A stretch of DNA of 64,000 bases from Deltaproteobacteria bacterium (GCA_026129095.1 JAHCIT010000009.1:62001-126000); one strand, 5' to 3'. Counted from the first letter of the stretch, positions 1-64,000 are shown. The notes: a model not told the origin generated them from the sequence alone. Translations and numbers: made by a program.

Positions 1-1923
1 GGTAAACCCGCCCACCAGAAAGTCATTTGGGGTCTGCGCCCAGAGCGGAAGCCAGAAACGGGGCAGGAACATCGGCCACGGCGAGTAAGGCCGGGGTTCG
101 ACGTTCGCCACGGGGACAACAGGAGGCAGGGGTAACGGCGCCCCGGTCCGGTAATGATGACCGGGAACCGGCATCGCATCCTCCACCCTGACTACCGAAA
201 CCCCCTCGCCACGGCCCAGATACTCCCGGTAAGCGACCCGGCTACCGTCTGGAGAAACCGCTGGGTCGAGTGCACCACCCACGGCATCTGTCAGCTGGCC
301 GGTTTCTCCGGATTGCGGATCAACCACATAGACGTTGAATACCCCGCTCACGTCACTGGAAAAAACGATCCAGCCGTTAGGCAGGAATACCGGCTGGATA
401 TTGCGGGCACCGGTAAAACCGAGAACTGCCTGTTCCTCGAAGGCTGTCGCCTCCATCAGAACCAGCTGAACCACGCCTGCTCGCCGGCGGGCGGCTATGA
501 GATGTTTGCCATCTGGTGAAAACGATGGTGAGGACCAGACTACTCCGGACTCGGCAGCGCGAACGACCACCGGCTCACTGGTGCCATCACCGACCAGAAG
601 TTCCGTGACTGGCGGACGGTTCCGAACGAACGCCCACCGGTTTCCGCCGGGATGAACGGCCGCTTCGAATCCTCGCAGGCCGCCTTCAAATGGCTCCAGT
701 TTCTCCCCCGTCCACCGGAACAGGGAACTCAGGTGAACGCCGGGACGTGGATGCACCACCCGCTCGATCAGCCAGGCGCCGCCCGCTTCAGGCGGTTGCA
801 CAACGCTCCGGAACCGGCCTGGATACCGCATCTCCATGCTGTCCGAATCGATTTCACTGCCCGTATCCGGATCCAGATACCAGGTACGCAATCCCCGGTC
901 AGGATCCAGCCCGCGCACCATGATCCCCTGCCGGAGCCAGCGAAGACCTGTCAGATGACCTTCCAGATTCATTATTGGCAGAGGCGTAGACGGCGGACGC
1001 TTGCTCGCAGCAGCACTGGCCGCCTCGGCACGAAGTTCACGATGCCACGCATCCCATAGTTCCCGGAATCCCCGCCCGCAGACCTGCGAAATGGACTGCT
1101 CAATGAGAAACGGCACCAGTTTACGGGAATGACGGACGACCATCTCTTCCACGGCCCCCTCAGGGCAGGTCCTGTCAAGGTAATCAATGAATGCCGCGCC
1201 ATAGAGATAGGGCCCCAGTCCGCCGGGATATGGCACGCCCAGTACGGAAACCTCATCCGGCTGGGGTAGGGCATTTCTCAGTGCGGCCGCCCGTATCAGG
1301 CCACGCGCCAGCGGGTCCACCACCCGACCTATCCGGCCCGCATTGGCGTTGTCAGGTTTTGATTCCTGCCATACAGCCAGTCCTTCAATGACGAACACCG
1401 GTACGGAAGCCCCGGGAGAACCGAGTCCCGGGGCATTGCCAAAAAGGAACCGGGGGATGCTTGCCCAACCTTCCGTCCGGTCGAGATGGTGAATATGGGT
1501 CAGTTCGTGCCGGACAAGCAGGTCGATCCAGTCGTCATATCCAGACAGATACTCCCCTTCCCGGGGAGCGGACAGGAATATCTGCACCTGAGGATAGGGA
1601 AACGGAACGGCAAACCCATTGGGATCGTCGCTAATATCGTTGACTACAAGCCGGACCGGTGCCGAAGGAATCCAGTTGAAACGTTCGGCCACAAGGCGGG
1701 CCGAGCGTTCCGCACGGGCCAGCACTTCACGGCCCTGGGCCTCATCGCGCTCAGGCACATAAACCCAGACCCGCTCCCCCCGAAGCTCGATCCACGGAAC
1801 GGATGTATCGGGAGGCTCAAAAAGCTCGACTTCCTGCGCCACTGCACGACTGCACGACAGGATCACAACAGCCAAGGGTATCGCCAGAAACGGGACGGCC
1901 AGGCGGAAGCAGGTATTGGACAC
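1..1923 (-). CDS. Secreted/outer-membrane protein with HExxH metallopeptidase-like domain and PD40/TolB-type beta-propeller (partial, runs off the window start)
   Basis: Not in the ORF track because it has no stop in the window. My manual translation of the minus frame from GTG at 1923 gives a signal peptide (..LAVVILSCSRAVAQ), HELTH at 1495-1509, a downstream IEGLAVWQES, and PD40-like repeats (WSSPSFSPDGKH, PAVSPDGSRVAY). Confidence 0.75.
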   Translation of the reverse strand, partial: MSNTCFRLAVPFLAIPLAVVILSCSRAVAQEVELFEPPDTSVPWIELRGERVWVYVPERDEAQGREVLARAERSARLVAERFNWIPSAPVRLVVNDISDDPNGFAVPFPYPQVQIFLSAPREGEYLSGYDDWIDLLVRHELTHIHHLDRTEGWASIPRFLFGNAPGLGSPGASVPVFVIEGLAVWQESKPDNANAGRIGRVVDPLARGLIRAAALRNALPQPDEVSVLGVPYPGGLGPYLYGAAFIDYLDRTCPEGAVEEMVVRHSRKLVPFLIEQSISQVCGRGFRELWDAWHRELRAEAASAAASKRPPSTPLPIMNLEGHLTGLRWLRQGIMVRGLDPDRGLRTWYLDPDTGSEIDSDSMEMRYPGRFRSVVQPPEAGGAWLIERVVHPRPGVHLSSLFRWTGEKLEPFEGGLRGFEAAVHPGGNRWAFVRNRPPVTELLVGDGTSEPVVVRAAESGVVWSSPSFSPDGKHLIAARRRAGVVQLVLMEATAFEEQAVLGFTGARNIQPVFLPNGWIVFSSDVSGVFNVYVVDPQSGETGQLTDAVGGALDPAVSPDGSRVAYREYLGRGEGVSVVRVEDAMPVPGHHYRTGAPLPLPPVVPVANVEPRPYSPWPMFLPRFWLPLWAQTPNDFLVGGFT

Positions 1924-2123
1924 GCGGGAACTATAAAGCTGGCTTTCCAGTGGTCAAACGAACCCCTATTCGTTCCGGGACACAAGTTATGGAAGTGCCG
2001 TTTCCTGGCCCAGTACAGTAGCCCTGCTCCAGTCAGTCAGTGTATCCTTAAAGCCGCATCGGTGAGTATGCGATCCTTGTCCTTTGAGAGCGGTCGCTTT
2101 TATTGTTCTAGCCGACCGGGACG

Positions 2124-3824
2124 TTGAATAGGGGGAGCCGGAACGTGCAGTTCCGACGAAGGTGGCTGGTTGCACTGACAAGCATGGCCTTATGGGCTCA
2201 TGCCGCTGTTTCTGCCATCGCACAGGAACCAGCTCCGACACCACAACGGGTCCGGATTCAGCTCACCCGGCAGGCCATCCGGGAAAAGGCCAAGGTGCAG
2301 ATCGATACCGGCCAGGCTGATCAGGCCCTTCGCAACCTGAACGCTGTCATTGCCAAGTTTCCCAATGACGAAGAAGCCCTCTACCTGATCGGGAGGGCCT
2401 GGGAATCCAAAGACAACATAGACTCGGCAATCCAGTTTTATTCCAAGGCACCAGCAATCAGGGAGGCTCACGCTGCCCTCGCCCGCGTCTATCGTGAAAA
2501 GAAACAGGACATGATCGCTGCCGAACGGGCCGCCGACGTGGGGCTTTCAACATTCCCGGCTTACGTTCCGTTACTGGTGGAAAAAACAATTCTCCTGATC
2601 AACCGGGAACAGTTTGTGCCCGCCGAACAGAAAATACGGCAGGCGATCGCGCTTCCGACCGGTGACACCATTCCAAACAGGTTCTATCTCGGGCAGGCCC
2701 TGTTCGGTCAGAAGAAATACGATGAAGCCAAGCTCGTGTTTACACCCATTGCTGAACAGACGCAGCGTCCCCGGTACGGGCGGGCCGCGAAGGATTACCT
2801 CCAGGCCATCACATTCGAGCAGCGTCCAAAGGCCGGGGCACCCAAAACCGAAGAACCGCCACCAAAGGCATGGTCTTTAAGAGCCCGGATCCGCGGTGAA
2901 TATGACACTAACGTCGCCCTCTACCCGGACGGCGAGAAAATCCCGATCAATCCGGCCAGTCCTTCCGACACTGACGATTTCCGTTTTGTGACAGAGCTGG
3001 GTGGCTCGTTCCGGTTTCATGACGCTGAGAACAGGAGCTTTGGTCTTACAGGGAATGTCTACAACGGACTGATGTTCCGGCTGGATACGTTCCAGACTCT
3101 GGCCATGGGTGGCGGGGTGTACGGACAGTTCAGGGGTGGCCAGGGGATTGGCGAATGGCTGGTCCGGTCATCGGTTGATGCTGCCCTCGCCTTCTACGGG
3201 AAATATGGATCCGACCCTGACGGTCCCGCCAGCAAGCAGTTCCGTGAGTTTGGATATTTTTCACAGACCTACGGGTTCAACAACCGGGGCATATACCGGC
3301 TCACAGCCAACTGGCTCATGAACGGAGGACTCTCCCTTAACTACGCCAAGTTCGCCTCCGACGGCTCCATCCGCGACAGCCTCACCGCCGGCCTGAATGC
3401 GGGCCCGGGTTACGAAAGTGCGCCTGGTGTCGGCGGGTTTCGCGTGGACCTGACTAGCGCGTTTCGTTACCGGAACGCGAAATCCGATGACTACACCTTT
3501 GTCGCCTATGGCGCGGGGCTGACCGGTATCTACCGGCTCATCAAGCAGATCGATTTCGTGGGAGGCATGGTGTTTGACCACCGGAACCATTTCGATTCCG
3601 GCCCTGGCGGTGCAGCCAACTACAGCAAGAAGCGTGCAGACAATAATCTGACCTGGTTCACGGGAACCGAGTGGCGGCTGTTCCAGTCGGGCCATACTAC
3701 CGGGTCCCTGACGCTCACCTATGGCGGGGAAAAGAACCTTTCGACCCTCAACGGAAAGAACGGCAATTCCAATCTCGAATACACCAAGCATGTGATATCA
3801 CTGGGTTTTGGGGTTCAGCTTTGA
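2124..3824 (+). CDS. TPR-containing outer-membrane beta-barrel protein (SLAM/DUF560-like)
   Basis: Signal peptide, TPR helices (EALYLIGRAW, RFYLGQALF), amphipathic beta-strand C-terminal half ending LGFGVQL. True start may be GTG at 2145. Confidence 0.7.
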   Translation: MNRGSRNVQFRRRWLVALTSMALWAHAAVSAIAQEPAPTPQRVRIQLTRQAIREKAKVQIDTGQADQALRNLNAVIAKFPNDEEALYLIGRAWESKDNIDSAIQFYSKAPAIREAHAALARVYREKKQDMIAAERAADVGLSTFPAYVPLLVEKTILLINREQFVPAEQKIRQAIALPTGDTIPNRFYLGQALFGQKKYDEAKLVFTPIAEQTQRPRYGRAAKDYLQAITFEQRPKAGAPKTEEPPPKAWSLRARIRGEYDTNVALYPDGEKIPINPASPSDTDDFRFVTELGGSFRFHDAENRSFGLTGNVYNGLMFRLDTFQTLAMGGGVYGQFRGGQGIGEWLVRSSVDAALAFYGKYGSDPDGPASKQFREFGYFSQTYGFNNRGIYRLTANWLMNGGLSLNYAKFASDGSIRDSLTAGLNAGPGYESAPGVGGFRVDLTSAFRYRNAKSDDYTFVAYGAGLTGIYRLIKQIDFVGGMVFDHRNHFDSGPGGAANYSKKRADNNLTWFTGTEWRLFQSGHTTGSLTLTYGGEKNLSTLNGKNGNSNLEYTKHVISLGFGVQL

Positions 3825-3914
3825 CCCCGGATAGGTGATTCCTGTCACTGACTTATCCGGCTCAATTCGCTAGTATGAACCGCAACTTACGGCCCCGGGG
3901 CAGATCGGAACCTG

Positions 3915-4961
3915 ATGACGTTCACGCATAAGAAACCGTCACACTGGCGGCAATTATTGCCGCTCGCGGGGTTTTTCCTTGCCGTGCTTCTATGGGCTGG
4001 CGAAGCCCATGCCGTCATGGCGGGACGCATCAGTTCAGTACAGGGGGACGTGTCCGTCACGCGACTGGGAGAACTCAATCCCCGCCCGGTCACCCGCATG
4101 ATGGAAATCCATGTCAATGACCAGATCATGACGGGTGCCGATGGCCGTGTGCGTATTCTGCTTGCCGACGATTCCGTTGTGAGCCTCGCGGAAAACTCAC
4201 GGCTGCGCGTCAGCCGTCATATCTATAATCCTGCGGCCCGCCAGCGCGAATCGGTCATTGATCTTTATCGTGGGCGCGTGCGGTCGGTCGTCTCCCGGTT
4301 CCTGAACACACAGATGAACCGGTTCGAGGTCCGGACCCCGACGGCGGTCGCAGGAGTTCGTGGTTCAGACCAGGTCGTCGAATATGATCCGAATTCCGGC
4401 AACACCCAGGTCACCATGCTGTCTGGAACCGGGTATGTCTCTGGACTGAATGGCGACAATTTCACGACGGTCGATTCCAATGAGACGGCAAACGGCAGCG
4501 GAAGAGTCGGCTTTACTATTACCGCACTCTCCGAAAGCGATGCATCGGAAGCCGGCGAAGGCTTTGATACCGAGCAGTCCTCAGACTCCCCGCCACCGAC
4601 TGCCAGCAATACTGGCGACAGTGAACAGAGTTCCGGGGGGGAGGAAAGTCAGTCAGGTACTGGAGGGGATGATGGCCCTGCCACCACCGTGCTGGCTTCA
4701 AATGACAGTTCAGGAAGCGGAGAAGGGAGCGCCGATACTCCTTCCGCCGAAGGTGGCGGAGATTCCGCCCAGCAGGAAGAAGAAGGCTCAGGTGGCGGAA
4801 GCGAAAGCAGTGATGCCGTCGCCAGTGACGACAGCCCGCCACCTCCCAGCGGTCTATCGGAAAGCGACTTCTCGATTCCCGCACCCGACGTCATACCAAT
4901 CAGTATCGAACCACCGGCCGCGCTGTCGAACATCCGGGTCGTCATTACCCTGCCCGACTGA
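3915..4961 (+). CDS. Exported FecR-domain protein with acidic Ser/Gly-rich tail
   Basis: Signal peptide ending AHA; FecR motifs TGADGRVRILLADDS and FEVRTPTAVAGVRGS; low-complexity acidic C-terminus. Confidence 0.8.
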   Translation: MTFTHKKPSHWRQLLPLAGFFLAVLLWAGEAHAVMAGRISSVQGDVSVTRLGELNPRPVTRMMEIHVNDQIMTGADGRVRILLADDSVVSLAENSRLRVSRHIYNPAARQRESVIDLYRGRVRSVVSRFLNTQMNRFEVRTPTAVAGVRGSDQVVEYDPNSGNTQVTMLSGTGYVSGLNGDNFTTVDSNETANGSGRVGFTITALSESDASEAGEGFDTEQSSDSPPPTASNTGDSEQSSGGEESQSGTGGDDGPATTVLASNDSSGSGEGSADTPSAEGGGDSAQQEEEGSGGGSESSDAVASDDSPPPPSGLSESDFSIPAPDVIPISIEPPAALSNIRVVITLPD

Positions 4962-5122
4962 GCGGTTTTCCCTCACATCTCCACCCATACATGCAGGTCT
5001 TGTATCCTGCCATCCATCCCTTGACTCGCACGTCAATTTCGCAGATTAAACACAGATAGGCGGGCTCCATGCGGTTCCATGCCGTATGCCCCGCCCACTA
5101 CAGCGAACGAGAAGGCCCGCCG

Positions 5123-7276
5123 ATGACCAAGCCTGCCAACATCGAACTCTGGAAGAAACTGGCCCAGAAGGAACTGAAGGACGTCCCCCTGGACTCTCTC
5201 TCGCGGGAGACGCCGGAAGGCATCGCCGTCAAGCCGCTTTATACGGCCGAAGATCTGGAGAAACTGGAAGACCTCAATTCGATACCGGGGGCATTCCCGT
5301 TTACCCGCGGCCCCCGGGCGACGATGTATGCCTACCGCCCCTGGACGGTCCGGCAGTATGCGGGGTTCTCAACGGCCGAAGAATCCAACGCCTTCTACCG
5401 GCGGAACCTCGCCGCCGGCCAGATGGGCCTTTCGGTGGCATTCGATCTCGCCACACACCGGGGCTATGATTCCGACCACCCGCGCGTTTCAGGAGACGTG
5501 GGCAAGGCTGGTGTCGCCATCGATTCGGTGGAGGACATGAAAATCCTCTTTGACGGCATCCCGCTGGACAAGATGTCGGTCTCCATGACCATGAACGGGG
5601 CCGTGCTGCCGGTACTTGCCAGCTATATCGTCGCTGCCGAAGAACAGGGCGTTCCGCAGGAGAAGCTCTCCGGTACCATCCAGAACGACATCCTCAAGGA
5701 GTTCATGGTCCGGAACACCTATATCTATCCGCCCGCACCTTCCATGCGGATCATCGCGGATATTATCGAGTACACCGCCCGGAACATGCCGAAGTTCAAC
5801 TCCATCTCGATCTCCGGCTATCACATGCAGGAAGCCGGGGCGACTGCCGTCCAGGAACTCGCTTTTACCATTGCCGATGGCCTCGAGTACGTCCGTTCGG
5901 CCCTCTCCAAGGGCCTCAACGTGGACGAATTTGCCGGACGCCTCTCGTTCTTCTTCGGGATTGGCATGAACTTCTTCATGGAGATCGCCAAGCTCCGGGC
6001 CGCGCGGTACCTGTGGGCCAATCTGATGAAAAGGCAGTTCAGCCCCCAGAAGGACAGTTCCCTCATGCTCCGGACCCACTGCCAGACGTCCGGCTGGTCA
6101 CTGGCAGCCAGGGATCCGTACAATAACGTCATACGGACAACGATCGAGGCCATGGCAGCCGTTCTGGGTGGAACGCAATCACTCCACACCAATGCACTGG
6201 ACGAGGCGCTCGCGCTGCCCACCGACAACTCCGCACGTATAGCCCGGAACACCCAGCTCATTATCCAGGAGGAAACCCGGATTACCGACGTGGTGGACCC
6301 GCTCGCCGGCTCCTACTACGTGGAGGCACTCACGCACGCCCTGGTCGTCCACGCCGGAAAGCTGATCGACGAGGTGGAAGCCATCGGCGGCATGGCCAAG
6401 GCGATCGAAAGCGGCATGCCGAAAATGAAGATCGAGGAGTCGGCCGCCCGCCGCCAGGCCCGGATCGACTCTGGCGAGGAAACCATCGTCGGCGTGAATA
6501 AATACACGCTCGAAAGGGAAGATACGGTCGATATTCTCGACATCGACAATGAAAAGGTCCGCCGCCAGCAGATCGAGCGAATCCAGCGGATGAAGAAGTC
6601 CCGCGACGCGGCCGCCTGCCAGGCTGCCCTCGATGCGCTCACCAGATGCGCCCAGTCGGGAGACGGCAATCTTTTGGACCTTGCTGTCAAGGCCGCCCGC
6701 GCACGGGCCACTGGCGGCGAGATATCCGACGCGCTTGAAAAGGTCTGGGGCCGGTACAACGCTACGATCCGGAGCATTTCCGGCGTGTACGGCGCATCTT
6801 ACCGGAGCGGCGAGGAGTTTGTCGCGGCCAAGGCTGCCGTCGACGCTTTCGCCAAGCGCGAGGGACGTCGCCCGCGCATTCTTGTCGCCAAGCTGGGCCA
6901 GGACGGACATGATCGCGGGGCGAAGGTGATCGCCACGGCTTTTGCCGATCTCGGCTTCGACGTGGATATCGGCCCCCTTTTCCAGATGCCTTCGGAGGCT
7001 GCCCGGCAGGCAGTCGAAAACGACGTGCATGTGGTGGGTATCTCGTCCCAGGCCGCCGGCCACAAGACGCTCGTCCCAGAACTTATCGAAGAGCTTAAGA
7101 AAGCCGGTGCGAAGGATGTCGTCGTGGTGTGTGGCGGTGTCATCCCCCCCCAGGACTACGACTTCCTGCACAAGGCCGGTGTGGCGGCGGTATTTGGCCC
7201 CGGAACGAATATCCCGCAGGCCGCCCAGACAGTGCTCGCCGCTATCGACAAACACCGTCAGAAACTGGCAAGCTAA
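5123..7276 (+). CDS. scpA: Methylmalonyl-CoA mutase (B12-dependent)
   Basis: [16 protein letters not shown] and the B12-binding motif [10 protein letters not shown]; start set at MTKPANIEL. Confidence 0.97.
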
Positions 7277-7306
7277 CGGGGACTGCGGTTGGTCAGGCCG
7301 CCCCTT

Positions 7307-8302
7307 ATGCCGGAATTCACTCTCGAAGACTATGTAAACGGTGTCCGGACTGGCGACCGCCGTATCCTGGCCAAGGCGATCACCCTGATCGAAAGTCTCA
7401 GGGCTGACGACAGCCGCATGGCGCGTGATCTTCTGGACCGCATTCACCCCTTTACAGGCAATGCCGCCCGGGTTGGCATTACCGGGGTTCCCGGTGCCGG
7501 GAAAAGCACCTTCATCGATGCATTCGGTCTGCATCTCACCAGCAAGGGGCACAAGGTCGCGGTGCTCGCGGTTGATCCTTCGAGCAGCGTCTCGGGTGGA
7601 TCAATCCTTGGCGACAAGACCCGTATGGAACGGCTCACCTTGGACCCGAATGCGTTTATCCGGCCGTCTCCATCGGGTGGTGCGCTTGGCGGTGTGGCCC
7701 GGAAAACCCGCGAAACCATGATGCTGTGCGAGGCTGCCGGTTTCGATGTGATACTGGTGGAAACCGTGGGTGTTGGGCAGTCGGAAACTGCCGTTGCCTC
7801 AATGGTGGATTTCTTCCTAGTCCTGATGATCGCCGGAGCCGGCGACGAACTTCAGGGAATCAAGAAAGGCATCATTGAGCTGGCCGACGGGCTGGTCGTG
7901 AACAAGGCAGACGGAGACAACCGTGAGCGGGCGCTCAAGGCCCGTGCAGAATACGAAAACGCCCTCCACCTGCTCCAGCCCTCAAATGACAGTTGGGCGC
8001 CGCACGTGCTCGCCGCCAGCGCCATCGAGGGAACCGGAATCCCCGAGGTGTGGGAGATGATCCTTCAATACCGGAAACTGATGACGGAAACCGGCGGCCT
8101 TACCACCAAGCGCCGACAGCAGGCCCTCGACTGGATGTGGAACGTAATCGACGATGGCCTGCAGCGCCGTTTCCGCGAGGACAGTATGATCGCCCCACTG
8201 GCTGCTGCTGCCGAACGGCAGGTTCTCGCCGGGGAACGTTCACCCACTGCAGCCGCCATTGATCTGCTGGAAAAGTTCCATCCGTCCGCAAAAAAGACCT
8301 GA
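7307..8302 (+). CDS. meaB: Methylmalonyl-CoA mutase-associated GTPase MeaB/ArgK
   Basis: P-loop GITGVPGAGKST, GDKTRM, ETVGVGQSE, NKAD; directly follows the mutase. Confidence 0.95.
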   Translation: MPEFTLEDYVNGVRTGDRRILAKAITLIESLRADDSRMARDLLDRIHPFTGNAARVGITGVPGAGKSTFIDAFGLHLTSKGHKVAVLAVDPSSSVSGGSILGDKTRMERLTLDPNAFIRPSPSGGALGGVARKTRETMMLCEAAGFDVILVETVGVGQSETAVASMVDFFLVLMIAGAGDELQGIKKGIIELADGLVVNKADGDNRERALKARAEYENALHLLQPSNDSWAPHVLAASAIEGTGIPEVWEMILQYRKLMTETGGLTTKRRQQALDWMWNVIDDGLQRRFREDSMIAPLAAAAERQVLAGERSPTAAAIDLLEKFHPSAKKT

Positions 8303-8315
8303 CGGCTGCTCCTCA

Positions 8316-8612
8316 TCAAGCGGCCTGAAGAGTGCCAGAGCCCCCCGCGATGGCAGGGACGATCCCCACCTCGTCACCGTCCTTCACCGGCGTGTCGATG
8401 GACTCCATGAACCGGACATCCTCGTCATTGAGAAAGATATTGACGAACTTCCGCAACTTTCCATTCTCGTCGCAGATCCGGTCCTTGAGTCCGGGGTGGT
8501 TCCTGTCGAGATCGTCGATGATCGCCTTGATTGTCCCGCCGCTGGCGGAGACCTCGGCCTGGTTGGCGGTGTACTTGCGCAAAGGTGTGGGAATACGAAC
8601 CTTGATTGCCAC
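8316..8612 (-). CDS. MoaD/ThiS/CysO-family ubiquitin-like sulfur carrier with C-terminal extension
   Basis: VRIPTPLRKYT...FVNIFLNDEDVRF...DGDEVGIVPAIAGG followed by SGTLQAA; GTG start at 8612 with AAGGAG RBS. Confidence 0.85.
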   Translation of the reverse strand: MAIKVRIPTPLRKYTANQAEVSASGGTIKAIIDDLDRNHPGLKDRICDENGKLRKFVNIFLNDEDVRFMESIDTPVKDGDEVGIVPAIAGGSGTLQAA

Positions 8613-8930
8613 GGACGTAAAACTCCTTAGGGAAATAAAAACGGGGCCGCTCACCCGCCCATATCAGGTGCGACACGCATGTCACAAACCGGGGGCTGCG
8701 GGCAATGGGGGTGTTCAGATGACTGCAATTGATGGGGTTTTTCTCCTGTCATGGACGCAAAACTATCCGATTGACGCGCCAGTCAAAATCGGGATAAATA
8801 GGCCGCTGGACTGAACGGCGATTCAGTCGGCCGGATGTGGCCGGCGGACACGACAGTCACTACCCGGACGTGGGCGGCACGGTTTCAATCGCGAAACCCC
8901 GCACACTCCATCCAAGGAGTCACTCAAGTC

Positions 8931-10169
8931 ATGCCGGAAGCATATATTCTCGGAGCCACCCGCACTGCCATGGGCAAGAAGAAGGGAACCCTCAAGGAAA
9001 CCCACCCGATGGATCTCGCCGTCACGGCCCTGAACGGCCTCAAGGACCAGTGCAAGCTGAATAACGAAACCCTGAAGCAGATCGACGACGTGATCATGGG
9101 CTGCGTCACCCAGACGGGCGAGCAGGGGACGAACATCTCCCGCGGCGCGGTGCTGGCGGCCGGCTGGCCGATCGAGGTGTCGGGCGTCACGATCAACCGG
9201 TTCTGCGGTTCAGGCCAGCAGGCGGTCAATTTCGCAGCGCAGGCGGTGATGTCGGGCGCGCAGGACCTGGTGGTCGGCGCCGGTGTGGAGCACATGACCC
9301 GGGCCCCGATGGGCGCCGACATGGGCCCACCAGCCCGCTCCCTGCTCTCCAAGTATTCGCTCGTGCCGCAGGGCGTCTCTGCCGAGATGATCGCCGAGAA
9401 GTGGAAGTTCACCCGCCAGCAACTCGACGAATTCTCCCTCAAGTCGCAGCAGAACGCCCACAAGGCAATCAGCGGCGGCCACTTCCGGAACGAGATTACC
9501 CCGCTCAAGGTGAAGGTGGACCAGGGCACGGCTGACGCCTACAAGGCCCACCTCCTCAAGTTCATGCCCGAAGCCGAGGCGGCCAAACGGTTCGGCGAGG
9601 CGAAAGATGGCAAGGTGGAAGTCACCTTCGATACCGACGAGCATCCGCGCCCGGAAACGACGCTGGAGGGCCTCGCCAAGCTGAAGCTGGTCTTCAAGCC
9701 GACTGGCGTCATCCACGCAGGCAACTCGTCCGGTATCGTGGACGGGGCCTCGGCCGTCCTCATCGGCACCGAGCAGAAGGCCAAGGAACTGGGTCTCAAA
9801 CCCCGTGCCCGTATCGTGGCGATGGCGGTGGCCGGTTCCGAACCGGTCATCATGCTCACCGGCCCTATTCCAGCCACGCAGAAGTGCCTCAAGAAGGCTG
9901 GCATGAAGATCGACCAGATCGACGTCATCGAGATCAACGAGGCATTCGCGCCGGTTCCGCTCTGCACGATCCAGGACACGGGCATGGACCCGGCCAGGGT
10001 GAATGTGAACGGCGGCGCCATCGCCCTCGGCCATCCGCTCGGCGCAACCGGCTCCCGGCTCATCGCGACGCTGGTGAACGAGCTTGAGCGCAGCCAGAAG
10101 CGCTATGGCCTTGCGACCATGTGCATCGGCTTTGGCATGGGCATCACGACGATCATCGAACGCGTGTAA
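8931..10169 (+). CDS. Acetyl-CoA C-acyltransferase (thiolase)
   Basis: NRFCGSG, NEAF, GHPLGATG and MCIGFGMG motifs; AAGGAG RBS before MPEAYIL. Confidence 0.95.
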   Translation: MPEAYILGATRTAMGKKKGTLKETHPMDLAVTALNGLKDQCKLNNETLKQIDDVIMGCVTQTGEQGTNISRGAVLAAGWPIEVSGVTINRFCGSGQQAVNFAAQAVMSGAQDLVVGAGVEHMTRAPMGADMGPPARSLLSKYSLVPQGVSAEMIAEKWKFTRQQLDEFSLKSQQNAHKAISGGHFRNEITPLKVKVDQGTADAYKAHLLKFMPEAEAAKRFGEAKDGKVEVTFDTDEHPRPETTLEGLAKLKLVFKPTGVIHAGNSSGIVDGASAVLIGTEQKAKELGLKPRARIVAMAVAGSEPVIMLTGPIPATQKCLKKAGMKIDQIDVIEINEAFAPVPLCTIQDTGMDPARVNVNGGAIALGHPLGATGSRLIATLVNELERSQKRYGLATMCIGFGMGITTIIERV

Positions 10170-10194
10170 TTACGGCCTGATGGCCGCTATCCAG

Positions 10195-10236
10195 AACAGG
10201 GCGCCGGTTCCTTCCATGGGACCGGCGTTTCTGTTT
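10195..10236 (+). terminator. Probable Rho-independent terminator after the thiolase
   Basis: GCGCCGGTTCC...GGGACCGGCGT stem followed by TTCTGTTT. Confidence 0.6.
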
Positions 10237-10281
10237 GCCGTTCCGGCAGAGCCGGTGTCACAATCCGGCGCAGGAGATCGT

Positions 10282-10968
10282 ATGGAAGCCAGTTCCAGCC
10301 AGCCGGAAAAATGCCTGGGCCCGACCGCATTCATCGACTCGGCGAGCCCCGAAGTCCGGGCCTATGTGGAAGGAAAGATTTCCGGGCTGACGAACCCCGC
10401 CGAGAAGGCAAAAGCCCTGTTCTATGGCGTCCGTGACGATATCCACTACGACCCGTACTGTTTTGACGGAACGCTGAACTCATTCATCGCCAGCAAGGTA
10501 ATCGGGCGCAGCCGCGGATTTTGCGTTCCCAAAGCGGTTGTCCTCGCTGCCACACTGAGGGCGGCCGGCATCCCGGCCCGCCTCGGTTTCGCCGATGTTC
10601 GCAACCACCTGACCACCGACAAGCTTCGCTCCCGGATGGGTGGCATCGATGTCTTCGTCTTCCACGGCTATACGGAGGCCTGGCTGGACGGCCGGTGGAT
10701 CAAGGTAACGCCGACCTTCAACCTGTCGCTGTGCGAGAAGTTCGGCGTGAAACCCCTCGATTGGGACGGCAGAACCGATGCCATCTTCCATCCGTTCGAT
10801 TCCACCGGACGCAAGCACATGGAATATGTCCGCGACCGTGGCCAGTTCGACGATCTTCCGCTCGCCGAGATCCTGACCGCCTGGAAAGAGATTTACGGAA
10901 ACTCGCTGGTGGAAAACGGCCTGCCCGGCGGGGATTTCGCCGCCGAGGCCCGTCCGATCAGCAGCTAG
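10282..10968 (+). CDS. Transglutaminase-like cysteine protease family protein
   Basis: GFCVPKA (Cys), PARLGFADV, FHGY (His), WLDGRW; AGGAG RBS before MEASS. Confidence 0.85.
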   Translation: MEASSSQPEKCLGPTAFIDSASPEVRAYVEGKISGLTNPAEKAKALFYGVRDDIHYDPYCFDGTLNSFIASKVIGRSRGFCVPKAVVLAATLRAAGIPARLGFADVRNHLTTDKLRSRMGGIDVFVFHGYTEAWLDGRWIKVTPTFNLSLCEKFGVKPLDWDGRTDAIFHPFDSTGRKHMEYVRDRGQFDDLPLAEILTAWKEIYGNSLVENGLPGGDFAAEARPISS

Positions 10969-10986
10969 CCCGGCGGCCTGCCGGTC

Positions 10987-12393
10987 TTACCAGCTGTATT
11001 TCAGCGCCATCCGAACGCGGTCATCCCGGTCAAACACGCTGAAGAACGACTGGGGATTGGTCCTGTCGCCACCGACAATATCCCCGCCACCGATTATTTC
11101 GAAACCATCCACGGGACTCCAGTTGAACTCCGGCTGGACCAGGTAGTCGCCGTTCTGGGCATTGACGAAGAACGGCGTTTGGACCTTGAGGTATTCGGTG
11201 AACTTCCATGTGGCCGTACCGACAAAGGCATACCGGTAGAAGTGGATCAGGTTTATCCCCTCCTTCTGGTTGATCGTCGCACCCTTGCGGGGAAGCTCCT
11301 CGTCAATGGCGACCTGGGCGATAAGCGTGAGGTCCGAGTCGCCGATGATGTTGGTGAACTCGTAGTCGAAGCCGGTGGTCACCTTGAGATATGGATCGTC
11401 CACCCGCGGATCGGTCCCCTTGCGGTCTTCGGTAAAAAAGTAGGCCGCCTCGGTCCGGATCCCCAGCTTCCCGAACAGCTTGACGAAGTCGAAACCGATC
11501 ATGTGGACACGGTGATAAAACAGCGCCATCTGGATATCGGGGTCGCCAAAATAGGTGTTCGGTGGCGGTCCCGGCGGCGGGTTGGCGGGCGCAGGCGGAG
11601 TCATCTGGAACGATGTCGGAACCCGGTTAAAGAACGAGGCGTAGCTCGCGCTGACGTCCCATCCATCAAAGGAACCGCTGATCCGGATACCTCCCTCCGA
11701 TCTCCTGAGCGAATTGGGGAGGTTCGCACCATCGCTCACGCGGAACCCATCCAGCGAGTCCACCAGTTCCTGTGGTGCTCCGTTGTTCAGCATTTCCTGG
11801 CCGAGTTGCCGGTAGACATTTTCCGCATGGAAAAAGCGGTTGTGGCGTTCTCCGAACGGAAAGATGTCGGGGACAAAATAAGGCACGAAGACGCCCTGCA
11901 CCGTCAGTGGACCGAGGCCGGTAAAGTCGGCCCGGAGCCCCAAAACGCCTTCCTCCGTATCGAGGAAAAAGTCCGAGTAGTCACGCCGGCGCCACACGTC
12001 GGTCGGCCTTACCGTATCGGCCTGCCCCCAGGTGACGATCTGTTTTCCAAACCGAAGGTCGAAATCGCCCTTTGTCACCTGCCCGTAGCCCTCATTGAAA
12101 TAGACCCGGTGACGGTAGGAATCACGCCGCGTGACATCAGTATAGGCCTCGGGCGTCAAGCGGATACGGAACTCATCGGTCAGGTCAAAAGTCAGTTCCA
12201 TCTGCGCACGGAGCTCGTTGTTGGTATTGTCGAACAGTGGCTGGTGATCCAGCAGGAAACTCTTGTGCTGGTACTGGAGAAATCCCCGGAACGTCACCTT
12301 GTCCCACTCCACGGCGCTGGCCACACCGGGCAGCCCGGCAATCATTACCAGTCCAGCACAGGCCATCCACATCCGGTTGGTCATCGCTTCCAT
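10987..12393 (-). CDS. Outer-membrane beta-barrel protein (DUF1302-like)
   Basis: Signal peptide, DLRFGKQIVTWGQAD motif, C-terminal LKYSW; last gene of the TetR/LolA-like/MMPL operon. Confidence 0.75.
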   Translation of the reverse strand: MEAMTNRMWMACAGLVMIAGLPGVASAVEWDKVTFRGFLQYQHKSFLLDHQPLFDNTNNELRAQMELTFDLTDEFRIRLTPEAYTDVTRRDSYRHRVYFNEGYGQVTKGDFDLRFGKQIVTWGQADTVRPTDVWRRRDYSDFFLDTEEGVLGLRADFTGLGPLTVQGVFVPYFVPDIFPFGERHNRFFHAENVYRQLGQEMLNNGAPQELVDSLDGFRVSDGANLPNSLRRSEGGIRISGSFDGWDVSASYASFFNRVPTSFQMTPPAPANPPPGPPPNTYFGDPDIQMALFYHRVHMIGFDFVKLFGKLGIRTEAAYFFTEDRKGTDPRVDDPYLKVTTGFDYEFTNIIGDSDLTLIAQVAIDEELPRKGATINQKEGINLIHFYRYAFVGTATWKFTEYLKVQTPFFVNAQNGDYLVQPEFNWSPVDGFEIIGGGDIVGGDRTNPQSFFSVFDRDDRVRMALKYSW

Positions 12394-12414
12394 CCCCCTG
12401 CGAGCCTGTGAGAC

Positions 12415-15081
12415 TTATGCGGCCTTTGACGGAGGCTCGCCAGCCGGTTCCGCGCCCGTAACGGAACTGGCATCCGATGGCTTGCCGTACGGCCGGAGAA
12501 TCTGGAACAGGACCGGCAGGAACAGCATTGTCGCACCAATGGCCAGGAACATGTTCATGGCTGAAAGCATGCCAAAGTTGCGTGTCGGGTAAAAACTGCC
12601 GAACATCATCACGCCAAAGCCGAACACCAGAATGAAACCAGCAGCGAACAGTGCGCGGCCCACATGCTGTGCTGTGTAATGGATGGCATTCCGGTAGTCG
12701 TTGCCGCTTTCTCCAATCGCCGTCTCGAAACGGGCGAGATAGTGAATGGCGTTGTCGACCGCCAGACCCAGCACCATGCCGGCTATCAGGATCGTTGCGG
12801 GGTCCAGCTTCCAGCCGACGAAGCCCATCATCCCGCCTGTCACGGCGAGGGGGAACACCGTCGGGACCATACCCATCAGCGAACGCTTGAGTGACCGGGT
12901 CATGAAGATCAGACACAAGAGCACAAGCGCGAACGACTGTGAAAATGACTTCAGCAGTGTCTCCAGAAAATTGCGGTCCAGAATGCTGTACAGCGGGATC
13001 AGGCCGGTGATCTTGTAAACCGGAGCATCGCCGCTTTTCCGGACCGAAGAAACGAACGCGAACGGGTCGCCCGACCTGAAGCCGGGCTGTAGCTGGGTAA
13101 AGTCGACCCGCCTGATGTCAGGAAGCAGCTGGGAAATATCCGCCGTGATTTCCTTCACCATGAGCTTAAACTCGGACGATTGCGTCTGGCTGGAACGGAT
13201 TGTTACCCGGATCCGCGAATAGTCGTAGTTCACGAATGACTTGATATCCTTGTCACCTGACAGCTCGGCAAGCAGCAGATATTGCGCGATCAGTTCCTCC
13301 GAATCCGGAACCTTGAAATAGGACTCATCACCGCCGTGCATCGCCCGATGGATCTGCTTCAGGTACACCGTATGGCTGAACACCGTCGAGACATGCGGCC
13401 GTGCCTTCACCGTTTCCACCAGCGAATCGACTCGTTTCAGCACGTCCGGGTTTTTCGCGAAATTCTCATCCCCTTCGAAAATGACCTCAATATTGGAAAG
13501 GCCTGTCAGCTCGTCCTGGACGGCCGTCATGGCGTACTGGACGTAGTGGGTGTCCGGGATGAAATCGAGATTGTTCGATTCAATCTTGATCTTCGAGGCA
13601 CCCCACACCGATACGCCCGTCACTGCCACCAGGACAACGATGATGGCAGCCCGGAACCTGATGGTGGCGTTGGCCATTCCTTCCAGGAACCTGGACAGCA
13701 TCCCGGAACGGAGGGTTTCCAGTTGTTCCGGCTTGGGTTCACGAAGGAACAGCCGGACCGGCCCTCCCAGAATCCGGGCTAGCAGGCTCGTTTCATGACT
13801 CCGGGTCCATTGCTCAATCCGGTCCAGTGCCGAGATGATCGCCGGTACCAGGCTGAACGTGAGGATGTAGGCCACCAGCGCACCGAATGCCGCACAAAGT
13901 CCAAACCACCGCATCGGCGGCACATAGGCGAAAGAAAAGGTAACGAAGCCGAAGAATGTCGTAATGGAGGTAAACAGACACGGCCAGTTCACCTGCCGGG
14001 CGGCCTCCAGAATGGCATCCATCCGCGACACGCCCGGACGCCGCTGGAGGAAATAGGCAGACAGGATGTGCACTGAATCACCCACACAGGCGACAATCAG
14101 CACGGGTGCCGTCATGCCCACCAGCATGTTCATCTTCTGTCCGGCGATCACGTACAGGCCCCACACGATGCTGACCACAGCCATCATGAGGCCCATCGGT
14201 ATGAAGGCCATCGGGATACTGCGGAACATGAGGAGCAGCACGACGATGATCACCGCCAGCGTGAGCGGAGTCATCTCCTGCTGGTCGGCGACCGAAAGCG
14301 CGTCGAATTCGTAGTCGAATATCGGAATACCCGCGAGATAGAACTGGATAGGAGCGTTCTTGAACTCGTCCTCGCGAAAATCAATCAGCGCATTGGTGTT
14401 CTCGGAGAACACCACGCCCATATCCTTGAATTGCTCCTCCAGACGCCTGAGCGCCGCCTTTGAATCCTCCGTGAGCTTCCGCTTGATGCCCATGTCGTCG
14501 GTGGCGACAATCCGGCCGAAAACCGCTGCGAAATTGCCATCGGGAGAGATCAGGTTCCCGACCATGTTTTCGTCTGCCATGGCCCGTTCGCGGGCAAAGG
14601 CTATTTCCTCCGGAGTGAACTCCGCATCCTCGGGAAACAGGGGCTCTATCCGGAGCTCAAACTGCTCCTGGCCATCCTCGTCGAGAATTTTCTCGCCCCT
14701 GACGTTATTCATCGAGAGGATCGACTTCACATCCTCGATGTTCTGGATTTTCTCCAGTTCAGCCTCGACCGCCCTGATAATTTCCAGCGTCTCCCTGTTG
14801 AAGATGCCGTTGCGTGCCTTGATTGCGACAACAACGTTTTCATCGGATTCGAACTCGTCCTTGAAAACGTCGTAGTAGGCGTAGCTAAGGTCATGTCTGG
14901 GGAACCAGATACGGGAGGAGTTGTCCTGGTCCTCAATGTGCTTCCCCACCTGGTAACCGAGTGGCACCATGATGAACAGGATTCCCAGCAGCACCCAGAA
15001 GGGGTTGCGCACACTGAAACGCGACAGGGCGTTGATTGAGGACTCAACCAGATTTCTCACAGGTGTTGCTCCCGGCGGCAT
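12415..15081 (-). CDS. MMPL/RND-family transporter
   Basis: Two repeats of one TM, a periplasmic domain and five TMs; VGDSVHI and GLAVDNAIHY motifs. Confidence 0.92.
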   Translation of the reverse strand: MPPGATPVRNLVESSINALSRFSVRNPFWVLLGILFIMVPLGYQVGKHIEDQDNSSRIWFPRHDLSYAYYDVFKDEFESDENVVVAIKARNGIFNRETLEIIRAVEAELEKIQNIEDVKSILSMNNVRGEKILDEDGQEQFELRIEPLFPEDAEFTPEEIAFARERAMADENMVGNLISPDGNFAAVFGRIVATDDMGIKRKLTEDSKAALRRLEEQFKDMGVVFSENTNALIDFREDEFKNAPIQFYLAGIPIFDYEFDALSVADQQEMTPLTLAVIIVVLLLMFRSIPMAFIPMGLMMAVVSIVWGLYVIAGQKMNMLVGMTAPVLIVACVGDSVHILSAYFLQRRPGVSRMDAILEAARQVNWPCLFTSITTFFGFVTFSFAYVPPMRWFGLCAAFGALVAYILTFSLVPAIISALDRIEQWTRSHETSLLARILGGPVRLFLREPKPEQLETLRSGMLSRFLEGMANATIRFRAAIIVVLVAVTGVSVWGASKIKIESNNLDFIPDTHYVQYAMTAVQDELTGLSNIEVIFEGDENFAKNPDVLKRVDSLVETVKARPHVSTVFSHTVYLKQIHRAMHGGDESYFKVPDSEELIAQYLLLAELSGDKDIKSFVNYDYSRIRVTIRSSQTQSSEFKLMVKEITADISQLLPDIRRVDFTQLQPGFRSGDPFAFVSSVRKSGDAPVYKITGLIPLYSILDRNFLETLLKSFSQSFALVLLCLIFMTRSLKRSLMGMVPTVFPLAVTGGMMGFVGWKLDPATILIAGMVLGLAVDNAIHYLARFETAIGESGNDYRNAIHYTAQHVGRALFAAGFILVFGFGVMMFGSFYPTRNFGMLSAMNMFLAIGATMLFLPVLFQILRPYGKPSDASSVTGAEPAGEPPSKAA

Positions 15082-15117
15082 CTCGCCACGGATTTTCAGT
15101 CAGGCAGCAGTGGACGG

Positions 15118-15924
15118 CTAGTTCTTCTCAAGTTCGCGACGGGTAAAGCGCGAGACTTCCAGCCCCGTATTGATCTTCGTATCCGAATACTCGATGGTCG
15201 TCGTGTGACCGGACTTGAGTGTGCGCATCTCGATCCGCTCGGCCCGCCACAACTTTCCATAAGGCTTGATGTTCAGGGCCTTGAACTCCTTGATATGCTC
15301 GTCCTTCTTGTTGAAGTAGTCGCTCGCCAGAACGATGTAGCGCTCGGGATCGACCTTTCCGACGATCTTTCCATACGCCGTTTCCTTGATCTTTTTGGGG
15401 CTCTTGGGGACTGACTCCACGATCCAGACCTTTCGGCCCTCGTAGGCTTCCTCACCAATCTTCTTGTGGTCCCAGTCCTTTTCGTCGAAGGCTTCCATGT
15501 CCTCGAACGAAAAATCAGTCCCCATGAACGAGTCGCTCTTGTCGGATGACGATATCCGTCGGGTCCGCTTCAGCGCCGGCAGATAGAGGAACTGGTCGTC
15601 ATCCCGGTCGCTGAACTCCTCGGTGAGAAGCCCTGTGCCCGCAACGTCACCGGGGGCGATGAACCGGACCAGCGAGTAGTCGTTATCGTCGTCCTTGCGC
15701 TTGGTCCAGATGATGATGCGGCGCTCGCGGGTCGTGCCGTTCTTGTTGATGAGCGTCATCTTCGCTTCACGGGTCTCGTCGTCAGACCGGTTCAGCTTGT
15801 CCGCCCGCCGCATCAGTTCATTCGCATCCGCAGGCGGAGGAAGAACTGCTTCATCCGCCCGTGCGGCGCCAGCACATGCAAAAACAACCCCGAACATCAC
15901 CGCTGCCAGCATCCGGTTTCTCAT
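15118..15924 (-). CDS. Outer-membrane lipoprotein-sorting (LolA-like) periplasmic protein
   Basis: Signal peptide; DDQFLYLPALKRTRRISS and SFMGTDFSFEDM motifs; ATG overlaps the TetR stop (TGATG). Confidence 0.88.
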   Translation of the reverse strand: MRNRMLAAVMFGVVFACAGAARADEAVLPPPADANELMRRADKLNRSDDETREAKMTLINKNGTTRERRIIIWTKRKDDDNDYSLVRFIAPGDVAGTGLLTEEFSDRDDDQFLYLPALKRTRRISSSDKSDSFMGTDFSFEDMEAFDEKDWDHKKIGEEAYEGRKVWIVESVPKSPKKIKETAYGKIVGKVDPERYIVLASDYFNKKDEHIKEFKALNIKPYGKLWRAERIEMRTLKSGHTTTIEYSDTKINTGLEVSRFTRRELEKN

Positions 15925-16622
15925 CAATGTCTCTCTTCCTCTCCGGACCCTGTACCGGAGCCTGTGTGCTTTTCTCCGGCGGAGAATTCCGCCGTGACTA
16001 TTCCTGTCCGGGCAATCCCGTACCGCCGCCGGATCATTTCCCCGACGGGCAAATCCTCGCCCGTCAGCATCCGCTCCATGAATACCGAGTTGTAGGATGC
16101 CTCGACCATCGCGGTAATGTCGGATGTGTCCAGTTCCGGACGAATCTCGCCGGTAGCCTTGCCCTCTTCGATCGTCTGGCAGAGCCGTTCGATGACGGCC
16201 AGAAACTTTTGCCGGTCGAGACGGAGCCGTTCGGGCCCCTGCGTGTAGTCCTGGATACTGAGCAGATCGAGGAACTGCCGGCGCTGCTCGGCCTCGCGCC
16301 CCATGAGCCGTGCCATCGTGTCGAGCCGGGCGACCGGTGGCAGATGGGCCACCGTCTCCCAGTAGCCGAGAACCACTTCCAGGTATTCCTCGGTATAGGC
16401 GGAGAGAAAATCGGCCTTGCTCGGGAAGTAGTTGAAAACGGTCGCCCGGGAGACCCCGGCCTCCTGGGCGATGTCGTCGGCCGAGACCTTGTCGTAGCCC
16501 CGCTCGCCGAACAGCCGGATAGCCGTGTCGTAAATCCGGCCCCGGTTTTCCAGTTTCTTCTGGTCCCGGCGGCCCCGGATCGGCTCGGTGGCCAGAGACG
16601 ATATTTTTAGACTTGGGTCCAT
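15924..16622 (-). CDS. TetR/AcrR-family transcriptional regulator
   Basis: HTH: AIRLFGERGYDKVSADDIAQEAGVSRATVFNYFPSK. Confidence 0.93.
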   Translation of the reverse strand: MDPSLKISSLATEPIRGRRDQKKLENRGRIYDTAIRLFGERGYDKVSADDIAQEAGVSRATVFNYFPSKADFLSAYTEEYLEVVLGYWETVAHLPPVARLDTMARLMGREAEQRRQFLDLLSIQDYTQGPERLRLDRQKFLAVIERLCQTIEEGKATGEIRPELDTSDITAMVEASYNSVFMERMLTGEDLPVGEMIRRRYGIARTGIVTAEFSAGEKHTGSGTGSGEEERH

Positions 16623-16660
16623 CTCTGAACGCTTCTATCGAATAGTTAGACTTGAGTCAA
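16608..16660 (-). promoter_or_regulatory. tetR promoter with two putative TetR operators
   Basis: TAGAC-TTGG-GTCCA (16608-16621) and TAGAC-TTGA-GTCAA (16647-16660); the minus strand reads TTGACT-N17-TAGAAG. Confidence 0.6.
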
Positions 16661-16733
16661 GGATTATAGTGCCCCAAAAGCACTGTTTTTCTTAATTTTC
16701 GGGATTGTGGCGTTGGATGTCTGCGTTTCGGAC

Positions 16734-16773
16734 CCGTGGTGAGGCGTGGCCAGCCGTGGTGAAGCGTGGTCAG
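16734..16773. repeat. Tandem 20-bp repeat with a 10-bp-phased CGTGG core (x4)
   Basis: CCGTGGTGAGGCGTGGCCAG / CCGTGGTGAAGCGTGGTCAG. Confidence 0.8.
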
Positions 16774-16973
16774 CATGGAAATGACCACTTACGTCGTCCT
16801 TGGATTCCAAAGCTTTTCCTCCCCTAGGGTTTCATCTCCAGAAACCCTGTTTCGCCCATCCAACCCAACGTACCCCAAACCGGAACAGCCCCCTGCTCCA
16901 GGGCGGGTAAATGCTCAGGGTTGGAACACTGCGTTATCAATATAACTATTTGTATTCATTTGATTTTTAAGTT

Positions 16974-16988
16974 TGGCACATCATTTGT
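16974..16988 (+). promoter_or_regulatory. Putative sigma54 (-24/-12) promoter
   Basis: TGGCAC-ATCAT-TTGT (consensus TGGCAC-N5-TTGC; one mismatch at -12) inside an AT-rich patch, 85 bp before the 17073 ATG. Confidence 0.5.
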
Positions 16989-17072
16989 AATACATAAATT
17001 GCCAACCGGCTCCGCCCCCTCCCCCGCAAGGAGCACACGAAACAGGGGCAAGAGACACGGAGGAAACTGACC

Positions 17073-17642
17073 ATGAAGACCCGCAAGACCACCCTGACTG
17101 CCTTTTCCGCCCTCGCCGCCCTGTTCCTGACAGCCGGCTGCGCCGAATCGGTGATCGTTGCCAGCACGCTCGTGGCCCCGACTGCCGCCACCGGCGCGTC
17201 GGCCCTGATGGCCATGAAGACCGGCGAAACGATGCGCACCACCAAGTGGTACGACGGCATCGAGCGGTTCGACAACCAGGATGCCGAGGCGATCCGTTAT
17301 GCCCGCCTGCAGGACGCGGCCCGCGAGATCGAGTCCCGCATGGGCGTCAAGGTGAGCCCCGAGGAAGTGGATGTTCTGGCTACCCTCTACAGGGCCCGGA
17401 ACGCCGACCTGGAAACCTTCGCCAAGGACCGGCGGCTCACCCGCGCCCAGATCGACGAGGCACTGAAGATGCTCCGCAAGAAGGGCCTCATCACCGTCAT
17501 CGACCAGCCCGGCCGGCCCGGCGGATTCGTGGCCATGGCGACTCCGAAGGCCACCGCCCTGGGTGATCCGATGCAGCTGGGCCGCGATCCCGGCGAGAGC
17601 CCCCCGGTGTTCGTGATGAACGCCGCCGGCGAGGGCCGCTGA
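17073..17642 (+). CDS. Predicted lipoprotein with C-terminal winged-HTH-like (TrmB/MarR-like) domain
   Basis: GGAGG RBS; lipobox LTAGC; EEVDVLATLY...LTRAQIDEALKMLRKKGLITVIDQPGRP matches the wHTH pattern. Confidence 0.7.
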   Translation: MKTRKTTLTAFSALAALFLTAGCAESVIVASTLVAPTAATGASALMAMKTGETMRTTKWYDGIERFDNQDAEAIRYARLQDAAREIESRMGVKVSPEEVDVLATLYRARNADLETFAKDRRLTRAQIDEALKMLRKKGLITVIDQPGRPGGFVAMATPKATALGDPMQLGRDPGESPPVFVMNAAGEGR

Positions 17643-17684
17643 CCACCCCGACCGCCAAACCATCAAAGCAAGGACGTAGAAGCC

Positions 17685-17879
17685 ATGAACGAGAACGAAT
17701 ACTGCAAGCTCCTCGCCAGGATCCGCGAAATCAGAAACCGGGTAAAAGCCCACGGCGAAGGAAGGGCCAGCGGAACGGACGTCGCCCCGGTGATCCCCCT
17801 GGACCCCGCGCAACGGCGGCCGGATCCGGCAACGGCCCTGAACCTGCCCGTCATCGACCAGCGGATCGCCTACCTCTAG
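17685..17879 (+). CDS. Small hypothetical protein (64 aa)
   Basis: AAGGA RBS, host-like codon usage, followed by a terminator hairpin. Confidence 0.55.
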   Translation: MNENEYCKLLARIREIRNRVKAHGEGRASGTDVAPVIPLDPAQRRPDPATALNLPVIDQRIAYL

Positions 17880-17894
17880 CAGCGCCGGAAACAG

Positions 17895-17931
17895 AAACCG
17901 CCGCGGAACCTGAAGGGACCGCGGCGGTTTT
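17895..17931. terminator. Bidirectional Rho-independent terminator
   Basis: AAACCGCCGCGG ... CCGCGGCGGTTTT between convergent genes. Confidence 0.7.
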
Positions 17932-17964
17932 GCGTCTGGGAGCGGGATGCCGGGATACGAATCC

Positions 17965-18339
17965 CTACTTCCGTTTCTTCTTTCCCTTGGCCCGCTGACG
18001 GCGTTCGGCGTTGATGACAGCCGTGGCGATAATACCCGTAACGGCCGCGGCGGTGGAGACCGCACCCACAATGAGGCCCGTCAGGCGGAGAGCGCGGGAG
18101 CGTTTGGCCTGCTCGCGGTAGTAGTGAATGGTTCCGCCAGACCCCCGGATACCGGGGTCGGGAGGCGGCGGCTTCGGGCCTTTGGGCTTCGGAAGTTCGA
18201 TCGCCAGGTCAGCTGCAACCGTTTCGGTCAGCTTTTCCAGTTGGGTCGCAATATCCCCGGGCACGGCCTGAGCCTTCGCCTGCTTGCGGGATTTCCTGGC
18301 CGTGCGGGGTTTCGGAACAGGTTTCGGTTCAGCTTCCAC
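17965..18339 (-). CDS. Hypothetical protein with C-terminal TM helix and basic tail
   Basis: Pro/Lys-rich N-terminus, hydrophobic LTGLIVGAVSTAAAVTGIIATAVI, tail KGKKKRK; start uncertain (GTG 18339 chosen). Confidence 0.55.
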   Translation of the reverse strand: MEAEPKPVPKPRTARKSRKQAKAQAVPGDIATQLEKLTETVAADLAIELPKPKGPKPPPPDPGIRGSGGTIHYYREQAKRSRALRLTGLIVGAVSTAAAVTGIIATAVINAERRQRAKGKKKRK

Positions 18340-18350
18340 AAGGGCGAATC

Positions 18351-19331
18351 TTACCAGTATTTGTGGATTGCCGCAAAGACCGCGCCGAACAGGCCGCCGA
18401 AAATGGCCCCGTTCACGCGAATCCACTCCAGGTGGCTCTTGGTCTTGGTTTCAAACATCTCGCGAATGTCGTCGTCGGTAAAACGGATCAGGTTCTCCAG
18501 CACCATGTCGTGGATACGGCCCTCCATGCTGACGAGCAGGTAGTCCACGATCTGGATCTTGATCCGGTCGAACCGGGCCTTGAGTTCCTCATCAGTCCGC
18601 ACTTCGTCGGCCGAACGTCCCAGTTCTTCCTGGATGCGCTTGCGGACGTTCTCGTTCGTGGGGAGTCCCTTGACCTGTTCCAGTAGCGTCCTGGCGATGT
18701 CGGAGGCCATCACTTCCGTGTCGATAATGCCGACGGCATGGGCCACCTGCCCCACGCGGCCGACACGGTTTTTCACCTGTGACGAGAGAAAGTCGAGAAA
18801 CTCCTTCGAATCGATCCAGCTTGCCGCGCCCACGGCAATCTGCTTCAGGATCTCCTCAAGGGTCTCATCGTTGTCACGCAGATGCTCAAGCGCCTTTCCC
18901 AGCAGGTCACCCAGATCAATACCGGAGAGTTTCGACTTGATAACGTCCGCCGTGAGCCACTCTTCCTCGACGGCACGGGCAAGCCCCTCGACGATGCGGA
19001 TACGGTTTCGTGGAATGACACCCGATCCCGGCAGGAACCACATCCGGCGGAAGAGCATCTGGATGGCGATGAAATCGACGAAGGAGCCAATGAGCGCCGC
19101 CTCGCCGATTCGCTGCACCCACCAGGCGTAGGGCTCTCCGATTGCATAGGAGGATAGGTAGACGGCGAGGCTCGCCACCAGCGAGATCGTGCCCTTGTGG
19201 GCATCCAGCCAGCCGATGTCCGGTGCCGACGGGAGCGGCAGCACCCGGCGGGCCGTCGAGATCAGGCCAAACGGGTCGGGCAGCAGCGGTCTCCGCGGCG
19301 GCGGAGCGGTCGTCGTCTCCTCGGTCTCCAT
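18351..19331 (-). CDS. DUF445-family membrane protein
   Basis: ALIGSFVDFIAIQMLFR, GVIPRNR and C-terminal LEWIRVNGAIFGGLFG. Confidence 0.85.
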   Translation of the reverse strand: METEETTTAPPPRRPLLPDPFGLISTARRVLPLPSAPDIGWLDAHKGTISLVASLAVYLSSYAIGEPYAWWVQRIGEAALIGSFVDFIAIQMLFRRMWFLPGSGVIPRNRIRIVEGLARAVEEEWLTADVIKSKLSGIDLGDLLGKALEHLRDNDETLEEILKQIAVGAASWIDSKEFLDFLSSQVKNRVGRVGQVAHAVGIIDTEVMASDIARTLLEQVKGLPTNENVRKRIQEELGRSADEVRTDEELKARFDRIKIQIVDYLLVSMEGRIHDMVLENLIRFTDDDIREMFETKTKSHLEWIRVNGAIFGGLFGAVFAAIHKYW

Positions 19332-19479
19332 AAACAGGACAGTTCAGGCGTCCGGATAGTGTTATGGACCCTTCCCCGCTCTTAAAACAAGCAACGGCCC
19401 TCTTCAGTTCCCGTAAAAATCCGGTCAAAGTTGCCAGTGCCGCACGTATGAAGGACCGGTGCAGCTGCGTTCGCTGAAT

Positions 19480-19956
19480 ATGGATCACCCTACCTATCTC
19501 AAGCTGAAATCATTCCTGGAAGACCGCCCCATCTGCCGCGAGGCCGCCCGCCCCTTGAGCAAGTCGGCCGCGGTACGAATCTTCTTCACCGACCACGAGG
19601 ACGAGTACCAGTTCCGGATGCAGGACGGAATACCCCGGCTGGAACCCGGACAGGCTGAGAAGCCCGATTTCACGCTCAGGCTGCCGACAGGCGCGGTGGA
19701 TGACCTCATCAACCTTCCCGAGGAGACTATTCCCGCATTCGGCATCAAGCTGATGGAACTGGTCTGGACTGCTGCCCCGGAGCGGAAAATCTCGGCCACA
19801 ATTCACAACGGCCCGGTCAGGCTTTTTGCCCACGGGTATTTCGGCATCCTGGCCAAGGGCGGCATGCCGGTGATGCGCTACCTCGCCAGCCGGGGGTTCG
19901 GGCAGATCGGCACCATTCGCAAACGGATGAGCCAGCTCGTCAAACCGGTCGAATGA
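19480..19956 (+). CDS. Hypothetical protein, SCP2/sterol-carrier-like fold possible
   Basis: GQAEKPDFTLRL segment resembles SCP2 domains; start set at MDHPTY. Confidence 0.55.
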   Translation: MDHPTYLKLKSFLEDRPICREAARPLSKSAAVRIFFTDHEDEYQFRMQDGIPRLEPGQAEKPDFTLRLPTGAVDDLINLPEETIPAFGIKLMELVWTAAPERKISATIHNGPVRLFAHGYFGILAKGGMPVMRYLASRGFGQIGTIRKRMSQLVKPVE

Positions 19957-20042
19957 CCGGGACTTGAAGCCCTCTTGCGGACGGAATACAGTTTCGTCCG
20001 TTTCATCAGGGAAACCGGGTTCTAACGAAGGGGAATGGCGCT

Positions 20043-21200
20043 TTGAGCGAGGCCGCCAAAATACTCGAACCTCAGCGCAAGTACACCATCTTCGTCGTCG
20101 ATGACGAGGAACTGGTGACGTTCGCCATTGCCCGTGCACTGGGCCGCAACCCCCAGTATGATATCCACACGTTCAACGCCCCGGTGGAGGCTGCCCGCAA
20201 GGCTGCCACCATGCCGGTGGACATGGTGATCGCCGATTACATCATGCCGGGCATGACCGGCATCGAACTGCTGACGCAGGTCCGCCAGCTTCATCCCGCC
20301 GCCGCCCGGATCATGATTACCGCCTATGCTGACAAGGAAAGTGTCATCAAGGCGATCAACGATGTCGGGCTGTTCTTCTACATCGAGAAACCCTGGAACA
20401 ACGAGGATCTCCGGCTCGTCGTCCAGCGCGGCCTCGACCAGCGCGACCTCATCGGCCAGCTCGAAGACCGGGTTCGGGATCTGGAGAAGGCCAACAAGGA
20501 ACTGAAGGACGCACGGGCCGAACTGATCCGCCGCGAACGGCTGTCGGCCATCGGCACCATGGCCTCGTCCATCATCCATGACTTCAAGGGTCCCATGACG
20601 GCGATTCTGGGATTCAGCGAACTGCTGGCGATGGACGAGGTGCCCAAGGAGGACAAGGCCAAGATCTACGAAACGCTCAGGGGCGAGATAGACCGCATGG
20701 TGGGAATGACGGGCGACGTGCTCGCATTCACCCGCGGCGAGATCGCCCACGCGCCGGAACTCACGGATATCGGCGAGTTCCTTTCCAATACGACATCCGC
20801 GCTTTCCAAGCTGCTGGGAAACGCCTCGGTGGAACTGGTCCACGAGTTCAAAGTCCAGCCTAAGGTCCAGATCGATCCACAGCGGTTCCGCCGCGTGATC
20901 GAGAATCTCATCTCGAACTCCTGCGATGCCATGCAGGATGGCGGCAAGATTTTCGTCCGTGTCGTTCCCGACGAGGACGGGAAAATCCACGTTGAAGTGG
21001 AAGATACCGGACGCGGAATACCCCCGGAAGTGCGCGACAAGCTGTTCGAGCCGTTCGCCACGTTTGGCAAGGCGCACGGGACCGGCCTTGGAATGGCCAT
21101 CGCGCGCAAGGTCGTAGAGGCCCACGGCGGGACGATCGAACTGGTGGACAAGGATACGCCGGGCGCCATGTTCCGGATCACCATTCCCGCCAGCGGCTGA
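20043..21200 (+). CDS. Hybrid receiver-histidine kinase (cytoplasmic)
   Basis: REC (VVDDE, DYIMPGMTG, KPW) plus HisKA (IIHDFKGP) and HATPase (EDTGRG, GTGLG). Confidence 0.93.
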   Translation: MSEAAKILEPQRKYTIFVVDDEELVTFAIARALGRNPQYDIHTFNAPVEAARKAATMPVDMVIADYIMPGMTGIELLTQVRQLHPAAARIMITAYADKESVIKAINDVGLFFYIEKPWNNEDLRLVVQRGLDQRDLIGQLEDRVRDLEKANKELKDARAELIRRERLSAIGTMASSIIHDFKGPMTAILGFSELLAMDEVPKEDKAKIYETLRGEIDRMVGMTGDVLAFTRGEIAHAPELTDIGEFLSNTTSALSKLLGNASVELVHEFKVQPKVQIDPQRFRRVIENLISNSCDAMQDGGKIFVRVVPDEDGKIHVEVEDTGRGIPPEVRDKLFEPFATFGKAHGTGLGMAIARKVVEAHGGTIELVDKDTPGAMFRITIPASG

Positions 21201-21218
21201 TTCACGATCCATAGCCCA

Positions 21219-22667
21219 ATGCAAACCCCATCAGTAACCACCGATTCCTCGCTGGTTGACCGTTTCCCCGCGCCATTCCGAAAGCTATGGGACTGGTTTT
21301 TCACCCTGCCAGAGGGCGTCCACACCGACTGGCGTGCCTACTATGCTGCCGCCCGGATCCGGGTAATATTCGCCGTCACCTTCGGGTTCGTCTACTGGCA
21401 TTTCTATCTCACCAAGCGCAGTGATCCGTTCTATAACCCCGACGCACTCGACATCTTCATCTCCGTTGATGCTCCACTCAGGGTCGCCTGGTTCACGCTA
21501 AATTTCTGGACCCTGTACGCCGCCCGGCCAGAGGGAGCCCGCTGGCGGCACTTCGCCACCGTCGCCATCGAGGTGTTCGTCGCCGCCAACATCATCATCC
21601 ATATGGGGGCGACGTCATCGAGTTTCCTGTTCGTCTACGTAGTCCATCCCATGATATACCGGCTCGGCTTCGACCGGGTGACCACGATCCTCTCGGCAAG
21701 CCTTTGTGTGACTTGCGCCATGGGCGGCGCATACCTGTCAGTCACCGGTATCTATCCGGAAGCTGCTTTCTACTCCGACTTCACGCGGGAAACCCTGCAG
21801 AATCCGCAGGTAAGTTTTCTATCGATCGGCAATCTGGCCGGCGGGCTGTTCACTGGAATCGGCCTCGCCGAGTGGTCCCGGCACGTCCTCGACCTGCGCG
21901 AGCAGGAACTCCGGCGCGTGAACGTGGAACTGGTCACGGCGATGGACGAGATTGCCCGCCAGCAGAAACAGCTCGCCGAAGCCGGTGCGCTTGCCGCCAT
22001 CGGCGAATTCGTCCGCGGCGCCGCCCACGAAATCGGGAATCCTCTCGGATCGGCACACAGTCTCGTCAGCGGCGTCCGCGAGGATCTGGAGAGCGCGTCC
22101 GGCGAACCGCTGGACCCGAAGCTACGCGAGGAACTCAGTGGCACCCTGGCGATGGCGCTCCAGGGACAGGAACGGGTCCGTTCCATTGTGTCGGTGCTGC
22201 ACGCCCTCTCAATCCATACGGAAGTAAAGTCGAGCACGTTTGAACTGCCCCACGCGCTCAAGCTGGCGATTGATTCACCCGGCCCGGAAAAGCCGGCAGT
22301 CCGTCTGGATGGCGATATCCCGCCCGTCACCATCCATGGCAACTGCGACCAGCTTGGGGATGCCTTTGGGCGTATCATGCAGAATGCCCGCGAGTTTGGC
22401 CGTCAGGACGTTACCGTCAGGGCAGAGGTCACCGATGGCGGACGCCGGGTGCAGGTGACGTTCACGGACGACGGGCCGGGTTTCACCAGCGACATGCTGA
22501 AAAGCGCGCTGGAGCCGTTCTCGACAAGCCGCAAGGCGGACAAGAAGCATCTGGGGCTTGGCCTGTTCATCGCCCGCATTGTGGTGGGGCGCATGGGAGG
22601 GCTTGTCACCGTGTCAAACAGCCCCGAAGGCGGCGCCCGCGTCACCGTTGAACTGCCAGCGGGCTGA
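21219..22667 (+). CDS. Membrane-bound sensor histidine kinase
   Basis: Multiple TM helices, AHEIGNPL, DDGPG, HLGLGL. Confidence 0.9.
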   Translation: MQTPSVTTDSSLVDRFPAPFRKLWDWFFTLPEGVHTDWRAYYAAARIRVIFAVTFGFVYWHFYLTKRSDPFYNPDALDIFISVDAPLRVAWFTLNFWTLYAARPEGARWRHFATVAIEVFVAANIIIHMGATSSSFLFVYVVHPMIYRLGFDRVTTILSASLCVTCAMGGAYLSVTGIYPEAAFYSDFTRETLQNPQVSFLSIGNLAGGLFTGIGLAEWSRHVLDLREQELRRVNVELVTAMDEIARQQKQLAEAGALAAIGEFVRGAAHEIGNPLGSAHSLVSGVREDLESASGEPLDPKLREELSGTLAMALQGQERVRSIVSVLHALSIHTEVKSSTFELPHALKLAIDSPGPEKPAVRLDGDIPPVTIHGNCDQLGDAFGRIMQNAREFGRQDVTVRAEVTDGGRRVQVTFTDDGPGFTSDMLKSALEPFSTSRKADKKHLGLGLFIARIVVGRMGGLVTVSNSPEGGARVTVELPAG

Positions 22668-22674
22668 AACTCCC

Positions 22675-24267
22675 CTACGCGACGAGATAGGGCCGGACGA
22701 CCTCGGACCAGAAGGCATTGCCCTTGCGTTCATAGCAGTCGGCGAACGATTCGCTGGAATGGCGCTCGCGCATGAACACATCCAGCACGGAGCGTACAAG
22801 GTCCACGCATTTTTCGGGATAAACCGCCTTGGCGCAGACGTCGCCCACGCGGCCCGCGCCCTGCAGGTGGCCGCCGATGGCGATCTGGTAGGCCTCACGT
22901 TTCTTGCCGTCCACGTTCTTCACCAGCCCCATGAACCCCAGGTCCGCCGTATGGTGCTGGGCGCAGGCGTTCGGACAGCCGTTGATATGAACGCGGAAGT
23001 TGCGGAACACGACCGAATACCGCTGGTCGCCGCCGAAGGTGTCCATGATCCGGTGCGCCAGTTCGGGGCTCTCCGCCACGGCCTTGTTGCACAGCGTGGT
23101 GCCGACACAGGCGACTGTATCGGCCAGATGCGAGTGTCCGTTCACGTCAAACCCGAGCCAGCGGAGCTGGGCCGTCAGTTCGTTCGTGTCGGTCGTGTGA
23201 ACCCAGTGCAGTTCAAGGTTCTGACGGTTGGTGAAGGTCACCGTGCCGTCACCGTACTTGTCGGCAAGATCGGCCACACGGTAGAGCTGCGAGGCCGAAA
23301 GGTCGCCGCGCCTTACCAGCGCACGTATGATCATCCGGTCCCGCTGCTTCTGCGGGTAGATGCCCACGTATTCATCCGGCGGCTGGATGGCGCCGCCCTG
23401 CTCGATGGGTGAGGCCGGGATGATCTCGTTTGCGTCCACAGACTCTTCCTGCCGGATGTAGTCCATCAGCGTCTGGCGGAACTTCTCCACGCCCCACTCG
23501 GCCAGCACGAACTTCATGCGCGCCTTGGTGCGAACCTTGCGGTTCCCGTGGTCGCGGAACAGCTTCACGAACGCGCGGCTCACCGGGACGACGCTCTCGG
23601 CCGGGATGAAATCGAATACCGCTTTGGCGAGGATCGGCTTCGCACCCAGGCCGCCGCCGGCCAGCACGCGGAAGCCGTTCTCGGCGACACCTTCGGTCAC
23701 CTTGCGTGTGGCGATATAGCCGATATCGTTGATCTGCGGCTGCGCGCAGGAGGCCGAGCATCCGTTAAACGATATCTTGAACTTGCGCGGCAGGTTGCGG
23801 AGTTCCTCGCGCACGATAAGGTCGTCATGCACGGCCCGCACGTATGGGTTTATGTCGAACGCCTCGTGGGTGCAGATACCCGCCCACGGGCAGGCGACGA
23901 TATTGCGAACCGTGTCGCCGCAGGCATTTTTGGTGGTGAGGCCGAGCAGGTCCAGTTCTTCCATCACCTTGTGGACATTCCCGATAGTCACCCAGTGTAG
24001 CTGGATATCCTGCCGGGTGGTGAGGTTCATCACGCTGCGGGCGTACCGATCGGCAATGTGGGCGATACCCCGGGCCTGGACCGCCGTGACACGGCCGCCG
24101 GGAATCTTGATGCGGATCATGTAGTAGCCGCGGTGGAGCTGGTTATAGACGCCATCGAACTTGAAGAGGTTCCAGTCCTCCTCGGTGATGGCGGCATCCC
24201 CGCGCTCGGCCCAGCCGCGGAAGTTGTTGTCAAAGCCCTTTAGTTTGGCCCGTTCGACGTCGTTCAT
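22675..24267 (-). CDS. Ferredoxin-dependent sulfite/nitrite reductase (siroheme, 4Fe-4S)
   Basis: TTRQDIQLH, LPRKFKI, and ligand motifs CVGTTLC and GCPNACAQH. Confidence 0.92.
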   Translation of the reverse strand: MNDVERAKLKGFDNNFRGWAERGDAAITEEDWNLFKFDGVYNQLHRGYYMIRIKIPGGRVTAVQARGIAHIADRYARSVMNLTTRQDIQLHWVTIGNVHKVMEELDLLGLTTKNACGDTVRNIVACPWAGICTHEAFDINPYVRAVHDDLIVREELRNLPRKFKISFNGCSASCAQPQINDIGYIATRKVTEGVAENGFRVLAGGGLGAKPILAKAVFDFIPAESVVPVSRAFVKLFRDHGNRKVRTKARMKFVLAEWGVEKFRQTLMDYIRQEESVDANEIIPASPIEQGGAIQPPDEYVGIYPQKQRDRMIIRALVRRGDLSASQLYRVADLADKYGDGTVTFTNRQNLELHWVHTTDTNELTAQLRWLGFDVNGHSHLADTVACVGTTLCNKAVAESPELAHRIMDTFGGDQRYSVVFRNFRVHINGCPNACAQHHTADLGFMGLVKNVDGKKREAYQIAIGGHLQGAGRVGDVCAKAVYPEKCVDLVRSVLDVFMRERHSSESFADCYERKGNAFWSEVVRPYLVA

Positions 24268-24360
24268 GGTTCCCTGTGCTCCGGCCTGTCCGCGTGGACC
24301 AGCGGCTCCTTTAGGAGTCGCTTCTGTTTAGTAGATCAGCCGCCCGGACAGAAGGCGCCA

Positions 24361-24405
24361 ATACCTAACAGTTTTAGTTATATTTAGAACCATCCCTGAG
24401 TTCAA
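24361..24405 (-). promoter_or_regulatory. Promoter of the reductase gene overlapped by an Rrf2/IscR-like box
   Basis: Minus strand TTGAAC-N17-TATAAC; 24361-24385 matches the IscR type-1 consensus at 19/25 positions by my count. Confidence 0.45.
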
Positions 24406-24482
24406 GGGGTTGCCAAAGATAACTGGGCAACGGGACTCCCGTGGACAAGCGCCCGCCAAAGGGCCTAAATAAATCCTCAGCG

Positions 24483-24716
24483 ATGGCCGACAAGCGCAAA
24501 GCCTACCCCGAAAACCGGCCCGGCCGGTACTACGTGGACGACAACTGCATCGCCTGCGACGCCTGCGTGAATACGGCCCCGGAGTTTTTCGAAATGCACG
24601 ACAAGGGTTACTCTTTTGTCCGGAAGCAGCCCACTACCCCCGAAGAGACAGCCCTCTGCCGGGAAGCGCTTGAGGGGTGCCCCACCGAAGCGATCGGGGA
24701 TGACGGCGAGGAGTAA
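24483..24716 (+). CDS. Ferredoxin (single 4Fe-4S cluster)
   Basis: CIACDAC...CPTEAI. Confidence 0.9.
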   Translation: MADKRKAYPENRPGRYYVDDNCIACDACVNTAPEFFEMHDKGYSFVRKQPTTPEETALCREALEGCPTEAIGDDGEE

Positions 24717-24752
24717 GGTCCACCGTCCGGCAAAAGGAAGCCGCCTTTATTC

Positions 24753-25193
24753 ATGATCAGACGTCTCCAGGCCCTCGCATTTCTCGGCTGGCGGTTTTTC
24801 CTCCACTTCGTGAAACTCCTTTCCCCGTTCCACAAGCGGCCGGGGCTGGAGCAGTACCGCGAGAACTACACGAGCGAGGGACTGACGACGGTGTCGGCCA
24901 CCGAGCGCGAACGGTTCACCGGATTTGAAAAGTGCATCGCCTGCGATCTCTGCCTGCACGCATGGTTCACCGAAGGCGGACGCCGGTACGATCCGAGGGC
25001 TGCGACGCCGCGCGACCTCGCCCTGTGCCTCTCCCGCTCGATGCCCGACTACCCTTCCGCCCGTGCCATCGTGGACGGCTGGACCGGCATGGAGGGGTTC
25101 GAAAAGATATGCCCCCGCGGGGTGGACCTGCCGGGCATCGTCGAACTGATGCGCCGCCACATTGCCGCCTACGACGAAGCCACCGGCAAGTAG
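24753..25193 (+). CDS. Small Fe-S protein (degenerate dicluster domain)
   Basis: CIACDLC and a distal CPRGVD; the other ligands are missing. Confidence 0.65.
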   Translation: MIRRLQALAFLGWRFFLHFVKLLSPFHKRPGLEQYRENYTSEGLTTVSATERERFTGFEKCIACDLCLHAWFTEGGRRYDPRAATPRDLALCLSRSMPDYPSARAIVDGWTGMEGFEKICPRGVDLPGIVELMRRHIAAYDEATGK

Positions 25194-25206
25194 CAGCCAT
25201 CCGGCC

Positions 25207-26622
25207 ATGCCTGTTCACCAGAGCTATCCGCCCGTCACCCCGGAAACCATCGCACGGCTCCGGCAGATCGCCGGCAGTTCCCATGTCATGACCGACGATG
25301 AAACCGTGGATGACTACAGCCATGACGAGACCGAGGACCTCGTCTTCCGTGCCGCCGTGGTGGTGGAACCGGGAACCACTGAAGAAGTATCGGCAATTCT
25401 AAAGCTGGCTGCTGAAGCCGGAATCCCGGTGACCCCACGGGCGGGCGGCACCGGTCTGTCAGGCGGCGCGTTGCCGGTCCATGGCGGCATCCTGCTCTCG
25501 ATGAAACGCTTCAACCGGATTCTGGAGATCGACCGAGCGAACGTGATGGCGGTAGTGGAGCCGGGAGTTATCACCGAGGTCTTTCAGAATGCCGTCGAGG
25601 CGGAAGGGCTGTTCTATCCGCCAGATCCCGCCTCCCGTGGCTCCTGTCATCTCGGCGGGAACCTGGCCGAATGTTCCGGCGGCCCTCGCGCCGTGAAATA
25701 CGGCGTCACCAAGGACTACGTGCTGGGCCTGGAAGCGGTTCTTCCCAACGGCGAGATCATCCGCACGGGCGGCAAACTGCTGAAGAATGTCACTGGATAC
25801 AACCTCACGCAGCTGATTATCGGCAGCGAAGGAACACTCGCCGTCATCACCCGGATCACCTTCCGGCTCATCCCCCTGCCCCCTTGCCGCGAGACGCTGA
25901 TGGCGGCCTTCGATTCGCCGGAGGATGCCTGCCGCACCGTCTCATCCCTGTTCCTGGGCGGTGTCGTTCCGTCGGCCTGCGAATTCATGGAGCGTGACGC
26001 AGTGGAAAGCTCCTGCCGGCACCTCGGCCGGACGATTCCCAACCGTGACGCCGCCGCGCACCTGCTGATCGAGGTGGATGGCCCCGGACCTGCGGAAGTC
26101 CGTGCCCAGGCTGAACGTGTCGCCGAAATCGTCATGGTAGGTGGCGCTCGAGACGTGATCCTTGCCGACGGCCTCGCCAAGCAGAACGAACTCTGGGCGA
26201 TCCGGCGCGCTACCGGCGAGGCAGTCAAGAAGCGGGCGGTTTACAAGGAAGAAGACACGGTTGTGCCCCGGGCCGCACTCCCGGAACTGCTCCGGGGCGT
26301 CAAGTCGATCTGCTCCCGGTATGGCGTCACCAGCGTCTGCTATGGTCACGCCGGAGACGGCAATCTGCACGTGAACCTGCTGAAGGAAAACATCACGGAC
26401 CACGAGTGGAACGAGAAACTCCCACTCTGCATTGAGGAGATATTCCGTCACACCTGCAGTCTTGGCGGAACCATCTCCGGCGAACACGGGATCGGCTATG
26501 TGCAGAAACGATACCTGCCGATCGCCTTCACGGCAGCAGAGATGGCCATTCTCAAAAGCGTGAAATCCGCTTTCGACCCCAAGGGTATCCTGAATCCCGG
26601 AAAGATATTTCCGGACGAGTAG
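25207..26622 (+). CDS. glcD: FAD-linked oxidase, glycolate oxidase GlcD / D-lactate dehydrogenase family
   Basis: RAGGTGLSGGA, YPPDPAS, GSEGTL, GHAGDGNLH, SGEHGIG, LNPGKIF. Confidence 0.85.
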   Translation: MPVHQSYPPVTPETIARLRQIAGSSHVMTDDETVDDYSHDETEDLVFRAAVVVEPGTTEEVSAILKLAAEAGIPVTPRAGGTGLSGGALPVHGGILLSMKRFNRILEIDRANVMAVVEPGVITEVFQNAVEAEGLFYPPDPASRGSCHLGGNLAECSGGPRAVKYGVTKDYVLGLEAVLPNGEIIRTGGKLLKNVTGYNLTQLIIGSEGTLAVITRITFRLIPLPPCRETLMAAFDSPEDACRTVSSLFLGGVVPSACEFMERDAVESSCRHLGRTIPNRDAAAHLLIEVDGPGPAEVRAQAERVAEIVMVGGARDVILADGLAKQNELWAIRRATGEAVKKRAVYKEEDTVVPRAALPELLRGVKSICSRYGVTSVCYGHAGDGNLHVNLLKENITDHEWNEKLPLCIEEIFRHTCSLGGTISGEHGIGYVQKRYLPIAFTAAEMAILKSVKSAFDPKGILNPGKIFPDE

Positions 26623-26634
26623 GGAAGTCCGGCT

Positions 26635-28065
26635 CTACTTCGCCACTTCCACGGCGAACGAAACCGGCTGCCGGTGGATGGCGCAATATCCGGCGTCATC
26701 CTCGGTAGAGCAATAAAAGTAGAATACCGTGCCGGAAACCGGATACCGGCCCGGCTTTACCTCTGAAGCCACGGGAATGTTCGCCCGGAGTGACGGGATA
26801 TCCTCGTAGTAGGAGATGCCCAGCCCCTTCGCATCTGCATCTTCCCGGCTGATATCCCGGACTCGGAACCTCTCCTCGCCCAGCCCGATCCCCGGCGCGG
26901 GATCGGTCAGCAGGTAGGCCGATGGGTACTGGGGAACCTTGATCAGCTCGCTGGACCGCTCGAAGGCAATCTCGACGAGCGCCTTCCCGCCAGCCCGGAT
27001 GGCGGGGGGTGGAGCGATACTGAGCCGCAAAGGTTCTTCTTCCGGCATGGCACCACCCAGCGGATCGGCGTTTTTGTCCAGTAAGCTGCCACGTCTGCCC
27101 GGAACGACTTCCTTCAGTCCGCTGTCACGCTCGTTAGCCGCATCGTCGGATCCTGTTCCGGAACCGGCCGGTTCAGCGTCAGCTCCACCGTCAGGCTTTG
27201 GATCCGCCACTGGCTGGACAAACTCCGGCCAGATGAGCGGCTCGGTCAGGTCACCCGCAAACTGCCCATACAGATTCTGCGGATGGCGGTTATCCAGCCG
27301 CGGTAACCGCGTGTCCGGTCCCTGACGCCAGGTGAGCCCCGTGGACTGGAGATTGCCGATCATCACCCGCCCGAAGTTCTGCGTCCCGCTCACCACCACG
27401 ATGCGGCCGGATGGCCGGATGGCGTCAAGCCACACTTTAGGGAGCCAGTCGGCCGTAAAAGGCACGATAACGCGGTCAAAACCAGGCCGCCCGCTTTCAC
27501 CTGCACTCTCCGGCACGGCATTCAGCGTCATGGGGTCCGCGCAATGGAACCGCACCCCGCCCCTCGACTTGAGCGATGCGGCCGATTCGTAACGCCGGTA
27601 AGCCCGCTCCGATCTCTTGAGATAAGCACAGTCCGCATCAACCACCGTCACGAATGCCGGAACGATCCTGATCAGCGACTCCAGGTATCCGCCCATCGAA
27701 CCGATCAGGAGAATGTCGTGAAACTGGCCGATGTCGGCGAAGGCAATCAGGCGCGCCAGTTCGGGCATCCCGTAGATTACCCGCTGGACGCCAATCTCCA
27801 CCGGATGGTCACCATAGGATCCGCCCTTGCTCTCCGGCCCCAGGAAAAGCTCCTGCGGTACCTGGCGGAAAAGCTGGTTCACCCGGTCCGGCATGCCACG
27901 GGATTCCAGCAGCCGGAATACAGCCGCCTCTCGACGGCCCCGTTCCCGCTCAATCAGCTTCGGGCCGTCTCCGGAACAACCAGAAGACAGCAGCAGAAGC
28001 ATTGCAAACAGCAGCGGGCGTGTCAGGCGGGCAGGCACATCAGCAATCCGGTCAGGCAAGGTCAC
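26635..28065 (-). CDS. Lipoprotein: degenerate PIMT/PCMT-like domain fused to a DsbD-N-like Ig domain
   Basis: Lipobox LSSGC; VPQELFL..YGDHPVEIG..LLIGSMGGY..FDRVIV..IRPSGRIV follows the PCMT pattern; C-terminal YFYCSTEDDAGYC. Confidence 0.65.
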   Translation of the reverse strand: MTLPDRIADVPARLTRPLLFAMLLLLSSGCSGDGPKLIERERGRREAAVFRLLESRGMPDRVNQLFRQVPQELFLGPESKGGSYGDHPVEIGVQRVIYGMPELARLIAFADIGQFHDILLIGSMGGYLESLIRIVPAFVTVVDADCAYLKRSERAYRRYESAASLKSRGGVRFHCADPMTLNAVPESAGESGRPGFDRVIVPFTADWLPKVWLDAIRPSGRIVVVSGTQNFGRVMIGNLQSTGLTWRQGPDTRLPRLDNRHPQNLYGQFAGDLTEPLIWPEFVQPVADPKPDGGADAEPAGSGTGSDDAANERDSGLKEVVPGRRGSLLDKNADPLGGAMPEEEPLRLSIAPPPAIRAGGKALVEIAFERSSELIKVPQYPSAYLLTDPAPGIGLGEERFRVRDISREDADAKGLGISYYEDIPSLRANIPVASEVKPGRYPVSGTVFYFYCSTEDDAGYCAIHRQPVSFAVEVAK

Positions 28066-28910
28066 TGTTTTTTCTTTCCAGCCCCGGGTTTTGCCTCCCC
28101 GGTGTTGACAGCGTACTGGACCGAAACCAGTTCAAATGGATCGCCGTCGATCTGTCCATTTTCGTCGAAATAGGTCAGCACGATGCGCGACGGCAAGATA
28201 AATCCTTCTATCTCCACATAGTAGGGCCGGATCGTATAGTGCAGGTCAACGCTACCGACCCGCACCCCGAAATCCAGCTCGTCAAAAACCAGATTGCCCT
28301 TGAACGGAACATAAGTAGTCGTCGTCTGGAAGATTGCCTCCGGCCCGGCACCCTTGAGGACCGTTTTCCGGTAGTCCCTCGAAAAGGACTTCGTAAATGA
28401 ATCGATTCGGGTATAGGCCACCTTTTTGCGGCCCGTTACGGTCAGCCCTGATGCTGATTTTTCCGTCTGTATGTCAAAATCCCTGAAGAAAAATTCATGC
28501 TCATCCGGCACCACCAGGTTAGCCATCTGCTTATGGACGCCTTCATGCCGCTTGAGTTCCAGCGGGTCATACCCGGTCGGCCAGCCATCAATGGCAAAAC
28601 GGGTCCTTTTGTTGCCATCCCATGCGTAAAGACCTTCCAGACGGATCGAACTGGCGTCTATCGTGAGATCCGGATTACTCGCGCTTTCGGTGATAATCGT
28701 GGCCCTGAGCCGACCTTCGAGCTCTTTCACCTCAAACTGCGCCAATAGGCTCTTGAGTCCGCGCCTCTGCGGGTAGTAGTAGTGGGAATCGATTTCGGCA
28801 GCTATCCCTCTCCCCTGCTGGGCAGTAGCATTACGGGCCCCAGTGGCCACGGCCGCAAGGGATACCAGAGCCGAATTGTGAAGGAGCTTTCGCCGGGTGA
28901 GACGCGTCAC
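28062..28910 (-). CDS. Tat-exported hypothetical beta-rich protein
   Basis: TRRKLL followed by a hydrophobic stretch and ATA; its stop overlaps the start of the next gene (GTGA). Start uncertain. Confidence 0.65.
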   Translation of the reverse strand: MTRLTRRKLLHNSALVSLAAVATGARNATAQQGRGIAAEIDSHYYYPQRRGLKSLLAQFEVKELEGRLRATIITESASNPDLTIDASSIRLEGLYAWDGNKRTRFAIDGWPTGYDPLELKRHEGVHKQMANLVVPDEHEFFFRDFDIQTEKSASGLTVTGRKKVAYTRIDSFTKSFSRDYRKTVLKGAGPEAIFQTTTTYVPFKGNLVFDELDFGVRVGSVDLHYTIRPYYVEIEGFILPSRIVLTYFDENGQIDGDPFELVSVQYAVNTGEAKPGAGKKKQ

Positions 28911-28994
28911 GCCAACCCCCTGTAATTCTTGGTTAAAAGCGTAACCCATTTACTGGACTCTCCCAACCGTCCCCCCCTAAAATCTTTCGTGTAC

Positions 28995-31900
28995 ATGCGA
29001 ATTACTCAATCTGATCTGTTCAAGGGCTGGCTGCGGCGGCAGCTGCTGCCCGGCGCTGCAATGCTGTTTATTTTTCCGTTGATCTGGAGTGCAGGCTGCG
29101 ACAGCAAGGGCAGCGGGCTCCCGCCGGGCCTGTGCCAGCGTGACCCAGACTCCTGCAATGAACCCCCGCCGCCGCCGCCATCGACATCCCCGCTGACTGC
29201 GGAAATCCTGAACCCGCACCTGTCGCTGATCCAGAACAACACCGGCGTTGCCGTGCGGTTCAGCCGGAGCGTCAATCCGGACACCCTCGCTACCAACATC
29301 AGTATTTCGCCGCTTTCTGGCGGAGTCCCCGGCCCTGCGCTGACGGTCGAACTGGACACGGACATCTTCACCGAATCAAGCGGGACCATCGCCCTCTACC
29401 GGGGAACCGGTGGAGTATGGGGGTTCGACGGGGAACAACTGGTCCGTTTTTCAGTCACCCAAGGGGTCCGGGCCGCAGGCGATGGCCGTTCGCTGGAAGC
29501 TGCCGTTTCGGCCGACCTCAGCATTACCACCACGAACGACACGTCGGTCTCGGTACCGACCGGTATCCAGATCGACGGCAAGGCCATCGCAACGAACAAC
29601 CCCCTGTACACGAACAACCTGACCCCCTCCTACTCCCTGCTGCTGGGCGAGCCGGTCCTGTTCCGCGTCATTGGCAGCGGCGATGATCCGATCTGCATGA
29701 ACCAGAGCGCAACCATTGCCCTGACCGGTATCTCGGTGACCGGAACTTTCCCCGGACTCCTGTTCGATCCCGCCACCGAAATAGAATGCGACCTGACGCT
29801 CCGGTTCTGGGATCTCGCCGGGAATACGGCCGACATCGGTCTCACCTACGTGTTTGACGACGTTGCGCCCCTGGCGCCGACGGTCGACCCGACCGATGTT
29901 TATCCGGGGAACTTCACCGCCGATGCCTCCGTCATCCTGGAAGTTTCCTTCACCGCAGACAGCACCCTCGACTTCGTCCGGGTGACTGGCGGTTCGGCGC
30001 TCACCACCCAGACGATCGATTCCAATCCGGAGCTGGTTACAGTCCCGCTCAACGTGGGGGGCAATTCCCTCTCGGTCCGGCTGGTGGACAAGGCCGGAAA
30101 CCAGGGCGCAACAACTGCCCTGACGGTTACCCGCGACAATACGCCGCCAGTCGTCACGAACTTTGCGCTGACCAGCCAGGGAACAGTCAAGCGAACGCTC
30201 TCCAACCTCGCGCAAACGAGTATCAATGGAACGTCCTTGGGAGCCGGTACGGTCCCGGTCCGCCTGACCATGGCGCTGGATGAACCCGCGACGGTTACGG
30301 TTTACGACACTGATGATCCGGACAACCCCTTGGCCGAGGACAGCTTTGCTACCGGGAACATCATTCCGCTGGACTTCACCCTCCCAGCCAACGACACGAT
30401 GACGATTCGCGTCCGGTCCACCAACATTGTTGGGCTCTCGACCTTGAGCGCCGAATATGCCGTCCGGACAGATACCGTCATCTCACCCAACCTTTCGGTC
30501 ACCGGTGCGGACACCCCCGGACACGCAATCTACCAGGTTCCGGACACTCCCGCTTTCCGCTCGGCGGGGACCGATTTCGAACTCGAAGGCGTGGTTGAGC
30601 GCGGGAGTACGGTGGTTTTCCGGACAAGCGGGATTCCACATTCCGTCCTGGCCGATCCAGATGACGATCTGTTTCCGCCTGCTGCCGGGCCAAAAGCCGT
30701 CGTCCAGATTGCCCCGGATTCACAGGCAACAATACTCGGCGGCCTCACCGACCCGGCCGGGAACTCCCTGACCCTCGACCCAGATCCTGTGGCTCTCCTG
30801 ATCAACGACCAGACACCCCCCGATCCGCCGGATTTTGCAGGGGCCTCGGCGGACGCTGGATGCACTGTCAGCAGCTTCGATCTTGGCGACGGCCTCCATC
30901 TGGTCAAGCTCATTGGAGACATCGCCGACTGCGCCTCGATCGAACTGAACGGCACGGTCGAATATGACCTGCCTTTCCCCACAACCGGCGGCGCTACCTA
31001 TATCCGCGGCACCCTTGGCGGCGATACGTTTGAGCTTCCCGACCCGGTCTGGTCGCCCGATATCCTCGATGAGGGCCCCTGGGAATTCGACCTGCCGGTT
31101 GATGGGCTCCAGGCGAATTCGATCCGTGAACTTCACCTGACCGCCTATGACCGTGTGGGCAACGAGAGCGATCCTGTTCGTGTAATCCTGATGACGCTGG
31201 ATGACCCCGATGCGGGGCTGGAACCGGTCATCCTGAGCGTCATGAACGATTCGACCGGCGGCCGCCCGGACATGGTGCTCGGGCTGGAATACGCGGAAGG
31301 CCCCGTTTACACGGCCACGCCGACAAATGCCGGTGCGGTCATTGTCACCGGCCTGACGACGCCGGGTGCCCTTCTCGACATCTTCGAGGGGACTCCGCCG
31401 CCGGCAGGAACCTCCCTGTTCGATGATGCCGCACTGCCGCTGCCCGAAGCCGATCCTGTGACCGGACTGTTCAGCTTCACGATCCTGCCGGCCGGAGCAT
31501 TCGCCGCCCAGACGACCTTCCCGGCCGAGGAGTTCGCCTTCACCATCCGCAGCACGAGCCCCGACGCAACCGATACCGACATCGAACTGCATATCGTCCG
31601 TGACGAGCAGACCCCTGCCGCCGATCCCGTCAACTGCCTTGCTGATGTAACGGCGGCCTCACCGGAGGGAGGTGTCCTCGTTTCCACGGTGCTCGTGCTC
31701 GGTGCATGCCGCGCCCAGTATCACCGGACCGAACTGGTGGTGGAGAACCTGGGACCGGGCAATCCCGCCTGTCCGGCAGCCAGTGGCGGCAGCCCCGTTT
31801 CCGCCCCACTGGCCGAGACAGGTTCCAGCCTGGTCAAGGTGGAGGCGGTCACTGGCGACACTCTGATGATCTACTTCCGCGACGAGGCCGGGAATGAAAC

Positions 31901-33107
31901 CCTGACCGGCAACCGTGCCTGTGCTATCGTGCCGCCGAACCGTGTTGTGGCCGTGCGTCTCGAAACAGGCGGCTCCGAGACTGATCCCGCATTTTACATG
32001 ATTGATCTCGACGCAGCCGATCCGGAACTGGTCCCCCTGGAAATGTCGCCGATAGACGCCCTCCCCGCGGCCGAGGGCCCCATCGGCTTCTTCGGGGCGG
32101 GATTTCTTATCGACATGGGCCGCGCCGATGAGGAAAATCTCTTTCTCCAGAGCTTCAGCATCGGATACCTGCCCGTACCCGGCGCCACACTCGCCGATTC
32201 GGCCGTGTTCCCCTTCCAGTTCATCGCCGGCGACGTACGCCGGGATGCCGATGGCGCCGCCTTGCTCGCCCCGTTCCTCAACACCGACGGAAGCGGACCG
32301 GCCCAGATACTGCTGGCCGAGATCGATCCCGGAAACGGCCAGTTCCTGTCGGGAGAAATTATCGAGTTTCCCGGCACACTCACCGCATCCCTTCGTTTCC
32401 CGCTGGATATCCGCCTCCTGCCCACGGCAGAGGGCAAGCCACGCCGGGCGGTGGTCCTGCGATACCGCCTCGGACTGGAAGACCTGCCCGGTGATCTTCT
32501 GTTGTTCAATCTCGATGCGAAAACGTCGGTCTTCCCGGCAGAGCCCTTCGTCAGTACTGAAAACGGATCAAAGGTGGGTTACCAGACCTGCCGCTCGCCA
32601 TCGCAGGTAACTGCCGCACCTGATGGGCTGAGGGGATATGTGGTCTGCAATACCAGCACGCCGGAAAACGACGAAACCATCAGAACCCTGACCGTCATCG
32701 ACATGGAACCCGTGACACCGGTTCAGGGGCACGCGACAAGCCACGAGCTCGAATACGATTTCGGAGACGGCCCTGAGGTGATTACGAACCTGCGGGGCAT
32801 TGCTCCGGTTCCGGACTCGACCTCTGCGGTACTGCTCGATGCAGCCGGTATCCTGTATCTGGTGGAGAACCTGCATCCGGGGCCGCTAGCCGTTGTTGAT
32901 GCCGTTTTTGTGGATGGCCACTCCTACAGCACCGTTCACGTCACCAGTGACGGCACGCGGGTCATCGCCAGCGACGGGAATATGATTGACGTATTCACTC
33001 TGGTCGGCAGCGAGTTCCTGCGCGACGGAGACGACCTCCCTGTGGCCAGCAGCTATCCCTCACCTGAACCGGGCGCCCCGCTTGGCTCCATCGCACCTGT
33101 GCCGTGA
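28995..33107 (+). CDS. Large surface lipoprotein with tandem bacterial Ig-like domains and a probable C-terminal beta-propeller
   Basis: Lipobox WSAGC; repeated D-x-A/V-GN motifs (DLAGN, DKAGN, DPAGN, DRVGN, DEAGN); acidic and Thr-rich. Confidence 0.75.
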   Translation: MRITQSDLFKGWLRRQLLPGAAMLFIFPLIWSAGCDSKGSGLPPGLCQRDPDSCNEPPPPPPSTSPLTAEILNPHLSLIQNNTGVAVRFSRSVNPDTLATNISISPLSGGVPGPALTVELDTDIFTESSGTIALYRGTGGVWGFDGEQLVRFSVTQGVRAAGDGRSLEAAVSADLSITTTNDTSVSVPTGIQIDGKAIATNNPLYTNNLTPSYSLLLGEPVLFRVIGSGDDPICMNQSATIALTGISVTGTFPGLLFDPATEIECDLTLRFWDLAGNTADIGLTYVFDDVAPLAPTVDPTDVYPGNFTADASVILEVSFTADSTLDFVRVTGGSALTTQTIDSNPELVTVPLNVGGNSLSVRLVDKAGNQGATTALTVTRDNTPPVVTNFALTSQGTVKRTLSNLAQTSINGTSLGAGTVPVRLTMALDEPATVTVYDTDDPDNPLAEDSFATGNIIPLDFTLPANDTMTIRVRSTNIVGLSTLSAEYAVRTDTVISPNLSVTGADTPGHAIYQVPDTPAFRSAGTDFELEGVVERGSTVVFRTSGIPHSVLADPDDDLFPPAAGPKAVVQIAPDSQATILGGLTDPAGNSLTLDPDPVALLINDQTPPDPPDFAGASADAGCTVSSFDLGDGLHLVKLIGDIADCASIELNGTVEYDLPFPTTGGATYIRGTLGGDTFELPDPVWSPDILDEGPWEFDLPVDGLQANSIRELHLTAYDRVGNESDPVRVILMTLDDPDAGLEPVILSVMNDSTGGRPDMVLGLEYAEGPVYTATPTNAGAVIVTGLTTPGALLDIFEGTPPPAGTSLFDDAALPLPEADPVTGLFSFTILPAGAFAAQTTFPAEEFAFTIRSTSPDATDTDIELHIVRDEQTPAADPVNCLADVTAASPEGGVLVSTVLVLGACRAQYHRTELVVENLGPGNPACPAASGGSPVSAPLAETGSSLVKVEAVTGDTLMIYFRDEAGNETLTGNRACAIVPPNRVVAVRLETGGSETDPAFYMIDLDAADPELVPLEMSPIDALPAAEGPIGFFGAGFLIDMGRADEENLFLQSFSIGYLPVPGATLADSAVFPFQFIAGDVRRDADGAALLAPFLNTDGSGPAQILLAEIDPGNGQFLSGEIIEFPGTLTASLRFPLDIRLLPTAEGKPRRAVVLRYRLGLEDLPGDLLLFNLDAKTSVFPAEPFVSTENGSKVGYQTCRSPSQVTAAPDGLRGYVVCNTSTPENDETIRTLTVIDMEPVTPVQGHATSHELEYDFGDGPEVITNLRGIAPVPDSTSAVLLDAAGILYLVENLHPGPLAVVDAVFVDGHSYSTVHVTSDGTRVIASDGNMIDVFTLVGSEFLRDGDDLPVASSYPSPEPGAPLGSIAPVP

Positions 33108-34246
33108 CCGCCATGACTGCGCGTCCGTTCGGCGTGAACGCGCTGTTCCTCAAACCGGGCCTCGTAGGCGGGACTGAGGTCCACCTTCGGGAGCTATTGC
33201 CCAGGCTGACCGCCCTGACACCGGGACGCACCTGGAACGTATATACAGGCAGCGAAGTGTCCGGTTTTTTTGCCAGTATGCCCGGAGTCACTGTCCGGCC
33301 GCTTCCCGTCCAGGCCGCACACCGGGTACGGCGGACGCTCGCCGAGCAAACCCTGCTGCCGCTGATGCTTCGCCGGGACGGGAACGCAGCGCTCCTCAAT
33401 CTGGGCGGAACGGCGCTGGCCGCGGCCCCCTGCACTCAGGTGACGTTCATCCACGACCTGCAGTACCACTACCTGCCAACGAATTTTACCACCCCGGAGC
33501 GCGTGGCACTTGCAGTTACTGCCAAACTGGCCGTCCGGAGATCAGCGAAGCTGATCGTGCCATCGGAAGAAACCCGCCGGACGATTTGCGAGACATTCCA
33601 GGCCGAACCCGATCACATCCGGGTGGTACCCCATGGCACAGGGCCAGAGTTTCATCCCCGGCAGAAGGATACTGACGCATCGGATGCCCTGACACTGGAT
33701 GAACTGGGCATCAGACGGCCGTATATCCTGTCAGTAGCCGCTGCCCGTCCTCACAAGCATCTGGATATCGTCTGCGATGCGTTTCTCGCCAGCGGCCTGG
33801 ACCGGACGCATACGCTTGTCATGACCGGCGCGCCGGGCCCTGCGCTGGAAACGCTTCGCCTTCATCCGGCATTCCGCACCGGAACGGCCCGCTGGCTCGG
33901 CTGGCTCCCGGAACGGGCTATGCCGGTTCTCATGCGTCAGGCGGAGTTTCTGGCGATTGCATCCGGATTCGAGGGATTCTGCCTGCCGGCACTGGAAGCC
34001 GCCGCCAGCGGGATACCGGTTGCTGCCGTTCGCACGCCACCGCTTCCAGAGACCCTGGGCTCCGCTGCCCGGTGGGTACGGCCGGGCGATGCGACCGCAC
34101 TGGCTGGCGCATTCCGGGAGATTGCCACCGATGCCGGGGTTCGCGGCGAGCTGGCGCAGGCAGGGATCCTCGCCGCCAGACGGTTCTCGTGGGAAATGTC
34201 GGCGAAACAAACGCTCGATATCCTTCTGGAGGCCGCCGGATCGTGA
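33104..34246 (+). CDS. GT4-family glycosyltransferase
   Basis: FIHDL, EGFCLPALEAAASGIP, FSW. Confidence 0.9.
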   Translation: MTAMTARPFGVNALFLKPGLVGGTEVHLRELLPRLTALTPGRTWNVYTGSEVSGFFASMPGVTVRPLPVQAAHRVRRTLAEQTLLPLMLRRDGNAALLNLGGTALAAAPCTQVTFIHDLQYHYLPTNFTTPERVALAVTAKLAVRRSAKLIVPSEETRRTICETFQAEPDHIRVVPHGTGPEFHPRQKDTDASDALTLDELGIRRPYILSVAAARPHKHLDIVCDAFLASGLDRTHTLVMTGAPGPALETLRLHPAFRTGTARWLGWLPERAMPVLMRQAEFLAIASGFEGFCLPALEAAASGIPVAAVRTPPLPETLGSAARWVRPGDATALAGAFREIATDAGVRGELAQAGILAARRFSWEMSAKQTLDILLEAAGS

Positions 34247-35169
34247 ACACGGTCTTTGCCGATACGCTTCATTTCTCGGCGCAGTCCGGCGGTCCCGCCC
34301 GCGTGACGGCTGGCCTGCTTTCGGCCCTCCGGGATTCCGGCATACGCGTCGCGACATGGGGCCCATCCCTGCCCGCTCCAAACCGGTTGAAACTGGCCGC
34401 CGGACTGGCACGGCGGATACTCCTGCCTGCACCCGCCATGCCGCAGGATTCGCTCTATATCGCAGGCGAGATCTGGCCCGTTGCGACGAAAGCCCGCAAG
34501 ACCGCGATCATCATCCACGATACCTTCGCGCTGGTTCGGCCAGAATCGGCAAAATCCCTTGAGCGAGGAAACCAGCGACGACGTATTGAATGGGCCGCAC
34601 GGTTTGCCGGTCTGGTCATCGTTCCGAGTGCCGAAGTCAGGCGCAGCCTGGCGGAACTCGCCCCCGGTCTCAAAGAACGCATCCACGTCATTCCATGGGG
34701 TATAGGCAACGAATTTCTCTCACACGCTCCGGAACCACCGGATACCGAATCACCCTATGTGGTGGCGGCCGGGGACCGGACTCCCCGAAAGGCGACCCCT
34801 GAGCTTCTCGCATGGCACCGAAGTGAATCCGGCCTGCCGAGGCTTGTTACGACTGGCCGGTTCAGCCCTGACGCGCTTGTTTCCCTCATGGCCCGCGCTT
34901 CCGCATTCATTTCATTCAGCCATGACGAAGGGTACGGGCTTGCCATCGCCGAAGCAGCGTCGCTTGGGATACCGGTAGCAGCCAGGCGATTCCCCGGCTG
35001 CGAGGCCCGGTTCCCCGGTGGAGTCTTCTGGTTCGACCGCGCTGACGGGGCGCGTACCGCACTGGATGCAGCCCTGAAGGCACCACGCATAAAACCTGCA
35101 TGGGTAACTGCCCGCACCTGGGCGGCGGCCGCCCGGCAGTTCATTAAGGCAGCCTGGACCGCATCCTGA
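34243..35169 (+). CDS. GT4-family glycosyltransferase
   Basis: IIHD, EGYGLAIAEAASLGIP; GTG start overlaps the previous stop. Confidence 0.85.
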   Translation: MNTVFADTLHFSAQSGGPARVTAGLLSALRDSGIRVATWGPSLPAPNRLKLAAGLARRILLPAPAMPQDSLYIAGEIWPVATKARKTAIIIHDTFALVRPESAKSLERGNQRRRIEWAARFAGLVIVPSAEVRRSLAELAPGLKERIHVIPWGIGNEFLSHAPEPPDTESPYVVAAGDRTPRKATPELLAWHRSESGLPRLVTTGRFSPDALVSLMARASAFISFSHDEGYGLAIAEAASLGIPVAARRFPGCEARFPGGVFWFDRADGARTALDAALKAPRIKPAWVTARTWAAAARQFIKAAWTAS

Positions 35170-35255
35170 AAAGCTCCGCCTCTTGAACCGCTCCTGCCGC
35201 TGATACATGGTCCGCCCGCCGGTAATCCGCCAGAAAGCGGCCCGGTTCCCACCTG

Positions 35256-36206
35256 ATGGAACATCCCCTGCTCCGCTTTGCCGTGTTCGAACTGACGATC
35301 CTGCTTCCGCTGGTGGCCGGCTACGTCTGGCGGCGTCGCATGGCCCCCGGACCAGACCTGGCCCGGCGGGTGTTCTGGATCTCGCTGATCGGCTTCGAGA
35401 CGCCGATCTACATGGCCCTCGGCTGGGGCATGAAGTTCCAGCCGGGCCACCTGAAGCTGCCACTCATCGGACTGGTCATTTCCGTTGCCGGACTTCTGGC
35501 CCTCTATATGCTCGGCCGCCGCTGGGGATACGACCGGCCTTCCCTGGGAACGCTTGCCGCCACCGGGGCGCTCTCAAACCAGGGATATTTTCTCGGCGGG
35601 TACCTTTGCTTCCTGCTGGCGGGTGAGACGGGGCTTGCGCTCTCCGTCGTGTTCATCCTGTACTGGAACGTCACGGTCTATGGCCTCCTGTTTCCCATCG
35701 CCCGCTGGGCCAGCGGAGAATCGGAACACCTGTCATTTGCACCGGTCAGTGCCGTCTGGCAGCTTGTAACTGATCTGAGGGCCATACCGCTCCCGGGGTT
35801 TTTGCTCGGACTCCTGCTGAACCGGCTGGATGTGGCCCGGCCGGAGGCGGTCGCGGTTTACCTGCAGGCCGCACCGCCACTCTCAATTCTTGTGGTCCTG
35901 TTTGGAGTTGGCCTCAGCATCGAGGCGAGCGAGCTCCGCGCCCACGGCCGGATGGTCTGGGCGGCATCGGCGACGAAGTTCATCTTGATGCCGTCTATCG
36001 CCGTGGCGATGGCTTTCGGAATGGGCCTGGAGGAGAACGACCTGCTGGTCGTCGTTATCGAATCGGCCTGCCCGGCAGCGATCTTCTCGGTGGTGATTTC
36101 GACACTTTTCAACCTGAACCCCCGGCTCGCAGCCGCCTTGCTCGTCTGGACCACCGCGATATTCCTCGTGGCCGTCTGCCCGGTCCTCGTTCTCGTTTTT
36201 GGATAG
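35256..36206 (+). CDS. AEC-family (auxin efflux carrier-like) transporter
   Basis: About 10 TM segments, SNQGYFLG, KFILMP, ESACPAA. Confidence 0.85.
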   Translation: MEHPLLRFAVFELTILLPLVAGYVWRRRMAPGPDLARRVFWISLIGFETPIYMALGWGMKFQPGHLKLPLIGLVISVAGLLALYMLGRRWGYDRPSLGTLAATGALSNQGYFLGGYLCFLLAGETGLALSVVFILYWNVTVYGLLFPIARWASGESEHLSFAPVSAVWQLVTDLRAIPLPGFLLGLLLNRLDVARPEAVAVYLQAAPPLSILVVLFGVGLSIEASELRAHGRMVWAASATKFILMPSIAVAMAFGMGLEENDLLVVVIESACPAAIFSVVISTLFNLNPRLAAALLVWTTAIFLVAVCPVLVLVFG

Positions 36207-36281
36207 TGGCGAAACCCGTACCATCCCACTTGAAGCCCGGTGGCCGGACGCTTATTGCTCCCGTTCCGGAGGTTTTCCCCA

Positions 36282-37184
36282 GTGGATGAACTGATCTATT
36301 CGGTCATAAGGCGGCCCTATGTATTTGTCTTCTTCACCGTCTACCTGATCGCCGCCATCACCCATATCGGCCTGAACCGTACGCTGGTCTGGACCGCCGT
36401 GGGCTGGGTAATCGCCTTCGCCTGCGAGGCGAGTTCCATCCGCAACGGTTTCCCCTTTGGCCTCTACCACTACAAGGAACAAAATCTCCAGGGAGAACTG
36501 CTGATCGCGGGAGTGCCTTTCTGGGACAGCCTCTCGTTCACGTTCCTGTCGTATTTCTCATGGACGACGGCGATGCTCTTCTGGGCTCCCCTGCACCGGA
36601 GCCGGACGGACTTCCAGCGACTGGAAACCCCCGAACTCCGCCGCTCCCCGCGGGTGCTGATCCTCGCGGCGTTCCTGATGATGATGATCGATGTGATCAT
36701 TGATCCGCTGACCCATCAGGGCGACAAGTGGTTTCTGGGCGATATCTACTACTACCCGAATGGCGGCGAACATTTCGATGTACCTATCACGAATTACATG
36801 GGCTGGGTTTTTGTCGGCATCTCGACACTAACGGCCTACACACTGATCGAGCGGTACGCGATGCCAGCAGCAAAGGGCAATGAGACCGGCATCCGGTGGC
36901 TGCCTTTTGGCGGGCTGCTGGGCCCGCTTGTCTTCGTCGGTGTCATCGGTTTCGGCCTCACGATCACCCTGATGATCGGCGATCTGACCCTGTTCTGGGC
37001 GAGCGCCTTCATCTGGATCACCCCCATCTGGCTCTACCTGATCCGGGCCACGCGGCCCGAGTCGGCCGCCGCCCGCGCCGATGTGGCCGCCTTCATCGAC
37101 GCCTGGCCTGAGTCGCCCATCGTCAGGCGGTGTTACCCGGACGGGCCTTATTCAGGAACACACGGCTCGAAACCGGCACAGTAA
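36282..37184 (+). CDS. Carotenoid biosynthesis protein family (CruF/DUF422-like) membrane protein
   Basis: EASSIRNGFPFGLYHY, GVP, DVIIDP, VPITNYMGW; GGAGG RBS before the GTG. Confidence 0.8.
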   Translation: MDELIYSVIRRPYVFVFFTVYLIAAITHIGLNRTLVWTAVGWVIAFACEASSIRNGFPFGLYHYKEQNLQGELLIAGVPFWDSLSFTFLSYFSWTTAMLFWAPLHRSRTDFQRLETPELRRSPRVLILAAFLMMMIDVIIDPLTHQGDKWFLGDIYYYPNGGEHFDVPITNYMGWVFVGISTLTAYTLIERYAMPAAKGNETGIRWLPFGGLLGPLVFVGVIGFGLTITLMIGDLTLFWASAFIWITPIWLYLIRATRPESAAARADVAAFIDAWPESPIVRRCYPDGPYSGTHGSKPAQ

Positions 37185-37204
37185 GAAGCTATACTTTTCG
37201 CACA

Positions 37205-38740
37205 ATGGACCGTTTTAACCAGCGGTGGGCGCTGCCTGTTCTGGCCATCTGCCTGTCAACCCTTCCGGGCTGTCCCGCGTCCGCCCCGCCCCACTCTCCT
37301 TCCGCAACCCTGCCGGCCGGATCCCGGCCGCTGATCATCGACATGACCGGAAACGTGGGCGGCACTGTCGAGCCCTGCGGATGCACGCAGGGAGAACTGG
37401 GTGGACTGGCACGCCGGGCCCTCATTATCAGCGAAGCCCGCCAGCGGTTCGCCGATCACTACCTGTTCGTTGACTACGGGAACCTGCTCTATCCCGCCAC
37501 ACCGGCAACCGACCTGGAACGCCCCCAGCGGCGGCTCCGGGCGGCGACTCTTGCCAATGCAACCTCGCGAATGCGCATAGACGCCTTCAACCTGTCGGTC
37601 CCCGATCTGGAAGGTGGCGCATCCGAGGCCCTTTCCATCATCCGGGCGGCTGGCCTGCCAGTCCTGTCCGCCAACGTCGTGGGCGACGATGGCCGTCCAG
37701 TGGTACCATCGCATGTCACCGTGACGAGAGCCGGGCTGAGGATCGCCATCACAGGCATCGCCGAAACCGGTGACGCGCAGGTGTCTCCGCCCGCCGGGTT
37801 CCGTATCATCCCGCCGGCCGACGCACTCAGGGAACTCCTGCCGCGTCTCCGAAAAGAGCATGATTTCGTACTGGTGCTGTCCCACGCCCGGCACCTCACC
37901 CACGAACGGATCGGCCAGGAACTCGGCCCGCTGCTGCTCCTCGGCTCGCAGTTCGACCAGATGGGTTTCCCCGAACCGCTGGATGGCGGATCGGTAAATG
38001 CTGCCGCCACCACGCTGGGCCGTCACGTCGCACGGCTGAATGTCGATATTGCCGCAGCGGGTTCGCCCTTCGCGCCTGTCTCCCCAAAAGGAAGCGAGGC
38101 CGCGGGTGGCAAGGCCCTCCAGCGCGCAAATCACTACCGGCTGGAACTGATCCCTGTCTCCCGCATGACGGGCGAGGACCCGGAGACACGCCGGCTCATT
38201 GACGACATGAAAAAACGGATGGTTTCCGAATCGATCGAAACCTTCGGCCGGCGGGCAGCGCTTGCCGCCTCCCGGGAGCGGCCTGTCTACGCCGGCGCAC
38301 AGAGCTGCCAGAAGTGCCACCAGATGCAGTACGACTGGTGGCAGCAGCACGCCCACTCAAAGGCTTACGCAACGCTCGAACAGATGAACAGCCACACCGA
38401 CATGACCTGCATCGGTTGCCACTCGACCGGATACAACCAGCCGGGAGGCTACGACGGTGGCGTCGTTCCGGCCTTCTTTGCCGGTGTCCAGTGCGAGGCG
38501 TGCCATGGCGTTGCCGCAGCCCATGTCAGGGACGTGCTCGCCTACAAACCCGGTAAGCTGGTCGCGAAGGAAACCTGTCTTGCCTGTCACGGCAAGTTCC
38601 ACGAGCAGAAAGAGTTCAACTACGAAAAGATGCTCGGACTGGCCAGTTGTCCGTCAGCCCGCCCCCGCGATCCTCACGCGCCGCCGCCGGAAAGGGAACC
38701 GGACACGGGCGGAGATGCCACGGAAGAAAAGGGATACTGA
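37205..38740 (+). CDS. Lipoprotein: 5'-nucleotidase/metallophosphatase-like domain fused to a tetraheme cytochrome c (c554-like)
   Basis: Lipobox LPGC; GTVEPCGC..GGLARRA..VDYGNL..LSAN; four CxxCH motifs (CQKCH, CIGCH, CEACH, CLACH). Confidence 0.8.
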   Translation: MDRFNQRWALPVLAICLSTLPGCPASAPPHSPSATLPAGSRPLIIDMTGNVGGTVEPCGCTQGELGGLARRALIISEARQRFADHYLFVDYGNLLYPATPATDLERPQRRLRAATLANATSRMRIDAFNLSVPDLEGGASEALSIIRAAGLPVLSANVVGDDGRPVVPSHVTVTRAGLRIAITGIAETGDAQVSPPAGFRIIPPADALRELLPRLRKEHDFVLVLSHARHLTHERIGQELGPLLLLGSQFDQMGFPEPLDGGSVNAAATTLGRHVARLNVDIAAAGSPFAPVSPKGSEAAGGKALQRANHYRLELIPVSRMTGEDPETRRLIDDMKKRMVSESIETFGRRAALAASRERPVYAGAQSCQKCHQMQYDWWQQHAHSKAYATLEQMNSHTDMTCIGCHSTGYNQPGGYDGGVVPAFFAGVQCEACHGVAAAHVRDVLAYKPGKLVAKETCLACHGKFHEQKEFNYEKMLGLASCPSARPRDPHAPPPEREPDTGGDATEEKGY

Positions 38741-38743
38741 AAC

Positions 38744-39319
38744 TCACCTGAGCCACGCCGGATCCCCGCCCTGGTCCCGGATCTCCCTTGGAAGGAGGTC
38801 CAGATCGGCGCGGGCGCGGGTCAGTTCTCCACACTGGCGGTCCGCTTCGGCAGCAGCGGCGGCCTTCCGTGCGTTGTCGGTGGTTTCGGCATTCAGACGG
38901 GTCCAGTAGCTGCAGCCATTCTCCAGATTACCTATCTTCTCCTGAAGCATTTTCTTGCGCCGTTGCCAGAATTCGCGCCCCGACATCACGGGTCCACGGG
39001 CGGCGGGGCCGGCCGGGCCAACGTCCAGTTCAATCCGCATGGAACGGGGCGGCTGCACCTGCGGATTTTCCGGTGGCACTGGCGGGGATTCGGACTTTCG
39101 GGGCGACTGGATCTCATCGCCGATCTGGAGCGATGGCACCCTGACCGTTGGTGAATGGGTAGCCGCCTTTTTCCGGTAACGCGGAGGGATTTTTTCTTCA
39201 GAATCGACGAAATGAACGGTCCCGGTCTCGTCGGTGTATTTGTACATCGCGGCCGGAGAAATGCTGGCAGCCAGAAGCACAAGGGCAGCGCCGGCGCACC
39301 ACACTCTCGCCGCGCCCAT
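38744..39319 (-). CDS. DUF4124-domain exported protein
   Basis: Signal peptide then MYKYTDETGTVHFVDS..IPPRYR; ends PAWLR. Confidence 0.8.
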   Translation of the reverse strand: MGAARVWCAGAALVLLAASISPAAMYKYTDETGTVHFVDSEEKIPPRYRKKAATHSPTVRVPSLQIGDEIQSPRKSESPPVPPENPQVQPPRSMRIELDVGPAGPAARGPVMSGREFWQRRKKMLQEKIGNLENGCSYWTRLNAETTDNARKAAAAAEADRQCGELTRARADLDLLPREIRDQGGDPAWLR

Positions 39320-39325
39320 CCTGAC

Positions 39326-39879
39326 TTACCTCAGCCAGCCGGGCGGAGCATTTTTCCGGCGAGCTTCTTCCCGGAGACCGGCGATCTTCTTCGGTATCTC
39401 GGCCTTTTCCTTCAGGAGTTCCTCTTTCTCCTTGCCCAGGTTGTATCCGAGCTGGATGGCGGCGGGACTGGCAAACTGCTCCGTCCCGATATCGCCCATA
39501 TCCTCGATCTCCTTGATCCGTGCATCGATCTGCGCCTCGCGGTCCCTGATCGCCTTCAGCCGTGACGCCCAGTATTCCGGCCCGTTTCCGTCGGAATCGA
39601 CATCAATGCCAACCCGTTTAGGCGTACCCTCGGCCGGCGGGACGTCGTCCGGCCCGGACGGGGCCTGCGGCGCAACCAGCGGCTGCTGGGCAGGTGTGCC
39701 GCGAATCTCCACCGCCTTGTCCCGGTACCGTTCGGGAATCTGCGTCCTCGATTCGACGACGTGGGTCCGGCCCTCGTCATCGGTGTAACGGTAAAGCGCC
39801 GCCCAGGCGGGCGATGCCAGGCAAAACCCGGACAATACGGCAATAAGGCTGATGCCAATCCTGCGTGTGCTGTTCATCA
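39326..39879 (-). CDS. DUF4124-domain exported protein (paralog of its neighbour)
   Basis: LYRYTDDEGRTHVVES..IPERYR; coiled coil; ends PGWLR. Start approximate. Confidence 0.8.
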
Positions 39880-40011
39880 TGCTCCAAATGTACGCCCTTT
39901 CAGCGGAGGCGGCAACCGCCAGCAACGATCCCAAATTGACAGTTCCGGTCCCTTTCGGTAGTGAATTTGCTGCTCAAAGCACAGGTGAGGCCCGGAAGAA
40001 GAGGTATTGGC

Positions 40012-40389
40012 ATGGCGCGCAAGGCCCTGGTCGTCGATGATGACGCTTCGATCCGGCTGCTCGTTTCGGTCACGCTCAAGTCGCTGGGATTCGAGTGCAT
40101 CGAAGGGGAGGACGGTCAGGAAGCGTTCCGGCTCGCCCTCAAGGAGTCACCCGACTTCATCGTGCTCGATCTGAGCATGCCCAATGTCAACGGATTCGAG
40201 GCATGCGAGCGGATCCGGGGACATGAAAAGACAAAATCAATCCCCGTCCTGATCCTTTCGGGCGAATCGACCCAGATCAACCGTGAGATCCTGGGCGGTG
40301 CACTCAAGGCCAACGGGTTCGTCGCCAAGCCGTTCGACCGGGCAAAACTGCTCGCCGCCGTGCGTGATATCTTTCCGGATCTCGCCTGA
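40012..40389 (+). CDS. Single-domain response regulator
   Basis: VVDDD, LDLSMP, KPF; GAGG RBS. Confidence 0.92.
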   Translation: MARKALVVDDDASIRLLVSVTLKSLGFECIEGEDGQEAFRLALKESPDFIVLDLSMPNVNGFEACERIRGHEKTKSIPVLILSGESTQINREILGGALKANGFVAKPFDRAKLLAAVRDIFPDLA

Positions 40390-40402
40390 TGCCGCCTGCT
40401 GT

Positions 40403-41803
40403 TCAGCGCCGGGATTCCAGAGCAGCCGGCAGTTTTGCGTAGATTCCGCCAAACCCGCCGTTCGACATGATGAGGACAACGTCCCCTTCCTTCGCCTCGC
40501 TGGCGACGGCGGCGACGATCGCGTCCACACTGGGGAAGGTCCGGGCACTGGCGCCCCTTGCCGCCAGATCGGCGACGAGCTGTTCCACCGAGAACCGCTC
40601 GCTTTCATCCACCTTGCCGGGGTTATCCACCGGCGCGACGATGATCTGATTGGCAAGCCGGAGCGCTTCCACATAGTCCTTCTGGAATACCTTCCGCCGC
40701 GAGGTGTTGGTGCGCGGCTCGAACACCGCCCACACCCGCTTCAGCGGATAGCGCATCCGGATGCAGAGGATCGTCTCCCGCACCGCCGTCGGGTGGTGCG
40801 CGAAGTCGTCGATCACCACAATACCGCCGATGTCGGCAATCACTTCCTGCCGCCGGCGGACACTTTCAAAACTCTCCAGCGCCTCGCGGAACTGCCTTGA
40901 AGTTACGCCGATCGAATCGGCCACGGCGGCGATGGACAGGATGTTTTTCAGATTATGGGTGCCGAAGAGCGGCGAGTTCACCTGGGCCCAGAGCTTTCCG
41001 TTCTGGTAGACCTCCATCCGGCAATGCACGGGGCTCGCTGATACGATCCGCCCCCACCACTCCTGCTTGTGATCGTCGGTAGAGTAGTAACGGACCCGGC
41101 CGGGGCATCCCGTCGCGAGTTCCCGCACGTTGGGATCGTCATGGTGGGCGACGAGGGTTCCGTCTTGCGGAACCAGCGACACGAACTTCCGGAAGGCCGC
41201 CTTGATGGCATCAATGTCCCTGAAGATGTCGGCGTGATCGAACTCGCACGAGGTAATCACCGCCGTCCGGGGCTGATAGTGCAGGAACTTGGACTCCTTG
41301 TCGAAGAACGCCGTGTCGTATTCGTCCCCCTCCACCACGAACCACGGTCCCTTTCCGGTCCGGTAGCTGGCGTTGAAATTCCTCAATACGCCACCCACGA
41401 GGAACGCCGGATCCAGACCGGCCGAAACCGTCAGCCAGGCGGCAAGCCCGCTTGTCGTCGTCTTGCCATGTGTCCCGGCAATCACGATCGAGTGGCGGCC
41501 CGTGATGAAGAACCGCCCCAGCGCCTGCGGCATCGAGCAGTATTCGATACCCGACTGGAGCAGGGCCTCGACTTCCGGGTTGGTTCGGGGAACAGCATTG
41601 CCAACGACCACCAGTTCGGGGCTCCACGACAGGTTCTCCGCCCGGTAACCCTGGAACACCGGTATCTGCTGCGCTTCGAGCTGGATGCTCATGGGCGGGT
41701 ACAGATTCTGGTCCGAGCCGCGCACGTCATGGCCCGTAGCCTTCAGCATGCCGGCAAGGGATCCCATCGCGGTGCCGCCAATCGCAATCAGGTGGATTTT
41801 CAC
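40403..41803 (-). CDS. mpl: Murein peptide ligase
   Basis: IAIGGTAMG, GTHGKTTT, EGDEYDTAFFDK, DDFAHHPTA, SNGGFGG. Confidence 0.93.
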   Translation of the reverse strand: MKIHLIAIGGTAMGSLAGMLKATGHDVRGSDQNLYPPMSIQLEAQQIPVFQGYRAENLSWSPELVVVGNAVPRTNPEVEALLQSGIEYCSMPQALGRFFITGRHSIVIAGTHGKTTTSGLAAWLTVSAGLDPAFLVGGVLRNFNASYRTGKGPWFVVEGDEYDTAFFDKESKFLHYQPRTAVITSCEFDHADIFRDIDAIKAAFRKFVSLVPQDGTLVAHHDDPNVRELATGCPGRVRYYSTDDHKQEWWGRIVSASPVHCRMEVYQNGKLWAQVNSPLFGTHNLKNILSIAAVADSIGVTSRQFREALESFESVRRRQEVIADIGGIVVIDDFAHHPTAVRETILCIRMRYPLKRVWAVFEPRTNTSRRKVFQKDYVEALRLANQIIVAPVDNPGKVDESERFSVEQLVADLAARGASARTFPSVDAIVAAVASEAKEGDVVLIMSNGGFGGIYAKLPAALESRR

Positions 41804-42915
41804 GGATACCTCCTGGGCCGGGGATCCGTATAGCCCAGAACTTCCATGATGGTGTCATGAATTTTCGCCCGGAACGGGCCGAACCGGGGATTGGACCGGG
41901 TTGGACACACCCGGTTGGAAAGGACCAGCGCGATCACGTCGCTGCGGCGGTCGTACCACAGCGAGGTTCCGGTAAATCCAAGATGCCCCACCGATTCGAG
42001 CGAAAAGTACCGCCCCGCGGTGGAACCAGTATCGGAAGGCGTGTCCCATCCCGCCGTCCAGGTGTTGCCGGTCGGATCGGGCGAAACCGCCCAGACGCTT
42101 TCCAGAAACTGTCGTGAAAAGAGGCGTCCGGTTCCCATCCAGCATCTGCGGAACTCCAGAACGAGGTTGGCCAGCTGGTCGATTGTTCCGAACAGGCCCG
42201 ACGAGCCACTCACTCCGCCCAGGAACCGCGTGTTCTCGTCCTCGACCACACCATAGAGAGGCCGGAGAAAGCCTTCCGGCACCGAAGTCGCCGCAATGCC
42301 GTTCGTCGCGGCCGGGCCGACTCCGTTCGGCCTGAACGAGGGGACATCGGCGCCCAGCGGCTCCGCAATCTCCGACTGGAAAAGCTCATCTAGTCCCTTC
42401 CTGCTTTCCGTTTCAAGCAAATGGCCGAGCACCAGATACCCGACATCCGAGTAGCAGACCACCCTGCCCGGCTCGTTTTCGAGCGGAGTGAACTTGGCAA
42501 GGTGATATGCGCCCTCCGGACCGTTGGCGTCCATCTGGTCCATCCGGATGATGGCCGGATAGCCGGACGTGTGCCGGAGCAGCTGTTCCAGCGTGATCGC
42601 GCCCTGCGGCTCGCCCTTCAGTTCGGGAAAAAAATCATCGAGACGGTCAGCGAGACCCCATTCGCCACTCTGTACGCGAAGCCAGACAAGCGGAGCCGTG
42701 CAAACCGCCTTGGTAAGGGAAGCGAGGTCATACAGCGTGCCCAGCGTGACTTTCCTGTCGCCCTGTTCGGACGAGAGGAAGCCCCTCGCCAGACTCACCC
42801 TGCATTCACCGCCCTGCCAGCACCCGGCAACGATCCCCGGAGCTGCCGCGCCGGAGACGACCTCCTCCAGCACCCGTTCCAGACGGCCCCAGTCGCTCAA
42901 CGCCCCCCTCCCCAC
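41800..42915 (-). CDS. Serine hydrolase (beta-lactamase/PBP fold)
   Basis: SxxK (LASLTK), YSD, GHLGFTGT. Confidence 0.88.
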   Translation of the reverse strand: MGRGALSDWGRLERVLEEVVSGAAAPGIVAGCWQGGECRVSLARGFLSSEQGDRKVTLGTLYDLASLTKAVCTAPLVWLRVQSGEWGLADRLDDFFPELKGEPQGAITLEQLLRHTSGYPAIIRMDQMDANGPEGAYHLAKFTPLENEPGRVVCYSDVGYLVLGHLLETESRKGLDELFQSEIAEPLGADVPSFRPNGVGPAATNGIAATSVPEGFLRPLYGVVEDENTRFLGGVSGSSGLFGTIDQLANLVLEFRRCWMGTGRLFSRQFLESVWAVSPDPTGNTWTAGWDTPSDTGSTAGRYFSLESVGHLGFTGTSLWYDRRSDVIALVLSNRVCPTRSNPRFGPFRAKIHDTIMEVLGYTDPRPRRYP

Positions 42916-43829
42916 GGCGGACGAACGAGTTGCAGGCGTCCATCCCCCACAGCCACCTCTGCGCCCAGGGGAAGCGCGAGGTTGCGCCGCCCGTGCCCGG
43001 CAGCAAAGCCCGTCCAGACCGGCACTCCCAGTTCAGCACCGGCGGACTTCATCAGTTCCTCGACCGACTGGCGGTACCGTCTTGCACCTGCCGGTGGGCT
43101 GAAGTCGCCCAGCACAAGCGCCCGCACCCCCCGGAAAGCACCGCTCAGGCGAAGCTGGGTGAGAAACGCATCAAGCCGGTAGGCCTGCTCATTCACGTCT
43201 TCAAGAAAGACAATGCCGCCCAGCCGCGGAGGACAGCCGGTTCCACAAAGGGAGGCCAGCACGGCCAGGTTTCCTCCCGTGAGCCTGCCTTGCACCGGTT
43301 TCCCTGTTCTCCCGCCGGGACCGTAAAGAAGCTTCACCCGGCCAAGCGATGCGCCGGGCTCCAGCTTCCCGAACAGCAGTTTTTCATACTGCCGCCGCGT
43401 GGCCGGATGGACCGGCTTTCCGAACTGGGCCGGATGGGGCCCATGCAGGGACCATGCGGTTCCGGCACCTGCCAGTACCTGATGAATCACCGTGTTGTCC
43501 GAAAAACCCACGAACAGCTTGGCCTGACCGCCGAGCCGACTCTGGAGCAGCGGCGCGATCCGGGCGCAGCCGAATCCGCCACGCACGGCAAACAGCGCCT
43601 TGATCCCCGGATCCCGCCAGTATCCGAGGAACTCGTCCGCCCGAAGCGTGTCTGAACCTGAAAGATAGCGGTCCGGTTTTCTCGGAAGCCGGGTCGTCAC
43701 CTTGAGTCCGAGACTTTCCAGATACCTGATTTCAGCGGCAAGTCTCGCCGCCTTGACGAACCCGGCGGGCGCAACGAGCGCGACGCGGTCGCCCGGCGAA
43801 AGCGGAACCGGCACATGTTTTCGGTTCAA
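42897..43829 (-). CDS. ldcA: LD-carboxypeptidase (S66)
   Basis: RGGFG, GFSD, GGNL, LEDV and GHG triad motifs; start uncertain. Confidence 0.88.
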   Translation of the reverse strand: MNRKHVPVPLSPGDRVALVAPAGFVKAARLAAEIRYLESLGLKVTTRLPRKPDRYLSGSDTLRADEFLGYWRDPGIKALFAVRGGFGCARIAPLLQSRLGGQAKLFVGFSDNTVIHQVLAGAGTAWSLHGPHPAQFGKPVHPATRRQYEKLLFGKLEPGASLGRVKLLYGPGGRTGKPVQGRLTGGNLAVLASLCGTGCPPRLGGIVFLEDVNEQAYRLDAFLTQLRLSGAFRGVRALVLGDFSPPAGARRYRQSVEELMKSAGAELGVPVWTGFAAGHGRRNLALPLGAEVAVGDGRLQLVRPPWGGGR

Positions 43830-44003
43830 ATCCCTGACACCCCTGCCGTGGGCCCGGCCGGCCTGATATCCTGTCGCACGAACAGTCCTGATCGTATAAA
43901 ATCCTTTCGATGTCCACAACCCGTGTACGCCGGGAAATCTTTCCGGCCTCCCCAGGCCGGATGGCGGGACTGCCTGCCGCCAGTTTCCGGCTGGAGCCCT
44001 GCC

Positions 44004-44519
44004 GTGCCTGAAATAACTGACCGGCGGTACATGAGGATGAAGGTGCTGCGCCCGCTATCCTTCACCTATGAGGACGAAACCTATGAAGCCGAGCTACGGG
44101 ATATCTCACTCTGCGGCGCACTCGTCATTTCCGACGTGCCGGTGGAGACTGGCCGCCGTGTCCAGCTGGAAATAACGCTGCCGGAAACCGCCGAACCGGT
44201 CCGGGTGAACGGCAAGATCGTCCGCCTTCTCTCCCTTTCCGCCGGACTCGGCAACGGATTCGGGGTGGATTTCACGGTTGTTTCGCTTTCCAACCGTGAA
44301 ATCATCGATGGATACGTCCGGTCCACATTCCGGCACTTCCGCAGACTCCAGTTCGAACTGAGCAAGTTCGATGTAGACTGGGACACGGTCAACAGGCTGA
44401 TTCCCCACACATACCTGCCGGTACGGAACTATTCGGCGGAAACCCTGAGGAGCCTGGTGACAATCGAACTGGAGAGTTTCCGTCTGCGAAAAGTGGTTTC
44501 CGCCAGCGCGAACGGTTAA
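44004..44519 (+). CDS. PilZ-domain (c-di-GMP receptor) protein
   Basis: RxxxR (RRYMR) and DxSxxG (DISLCG); GTG start with GGAG RBS. Confidence 0.85.
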   Translation: MPEITDRRYMRMKVLRPLSFTYEDETYEAELRDISLCGALVISDVPVETGRRVQLEITLPETAEPVRVNGKIVRLLSLSAGLGNGFGVDFTVVSLSNREIIDGYVRSTFRHFRRLQFELSKFDVDWDTVNRLIPHTYLPVRNYSAETLRSLVTIELESFRLRKVVSASANG

Positions 44520-44531
44520 TAGGCGCGGGCG

Positions 44532-45119
44532 ATGAGTGCCAGAAAAGTGCCCAAGAAAATTGTCCTGACCGGAGGCCCCTGCGCCGGCAAGACGACCATC
44601 GCCGAAGTCCTCTCGCGGGCCTATGCCGGCGACATTGTGGTTGTGCCGGAGGCCGCCTCGACCCTGTTCAACGGCGGATTTCCCCGGTGGCCGGAACGCG
44701 AATCGCGGGCGGCGCTTCAGCGAAGCGTGTACCGGGTCCAGAACGAACTGGAAGTGGTCTATCGGGCCCACCATCCAAACCAGCTTCTGGTCCTGGATCG
44801 CGGAACCGTTGACGGCGCGGCCTACTGGCCCGATGGACCCGACGCCTTTTTCCAGACCATGCAGACCTCCCTTGAAGCTGAACTTGGCCGCTATCACCAG
44901 GTCATCTATCTGGAGAGCGCCGGAGAAGAAGCCTACCTGATTCACGGCAAGCGCAATCCAAACCGAACAGAAACCTGGGCAGAAGCCCGGCATCTTGACG
45001 AACTGACGCGAGCCCTGTGGGAGAAGCACCCGGCGATGACCGTCATCCCCAACCAGCGCGCCTTCAGCGAGAAAATCTCGGCGGTGTTACGGATCGTCGA
45101 GCAGGCGATGACGGCCTAG
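44532..45119 (+). CDS. P-loop NTPase (AAA_28/NadR-like)
   Basis: GGPCAGKTT, VPEAA, LDRG. Confidence 0.8.
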   Translation: MSARKVPKKIVLTGGPCAGKTTIAEVLSRAYAGDIVVVPEAASTLFNGGFPRWPERESRAALQRSVYRVQNELEVVYRAHHPNQLLVLDRGTVDGAAYWPDGPDAFFQTMQTSLEAELGRYHQVIYLESAGEEAYLIHGKRNPNRTETWAEARHLDELTRALWEKHPAMTVIPNQRAFSEKISAVLRIVEQAMTA

Positions 45120-46123
45120 CCGCTCCGGCCGGTGGCGCCGCCAATGAGCGTGCGCCGAAGCCCGTACCACAGCTCCCTGAAACGGTCCTGCGGGCGGTCC
45201 AGAAGCAGAATGGGAAAGAGGCTGCGCGGTCCGAAGCCAAGCGGCGCACGGCCCATGGTGCAGCGCCGAAGCAGCCGGTCATCACCGGCAACACTGCCGT
45301 GTTCCAGTTCTCCCAATGGCGTCCCCAGCAGGCTCGCCGCTGCCCCGAGCGCCAGCATGACAAGCCGCTTCTCACCGCTCTTGCCGGCAAGCACCTCAAA
45401 TGCGGCAGCGCTAATCTCTGTCTCCGGATGGCGCAGAAACCGGTCCAGGTCGTACAGGAACAGCAGGCGTTCACTGAAACCGTGCCAGGCGGCGTTCCTC
45501 GCCAGCCAGTAGAGCGCCGCCTCCGGCGTAAGCACAGGCCGTCCTGCATCCTTCGTCACAACAAAATCCGCAAACCGGAGCGGGCTCCCGGCGAATGGCC
45601 GGTCGTGAAGCTCCACGACCGTGCGGAAATCCCCATCAGTACGGACAAACCGCCACGGCCCCTCCTGTTCCCGGTCGAGCCGGTCAGCCCTGGTGTCCAT
45701 CAGTTCATAACCGGACTGCCGGATTAGCAGCGCCATGTCGGCCCGGAAATCCGTGGGTACAATCAGGTCAATATCGCTCATGGGCCGCATCGCCGGGTCG
45801 ATGCCCAGACGCTCAATCAGATCGGTCCCCTTGAGCGGTACGACGGGAATCCGGCTGCTCACGGCAGTCTCCAGCAGCTCACAGGCGACGTCGAGCTGAA
45901 GCACGGTTCTTGCCCGGATCGACCGGAGCAGCGGCGAGGAGGGGTCAACCCGTTCCATAACAGGCCCGGCAAGGCCGTGACCTGTAGCAGACTGAAACAG
46001 GGACGGACGGGGAGGAACCGGGAAAAGCACCCCCCGCAGGATCTTCACCAGCAGATTAAAATCGCCCGGCTCAGACTGGAACGCAACCGCGCCCTGTGAA
46101 GCAAAATTGTCTTTGTTTTCCAT
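45116..46123 (-). CDS. Nucleotidyltransferase family protein (NTP_transf_5-like)
   Basis: LKG, RPMSDIDLIV, VELH, LYDL. Confidence 0.8.
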   Translation of the reverse strand: MENKDNFASQGAVAFQSEPGDFNLLVKILRGVLFPVPPRPSLFQSATGHGLAGPVMERVDPSSPLLRSIRARTVLQLDVACELLETAVSSRIPVVPLKGTDLIERLGIDPAMRPMSDIDLIVPTDFRADMALLIRQSGYELMDTRADRLDREQEGPWRFVRTDGDFRTVVELHDRPFAGSPLRFADFVVTKDAGRPVLTPEAALYWLARNAAWHGFSERLLFLYDLDRFLRHPETEISAAAFEVLAGKSGEKRLVMLALGAAASLLGTPLGELEHGSVAGDDRLLRRCTMGRAPLGFGPRSLFPILLLDRPQDRFRELWYGLRRTLIGGATGRSG

Positions 46124-46241
46124 AGGTTACTGTGAGCCTAATCATGGCATTCAGCACCACTTCAGCCTACAATATCACAAGCTGACCCGAGGGCTGGCCT
46201 GTGCAATTTTGTGCGGCCACCGATAGCGCACAACGAGCCGG

Positions 46242-49200
46242 ATGCAGAGCAGACTGAACCATACGAAATGCAAACCCAAGCAGCAGAGGCGGCGGCCGTT
46301 TCTGGCCGCGCTCGTGCTGGCCGCTGCCATGGTCGCCATTGAAAAGCCGGCGGACGCATTCATCACCGGATTCGACACCACGCTGGTTCCGCCTGCACCG
46401 AACAACTCGCTGGTGCTCGAGGTGCCGGCGGGTCAGCGTGGCACGGTCAGCGCGCTGGTATTTCCCTACAGCGGCGGCACCCCGGCGGCGGCTAACGACC
46501 ATTTCGGCAATAACCAGGACGGCGGGTTCGCCTGGAACGTGGATGACTGTGCCGGAGCAAAGTACGCCGTCAGGTGGGATCCGGCTGGCGGAGGCGGCGC
46601 CGGGGGCGTCCGCCACTACGGCCTCACCAGTTGCAACGGAAACACGGGGAGATCCGGGCTGTTCAACGAGGTCTCCCGAACCCAGACCAACTTCAACGTC
46701 ACCCCGTTCGGCGACCTGGAAGCCGTGATCCGGATGGAAACCTTCCAGAATGGCGCAGGAGGCGGACAGAACCGCCAGATGCGCGTCGTCCAGAAGACGG
46801 TCATCCGCAACAACAACCAGTGGTTCGGCCAGAGCTACCGGTTCACCAATGAAAGCGGTGTCAACTACAGCGACGGCGGCGGCGGACTGTGGTTCTTCAG
46901 CGGTGTGGACTGGAACTTCTGCCAGAACTTCAACAACGACGATTCAATCTATGACGCCGCCAGCGACACGATCATCGGCAACAAGCAAACAGCCTCCGTG
47001 CCGGCTACCTGCGGAGCCGGAAACTTCGTTGCCGGGGGATTTACCGCTCGCTGCACAGCGGGCGGATGCGCGCCGACCTGGACTTCCGACGTGCGCCGCT
47101 GCGCCGCCTACAACACGATCTGGAGCGACATGAACAGCAATGCCGGGACCGGCGGATGCCCGTACGGCGGTGACGCGGGAACTTACCTGCGCTGGAACCT
47201 GGGCGCCCTCAATGCCGGTGCGACCACAATTCTTCCGATCATCTGGTCATACCAGCAGAGCAGTTCCGTCGCCAATGCCCGCACGGCGGTCATCAATAGC
47301 ATCCAGACCGGCATGCCCCAGCGGTACAACGCCTCCGCCATTGACATCACCTTCTCTCCGGAAACCAGCGGCGACCGGTACAACTCCCTCCTGACCGCGA
47401 ACCTGACCATCGGCGGGAACGTGGGCCTCCGGGGCTGGGTAGACGTAACGGTTCCGTCAAACCTTTCCATCACCGGACCGGCTGGATGTCTTGTTGGAAG
47501 CCAGGCCATGACGGCCGTTGATCTGGCCGTTCCCAGCCCCGAGTCGGCCAGCGTCGGAACCTATAACCGCTCGCTGGCGAGCTGCGCCGCCGGTGTCCAT
47601 ACCGTCAATCTCTGCTCGAACCTCACCGATGATTCGACGCCCGGTGACGATTGCGTCTCCCGGACCTTCACCATTTCGACGTTCCTGATCGAGCCGGACG
47701 GCAACACGACCGCCGCACCGGGCGATACAGTCAACTACCCGGTCAGCACCTACAAGGACTCCACCGGCACGCAAACCTACGATTTCACGGTCAGCGCGTC
47801 CTCGCAGGGATGGACCACACAGCTCTGGTACATCGGCCCGGTAATCGGGGCGTGCGGCGCGCCGCCCTGCCTGATGGCCGAGGACACCGACGGGAACGGC
47901 ACCTGGGATACCGTCACCGCCGCCTTTGACACGAACAGCAACGGCAACCCCGATTTCGGCGTCTCCAACGGAATCAACAACGGCGCGGGCGCCGGTTCCC
48001 CGCGCCTGCAGATCCGCAAGCTCATACCAGTTACGGAAGGGTCTGGAATCACCGACGAAACCGTGTTGACGGGAACTGAGGGAGCCAATACCGACACGCT
48101 GACCGTGACGACCTCCACGACGGCGCCCACGCCCGTCACCAAGACGCTTCATCTGCACCCGGCCAACCAGATGAACACGTTCCCGGACACGCAGGTCGCG
48201 GCCAGCAACACCGCTGTCGCCCCGGCCTCGACCATTTTCTGGCAGCAGACAACCGCCTTCGCCACCGGGTTCAACATTCTGGGCGCGGGAAACATTGTCG
48301 GGCAGATGTACGTCGGGACCGCCGGTGCGAACCGGAGTGTCACCTTTACCCTGCTCACGACCGGCCCCAGCGGCTGCCCGGCGAACCTGGGAGCGGTCAC
48401 CCAGAACATCAATCAGCCGGCGGCCAACCCTGCGCTCACGACCGTCAATTTCGCCAGCATTCCCACCCTGGAGGTTCCCGCAGGCTGCCGCGTGGTGCTG
48501 GCCATCACCAACAACACGGTCACGGCCGGCAACCTCACGGTCTATCACGACAACCAGGGGACCGGGCACCGCAGCCGCATCAACTTCACAACGACGAGCT
48601 TCGTGCGCGTGGCGGACATGGACCTTTATTCCGGCGCCTGCCCGGGCACGACGCCCGTCCTGTCGATCGCCCCCACCGGCGCGCCGGGGCCCGACGGCAT
48701 CACTGCCTGCCTGCGGGCGGTCATCAGCGATCCGTTCGGCGCGGGCGACATCGGTGCGCCCCCGCCCACACCCGTCAACTTTGCCAAGATTTCGGTCACC
48801 GACCCGTTCGGCAGCTACATGTGCTACCAGGGCGTCGGCAATCCCTCCACCAACTGCAACCGCATCAACAACCTGGAGATGAACTTCCTGTCGGCGACAG
48901 CCTCCAGCAACACGTACACGTTCGGTATTCCGATACCGTCCAAGCATCCGACCTCCGGCGACCAGCAGGCCCAGGCCCAGACCGGGACCTATGAAGTCAC
49001 GGTCACCGGCTACGAATCCAATGGCGTCACCTATACCCGGTCTTTCACCTTCTTCGTGACCGCCGCACTGGCCGCCAAACTGCTGTCCTTCGAGGGCAGC
49101 GGCTATGAAAACCGAAACGACATTCGCTGGCTCACCGGGCAGGAGATCGACACGCTCGGCTACAACATCTACCGGAGTGACCTGCCGGACCGGGGCTTCG

Positions 49201-52200
49201 TTTCGGTCAATCCGTACCTGATCAAGGGGCTCGGCTACTCGGCCGTGGGCGGCGCCTACCAGTTCGCTGACACCACCGTCGAAACAGGCCGCGGCTACTA
49301 CTACATTCTCGAAGAGGTTGAATCGTCAGGAAGCACCCACCGCTACGGCCCCATTTTCGTGGAAGCCCGGCTGGACCATGAAGCGCCGCCCTCCGACTTC
49401 ACCCACGCGAACAACTATCTCACCAGCGTCGTTCCGCCCACCATTCTGGATCCGCTGCTACCGGCCGACGAGATGCCACCCGCACCGCCCGACGCCGCGA
49501 CGCTCCGGACGAACGAAACTCCGGCAGGAGGCGACACCCCGGCCCAGAGCCGCACGGTAGATGTGGAGATCATCCTCCCGGCTCCGGCGTGGTCCACGGT
49601 CGAGATCGGCGATGACGCCTGGGACCGGATCGAGATGCACGGTCTCGACCTGGTGGCTCCCGCCGGATACCCGGCCGTTCCCGGCGCCACGTATCTCATC
49701 AAGGCTCCGCAGGGCACATTCACCGGGCACCAGATCACCGGCACGGACTGGTATCCCGACTACGGCCGGCAGATCCTCCCGGTTGCAGAAACCGGGCTTC
49801 CCGCCTCCGCACTGAATGACCTCGTTGGAGCCGACACTACCGAGCCGGGACCGCCCTCACCGGACGCCATCGTTTATGGGTCCGACGCGCTCTTCCCCTC
49901 CGATGCCGTTGTCGTGAGTCCACCGGTGGAGATCGGCGGCCAGCGGTTTGTCCCCGTGCATGTCACCGGATACCAGTGGAACCCCGTATCCGGCACGGGC
50001 CGCGTCATCCAGCGCATCACGCTGAAACTCCAGTTCACGGACGTGCAGGAGACCAATGCCCTGCCCGCCGTCGATACAGCCCTTCAGCGGCAATGGACAC
50101 TTGCCTCCAGTCCTGCGGCCGTGAAGGTGCTGGTCGGCCATGACGGCATCCAGTCGGTGACGGCTGACGACCTGGGTGCAGCCGGGCTCACGCTCGGCGG
50201 CCCTGCCGCCAACATCCAGTGCTTCCGGAAGGGGAAGGAAATTGCCGTCGATGTGATCGACGCGAACGTGAACGGCCTGTTCGATTCGGGCGACGGGATA
50301 CTCTTTTACGGCGAGAACGACGCGGGTGAATACCGCCTCACCTCGGCCTACTGGTGCATGGCCGGTACCAGCCCGGGCCTCCGGCCTGAAATCGTGGACG
50401 CCCAGCCGGATATCGCCCCGCCGGTTCCAGAGGGGTCGTGGTTCCTCGCCAGCCACCGCTACGAGGAGGACAAGGTCTACTTCGAGACGCTGAATGCCCA
50501 GGACGAAGACCACTGGTTCTGGAAGACGCTATCGGCACAGGCAGGACAGAACGGCGCCCTGAACAACTTCACCGTCACCGCCAATGGGCTGAACACGGCC
50601 GGCCCGCTGGCGGCGGTGACGTTCCAGATCCGGGGGCAGACAGTCAGCACCGCCACACCGGTCAACAACCATCATGTCCGCGTGTTTATCAACGGCACGA
50701 AAGTGGATGATTTCCTGTTCACCGGCCGGGAACTGGTCACACGGCGCACGTCCTTCAGTTCATCGCTGCTTGCCTCCGGAAACAACACGGTCGCCTTCCA
50801 GGTGATTGGCGACCGGGTGTCGAGCGGATTCGTGACGAGCTGGCTCAACTGGATCCAGATCATCTATCCCCGCAGCTACCAGATGCAGGATGGCCGCCTC
50901 GACTTCACCACCCCCGGCGACGGCCGTTACATGGTGACGGACGTGGACGGGAACCCCTGTCTCTACGACGTTTCCGATCCGGTCAGGATCAAGAAACTGA
51001 CCGGCGGAATGGCCTTCGGCGGAACGCTGACGTTTGCCGTCGCGGGCGACGCCCACAAGCGGATACTCACCGCCGTGACCCCAACAGGGGTGAGATACCC
51101 GCCCGTTCAGGCCAATACGCCATCCACGCTGAACGATGTCCGCCGCCGGGCCGATTACATCGCCATCGGGCCGGACGACCTGCTCGCGGCAGCCGAGCCG
51201 CTGCTCCAGCACCGTGAACGAGAGGGGATGCGTGTCCTGCGCGCCCGCGTAAGCGACGTGATGGACGAGTTCGGCTGGGGAGACAGCGACCCGCTGGCCA
51301 TCCGCGGGCTGTTCCGCCACGCCTGGCACCGGTTCCCGTCGAAACCCAAATACGCGCTGCTGGTGGGCGATGCCGACCAGGATGCCCGCGGAATGCTGGC
51401 TCCGCCCGCCGCGGGGAACCAGCACCAGACGCCGACGTTCCTCTACGACAATCCGCATTTCCGCGCACCGGCGGACAACTACCTCGCCCTCCTCGAAGGG
51501 TTCGATATCGTCCCGGATCTTGCGGTGGGGCGTCTTTCGGCCCGCAATGCCGGAGAAGTGACCGCCCAGGTGGAAAAGATTCTCGCCTACGAGGCGCAGC
51601 CGATGACCGCGCCTCATGTGCAAACCGTGACCCTCGTGGCCGACAACGCCATGAACAAGCCCGAGGACAAGCTGATCCGGGCACAAACCGAAAGTGATAT
51701 CGTACCGATCGTCACGGGCTCCGGCCGCTCGGTAAACCGGCTGTACCTGGCCGACGGTTCCCCCCCACCGAATCTGCCGGCGACGACGGCCGGTGTCGCC
51801 GGCAGCCTGAACGCGGGCTCCCTGCTGCTCTATTACCGCGGTCACGGCTCATCGCTCCTGTGGGCGGACGAGCAGATTTTCCGCACCCACAATCCGTTCC
51901 TTCCCATCGGACCCAGCAACCGCGAGGACTGGGACCTGGTGTCGAACACCGAGCGGCTCGCGGTTGTCACCACGTTCGGCTGCCTCGACGGAAACTACGT
52001 CAACCCCTACACGTCGTCGATGTCGGAAGTGGCTATGCGGCGTGCCGATTCGGGCGTCGCGGCCTACCTGGCAGGCAGCGGCCTCTCGACACCGCCTGCC
52101 CATTCGGCGGCCGCACGGGCATTCTACGAAGCCGCCCTCGGGACCGGGCTCGTCCGGATCGGCGACGCCATGCGTGCTGCCATCATGGCCGCGGCCGGAG

Positions 52201-53324
52201 TGGGAGATGCCGACAGCTTCCTGCTGACCTGGACCCTGTTTGGCGATCCGGCCATGCGGCTCAGGATCAACCATGCGCCAGTGATCGACGCGAAGGTACC
52301 CGCCTCGTGGGCCGGCAGTTCGTCCGTTCCGCTCGATGCACGCAACTCCGCCGACCCGAACGGCGATACGGTTTCCTTCCGCTGGACGCTCATCGACAGG
52401 CCCGCCGCCGCCACCTCGGCCCAGATCCGCGGCGCCGAAACGGCCCGTGCGGTGCTGGTGCCTGGCGGGACGGGCCGCTACCGGGTACGGCTTACCGTGA
52501 CAGACTCGTGGGGGCTGACCTCGCTCAGGGATTTCACCACCACTGTCCAGAGCCTCGACACCGACGGCGACCTGGACGGAATCCCCGATTCGGTCGAGAT
52601 ACTCCTCGGGACGAATCCCAACAGCTCCGATTCCGATGGCGACGGCATTGATGACCTTACCGAACTGGGCGACTTCAGCCGGCCCTGGGATACCGACCGG
52701 GACGGCGTGATTGACGCCCTCGACACCGATTCGGACGGCGACGGCATCAGCGACCGGCTGGAGGGCACCTCCGACACCGACGGCGACGGCGTGCCGAACT
52801 ACCGCGACCTCGACTCCGACGGCGACGGAAAGCCCGACAGCATTGAAGGGACGGGCGATCTCGACGGCGATGGCATCCCCAACTGGCTGGATGCCGACGA
52901 CCACGACGGCCCGCTCGGCGACCCCGACATGGACGGCGTGACGAACCTCGTGGAAAACCTCTGTGGCAGCAGCCCGTGGCATTTCGATTCCGACCGGGAC
53001 GGCATACCGGACGGCATCGAGGCATTTGTAACCGAAACCGGCTCGTTCGACCTGGACGGCTACCCGGCCGGCGCCATCCACAGCGACTGCGGCCTCCCCG
53101 ACCGGGATGGCGACGGCATCCCCGACATACTGGACCCCGATACGGACGGCGACGGCATCCCCGACCTTGTGGAAGGTGCCCGTGACCTGGACGGCGACGG
53201 CATCCCCAACTTCCGCGACCTCGACTCCGATGGCGACGGCATCCCCGACGCCGCGCTGGAAGACGGCTCGCCCAACTACGAGATCCCCGTCACCACCGAA
53301 CCCCGCTTCGCAATCGAAGAATAG
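46242..53324 (+). CDS. Giant secreted C25 (gingipain/PorU-type) cysteine protease with PKD-like domain and Ca-binding DxDGDG repeats
   Basis: Signal peptide; ADYIAI, YALLVGD, AVGRL, catalytic GHGS (His 51843-51845) and FGCLDG (Cys 51981-51983), LFGDP; C-terminal DxDGDGIPD repeats. Confidence 0.85.
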   Translation: MQSRLNHTKCKPKQQRRRPFLAALVLAAAMVAIEKPADAFITGFDTTLVPPAPNNSLVLEVPAGQRGTVSALVFPYSGGTPAAANDHFGNNQDGGFAWNVDDCAGAKYAVRWDPAGGGGAGGVRHYGLTSCNGNTGRSGLFNEVSRTQTNFNVTPFGDLEAVIRMETFQNGAGGGQNRQMRVVQKTVIRNNNQWFGQSYRFTNESGVNYSDGGGGLWFFSGVDWNFCQNFNNDDSIYDAASDTIIGNKQTASVPATCGAGNFVAGGFTARCTAGGCAPTWTSDVRRCAAYNTIWSDMNSNAGTGGCPYGGDAGTYLRWNLGALNAGATTILPIIWSYQQSSSVANARTAVINSIQTGMPQRYNASAIDITFSPETSGDRYNSLLTANLTIGGNVGLRGWVDVTVPSNLSITGPAGCLVGSQAMTAVDLAVPSPESASVGTYNRSLASCAAGVHTVNLCSNLTDDSTPGDDCVSRTFTISTFLIEPDGNTTAAPGDTVNYPVSTYKDSTGTQTYDFTVSASSQGWTTQLWYIGPVIGACGAPPCLMAEDTDGNGTWDTVTAAFDTNSNGNPDFGVSNGINNGAGAGSPRLQIRKLIPVTEGSGITDETVLTGTEGANTDTLTVTTSTTAPTPVTKTLHLHPANQMNTFPDTQVAASNTAVAPASTIFWQQTTAFATGFNILGAGNIVGQMYVGTAGANRSVTFTLLTTGPSGCPANLGAVTQNINQPAANPALTTVNFASIPTLEVPAGCRVVLAITNNTVTAGNLTVYHDNQGTGHRSRINFTTTSFVRVADMDLYSGACPGTTPVLSIAPTGAPGPDGITACLRAVISDPFGAGDIGAPPPTPVNFAKISVTDPFGSYMCYQGVGNPSTNCNRINNLEMNFLSATASSNTYTFGIPIPSKHPTSGDQQAQAQTGTYEVTVTGYESNGVTYTRSFTFFVTAALAAKLLSFEGSGYENRNDIRWLTGQEIDTLGYNIYRSDLPDRGFVSVNPYLIKGLGYSAVGGAYQFADTTVETGRGYYYILEEVESSGSTHRYGPIFVEARLDHEAPPSDFTHANNYLTSVVPPTILDPLLPADEMPPAPPDAATLRTNETPAGGDTPAQSRTVDVEIILPAPAWSTVEIGDDAWDRIEMHGLDLVAPAGYPAVPGATYLIKAPQGTFTGHQITGTDWYPDYGRQILPVAETGLPASALNDLVGADTTEPGPPSPDAIVYGSDALFPSDAVVVSPPVEIGGQRFVPVHVTGYQWNPVSGTGRVIQRITLKLQFTDVQETNALPAVDTALQRQWTLASSPAAVKVLVGHDGIQSVTADDLGAAGLTLGGPAANIQCFRKGKEIAVDVIDANVNGLFDSGDGILFYGENDAGEYRLTSAYWCMAGTSPGLRPEIVDAQPDIAPPVPEGSWFLASHRYEEDKVYFETLNAQDEDHWFWKTLSAQAGQNGALNNFTVTANGLNTAGPLAAVTFQIRGQTVSTATPVNNHHVRVFINGTKVDDFLFTGRELVTRRTSFSSSLLASGNNTVAFQVIGDRVSSGFVTSWLNWIQIIYPRSYQMQDGRLDFTTPGDGRYMVTDVDGNPCLYDVSDPVRIKKLTGGMAFGGTLTFAVAGDAHKRILTAVTPTGVRYPPVQANTPSTLNDVRRRADYIAIGPDDLLAAAEPLLQHREREGMRVLRARVSDVMDEFGWGDSDPLAIRGLFRHAWHRFPSKPKYALLVGDADQDARGMLAPPAAGNQHQTPTFLYDNPHFRAPADNYLALLEGFDIVPDLAVGRLSARNAGEVTAQVEKILAYEAQPMTAPHVQTVTLVADNAMNKPEDKLIRAQTESDIVPIVTGSGRSVNRLYLADGSPPPNLPATTAGVAGSLNAGSLLLYYRGHGSSLLWADEQIFRTHNPFLPIGPSNREDWDLVSNTERLAVVTTFGCLDGNYVNPYTSSMSEVAMRRADSGVAAYLAGSGLSTPPAHSAAARAFYEAALGTGLVRIGDAMRAAIMAAAGVGDADSFLLTWTLFGDPAMRLRINHAPVIDAKVPASWAGSSSVPLDARNSADPNGDTVSFRWTLIDRPAAATSAQIRGAETARAVLVPGGTGRYRVRLTVTDSWGLTSLRDFTTTVQSLDTDGDLDGIPDSVEILLGTNPNSSDSDGDGIDDLTELGDFSRPWDTDRDGVIDALDTDSDGDGISDRLEGTSDTDGDGVPNYRDLDSDGDGKPDSIEGTGDLDGDGIPNWLDADDHDGPLGDPDMDGVTNLVENLCGSSPWHFDSDRDGIPDGIEAFVTETGSFDLDGYPAGAIHSDCGLPDRDGDGIPDILDPDTDGDGIPDLVEGARDLDGDGIPNFRDLDSDGDGIPDAALEDGSPNYEIPVTTEPRFAIEE
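52557..53249 (+). repeat. Coding TSP3-like Ca-binding repeats (D-T/S-DGDGIPD)
   Basis: More than ten degenerate copies of gac-n-gacggcgacggcatcccc, all in frame. Confidence 0.85.
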
Positions 53325-53349
53325 ACGGGTTCGCTTACCCAAAAATAAC

Positions 53350-53373
53350 GAGCCCGGGTTATACCCCGGGCTC
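53350..53373. terminator. Terminator hairpin between the C25 gene and the CRISPR locus
   Basis: GAGCCCGGG-TTATAC-CCCGGGCTC; the A-tract on its left gives a U-tail on the minus strand. Confidence 0.6.
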
Positions 53374-53403
53374 AAGGTTGTTCCGGAAGGTTGCCCAACC
53401 GGA

Positions 53404-53432
53404 TTAACATTCAGTTTTTTGTTGTGTAGAAT
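53404..53432 (+). promoter_or_regulatory. Putative sigma70 promoter for cas9
   Basis: TTAACA-N17-TAGAAT. Confidence 0.5.
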
Positions 53433-53471
53433 ATTTTCCGCTTAGCGGACGAATATGTGCTTAGGGGATTG

Positions 53472-53590
53472 AAAAAATTTGCCCCAGGCCGTGGGTTACA
53501 CGAACTGGGGCTAGATGCAATAAGCCTGCGGATTTTCACCTTTTGGGTGTCACCTTATTTTGGGTGCGGGCAGGCTCCAGTCAGTTACGC
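53472..53590 (-). ncRNA. tracrRNA
   Basis: Anti-repeat with 24/24 complementarity to the repeat (53565-53588), lower stem CAAAAU, then AAGG...UCCG nexus, a GCCCCAG/CUGGGGC hairpin and a U-tract. Confidence 0.9.
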
Positions 53591-53594
53591 GACA

Positions 53595-53623
53595 AAAATA
53601 GTCCGAATGTTATCCGGAATCAA
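53595..53623 (-). promoter_or_regulatory. tracrRNA promoter
   Basis: Minus strand TTGATT-N17-TATTTT, placing the TSS at the start of the anti-repeat. Confidence 0.65.
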
Positions 53624-53637
53624 GAGGGTTCAACCAA

Positions 53638-56600
53638 ATGGAAGATTACAACTTCAAAACCACCTTGGGTTTCGATATCGGAACGAACTCTGTCGGAAGC
53701 GCATGGGTAGACGTTTCAGGACGCGACATCACCTTTGGAGTCAGTATATTCCCCAAAGGCGTAGAGGAAAGTGAAAGCAAACGAGGAGCGCCAAAAAACC
53801 TGGCTCGCCGATCCAAACGATCTCAACGGCGAATGTTTGATAGGCGAGCAAAAAGGTTACGCCGCTTACGGTCGGTCCTCACAGCGCACGGCCTGCTACC
53901 TTCAGACCCCGAAGAATTCCGGCGCCTGTTCTATCCGACGAGAAAAGAAATAAAACAAACCGGAAAAAAGCAAGACAATCCATGGCTGCTCCGCCGAAAA
54001 GCATTGTCCGAACCGCTTGAACCATACGAACTTGGTAGAGTGCTTCTGCACCTTTCCCAGCAGCGTGGAGCGTTTGGCGTAGATTTTGAAGAAGGTGATA
54101 CCGAATCAGAGAACAGGAAAGAACAGCCCCAGAAGAAGGAAGCTTTGGCACGGACCCAATGCGAACTGAACGGCCGCACTTACGGTCAAATGATGGCCGA
54201 CCTGTTCGATACGGAAAAAGTTCCTCTGAAAGAACAACCACCCGATGGCAAATTCTACCGGAAGCCCATACGCAACAGACGGGGCGCTTACCTGTTTCAT
54301 GCCGACAGAGAGATGATTCGGGATGAATTCCGGCGGATTTGGACAAAACAGAAGTCATTACCTGGGAAACTCACTGGGCTGCTCACCGACGATTTCAGAA
54401 CCATACTTGATAACCCCCAAGGCGATGCGACCTGGCGTCACAAAGGCGAGATATTTGGTCAGCGGCGCACTTACTGGGACACCGGTACGCTCAGCCGGTG
54501 CATACTGGAACCGACCGATTTATGCTGCCCGCTTGGCGACCGCTATGCACAGGAATTTAGGGTGCTTGAAACCGTCAACAGCATCCGTATTGACGACCGT
54601 GCGCCAGGATCACGGCCGTTGACAGACGAAGAACGCGCCGCTCTTATTACCGCATTACGGAAAGAGAGGAATGGCACCGTTGAGCGGGTGAAGAAAGCTC
54701 TCGAAATCGACAAGAAAACCCTCAGAAAGAAGGGGGGCGCTGACGTCTATCGCCTTAACCTGGAAAACGATCCCGACCGAGAGATCAATACCGACTGGTT
54801 TTACCGGGAAATCGTACACGGGGTATTCGGCCATGATTCGATTGAGAATTTGTCCGATGCCGACCGCGTTCGCCGTCTCGATTCCGTCAATAGCGCACTG
54901 CTCAAATACGATCCTGCGTCTGCAGCAGATAGTCATCGCTTATCGGACAAAGCGGAAGCATGGTGGAAGCTGGATTCAAGTCAGATAGAACGGCTGCTCA
55001 CTGCGTGGAAAGAACGCCCGAATCCACAACAACGAATGAGGCTTTCCCGGCGGGCGATTATCAATCTGTTGCCTTATTTGAGGCAAGGCTATTCAGTCAC
55101 AGAGGCCAGGCAACATTTTGCGGAAGACGAACAAAGTGGAGCTTCTCCAGAACAACGCATACGATATGCACATACCGTTACTGAAGCAGTAAAAACGATT
55201 CTTAAAAACTCCGTACCTCCTCAAGACCTTCCCAGGCTTTTCCAGCTACGAACATCCAATAAAGCAACCCGTCGGTATATTGAGAGACGAAATGGAGTTT
55301 TGCCGCCACCACCATTTATCGCCAATCGCGTGGCCCGGAAAGCTGTCTACGAGGTCCGAAGACATCTGATTCATTACTTACGAAAGTTCGGCCAAAAACC
55401 CGATAGAGTGATCGTTGAACTAGCCAGGGATGCTACCCAGCCAGCCAAGCGCCGAGACAAACAGCTCGCAGAAAACCGGCAGAGAGAAAAAGACCGAAAA
55501 ACCATCCTTGAATCATATGGATTATCCGGGAAACAAAAAAATCAGCAAGATAAAGCTGTTGAACGTATTCGCTTGTGGCAGGAACAAAAGGGTATCTGCC
55601 CCTATTCCGGAGAGTGCATTCCACCTCAGATTCTGACCGATAGCAATGCCATGCCTGGTAAACGGATAGAAGTCGACCACATCATTCCTCGAAGCCGTTC
55701 CGGCGTAGACAACAGCTTCAACAATAAGTTGCTATGTTTTGCGGATTCCAACAGGACCAAGGGAGACCGCACTCCGAAAGAGTGGTTAACGGCGGAGCAG
55801 TTCGAACAACTGGAGCAACGACTCCAGCATCTTCCCGGGAAAAATGGTGTTAATCCGGTCAAATGGAAAATCCTGCATAAAGACGCACCAAAATCCGATG
55901 AGGATGGATTTACCAACTCTCAGCTATCCGATACCGCTTATGCCTCTGTGCAAATCTGCGACTATTTACGCAACGCCCTTTACGACGGAGAGATGGATGG
56001 CAGACGCCGCGTGTTTACAACGAAAGGCCGATTTACCGCCATACTTCGTAAGGAGTGGGGCCTGTTTGAAAGTGCTCTTGATGCCGAATGGCATCCGGAG
56101 TTAGCCCAGCCTGCCGCTGAAATAGAGCCCGGAAATGACCGGCCTGTCAGCCGTAAGGATGGAAAGCGCCGATGGGATCACCGCCATCATGCAATAGACG
56201 CCGTCGTAATTGCCATGACCGGCCCTGAGCGAATCCAGGAGCTATCCCGGCGTGCTCAGCAACAAGAATTGCAGAAAAAAGAAAGTGGACTCACACCGAA
56301 ACAGGCGAAACTTGACCCGCCATGGAATAGTTTTAAAGATCAAGTACTTACAAAATTGAAAGGCCACGTAGTTGCGCACCGGCCCACAAAGCGAAAAGTG
56401 GTCGGAGCTCTACATGAAGACAACCCTTTCGGACGGGCGAAATCACCGGTGAACCGCGATACATACCTAAAAGGTCTCTACCAGCAGCGCGTCGGGGTAT
56501 CGAAGATCACGGACAGCAGCTTTGGAGAGATTAGACCGCCTTCCAAGGCAAATGGCGAATGGAGTACAGGAGGCAAACCCGTAATCTTGAATCCCACACT

Positions 56601-57360
56601 CCGAAAACAACTTAAATTACACGGCGCTATAGACAAAAATACAAGGGTGATTTTACAAACTACCGGAATCCCGGTATTCAAATGGACGAGCGCACGGGCG
56701 ATCGGAGACCCTGTCGAGATAAAGTCCCGGAAAGATGGCGTTCAGAGATTTTATCGCCCCGATAATAACCATCATATCGAGATATTAGCGCATAAAGAAT
56801 CCAATGAATGGACTGGAATTTGCTGGAGCATGTTCCATGCTGCGCGCAGAGCAAAACCCCCAAAAATACTTAAACAGTATCGCCTACCATTGGTCATAGG
56901 TCGAAGCCTTGGACAATTAATTGAAAATCGAGATCATCTCTCAGCTTCTCTAGCAACATTGTATGGAGATGAATTAGGTCTGAAATTATTTAGAATATAT
57001 GAATCGCATAATTTTATTTTTTCGGTCAGTTTAGGAGAGATTTTCCGGATGAGGCATAAAAAGACCAATATGCCAGGATTTTTCAAAGTCGTAAAAATCG
57101 AGGACAGAAGCATCACTTTCACCGGCCACTGGGATGCTCGAGGAGCCCCCAGCAAAAAACCTAATGATGGCAAGAAAAACAAACAAAAGACTGGGACAGC
57201 AGGCACTATCGGCACGTCAGAAATGGTAGCGAACCCGCCTCGAGATGAATTCAGCTGCAGTCCTGCACAAATGAAAGATTTAGGTTCTGAACCCGGTATC
57301 GCACCCTACAAGGTAAGAATTAGCCCCCTAGGAGTAATAGAGAAAATCGAACTGGATTGA
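53638..57360 (+). CDS. cas9: Type II-C CRISPR endonuclease Cas9 (1240 aa)
   Basis: RuvC-I LGFDIGTNSVG, Arg-rich bridge helix, RuvC-II VIVELARD, HNH EVDHIIPRS..NNKLL..N..KG, RuvC-III DHRHHAIDAVVIA. Confidence 0.97.
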   Translation: MEDYNFKTTLGFDIGTNSVGSAWVDVSGRDITFGVSIFPKGVEESESKRGAPKNLARRSKRSQRRMFDRRAKRLRRLRSVLTAHGLLPSDPEEFRRLFYPTRKEIKQTGKKQDNPWLLRRKALSEPLEPYELGRVLLHLSQQRGAFGVDFEEGDTESENRKEQPQKKEALARTQCELNGRTYGQMMADLFDTEKVPLKEQPPDGKFYRKPIRNRRGAYLFHADREMIRDEFRRIWTKQKSLPGKLTGLLTDDFRTILDNPQGDATWRHKGEIFGQRRTYWDTGTLSRCILEPTDLCCPLGDRYAQEFRVLETVNSIRIDDRAPGSRPLTDEERAALITALRKERNGTVERVKKALEIDKKTLRKKGGADVYRLNLENDPDREINTDWFYREIVHGVFGHDSIENLSDADRVRRLDSVNSALLKYDPASAADSHRLSDKAEAWWKLDSSQIERLLTAWKERPNPQQRMRLSRRAIINLLPYLRQGYSVTEARQHFAEDEQSGASPEQRIRYAHTVTEAVKTILKNSVPPQDLPRLFQLRTSNKATRRYIERRNGVLPPPPFIANRVARKAVYEVRRHLIHYLRKFGQKPDRVIVELARDATQPAKRRDKQLAENRQREKDRKTILESYGLSGKQKNQQDKAVERIRLWQEQKGICPYSGECIPPQILTDSNAMPGKRIEVDHIIPRSRSGVDNSFNNKLLCFADSNRTKGDRTPKEWLTAEQFEQLEQRLQHLPGKNGVNPVKWKILHKDAPKSDEDGFTNSQLSDTAYASVQICDYLRNALYDGEMDGRRRVFTTKGRFTAILRKEWGLFESALDAEWHPELAQPAAEIEPGNDRPVSRKDGKRRWDHRHHAIDAVVIAMTGPERIQELSRRAQQQELQKKESGLTPKQAKLDPPWNSFKDQVLTKLKGHVVAHRPTKRKVVGALHEDNPFGRAKSPVNRDTYLKGLYQQRVGVSKITDSSFGEIRPPSKANGEWSTGGKPVILNPTLRKQLKLHGAIDKNTRVILQTTGIPVFKWTSARAIGDPVEIKSRKDGVQRFYRPDNNHHIEILAHKESNEWTGICWSMFHAARRAKPPKILKQYRLPLVIGRSLGQLIENRDHLSASLATLYGDELGLKLFRIYESHNFIFSVSLGEIFRMRHKKTNMPGFFKVVKIEDRSITFTGHWDARGAPSKKPNDGKKNKQKTGTAGTIGTSEMVANPPRDEFSCSPAQMKDLGSEPGIAPYKVRISPLGVIEKIELD

Positions 57361-57404
57361 CCTTCCCCCTGAAAACCGATCCAGTTTTTGGGGTGAGGTC
57401 ACCC

Positions 57405-58286
57405 ATGATTAAACGCTGTATCGAAATCTCGGAGAAGCCCGCCTACCTGTCGCTGCGCGACGGGCAGATGATCATCAAACACGGAGACGAAATCCTCTCA
57501 ACCGTTCCCATCGAGGATCTGGGCGTCCTCATCGTGGACAACCCCGGCGTCACCTATTCCCACGGCCTGCTCGGTGCCCTGCTGGAGGCGAACGTGGCCG
57601 TCGTCGTCTGCGGCCGGAACCGCCACCCGGCGGGGCTGCTGCTGCCGGTGGAGGGCCATACGCTCCAGAACCGGGCGGCAGCAGCGCAGGCGGCGGCCAG
57701 CGACAGCCTGCGGAAACGGCTCTGGAGGCAGATCGTGCGGGCCAAGGTGCAGCACCAGGGGCAGGTGGTGGCCGAACAGGGAGCCGAGGCCGGCGCGTTC
57801 ACGGAACTGGCCCGGCAGGTGAAGAATGGCGACCCAGACAACATCGAGGCGCAGGCGGCGCAGCGGTACTGGCCGCTGCTGTTCACTCCCGCCTTCCGGC
57901 GGAGCGACGAATCGCAGTTCATCAACTCGTTTCTCGACTACGGCTACACGGTGCTGCGGGCGGCGGTGGCGCGGGCCATCGCCGGGGCCGGACTGCACCC
58001 CTCGCTGGGGCTCCACCACCGGAACCAGTACAACGCCTTCGCGCTGGCCGATGACCTCATCGAGCCGTTCCGCCCGTTCACCGACCGGGCGGTGATCCGG
58101 CTGGTGAACGGGCAGGCGGACACCCTGGACAAGCGGGCCAAGGCCGAACTCCTCAGCGTGCTGTCGGTTCCGGCTGCCATCCAGAACCGGCGGGTTCCGC
58201 TCATGGTGGCCCTGCATACGACGGCGGCGTCGCTCCGCGAGTGCTACACGGGCGAGCGGGACACCCTGGAGTTTCCGGCGCCATGA
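57405..58286 (+). CDS. cas1: Type II CRISPR-associated Cas1
   Basis: VPIEDLGVLIVD, NIEAQAAQRYW, LDYGY, GLHHRNQYNAFALADDLIEPFRP; GAGGT RBS. Confidence 0.96.
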   Translation: MIKRCIEISEKPAYLSLRDGQMIIKHGDEILSTVPIEDLGVLIVDNPGVTYSHGLLGALLEANVAVVVCGRNRHPAGLLLPVEGHTLQNRAAAAQAAASDSLRKRLWRQIVRAKVQHQGQVVAEQGAEAGAFTELARQVKNGDPDNIEAQAAQRYWPLLFTPAFRRSDESQFINSFLDYGYTVLRAAVARAIAGAGLHPSLGLHHRNQYNAFALADDLIEPFRPFTDRAVIRLVNGQADTLDKRAKAELLSVLSVPAAIQNRRVPLMVALHTTAASLRECYTGERDTLEFPAP

Positions 58287-58618
58287 GCGTCACGTTCGGG
58301 GGGTTCCGGTCCATGTGGCTCGTGTCAATGTTCGATCTGCCCGTGGACACGGCTGAGGCCCGCAAGCAGTACACCCGGTTCCGCAAGGGGCTTCTCAAGG
58401 ACGGCTTTACGATGATGCAGTTCTCGGTGTACATTCGCCACTGCGCGTCGGACGAAAACGCGCAGGTCCACGCCAGGCGGGTGCAGGCGATGCTCCCCCC
58501 GGACGGCGAGGTGAGGCTGCTTCTCATCACCGACAAGCAGTTCGGACGAATGCAGGTTTACTGGGGAAAACGGCGCAGGCCGCCGGAAAACGCCCCGGCC
58601 CAGGTGGAGATGTTCTGA
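58283..58618 (+). CDS. cas2: CRISPR-associated Cas2
   Basis: MWLVSMFDLPV, FRKGLLKDGFTMMQFSVY, ITDKQF; ATGA overlap with cas1. Confidence 0.96.
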   Translation: MSVTFGGFRSMWLVSMFDLPVDTAEARKQYTRFRKGLLKDGFTMMQFSVYIRHCASDENAQVHARRVQAMLPPDGEVRLLLITDKQFGRMQVYWGKRRRPPENAPAQVEMF

Positions 58619-58631
58619 TGGCTGGCCCGTA

Positions 58632-58683
58632 TCCCGTAAGCCCCCGAAACCGCTTTCACCGGCGATTTCAGGGGCTTACGGGA
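58632..58683 (-). terminator. Long hairpin between cas2 and the array (probable end of the pre-crRNA)
   Basis: TCCCGTAAGCCCC / GGGGCTTACGGGA, a perfect 13 bp that extends to 22 bp with two G-U pairs on the minus strand. Confidence 0.6.
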
Positions 58684-58688
58684 GGGGT

Positions 58689-59052
58689 AGTGTAACTGAC
58701 TGGAGCCTGCCCGCAACTCAAAACCGTATATCCTGTCGATGGTCTGTTCGACCAGTGTAACTGACTGGAGCCTGCCCGCAACTCAAAACCATAGAGCTGG
58801 CGGAAAGCGCATTCTACAGAGTGTAACTGACTGGAGCCTGCCCGCAACTCAAAACTCGCGGTTATAGACGTTGAACCGTTCGCCAGTGTAACTGACTGGA
58901 GCCTGCCCGCAACTCAAAACTCACCGGAGCCCCCGGAGGCATCGGGGCTTAGTGTAACTGACTGGAGCCTGCCCGCAACTCAAAACATCTCAGGGCACGG
59001 TGGCAGCGCCTCGATAAGTGTAACTGACTGGAGCCTGCCCGCAACTCAAAAC
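58689..59052 (-). CRISPR. CRISPR array: 6 identical 36-nt repeats, 5 spacers (29, 30, 29, 30, 30 nt)
   Basis: Repeats start at 58689, 58754, 58820, 58885, 58951 and 59017. The minus-strand repeat GTTTTGAGTTGCGGGCAGGCTCCAGTCAGTTACACT begins GTTTT and pairs with the tracrRNA. Confidence 0.98.
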
Positions 59053-59096
59053 GGAAACAGAGGCTTCGCCCCCGTTTCCGTTTCGAGTGAGGCAGG
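59034..59096 (-). other. Leader-repeat RNA hairpin
   Basis: Inverted partial repeat copy GTTTCGAGT-GA-GGCAGG within the leader. Confidence 0.8.
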
Positions 59097-59259
59097 AAAC
59101 ACTTTAAAAGGCTCGCCTCCCGACACGCCGTTTCTTTGCGGCCGGAGCTCCGCTTGCCGAACCGGCGTTCAGCCGGTTAGGGACCACCTCCGGCCCGAAG
59201 CACCCGCCCCGGCCGGGCGGACGGCGGGACCGGAAAAACACCCTCTTAAAGGAAGCATT

Positions 59260-60147
59260 ATGGAAATCCAGCAGGTCGGAGTCGTGGGTCTCGGAGCGAT
59301 GGGGAGCGGCATCGTCAATGTCGTCTCCAAGGCGGGTATCAGGGTCGTGGCGGTGAAGGCCACTGGCGGCGATACGAGCAAGGCCCGGAAAGATTTCGAG
59401 GCCGGGATCGACAAGGAGGTGAGCCGGGGGAAGCTCGCCATTTACAAGGCCAATGCCGCCAAGAACGGCGTCACCTGGGCGGCCGGGCTGGATGAGCTGA
59501 AGGACTGCGACCTGATCATCGAGTCGATCGTCGAGGAACTGGACAAGAAGAACGACCTGTTCAGCAAGCTGGACAGGATCGTCAAGCCCGAGGGCATCTT
59601 CACGACCAACACGTCCACCATCGGGATCGACCAGATGGCCTCGGCGGTAAAGCGCGCCGACAAGTTCGCCGGGCTCCACTTCTTCAACCCCGCCCCGGTG
59701 ATGGGCCTCGTGGAGGTCATCACGGGATCCAGGACGTCCGGCGACACGAAGAACTCCCTCGTCTCCTTCTGCAAGGACGTGAACAAGTCGCCTGTTCCGC
59801 TCGCCTCGGCGCCGGGTTTCATCGTCAACCGGCTGCTGGTTCCCTACCTCGTGGATTCGATCCGGCTCATGGAGCAGGGCGTGTCGAACCCCGCCGACAT
59901 CGACACGGCGATGAAGCTGGGCTGCAACCACCCGATGGGGCCCTTCGAACTGAGCGACTACATCGGCCTGGATATCGTCAAGCACATGGCCGACATCCTC
60001 CATTCCGAGCTGAAGGAAGAACGCCTGAAGAGCCCGCCGAGCCTGGTGAAGCTGGTGGCAAAGGGCGACCTCGGCCGCAAGAGCGGCAAGGGCTACTACG
60101 ACTATTCGGGCGGCGGCCAGAAGGTGAATCCCGACGCCAAGGCGTAA
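59260..60147 (+). CDS. hbd: 3-hydroxyacyl(butyryl)-CoA dehydrogenase
   Basis: GLGAMGSG, NTST, GLHFFNP, GFIVNRLL, HPMGPF. Confidence 0.9.
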   Translation: MEIQQVGVVGLGAMGSGIVNVVSKAGIRVVAVKATGGDTSKARKDFEAGIDKEVSRGKLAIYKANAAKNGVTWAAGLDELKDCDLIIESIVEELDKKNDLFSKLDRIVKPEGIFTTNTSTIGIDQMASAVKRADKFAGLHFFNPAPVMGLVEVITGSRTSGDTKNSLVSFCKDVNKSPVPLASAPGFIVNRLLVPYLVDSIRLMEQGVSNPADIDTAMKLGCNHPMGPFELSDYIGLDIVKHMADILHSELKEERLKSPPSLVKLVAKGDLGRKSGKGYYDYSGGGQKVNPDAKA

Positions 60148-60297
60148 GGGGCCTTTCGCTGACTCCCGCGTCAACCGGAACGGCCGGCCGGTTTATCTGC
60201 CGGTTGCCTGACTGCGCCAGACGGATTAACTAGCGCCCGCCCGCGGCCTTCCGGTTTCACGCGGAGCCCTCACACCCCAAGGACACAGCCAAGAGAC

Positions 60298-61467
60298 ATG
60301 GCCGGATTTCTGAACGAAGAGCACGAATCACTCCGGGACAGCGTACGCAAGTTCGTCGAGAAGGAGATCGTCCCGATCGCCGACGAACTGGACAACCGGG
60401 CAGCCGAGATCCCGATGGAGGTCATCCGGAAGATGGCCGAACAGGGCTACTTCGGCCTGATCCTGCCCGACAGCTACGGCGGTGCCGGGATGGACCACCT
60501 GTCAATGGCCATCGTGACCGAGGAACTGTCACGCGGCTGGCTGTCGGTGGGTTCGGTAATGACCCGCAATGTGATCGCCGGAACCCTGATCCTGAACGGC
60601 GGCACCGAGGAACAGAAAAAGCGCTGGCTCCCGGGGCTTGCCGACGGATCGCTGCTCAGCGCGGCGGCGTTCACCGAGCCCAATCACGGTTCCGACACGG
60701 CGAGCTTCGAGCTCAAGGCCGAAAAGAAGGGCGATCACTACGTCCTGAACGGCCCCAAGACCTGGTGCACCTTCGCCAACCGGGCGAATGTCATGACCAT
60801 CCTCGCCCGGACGAATCCGGACAAGTCGCTCCGGCACAAGGGACTGTCGATGCTCGTGCTCGAAAAGAAGCCGGGCGATGATTTCATGCCGCCCAAGCTC
60901 ACCGGATCGTACATCCCGGCCATCGGCTACCACGGCCTCAAGTCCTGGTCGCTGAACTTCGAGGATCTGGAGCTTCCGGTCACGAACCTCATAGGCGGCG
61001 AGGAAGGCAAGGGCTTCTACCAGCTCATGACGACCTACGAGTCGGCCCGCATCCAGACGGCGGCCCGCGGCCTTGGCGTCGCGCAGGCGGCCTATGACCA
61101 CGCCCTGCAGTACGCCAGGGAACGCAAGCAGTTCGGAAAATACCTAGCCGAGCACCAGCTCATCCGGCACAAGCTGGCCCACATGGCCACTGATATCGAG
61201 GCCCTGCGCCAGCTCCTCTATTACGCCTGCGCCATGAAGGACCAGGGCAAGCGCTGCGACCTCGAAGCCGGCATGGCGAAGGTCAAGGCCGGGGAAGTGG
61301 CCGAGCACGTGACGAGCGAGGCGATGCAGATTCACGGCGGGTATGGCTACTCGAAGGAGTACCGGGCCCAGCGGTTCTGGCGCGACGGCCGGATCATCAA
61401 GATTTTCGAGGGCACATCGGAAATCCAGGCAGAAGTGATCGCCAAGCGGATCATCGACGGGAAATAG
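60298..61467 (+). CDS. Acyl-CoA dehydrogenase, methylsuccinyl-CoA dehydrogenase-like
   Basis: FTEPNHGSD, QLMTTYESARIQTAARGLGVAQ, QIHGGYGY, IFEGTSEIQ. Confidence 0.85.
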   Translation: MAGFLNEEHESLRDSVRKFVEKEIVPIADELDNRAAEIPMEVIRKMAEQGYFGLILPDSYGGAGMDHLSMAIVTEELSRGWLSVGSVMTRNVIAGTLILNGGTEEQKKRWLPGLADGSLLSAAAFTEPNHGSDTASFELKAEKKGDHYVLNGPKTWCTFANRANVMTILARTNPDKSLRHKGLSMLVLEKKPGDDFMPPKLTGSYIPAIGYHGLKSWSLNFEDLELPVTNLIGGEEGKGFYQLMTTYESARIQTAARGLGVAQAAYDHALQYARERKQFGKYLAEHQLIRHKLAHMATDIEALRQLLYYACAMKDQGKRCDLEAGMAKVKAGEVAEHVTSEAMQIHGGYGYSKEYRAQRFWRDGRIIKIFEGTSEIQAEVIAKRIIDGK

Positions 61468-61524
61468 GTACCGTCCCCCCGCGGGACGGTTCATTCACAT
61501 TACGAGAGAAGGAAACAGGGAAAC

Positions 61525-62451
61525 ATGTCTTACCATCTGGACAAGATCAGCGAGAAGAAGGTCCGCCGCTCCGAGCAGACCACGCCGGGCCACTCCGAGA
61601 AACTCTGCGCGAAGGCCGCCTCCGGCAATGCCGACATGGTGATGCTGGACCTTGAGGACGCCTGCGCCGTCTCGCAGAAGGTTGATGCCCGCAAGGTGGT
61701 CGGAAAGGCGCTGGCCGAGAACGACTGGGGCCAGAAGATCCGGGGCTTCCGTGCCAACAACATCCGCACCATCTGGTGCCTTGACGACATCATCGAGGTG
61801 CTCACCATCGCCCGCGATGCCGTGGACGTGATCGTGATTCCCAAGGTGTACGGCCCCGAGGAGATCCACTACTACGACTTCCTGTTCAACCAGCTCGAAT
61901 ACAAGCTCAACATGAAGAAGCAGGTGAAGTTCGAGGTGCTGATCGAAAGCGCGGCGGCGGCCCTCAAGGCCTATGACATCGCCAAGGCATCGCCCCGCAT
62001 GGACGCCCTCATCTTCGGTATCGCCGACTACGCCGGCGACGTGAATGCCCGCGTCATGAAGGGCGACGAGCAGTTCCAGGTATTCCACTGGGCCAAGAGC
62101 CAGGTGGTGACCGCCGCCCGCGCCGCGCTGATCGATTCAATCGACAACGTGACACTGGACTACAAGGATCTGGACCAGGTCCGCAAGGATGCCATCAACG
62201 CCCGCAACATGGGGTTTGACGGCAAGTGGTGCATCCACCCGACACACGTCGAGGTGGTGAACGAGGTGTTCACTCCCTCCGACGAGGAGATCAAGCGGGC
62301 CACCGAGATCATCGGTGCCTACGACAAGGCCGACAAGGAACAGGGCCTCGGCGCGATCACCTTCGGGACCGAGATGGTGGATGCGGCCACCCTGCGCGTG
62401 GAACGCTGGAAGCTTTCCATCGCCAAGCGCGTCGGCAAGATCAGGGCCTGA
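61525..62451 (+). CDS. CoA-ester lyase (malyl-CoA lyase / CitE family)
   Basis: LDLEDA, IPKV, LIES, FGIADY, GFDGKWCIHP, MVDAA. Confidence 0.88.
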   Translation: MSYHLDKISEKKVRRSEQTTPGHSEKLCAKAASGNADMVMLDLEDACAVSQKVDARKVVGKALAENDWGQKIRGFRANNIRTIWCLDDIIEVLTIARDAVDVIVIPKVYGPEEIHYYDFLFNQLEYKLNMKKQVKFEVLIESAAAALKAYDIAKASPRMDALIFGIADYAGDVNARVMKGDEQFQVFHWAKSQVVTAARAALIDSIDNVTLDYKDLDQVRKDAINARNMGFDGKWCIHPTHVEVVNEVFTPSDEEIKRATEIIGAYDKADKEQGLGAITFGTEMVDAATLRVERWKLSIAKRVGKIRA

Positions 62452-64000
62452 TCCGGTAAAGCGCAAAAACCGCCAAGGCGAGCCAGGCTGCCAGGCTGAT
62501 GGCGAGCCCTGCCGTCACTGATGCCGGTTCGAAGCTGAACTCCACCCGGCTTTCGCCGGCCGGAACCCACGCCCCGAGCTGGTAGCCGTTCACCGCCAGC
62601 ACGGGCTGGCGGACGTTGTTTACGTAGGCAACCCACCCCGGATAGTAGTTCTGGCGCAGGACCACCGGCCCCGGTTCCGGCCGTCTTGTGGAAACGACCT
62701 TCAGTTCCGGCCTCCAGGCGAGAATGGTCACCTCGCCGCCTACGGTATCACCCGACACGGCGGGCGGCGGTGCCGGACTGGAGCCGGTGAAACGTCCGAT
62801 GTATCCGGTGAGTTCCGGATTCCATTCCGGAGCCGAAACCGCGGCAACAAGGGATGCGGGATCGCCCGGGGTCTGCCATTGTCTCAACGCACGCGCGGCC
62901 GGGAGCGTGTTCTCCAGATAGCACGCACGCGCCGGGAACCGGCTGAACGGCGCCGAGCATACCCATTCTTCGCCCTCCCCGGCCGCAACCGACCGGTCTA
63001 CAGGCACGATGACCGCCCGCAGGTTCTCGATCCGGTGACGCCTGCCGGGCGAGATGGTCCGGTTGGCCCGTTCGTGATCGGCCAGCCATGACGAATTGAT
63101 ACCGTCCACAACGCTGAACGGCGCCAGCATGACTATGTTTCCGCGCAGGGTGTCCCAGCGGTACCGGGTCTCGGCACGCACCGGGTCCGTATCCAGCGAA
63201 CCCAGTGGCAGATTGATATAGAGGAGAGGCGGCTCGACGGAAGGATCGGGGAATGCTTCCTGGAGGGCCGGAAGCAGGGCCGGCGCATGGGACACCGATT
63301 CGGCGGGAGCCGACGGCAGGCTGGATGGCGAAAGCCACAACAGTTCGGCGGACAACACGGCAAGCAGGCACCACATTCCTGCTTTCGGTGCCCAGCGAAG
63401 CATCCACAGGGAAATCAGCGATACCGCCAGCAGCAGCGCCCCCAGCCGGAAACTGCCCATGACATGCAAGTTAAATGCAGGATTGCCGGGAACACCGGTC
63501 AGCTTCGCCAGGGATGTGGCCCATCCACCGGAAAGTGCCCCGACTACCGCAAGAACCAGCAGCGCGCCGCTCCAGAGAGCGAAAGCCGTCCGGCCGGGCC
63601 GGATATCCGCCCCCGGTTTCAGCTGCTCCAGCGCCAGCGCGCCTGCCAGCCCCCAGGCAACAAACGCATGGAGCAGCAGCCGCTCCGGGAACCGGAACTG
63701 CCCCCATCCGGGAAGCAATTGCGCCAGCAGGCTGTAAAGGCCCCCATACGAGCCCAGTGAAAGCCAGATAGCGGTTCCCGCCAGTCCCATCAGCCAGGCG
63801 ATACGCCTGTCCCGCCGGGCGGCCACCAGTATCCACGGCAGGGCAGCCAGCAATAGCAGCGAGGGGTGGGCCCGGATGAAGTAAACGACGCCCTCATTCG
63901 CCGGTGAGCGTGCGATGGCCGAAAAATCGGCCTGTACACCAGCTGAAGATGTATCGAAAAGTCCCGGGGCCAGCCATTCCACAAACCTTACCGGGTGCAG
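62441..64000 (-). CDS. YfhO-family membrane protein (GT-C-like), 5'-partial
   Basis: Many TM segments, FRFPER, NYYPGW..VN..VPAG..F.F.P and a terminal TM; the frame stays open to the window end. Confidence 0.8.
   Translation of the reverse strand: MHPVRFVEWLAPGLFDTSSAGVQADFSAIARSPANEGVVYFIRAHPSLLLLAALPWILVAARRDRRIAWLMGLAGTAIWLSLGSYGGLYSLLAQLLPGWGQFRFPERLLLHAFVAWGLAGALALEQLKPGADIRPGRTAFALWSGALLVLAVVGALSGGWATSLAKLTGVPGNPAFNLHVMGSFRLGALLLAVSLISLWMLRWAPKAGMWCLLAVLSAELLWLSPSSLPSAPAESVSHAPALLPALQEAFPDPSVEPPLLYINLPLGSLDTDPVRAETRYRWDTLRGNIVMLAPFSVVDGINSSWLADHERANRTISPGRRHRIENLRAVIVPVDRSVAAGEGEEWVCSAPFSRFPARACYLENTLPAARALRQWQTPGDPASLVAAVSAPEWNPELTGYIGRFTGSSPAPPPAVSGDTVGGEVTILAWRPELKVVSTRRPEPGPVVLRQNYYPGWVAYVNNVRQPVLAVNGYQLGAWVPAGESRVEFSFEPASVTAGLAISLAAWLALAVFALYRIRP

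Follow-up and report, generated by a model that had tools for sequence, protein, structure and literature searches.

The window, a stretch of 64,000 nucleotides from a Deltaproteobacteria bacterium, carries a type II-C CRISPR-Cas module whose array is preceded, at its cas-distal and transcription-upstream border, by a long RNA hairpin that pairs the flanking sequence with the first-transcribed repeat. On balance, this hairpin is probably a composite cis-acting suppressor of extraneous crRNA. Judged from its sequence and from the systems described so far, the best reading is that it unites two devices known from type II-C loci, an upstream terminator and a guide hairpin, with a repeat-sequestering arm resembling that of type II-A, a kind of arm that two surveys state they did not find in II-C (PMC12080349, PMC13187072).

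The CRISPR-Cas locus and its orientation

Profile matches identified cas9, cas1 and cas2 as the only cas genes in 53638-58618, all on the plus strand (Table 1), and neither csn2, cas4 nor any further cas ORF was found within 53324-59260. Because csn2, the II-A gene, and cas4, the II-B gene, are both missing, gene content assigns the locus to type II-C. The module is flanked in the window by a PorU-like gene and by hbd. The former, directly upstream of the module, encodes a 2360-aa protein (46242-53324, plus strand) that matched models of PorU, the type IX secretion sortase, below their cut-offs (174 bits against a cut-off of 420), which hints at an organism of the FCB group despite a G+C-rich genome with few sequenced relatives.

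The sole other strong match to the repeat in the window lies at 53521-53630 (score 54 of 72, against 24 for the next best match in the same orientation) and falls at the canonical tracrRNA, which reads on the minus strand as an anti-repeat, AAUAAGG, a structured tail and then a terminator hairpin with six U. The crRNA strand is therefore also the minus strand and the array is read from 59052 toward cas2, convergently with the cas operon as II-C arrays are, which places the hairpin at the end that is cas-distal and transcribed first. For the tracrRNA itself, TTGATT-17 nt-TATTTT (53594-53622, minus strand) is a candidate promoter that adjoins the anti-repeat upstream and is divergent from cas9; its score of 8 out of 12 is under the scan threshold.

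In the II-C paradigm, as outlined in the pertinent parts of PMC12080349, PMC13187072 and PMC12477760, a promoter lies in each repeat, new spacers enter at the last-transcribed repeat, and the first-transcribed repeat is the oldest, 'extra' one. By analogy with these systems, the flank that the initial annotation took for a leader is probably not the acquisition leader but the old, transcription-upstream end of a II-C array.

Table 1. Features of the CRISPR-Cas module and its borders, in window coordinates
Feature	Position	Strand	Basis or remark
cas9 (1240 aa)	53638..57360	+	TIGR01865, E 9.6e-153
cas1, type II (NMENI)	57357..58286	+	TIGR03639, E 1.3e-81
cas2	58283..58618	+	TIGR01573; Cas2_II
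tracrRNA, canonical: anti-repeat ~53557-53590, AAGG-led tail, terminator hairpin + T6	53470..53597	-	alignment, sequence, fold
Second long hairpin, 22 continuous bp	58625..58680	-	-47.8 kcal/mol, z -7.3
CRISPR array: six identical 36-nt repeats, five 29-30-nt spacers	58689..59052	-	strand from tracrRNA
First-transcribed ('extra') repeat	59017..59052	-	identical to the other five; 0 mismatches to consensus
Whole hairpin: 21-bp main stem, GAA loop, 7-bp outer helix	59034..59096	-	MFE -46.6 kcal/mol, z -8.22
Intrinsic-terminator-like unit (predicted): 13-bp stem (59080-59052), 3-nt loop, tail TTTTGAGTTG	59042..59080	-	terminator scan
Upper hairpin: 12 bp + GAA loop; fills all 27 nt of the would-be extraneous guide	59053..59079	-	fold
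Anti-repeat arm, degenerate inverted repeat copy	59080..59096	-	pairs with repeat nt 1-9 and 13-19
TAAAGT motif, proposed as -10 box	59101..59106	-	not conserved

Fold of the hairpin and its anti-repeat arm

Minus-strand folding of 59034-59106 gives a main stem of 21 continuous base pairs, 59088-59068 with 59044-59064, and an outer helix, 59096-59090 with 59034-59040, separated from it by an internal loop of 1 x 3 nt. This agrees with the initial annotation, which had described a continuous 21-bp stem with an extension, the extension now being counted as 7 bp with a U-G as its seventh pair. None of 200 dinucleotide shuffles was as stable, and the fold is retained when the context is lengthened to 114-309 nt. 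On the plus strand the energy is ~12 kcal/mol less favourable (-34.5 kcal/mol) and the stem is interrupted at three places, so that the three wobbles exist as G-U on the minus strand alone; the claim that these positions are G-U here and A-C on the opposite strand was thus confirmed. The 3' arm covers nt 1-9 and 13-19 of the first 36-nt repeat and all 27 nt preceding that repeat also lie inside the stem, bearing out the proposed burial of the repeat's 5' half together with the would-be extraneous guide. The length of the hairpin was judged solely against the 8- and 12-bp criteria of PMC12080349. An Rfam scan of 52500-60000 at E up to 1 returned as its sole match a chance miRNA (22.7 bits against a gathering score of 150), and the hairpin is not a dispersed repeat, its only other match in its own genome being the tracrRNA anti-repeat.

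Aligned to the repeat's reverse complement, the 17-nt anti-repeat arm shows a 2-nt gap and a single G in place of A, and it leaves unpaired repeat nt 10, which is the bulge position in the tracrRNA duplex. The 22 nt at 59080-59101 contribute -22.5 kcal/mol to the fold, a value reached by 0 of 5000 shuffles of those 22 nt and by 9 of 5000 random 22-mers of the window; the complementarity of arm and repeat is beyond chance. A cruder test, the duplex energy of the 70-nt flank against a 25-nt repeat segment, gives z -2.05 in the window and -2.78 in the close relative G003 described below. The element as a whole comprises a degenerate anti-repeat and one terminator-like hairpin, without likeness to the tail of the locus tracrRNA. 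The features by which a tracrRNA is recognised, an anti-repeat joined to a Cas9-binding tail with nexus, 3' hairpins and terminator, are thus not present together in it.

The upper stem as a terminator-like unit

Once the 5' arm is left out, the scan for terminators reports the upper stem as a site of 13 bp (8 GC) with a loop of 3 and the tail TTTTGAGTTG, against 0.1 expected in shuffles. This tail is the start of the first repeat, the G+C-rich stem-loop running straight into the repeat's GUUUUGAGUU, and the U-tract is short, with 4 U followed by GAGUU. In the native context, with the 5' arm present, the scan does not list 59042-59080, presumably because the stem continues over the T-run. The upper stem and the U-rich start of the repeat, a combination overlooked in the initial annotation, are terminator-like by prediction. 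Across 40000-59999 the scan yielded 21 sites against 20.5 expected and is therefore silent on how far the organism relies on intrinsic terminators. The best terminator-like site of that region, 53349-53374 on the minus strand (10-bp stem, tail TTATTTTTGG), lies ~100 nt past the tracrRNA's own terminator and beside the stop of the PorU-like gene, and may be a back-up or bidirectional terminator.

Competition with tracrRNA and proposed mode of action

In co-folds with the tracrRNA the 21-bp stem persists and the outer helix alone is displaced, the tracrRNA pairing with repeat nt 11-36, and the co-fold gain is -30.1 kcal/mol at the hairpin repeat but -40.0 kcal/mol where the repeat is internal. 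What remains locked in the predicted co-fold is the guide, together with repeat nt 1-9 next to it. The initial annotation cited leader-repeat stem-loops that block tracrRNA pairing at the first repeat; for this hairpin such a block is too strong a description, since the tracrRNA is predicted to bind nt 11-36 with the stem intact.

Under the favoured reading of a composite suppressor, transcription entering the module from outside would largely be terminated at the U-rich start of the repeat. In RNA that reads through, the 21-bp stem would hold the would-be guide along with the repeat's guide-proximal part, the part that would form the lower repeat:anti-repeat stem with tracrRNA needed for Cas9 loading, and a tracrRNA settled on the 3' two thirds of the repeat would still give no usable guide. 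Real crRNAs would arise from promoters inside each repeat, for which TTGCGG-16 nt-TACACT is the candidate. If the extra repeat is the promoter of the first spacer, its DNA must therefore stay intact and the 5' half of its RNA would be dispensable.

Promoters and transcription

The TAAAGT motif that had been proposed as a -10 box is present upstream of the hairpin, but it does not hold as a conserved -10 box: it is changed in G003 and carries three substitutions and a 2-nt deletion in a third variant of the element. A sigma-70 scan of 58550-59350 called no promoter, repeat-internal ones included. The last 6 nt of the repeat form the -10-like TACACT, with TTGCGG 16 nt upstream, which is where the II-C papers put repeat promoters.

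Among public runs, 21 from 16 studies were listed as containing this locus, and three RNA runs contain a small share (0.07) of the stretch. From the RNA-library run X17 comes a 415-nt Logan contig that carries neither strand nor proof of RNA origin and continues into hbd; its depth of 6.45 resembles the 7.9 of the cas2 contig. A contig from X4 spans only 59116-59300. Contigs of the public runs X1 and X3 join the cas2-side flank (58688) to the hairpin-side flank (59017) through a single repeat with 328 nt skipped, a junction at which either the assembly collapsed on the 36-nt repeat or strains may be represented that have one repeat and no spacer.

Conservation of the element in two relatives

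Relatives of the locus were sought through Cas1. The scan of genome contigs confirmed 140 of 187 candidate stretches and that of metagenome contigs 127 of 225, with 80 kept from each; among these kept stretches only one, from genome G003, exceeds 47% Cas1 identity. Type II Cas1 occurs in 6 of 61 genomes searched, a set that includes the window's own, G003 alone being close. This organism belongs to the same family and a different genus, and its Cas1 is 83% identical to that of the window. Like that of the window, its array comprises six repeats, whose sequence differs by one base, and no spacer shared with the window was seen when the sequences of the two arrays were compared by reading. The third variant is found on the X17 contig, which covers 59023-59300 with 17 differences and 4 gaps relative to the window; the X1 and X3 contigs match the window exactly across the hairpin.

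The G003 element folds with -62.5 kcal/mol (z -9.48), its pairing extending to repeat nt 22-26 through ACUGG, which is also an inverted-repeat match. The third variant, its differences applied by script, reaches -57.1 kcal/mol against -47.5 for the window at the same coordinates, with an outer helix of 12 bp in a shifted register that extends to roughly repeat nt 30. In each of the three variants every one of the 21 pairs of the main stem is standard (63 of 63 cells). Two double-sided compensatory changes (59077/59055, AU to GC; 59069/59063, GC to CG) and two G-U/G-C swaps occur among them, and every main-stem wobble pair is G-U on the minus strand. This covariation comes from three lineages only, and the shuffle control, run on two alignable sequences, was uninformative (134/500); in the slide control, pairing drops from 98% to at most 56%. 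The view that an RNA structure has been selected here, put forward in the initial annotation, gains support from the minus-strand bias and from the retention of the fold in both relatives through structure-preserving changes. The outer helix is less strict, its terminal pair being lost in G003 and the pair 59094/59036 broken in the third variant.

All variable pairs are confined to the upper stem, which supports a terminator or guide hairpin and not the repeat-pairing arm. Between the window and G003 the upper hairpin has accumulated six substitutions and a 3-nt indel, all pair-preserving. The arm at 59080-59096 is identical at 17 of 17 nt between these two, and the third variant has a single change in it. 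Immediately upstream of the arm, window and G003 are barely alignable. Four-fold sites of cas1 are identical at 103 of 152 positions (68%) between the same two loci, a rate at which 17/17 identity would arise by chance with a probability of 0.678^17, or ~0.001. Such a pattern would be expected if the upper stem were selected for its shape and the arm for pairing with an unchangeable partner.

The upstream neighbour of the element is the divergent hbd gene in the window and, in G003, a co-directional 246-aa ORF (L009:137-877) that ends 15 nt before the element. The window's genome carries, on another contig, a homologue of this ORF with 53% identity (G000:C12:130939-131631, L170), so the ORF is a real gene, and by this gene arrangement the element in G003 appears to face real incoming transcription. 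Since the upstream neighbours differ, the element travels with the CRISPR module; the module itself, lying in different genomic contexts, has probably moved or been acquired separately. A minus-strand ORF in the window at 59104-60174, which ends in the TAA of TAAAGT, matched no Pfam family and was treated as spurious because it is antisense to the well-supported hbd gene.

Survey of cas-distal flanks

Loci with related Cas1 provided 92 listed arrays, from which 46, including the window, were kept on the basis of a 34-50-nt repeat that starts GTT opposite the cas strand, a cas-distal flank of at least 80 nt and no N. The window and G003 stand out in flank-repeat stabilisation, at -21.1 and -16.1 (0 of 150 shuffles each), the next best array reaching -10.7 (6 of 150). 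No flank-repeat hairpin of this kind was seen in the other 44 of the 46 arrays or is reported in the published surveys, and the feature is therefore lineage-specific.

Of the 44 other arrays, 15 carry at least three mismatches within the first 20 nt of their extra repeat, and the window and G003 carry none; two rows (L082 and L136) seem to be one locus and a further one (L132) is a register shift. By sequence, this is in line with the 'mutated extra repeat' strategy set out in the relevant part of PMC12080349. Several Bacteroidota II-C arrays with 46-47-nt repeats (L076, L056, L128, L145 and others) have the 5' 15-20 nt of the first repeat swapped for unrelated sequence, which looks hairpin-like in L076 and L056. 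The intact 3' half of these first repeats is as would be expected if only the promoter part must survive.

Comparison with known systems

Extraneous crRNAs from a spacer-less repeat are considered to waste Cas9. Type II-C devices against them, as described in the sections of Feussner et al. 2025 (PMC12080349) devoted to them, are upstream terminators, guide hairpins and mutated extra repeats. Type II-A systems (Liao et al. 2022, as cited in parts of PMC12080349 and PMC13187072) and Cas13 systems (PMC13187072, in part) block extraneous crRNA by leader-repeat hairpins. The survey of more than 650 II-C systems in PMC12080349, in the part that deals with such structures, found no hairpins between flank and extra repeat, and the corresponding part of PMC13187072 likewise reports that leader-repeat hairpins were not found in II-C.

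The terminator component of the element most closely parallels that of C. jejuni NCTC 11168, where, in the experiments related in part of PMC12080349, the upstream terminator tested includes the first 5 nt of the repeat. In both II-C loci a G+C-rich hairpin lies directly before the extra repeat, the start of the repeat supplies the U-stretch, and the proposed role is to insulate the array from outside transcription. Unlike in C. jejuni, the window stem goes 9 + 7 bp further into the repeat through the anti-repeat arm, and its U-tract is shorter, with termination at the level of prediction. An upstream Rho-independent terminator in the sense of PMC12080349 was found here with the 5' arm excluded, by a scan other than the predictor of that paper, RNIE. 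A guide hairpin as defined there (at least 8 bp with at most 2 unpaired nt) is also present, with 12-13 perfect bp retained in both relatives, so that a helix holds the 25 nt before the extra repeat, as in other II-C guide hairpins; the window helix differs in also engaging the repeat, a feature that the tests in the relevant part of PMC12080349 did not seek or find. The third II-C device, an extra repeat with at least two mutations relative to consensus, is absent from both the window and G003, with 0 mismatches in each.

The arm component is shared in principle with the II-A and Cas13 leader-repeat hairpins, in which RNA upstream of the first, spacer-less repeat pairs with it in cis, as the upstream transcript does in silico here. 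Those hairpins, according to the parts of the reports that describe them, belong to arrays with a leader promoter and sit at the acquisition leader beside the newest spacer, whereas that of the window belongs to a II-C locus, lies at the end that is oldest under the paradigm and is fused to a terminator-like stem, and excludes tracrRNA only in part in silico. The locus has neither csn2 nor a conserved promoter motif, as a II-A setting with a leader promoter would require. The precedent invoked in the initial annotation, leader-repeat stem-loops of type II arrays, is one reported for II-A; its proposal that a cis decoy silences the extraneous crRNA survives as the best reading.

The arm also recalls the tracrRNA anti-repeats and standalone repeat-like elements treated in part of the preprint of Shmakov et al. 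2023 (PMC10120712), as an inverse repeat-derived sequence in a type II locus whose pairing with the repeat is interrupted where the tracrRNA duplex is. It differs from them in having no Cas9-binding tail, in the presence of a tracrRNA elsewhere in the locus (53470-53597) and in being placed for cis pairing.

If the composite reading is true, the II-A and II-C solutions would not be exclusive to their subtypes, the element would offer a natural test case for telling termination from sequestration, and it would represent a route by which anti-repeats, and by extension tracrRNAs, might arise beside arrays. As a putative portable insulator at the border of a module found in differing contexts, it could help in transplanting II-C arrays.

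Alternative explanations

Several observations could be accounted for by a terminator or insulator alone, in which the A-rich 5' flank is the usual A-tract/U-tract pairing and the further repeat match a neutral relic of an inverted copy. The site is terminator-like by the scan once the 5' arm is excluded, the co-directional gene of G003 stops 15 nt upstream, the observed covariation is all in the upper stem, and a functional terminator occupies the same position in C. jejuni according to part of PMC12080349. This account is nevertheless unlikely, as pairing goes 10-13 bp past the A-tract/U-tract (ACUC:GAGU and the outer helix), which is rare by chance, and in G003 and the third variant it reaches repeat nt 26-30, past any termination point. 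The 17-nt arm is, moreover, invariant between the window and G003, two loci that agree at 68% of near-neutral sites and can barely be aligned immediately upstream of the arm. The same invariance, in the face of 32% four-fold-site divergence, speaks against a fossil without function, in which a past rearrangement would have left a repeat copy inverted head-to-head at the array's oldest, decaying end. Such an origin would explain the match of the arm to the repeat's reverse complement and why the pieces retained differ between relatives (ACUGG for G003, GGAG for the third variant), as decay predicts, but it is improbable in view of the compensatory and wobble-preserving changes that leave 63 of 63 main-stem cells paired, of main-stem wobbles that are all G-U on the minus strand, and of a 27-nt interval that forms a perfect hairpin, unlike a spacer.

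An anti-repeat followed by a hairpin and U-tract is a minimal tracrRNA-like layout, and the element could accordingly be seen as a trans-acting small RNA, a handle-less tracrRNA mimic, begun shortly upstream and ended at the U-tract, whose free 5' anti-repeat competes with tracrRNA or recruits RNase III. The unpaired spot at repeat nt 10 coincides with the bulge of the tracrRNA duplex, and the complementarity of two variants to nt 26-30 would be usable by a terminated transcript only in trans. A mimic of this kind is quite improbable, since TAAAGT is not conserved and no promoter was called, G003 leaves only 15 nt between the upstream stop codon and the element, the arm pairs 15-21 bp against ~31 for tracrRNA, and there is no sequence likeness to the tracrRNA tail. 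There is likewise only a small chance that a short terminated anti-repeat RNA without a Cas9 handle pairs with all repeats in trans and sets crRNA maturation, which would make it a living intermediate in the origin of tracrRNA from repeats. The element might lastly act as DNA, a 63-bp imperfect palindrome (cruciform or protein site) marking the array border for Cas1-Cas2 or recombination, as its position exactly at the repeat border, its travelling with the module and a second long palindrome at the opposite border would suggest. A signal at this level is highly improbable: the imperfect pairs are all G-U on a single strand, which would leave mismatches in both strands of the DNA, the plus strand folds 12 kcal/mol worse, and II-C acquisition is reported, in the relevant parts of PMC12080349 and PMC12477760, at the other end of the array.

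A second hairpin at the opposite border

The second long hairpin (Table 1) lies between the last repeat and the cas2 stop, which is the position of the acquisition leader in II-C, and is interrupted twice on the plus strand. Neither strand has a U-tract after it. G003 retains this hairpin with altered letters (L009:1305-1372, -45.9 kcal/mol). The array is flanked in this way by hairpins of 21-22 bp each, lengths that RNase III could cut.
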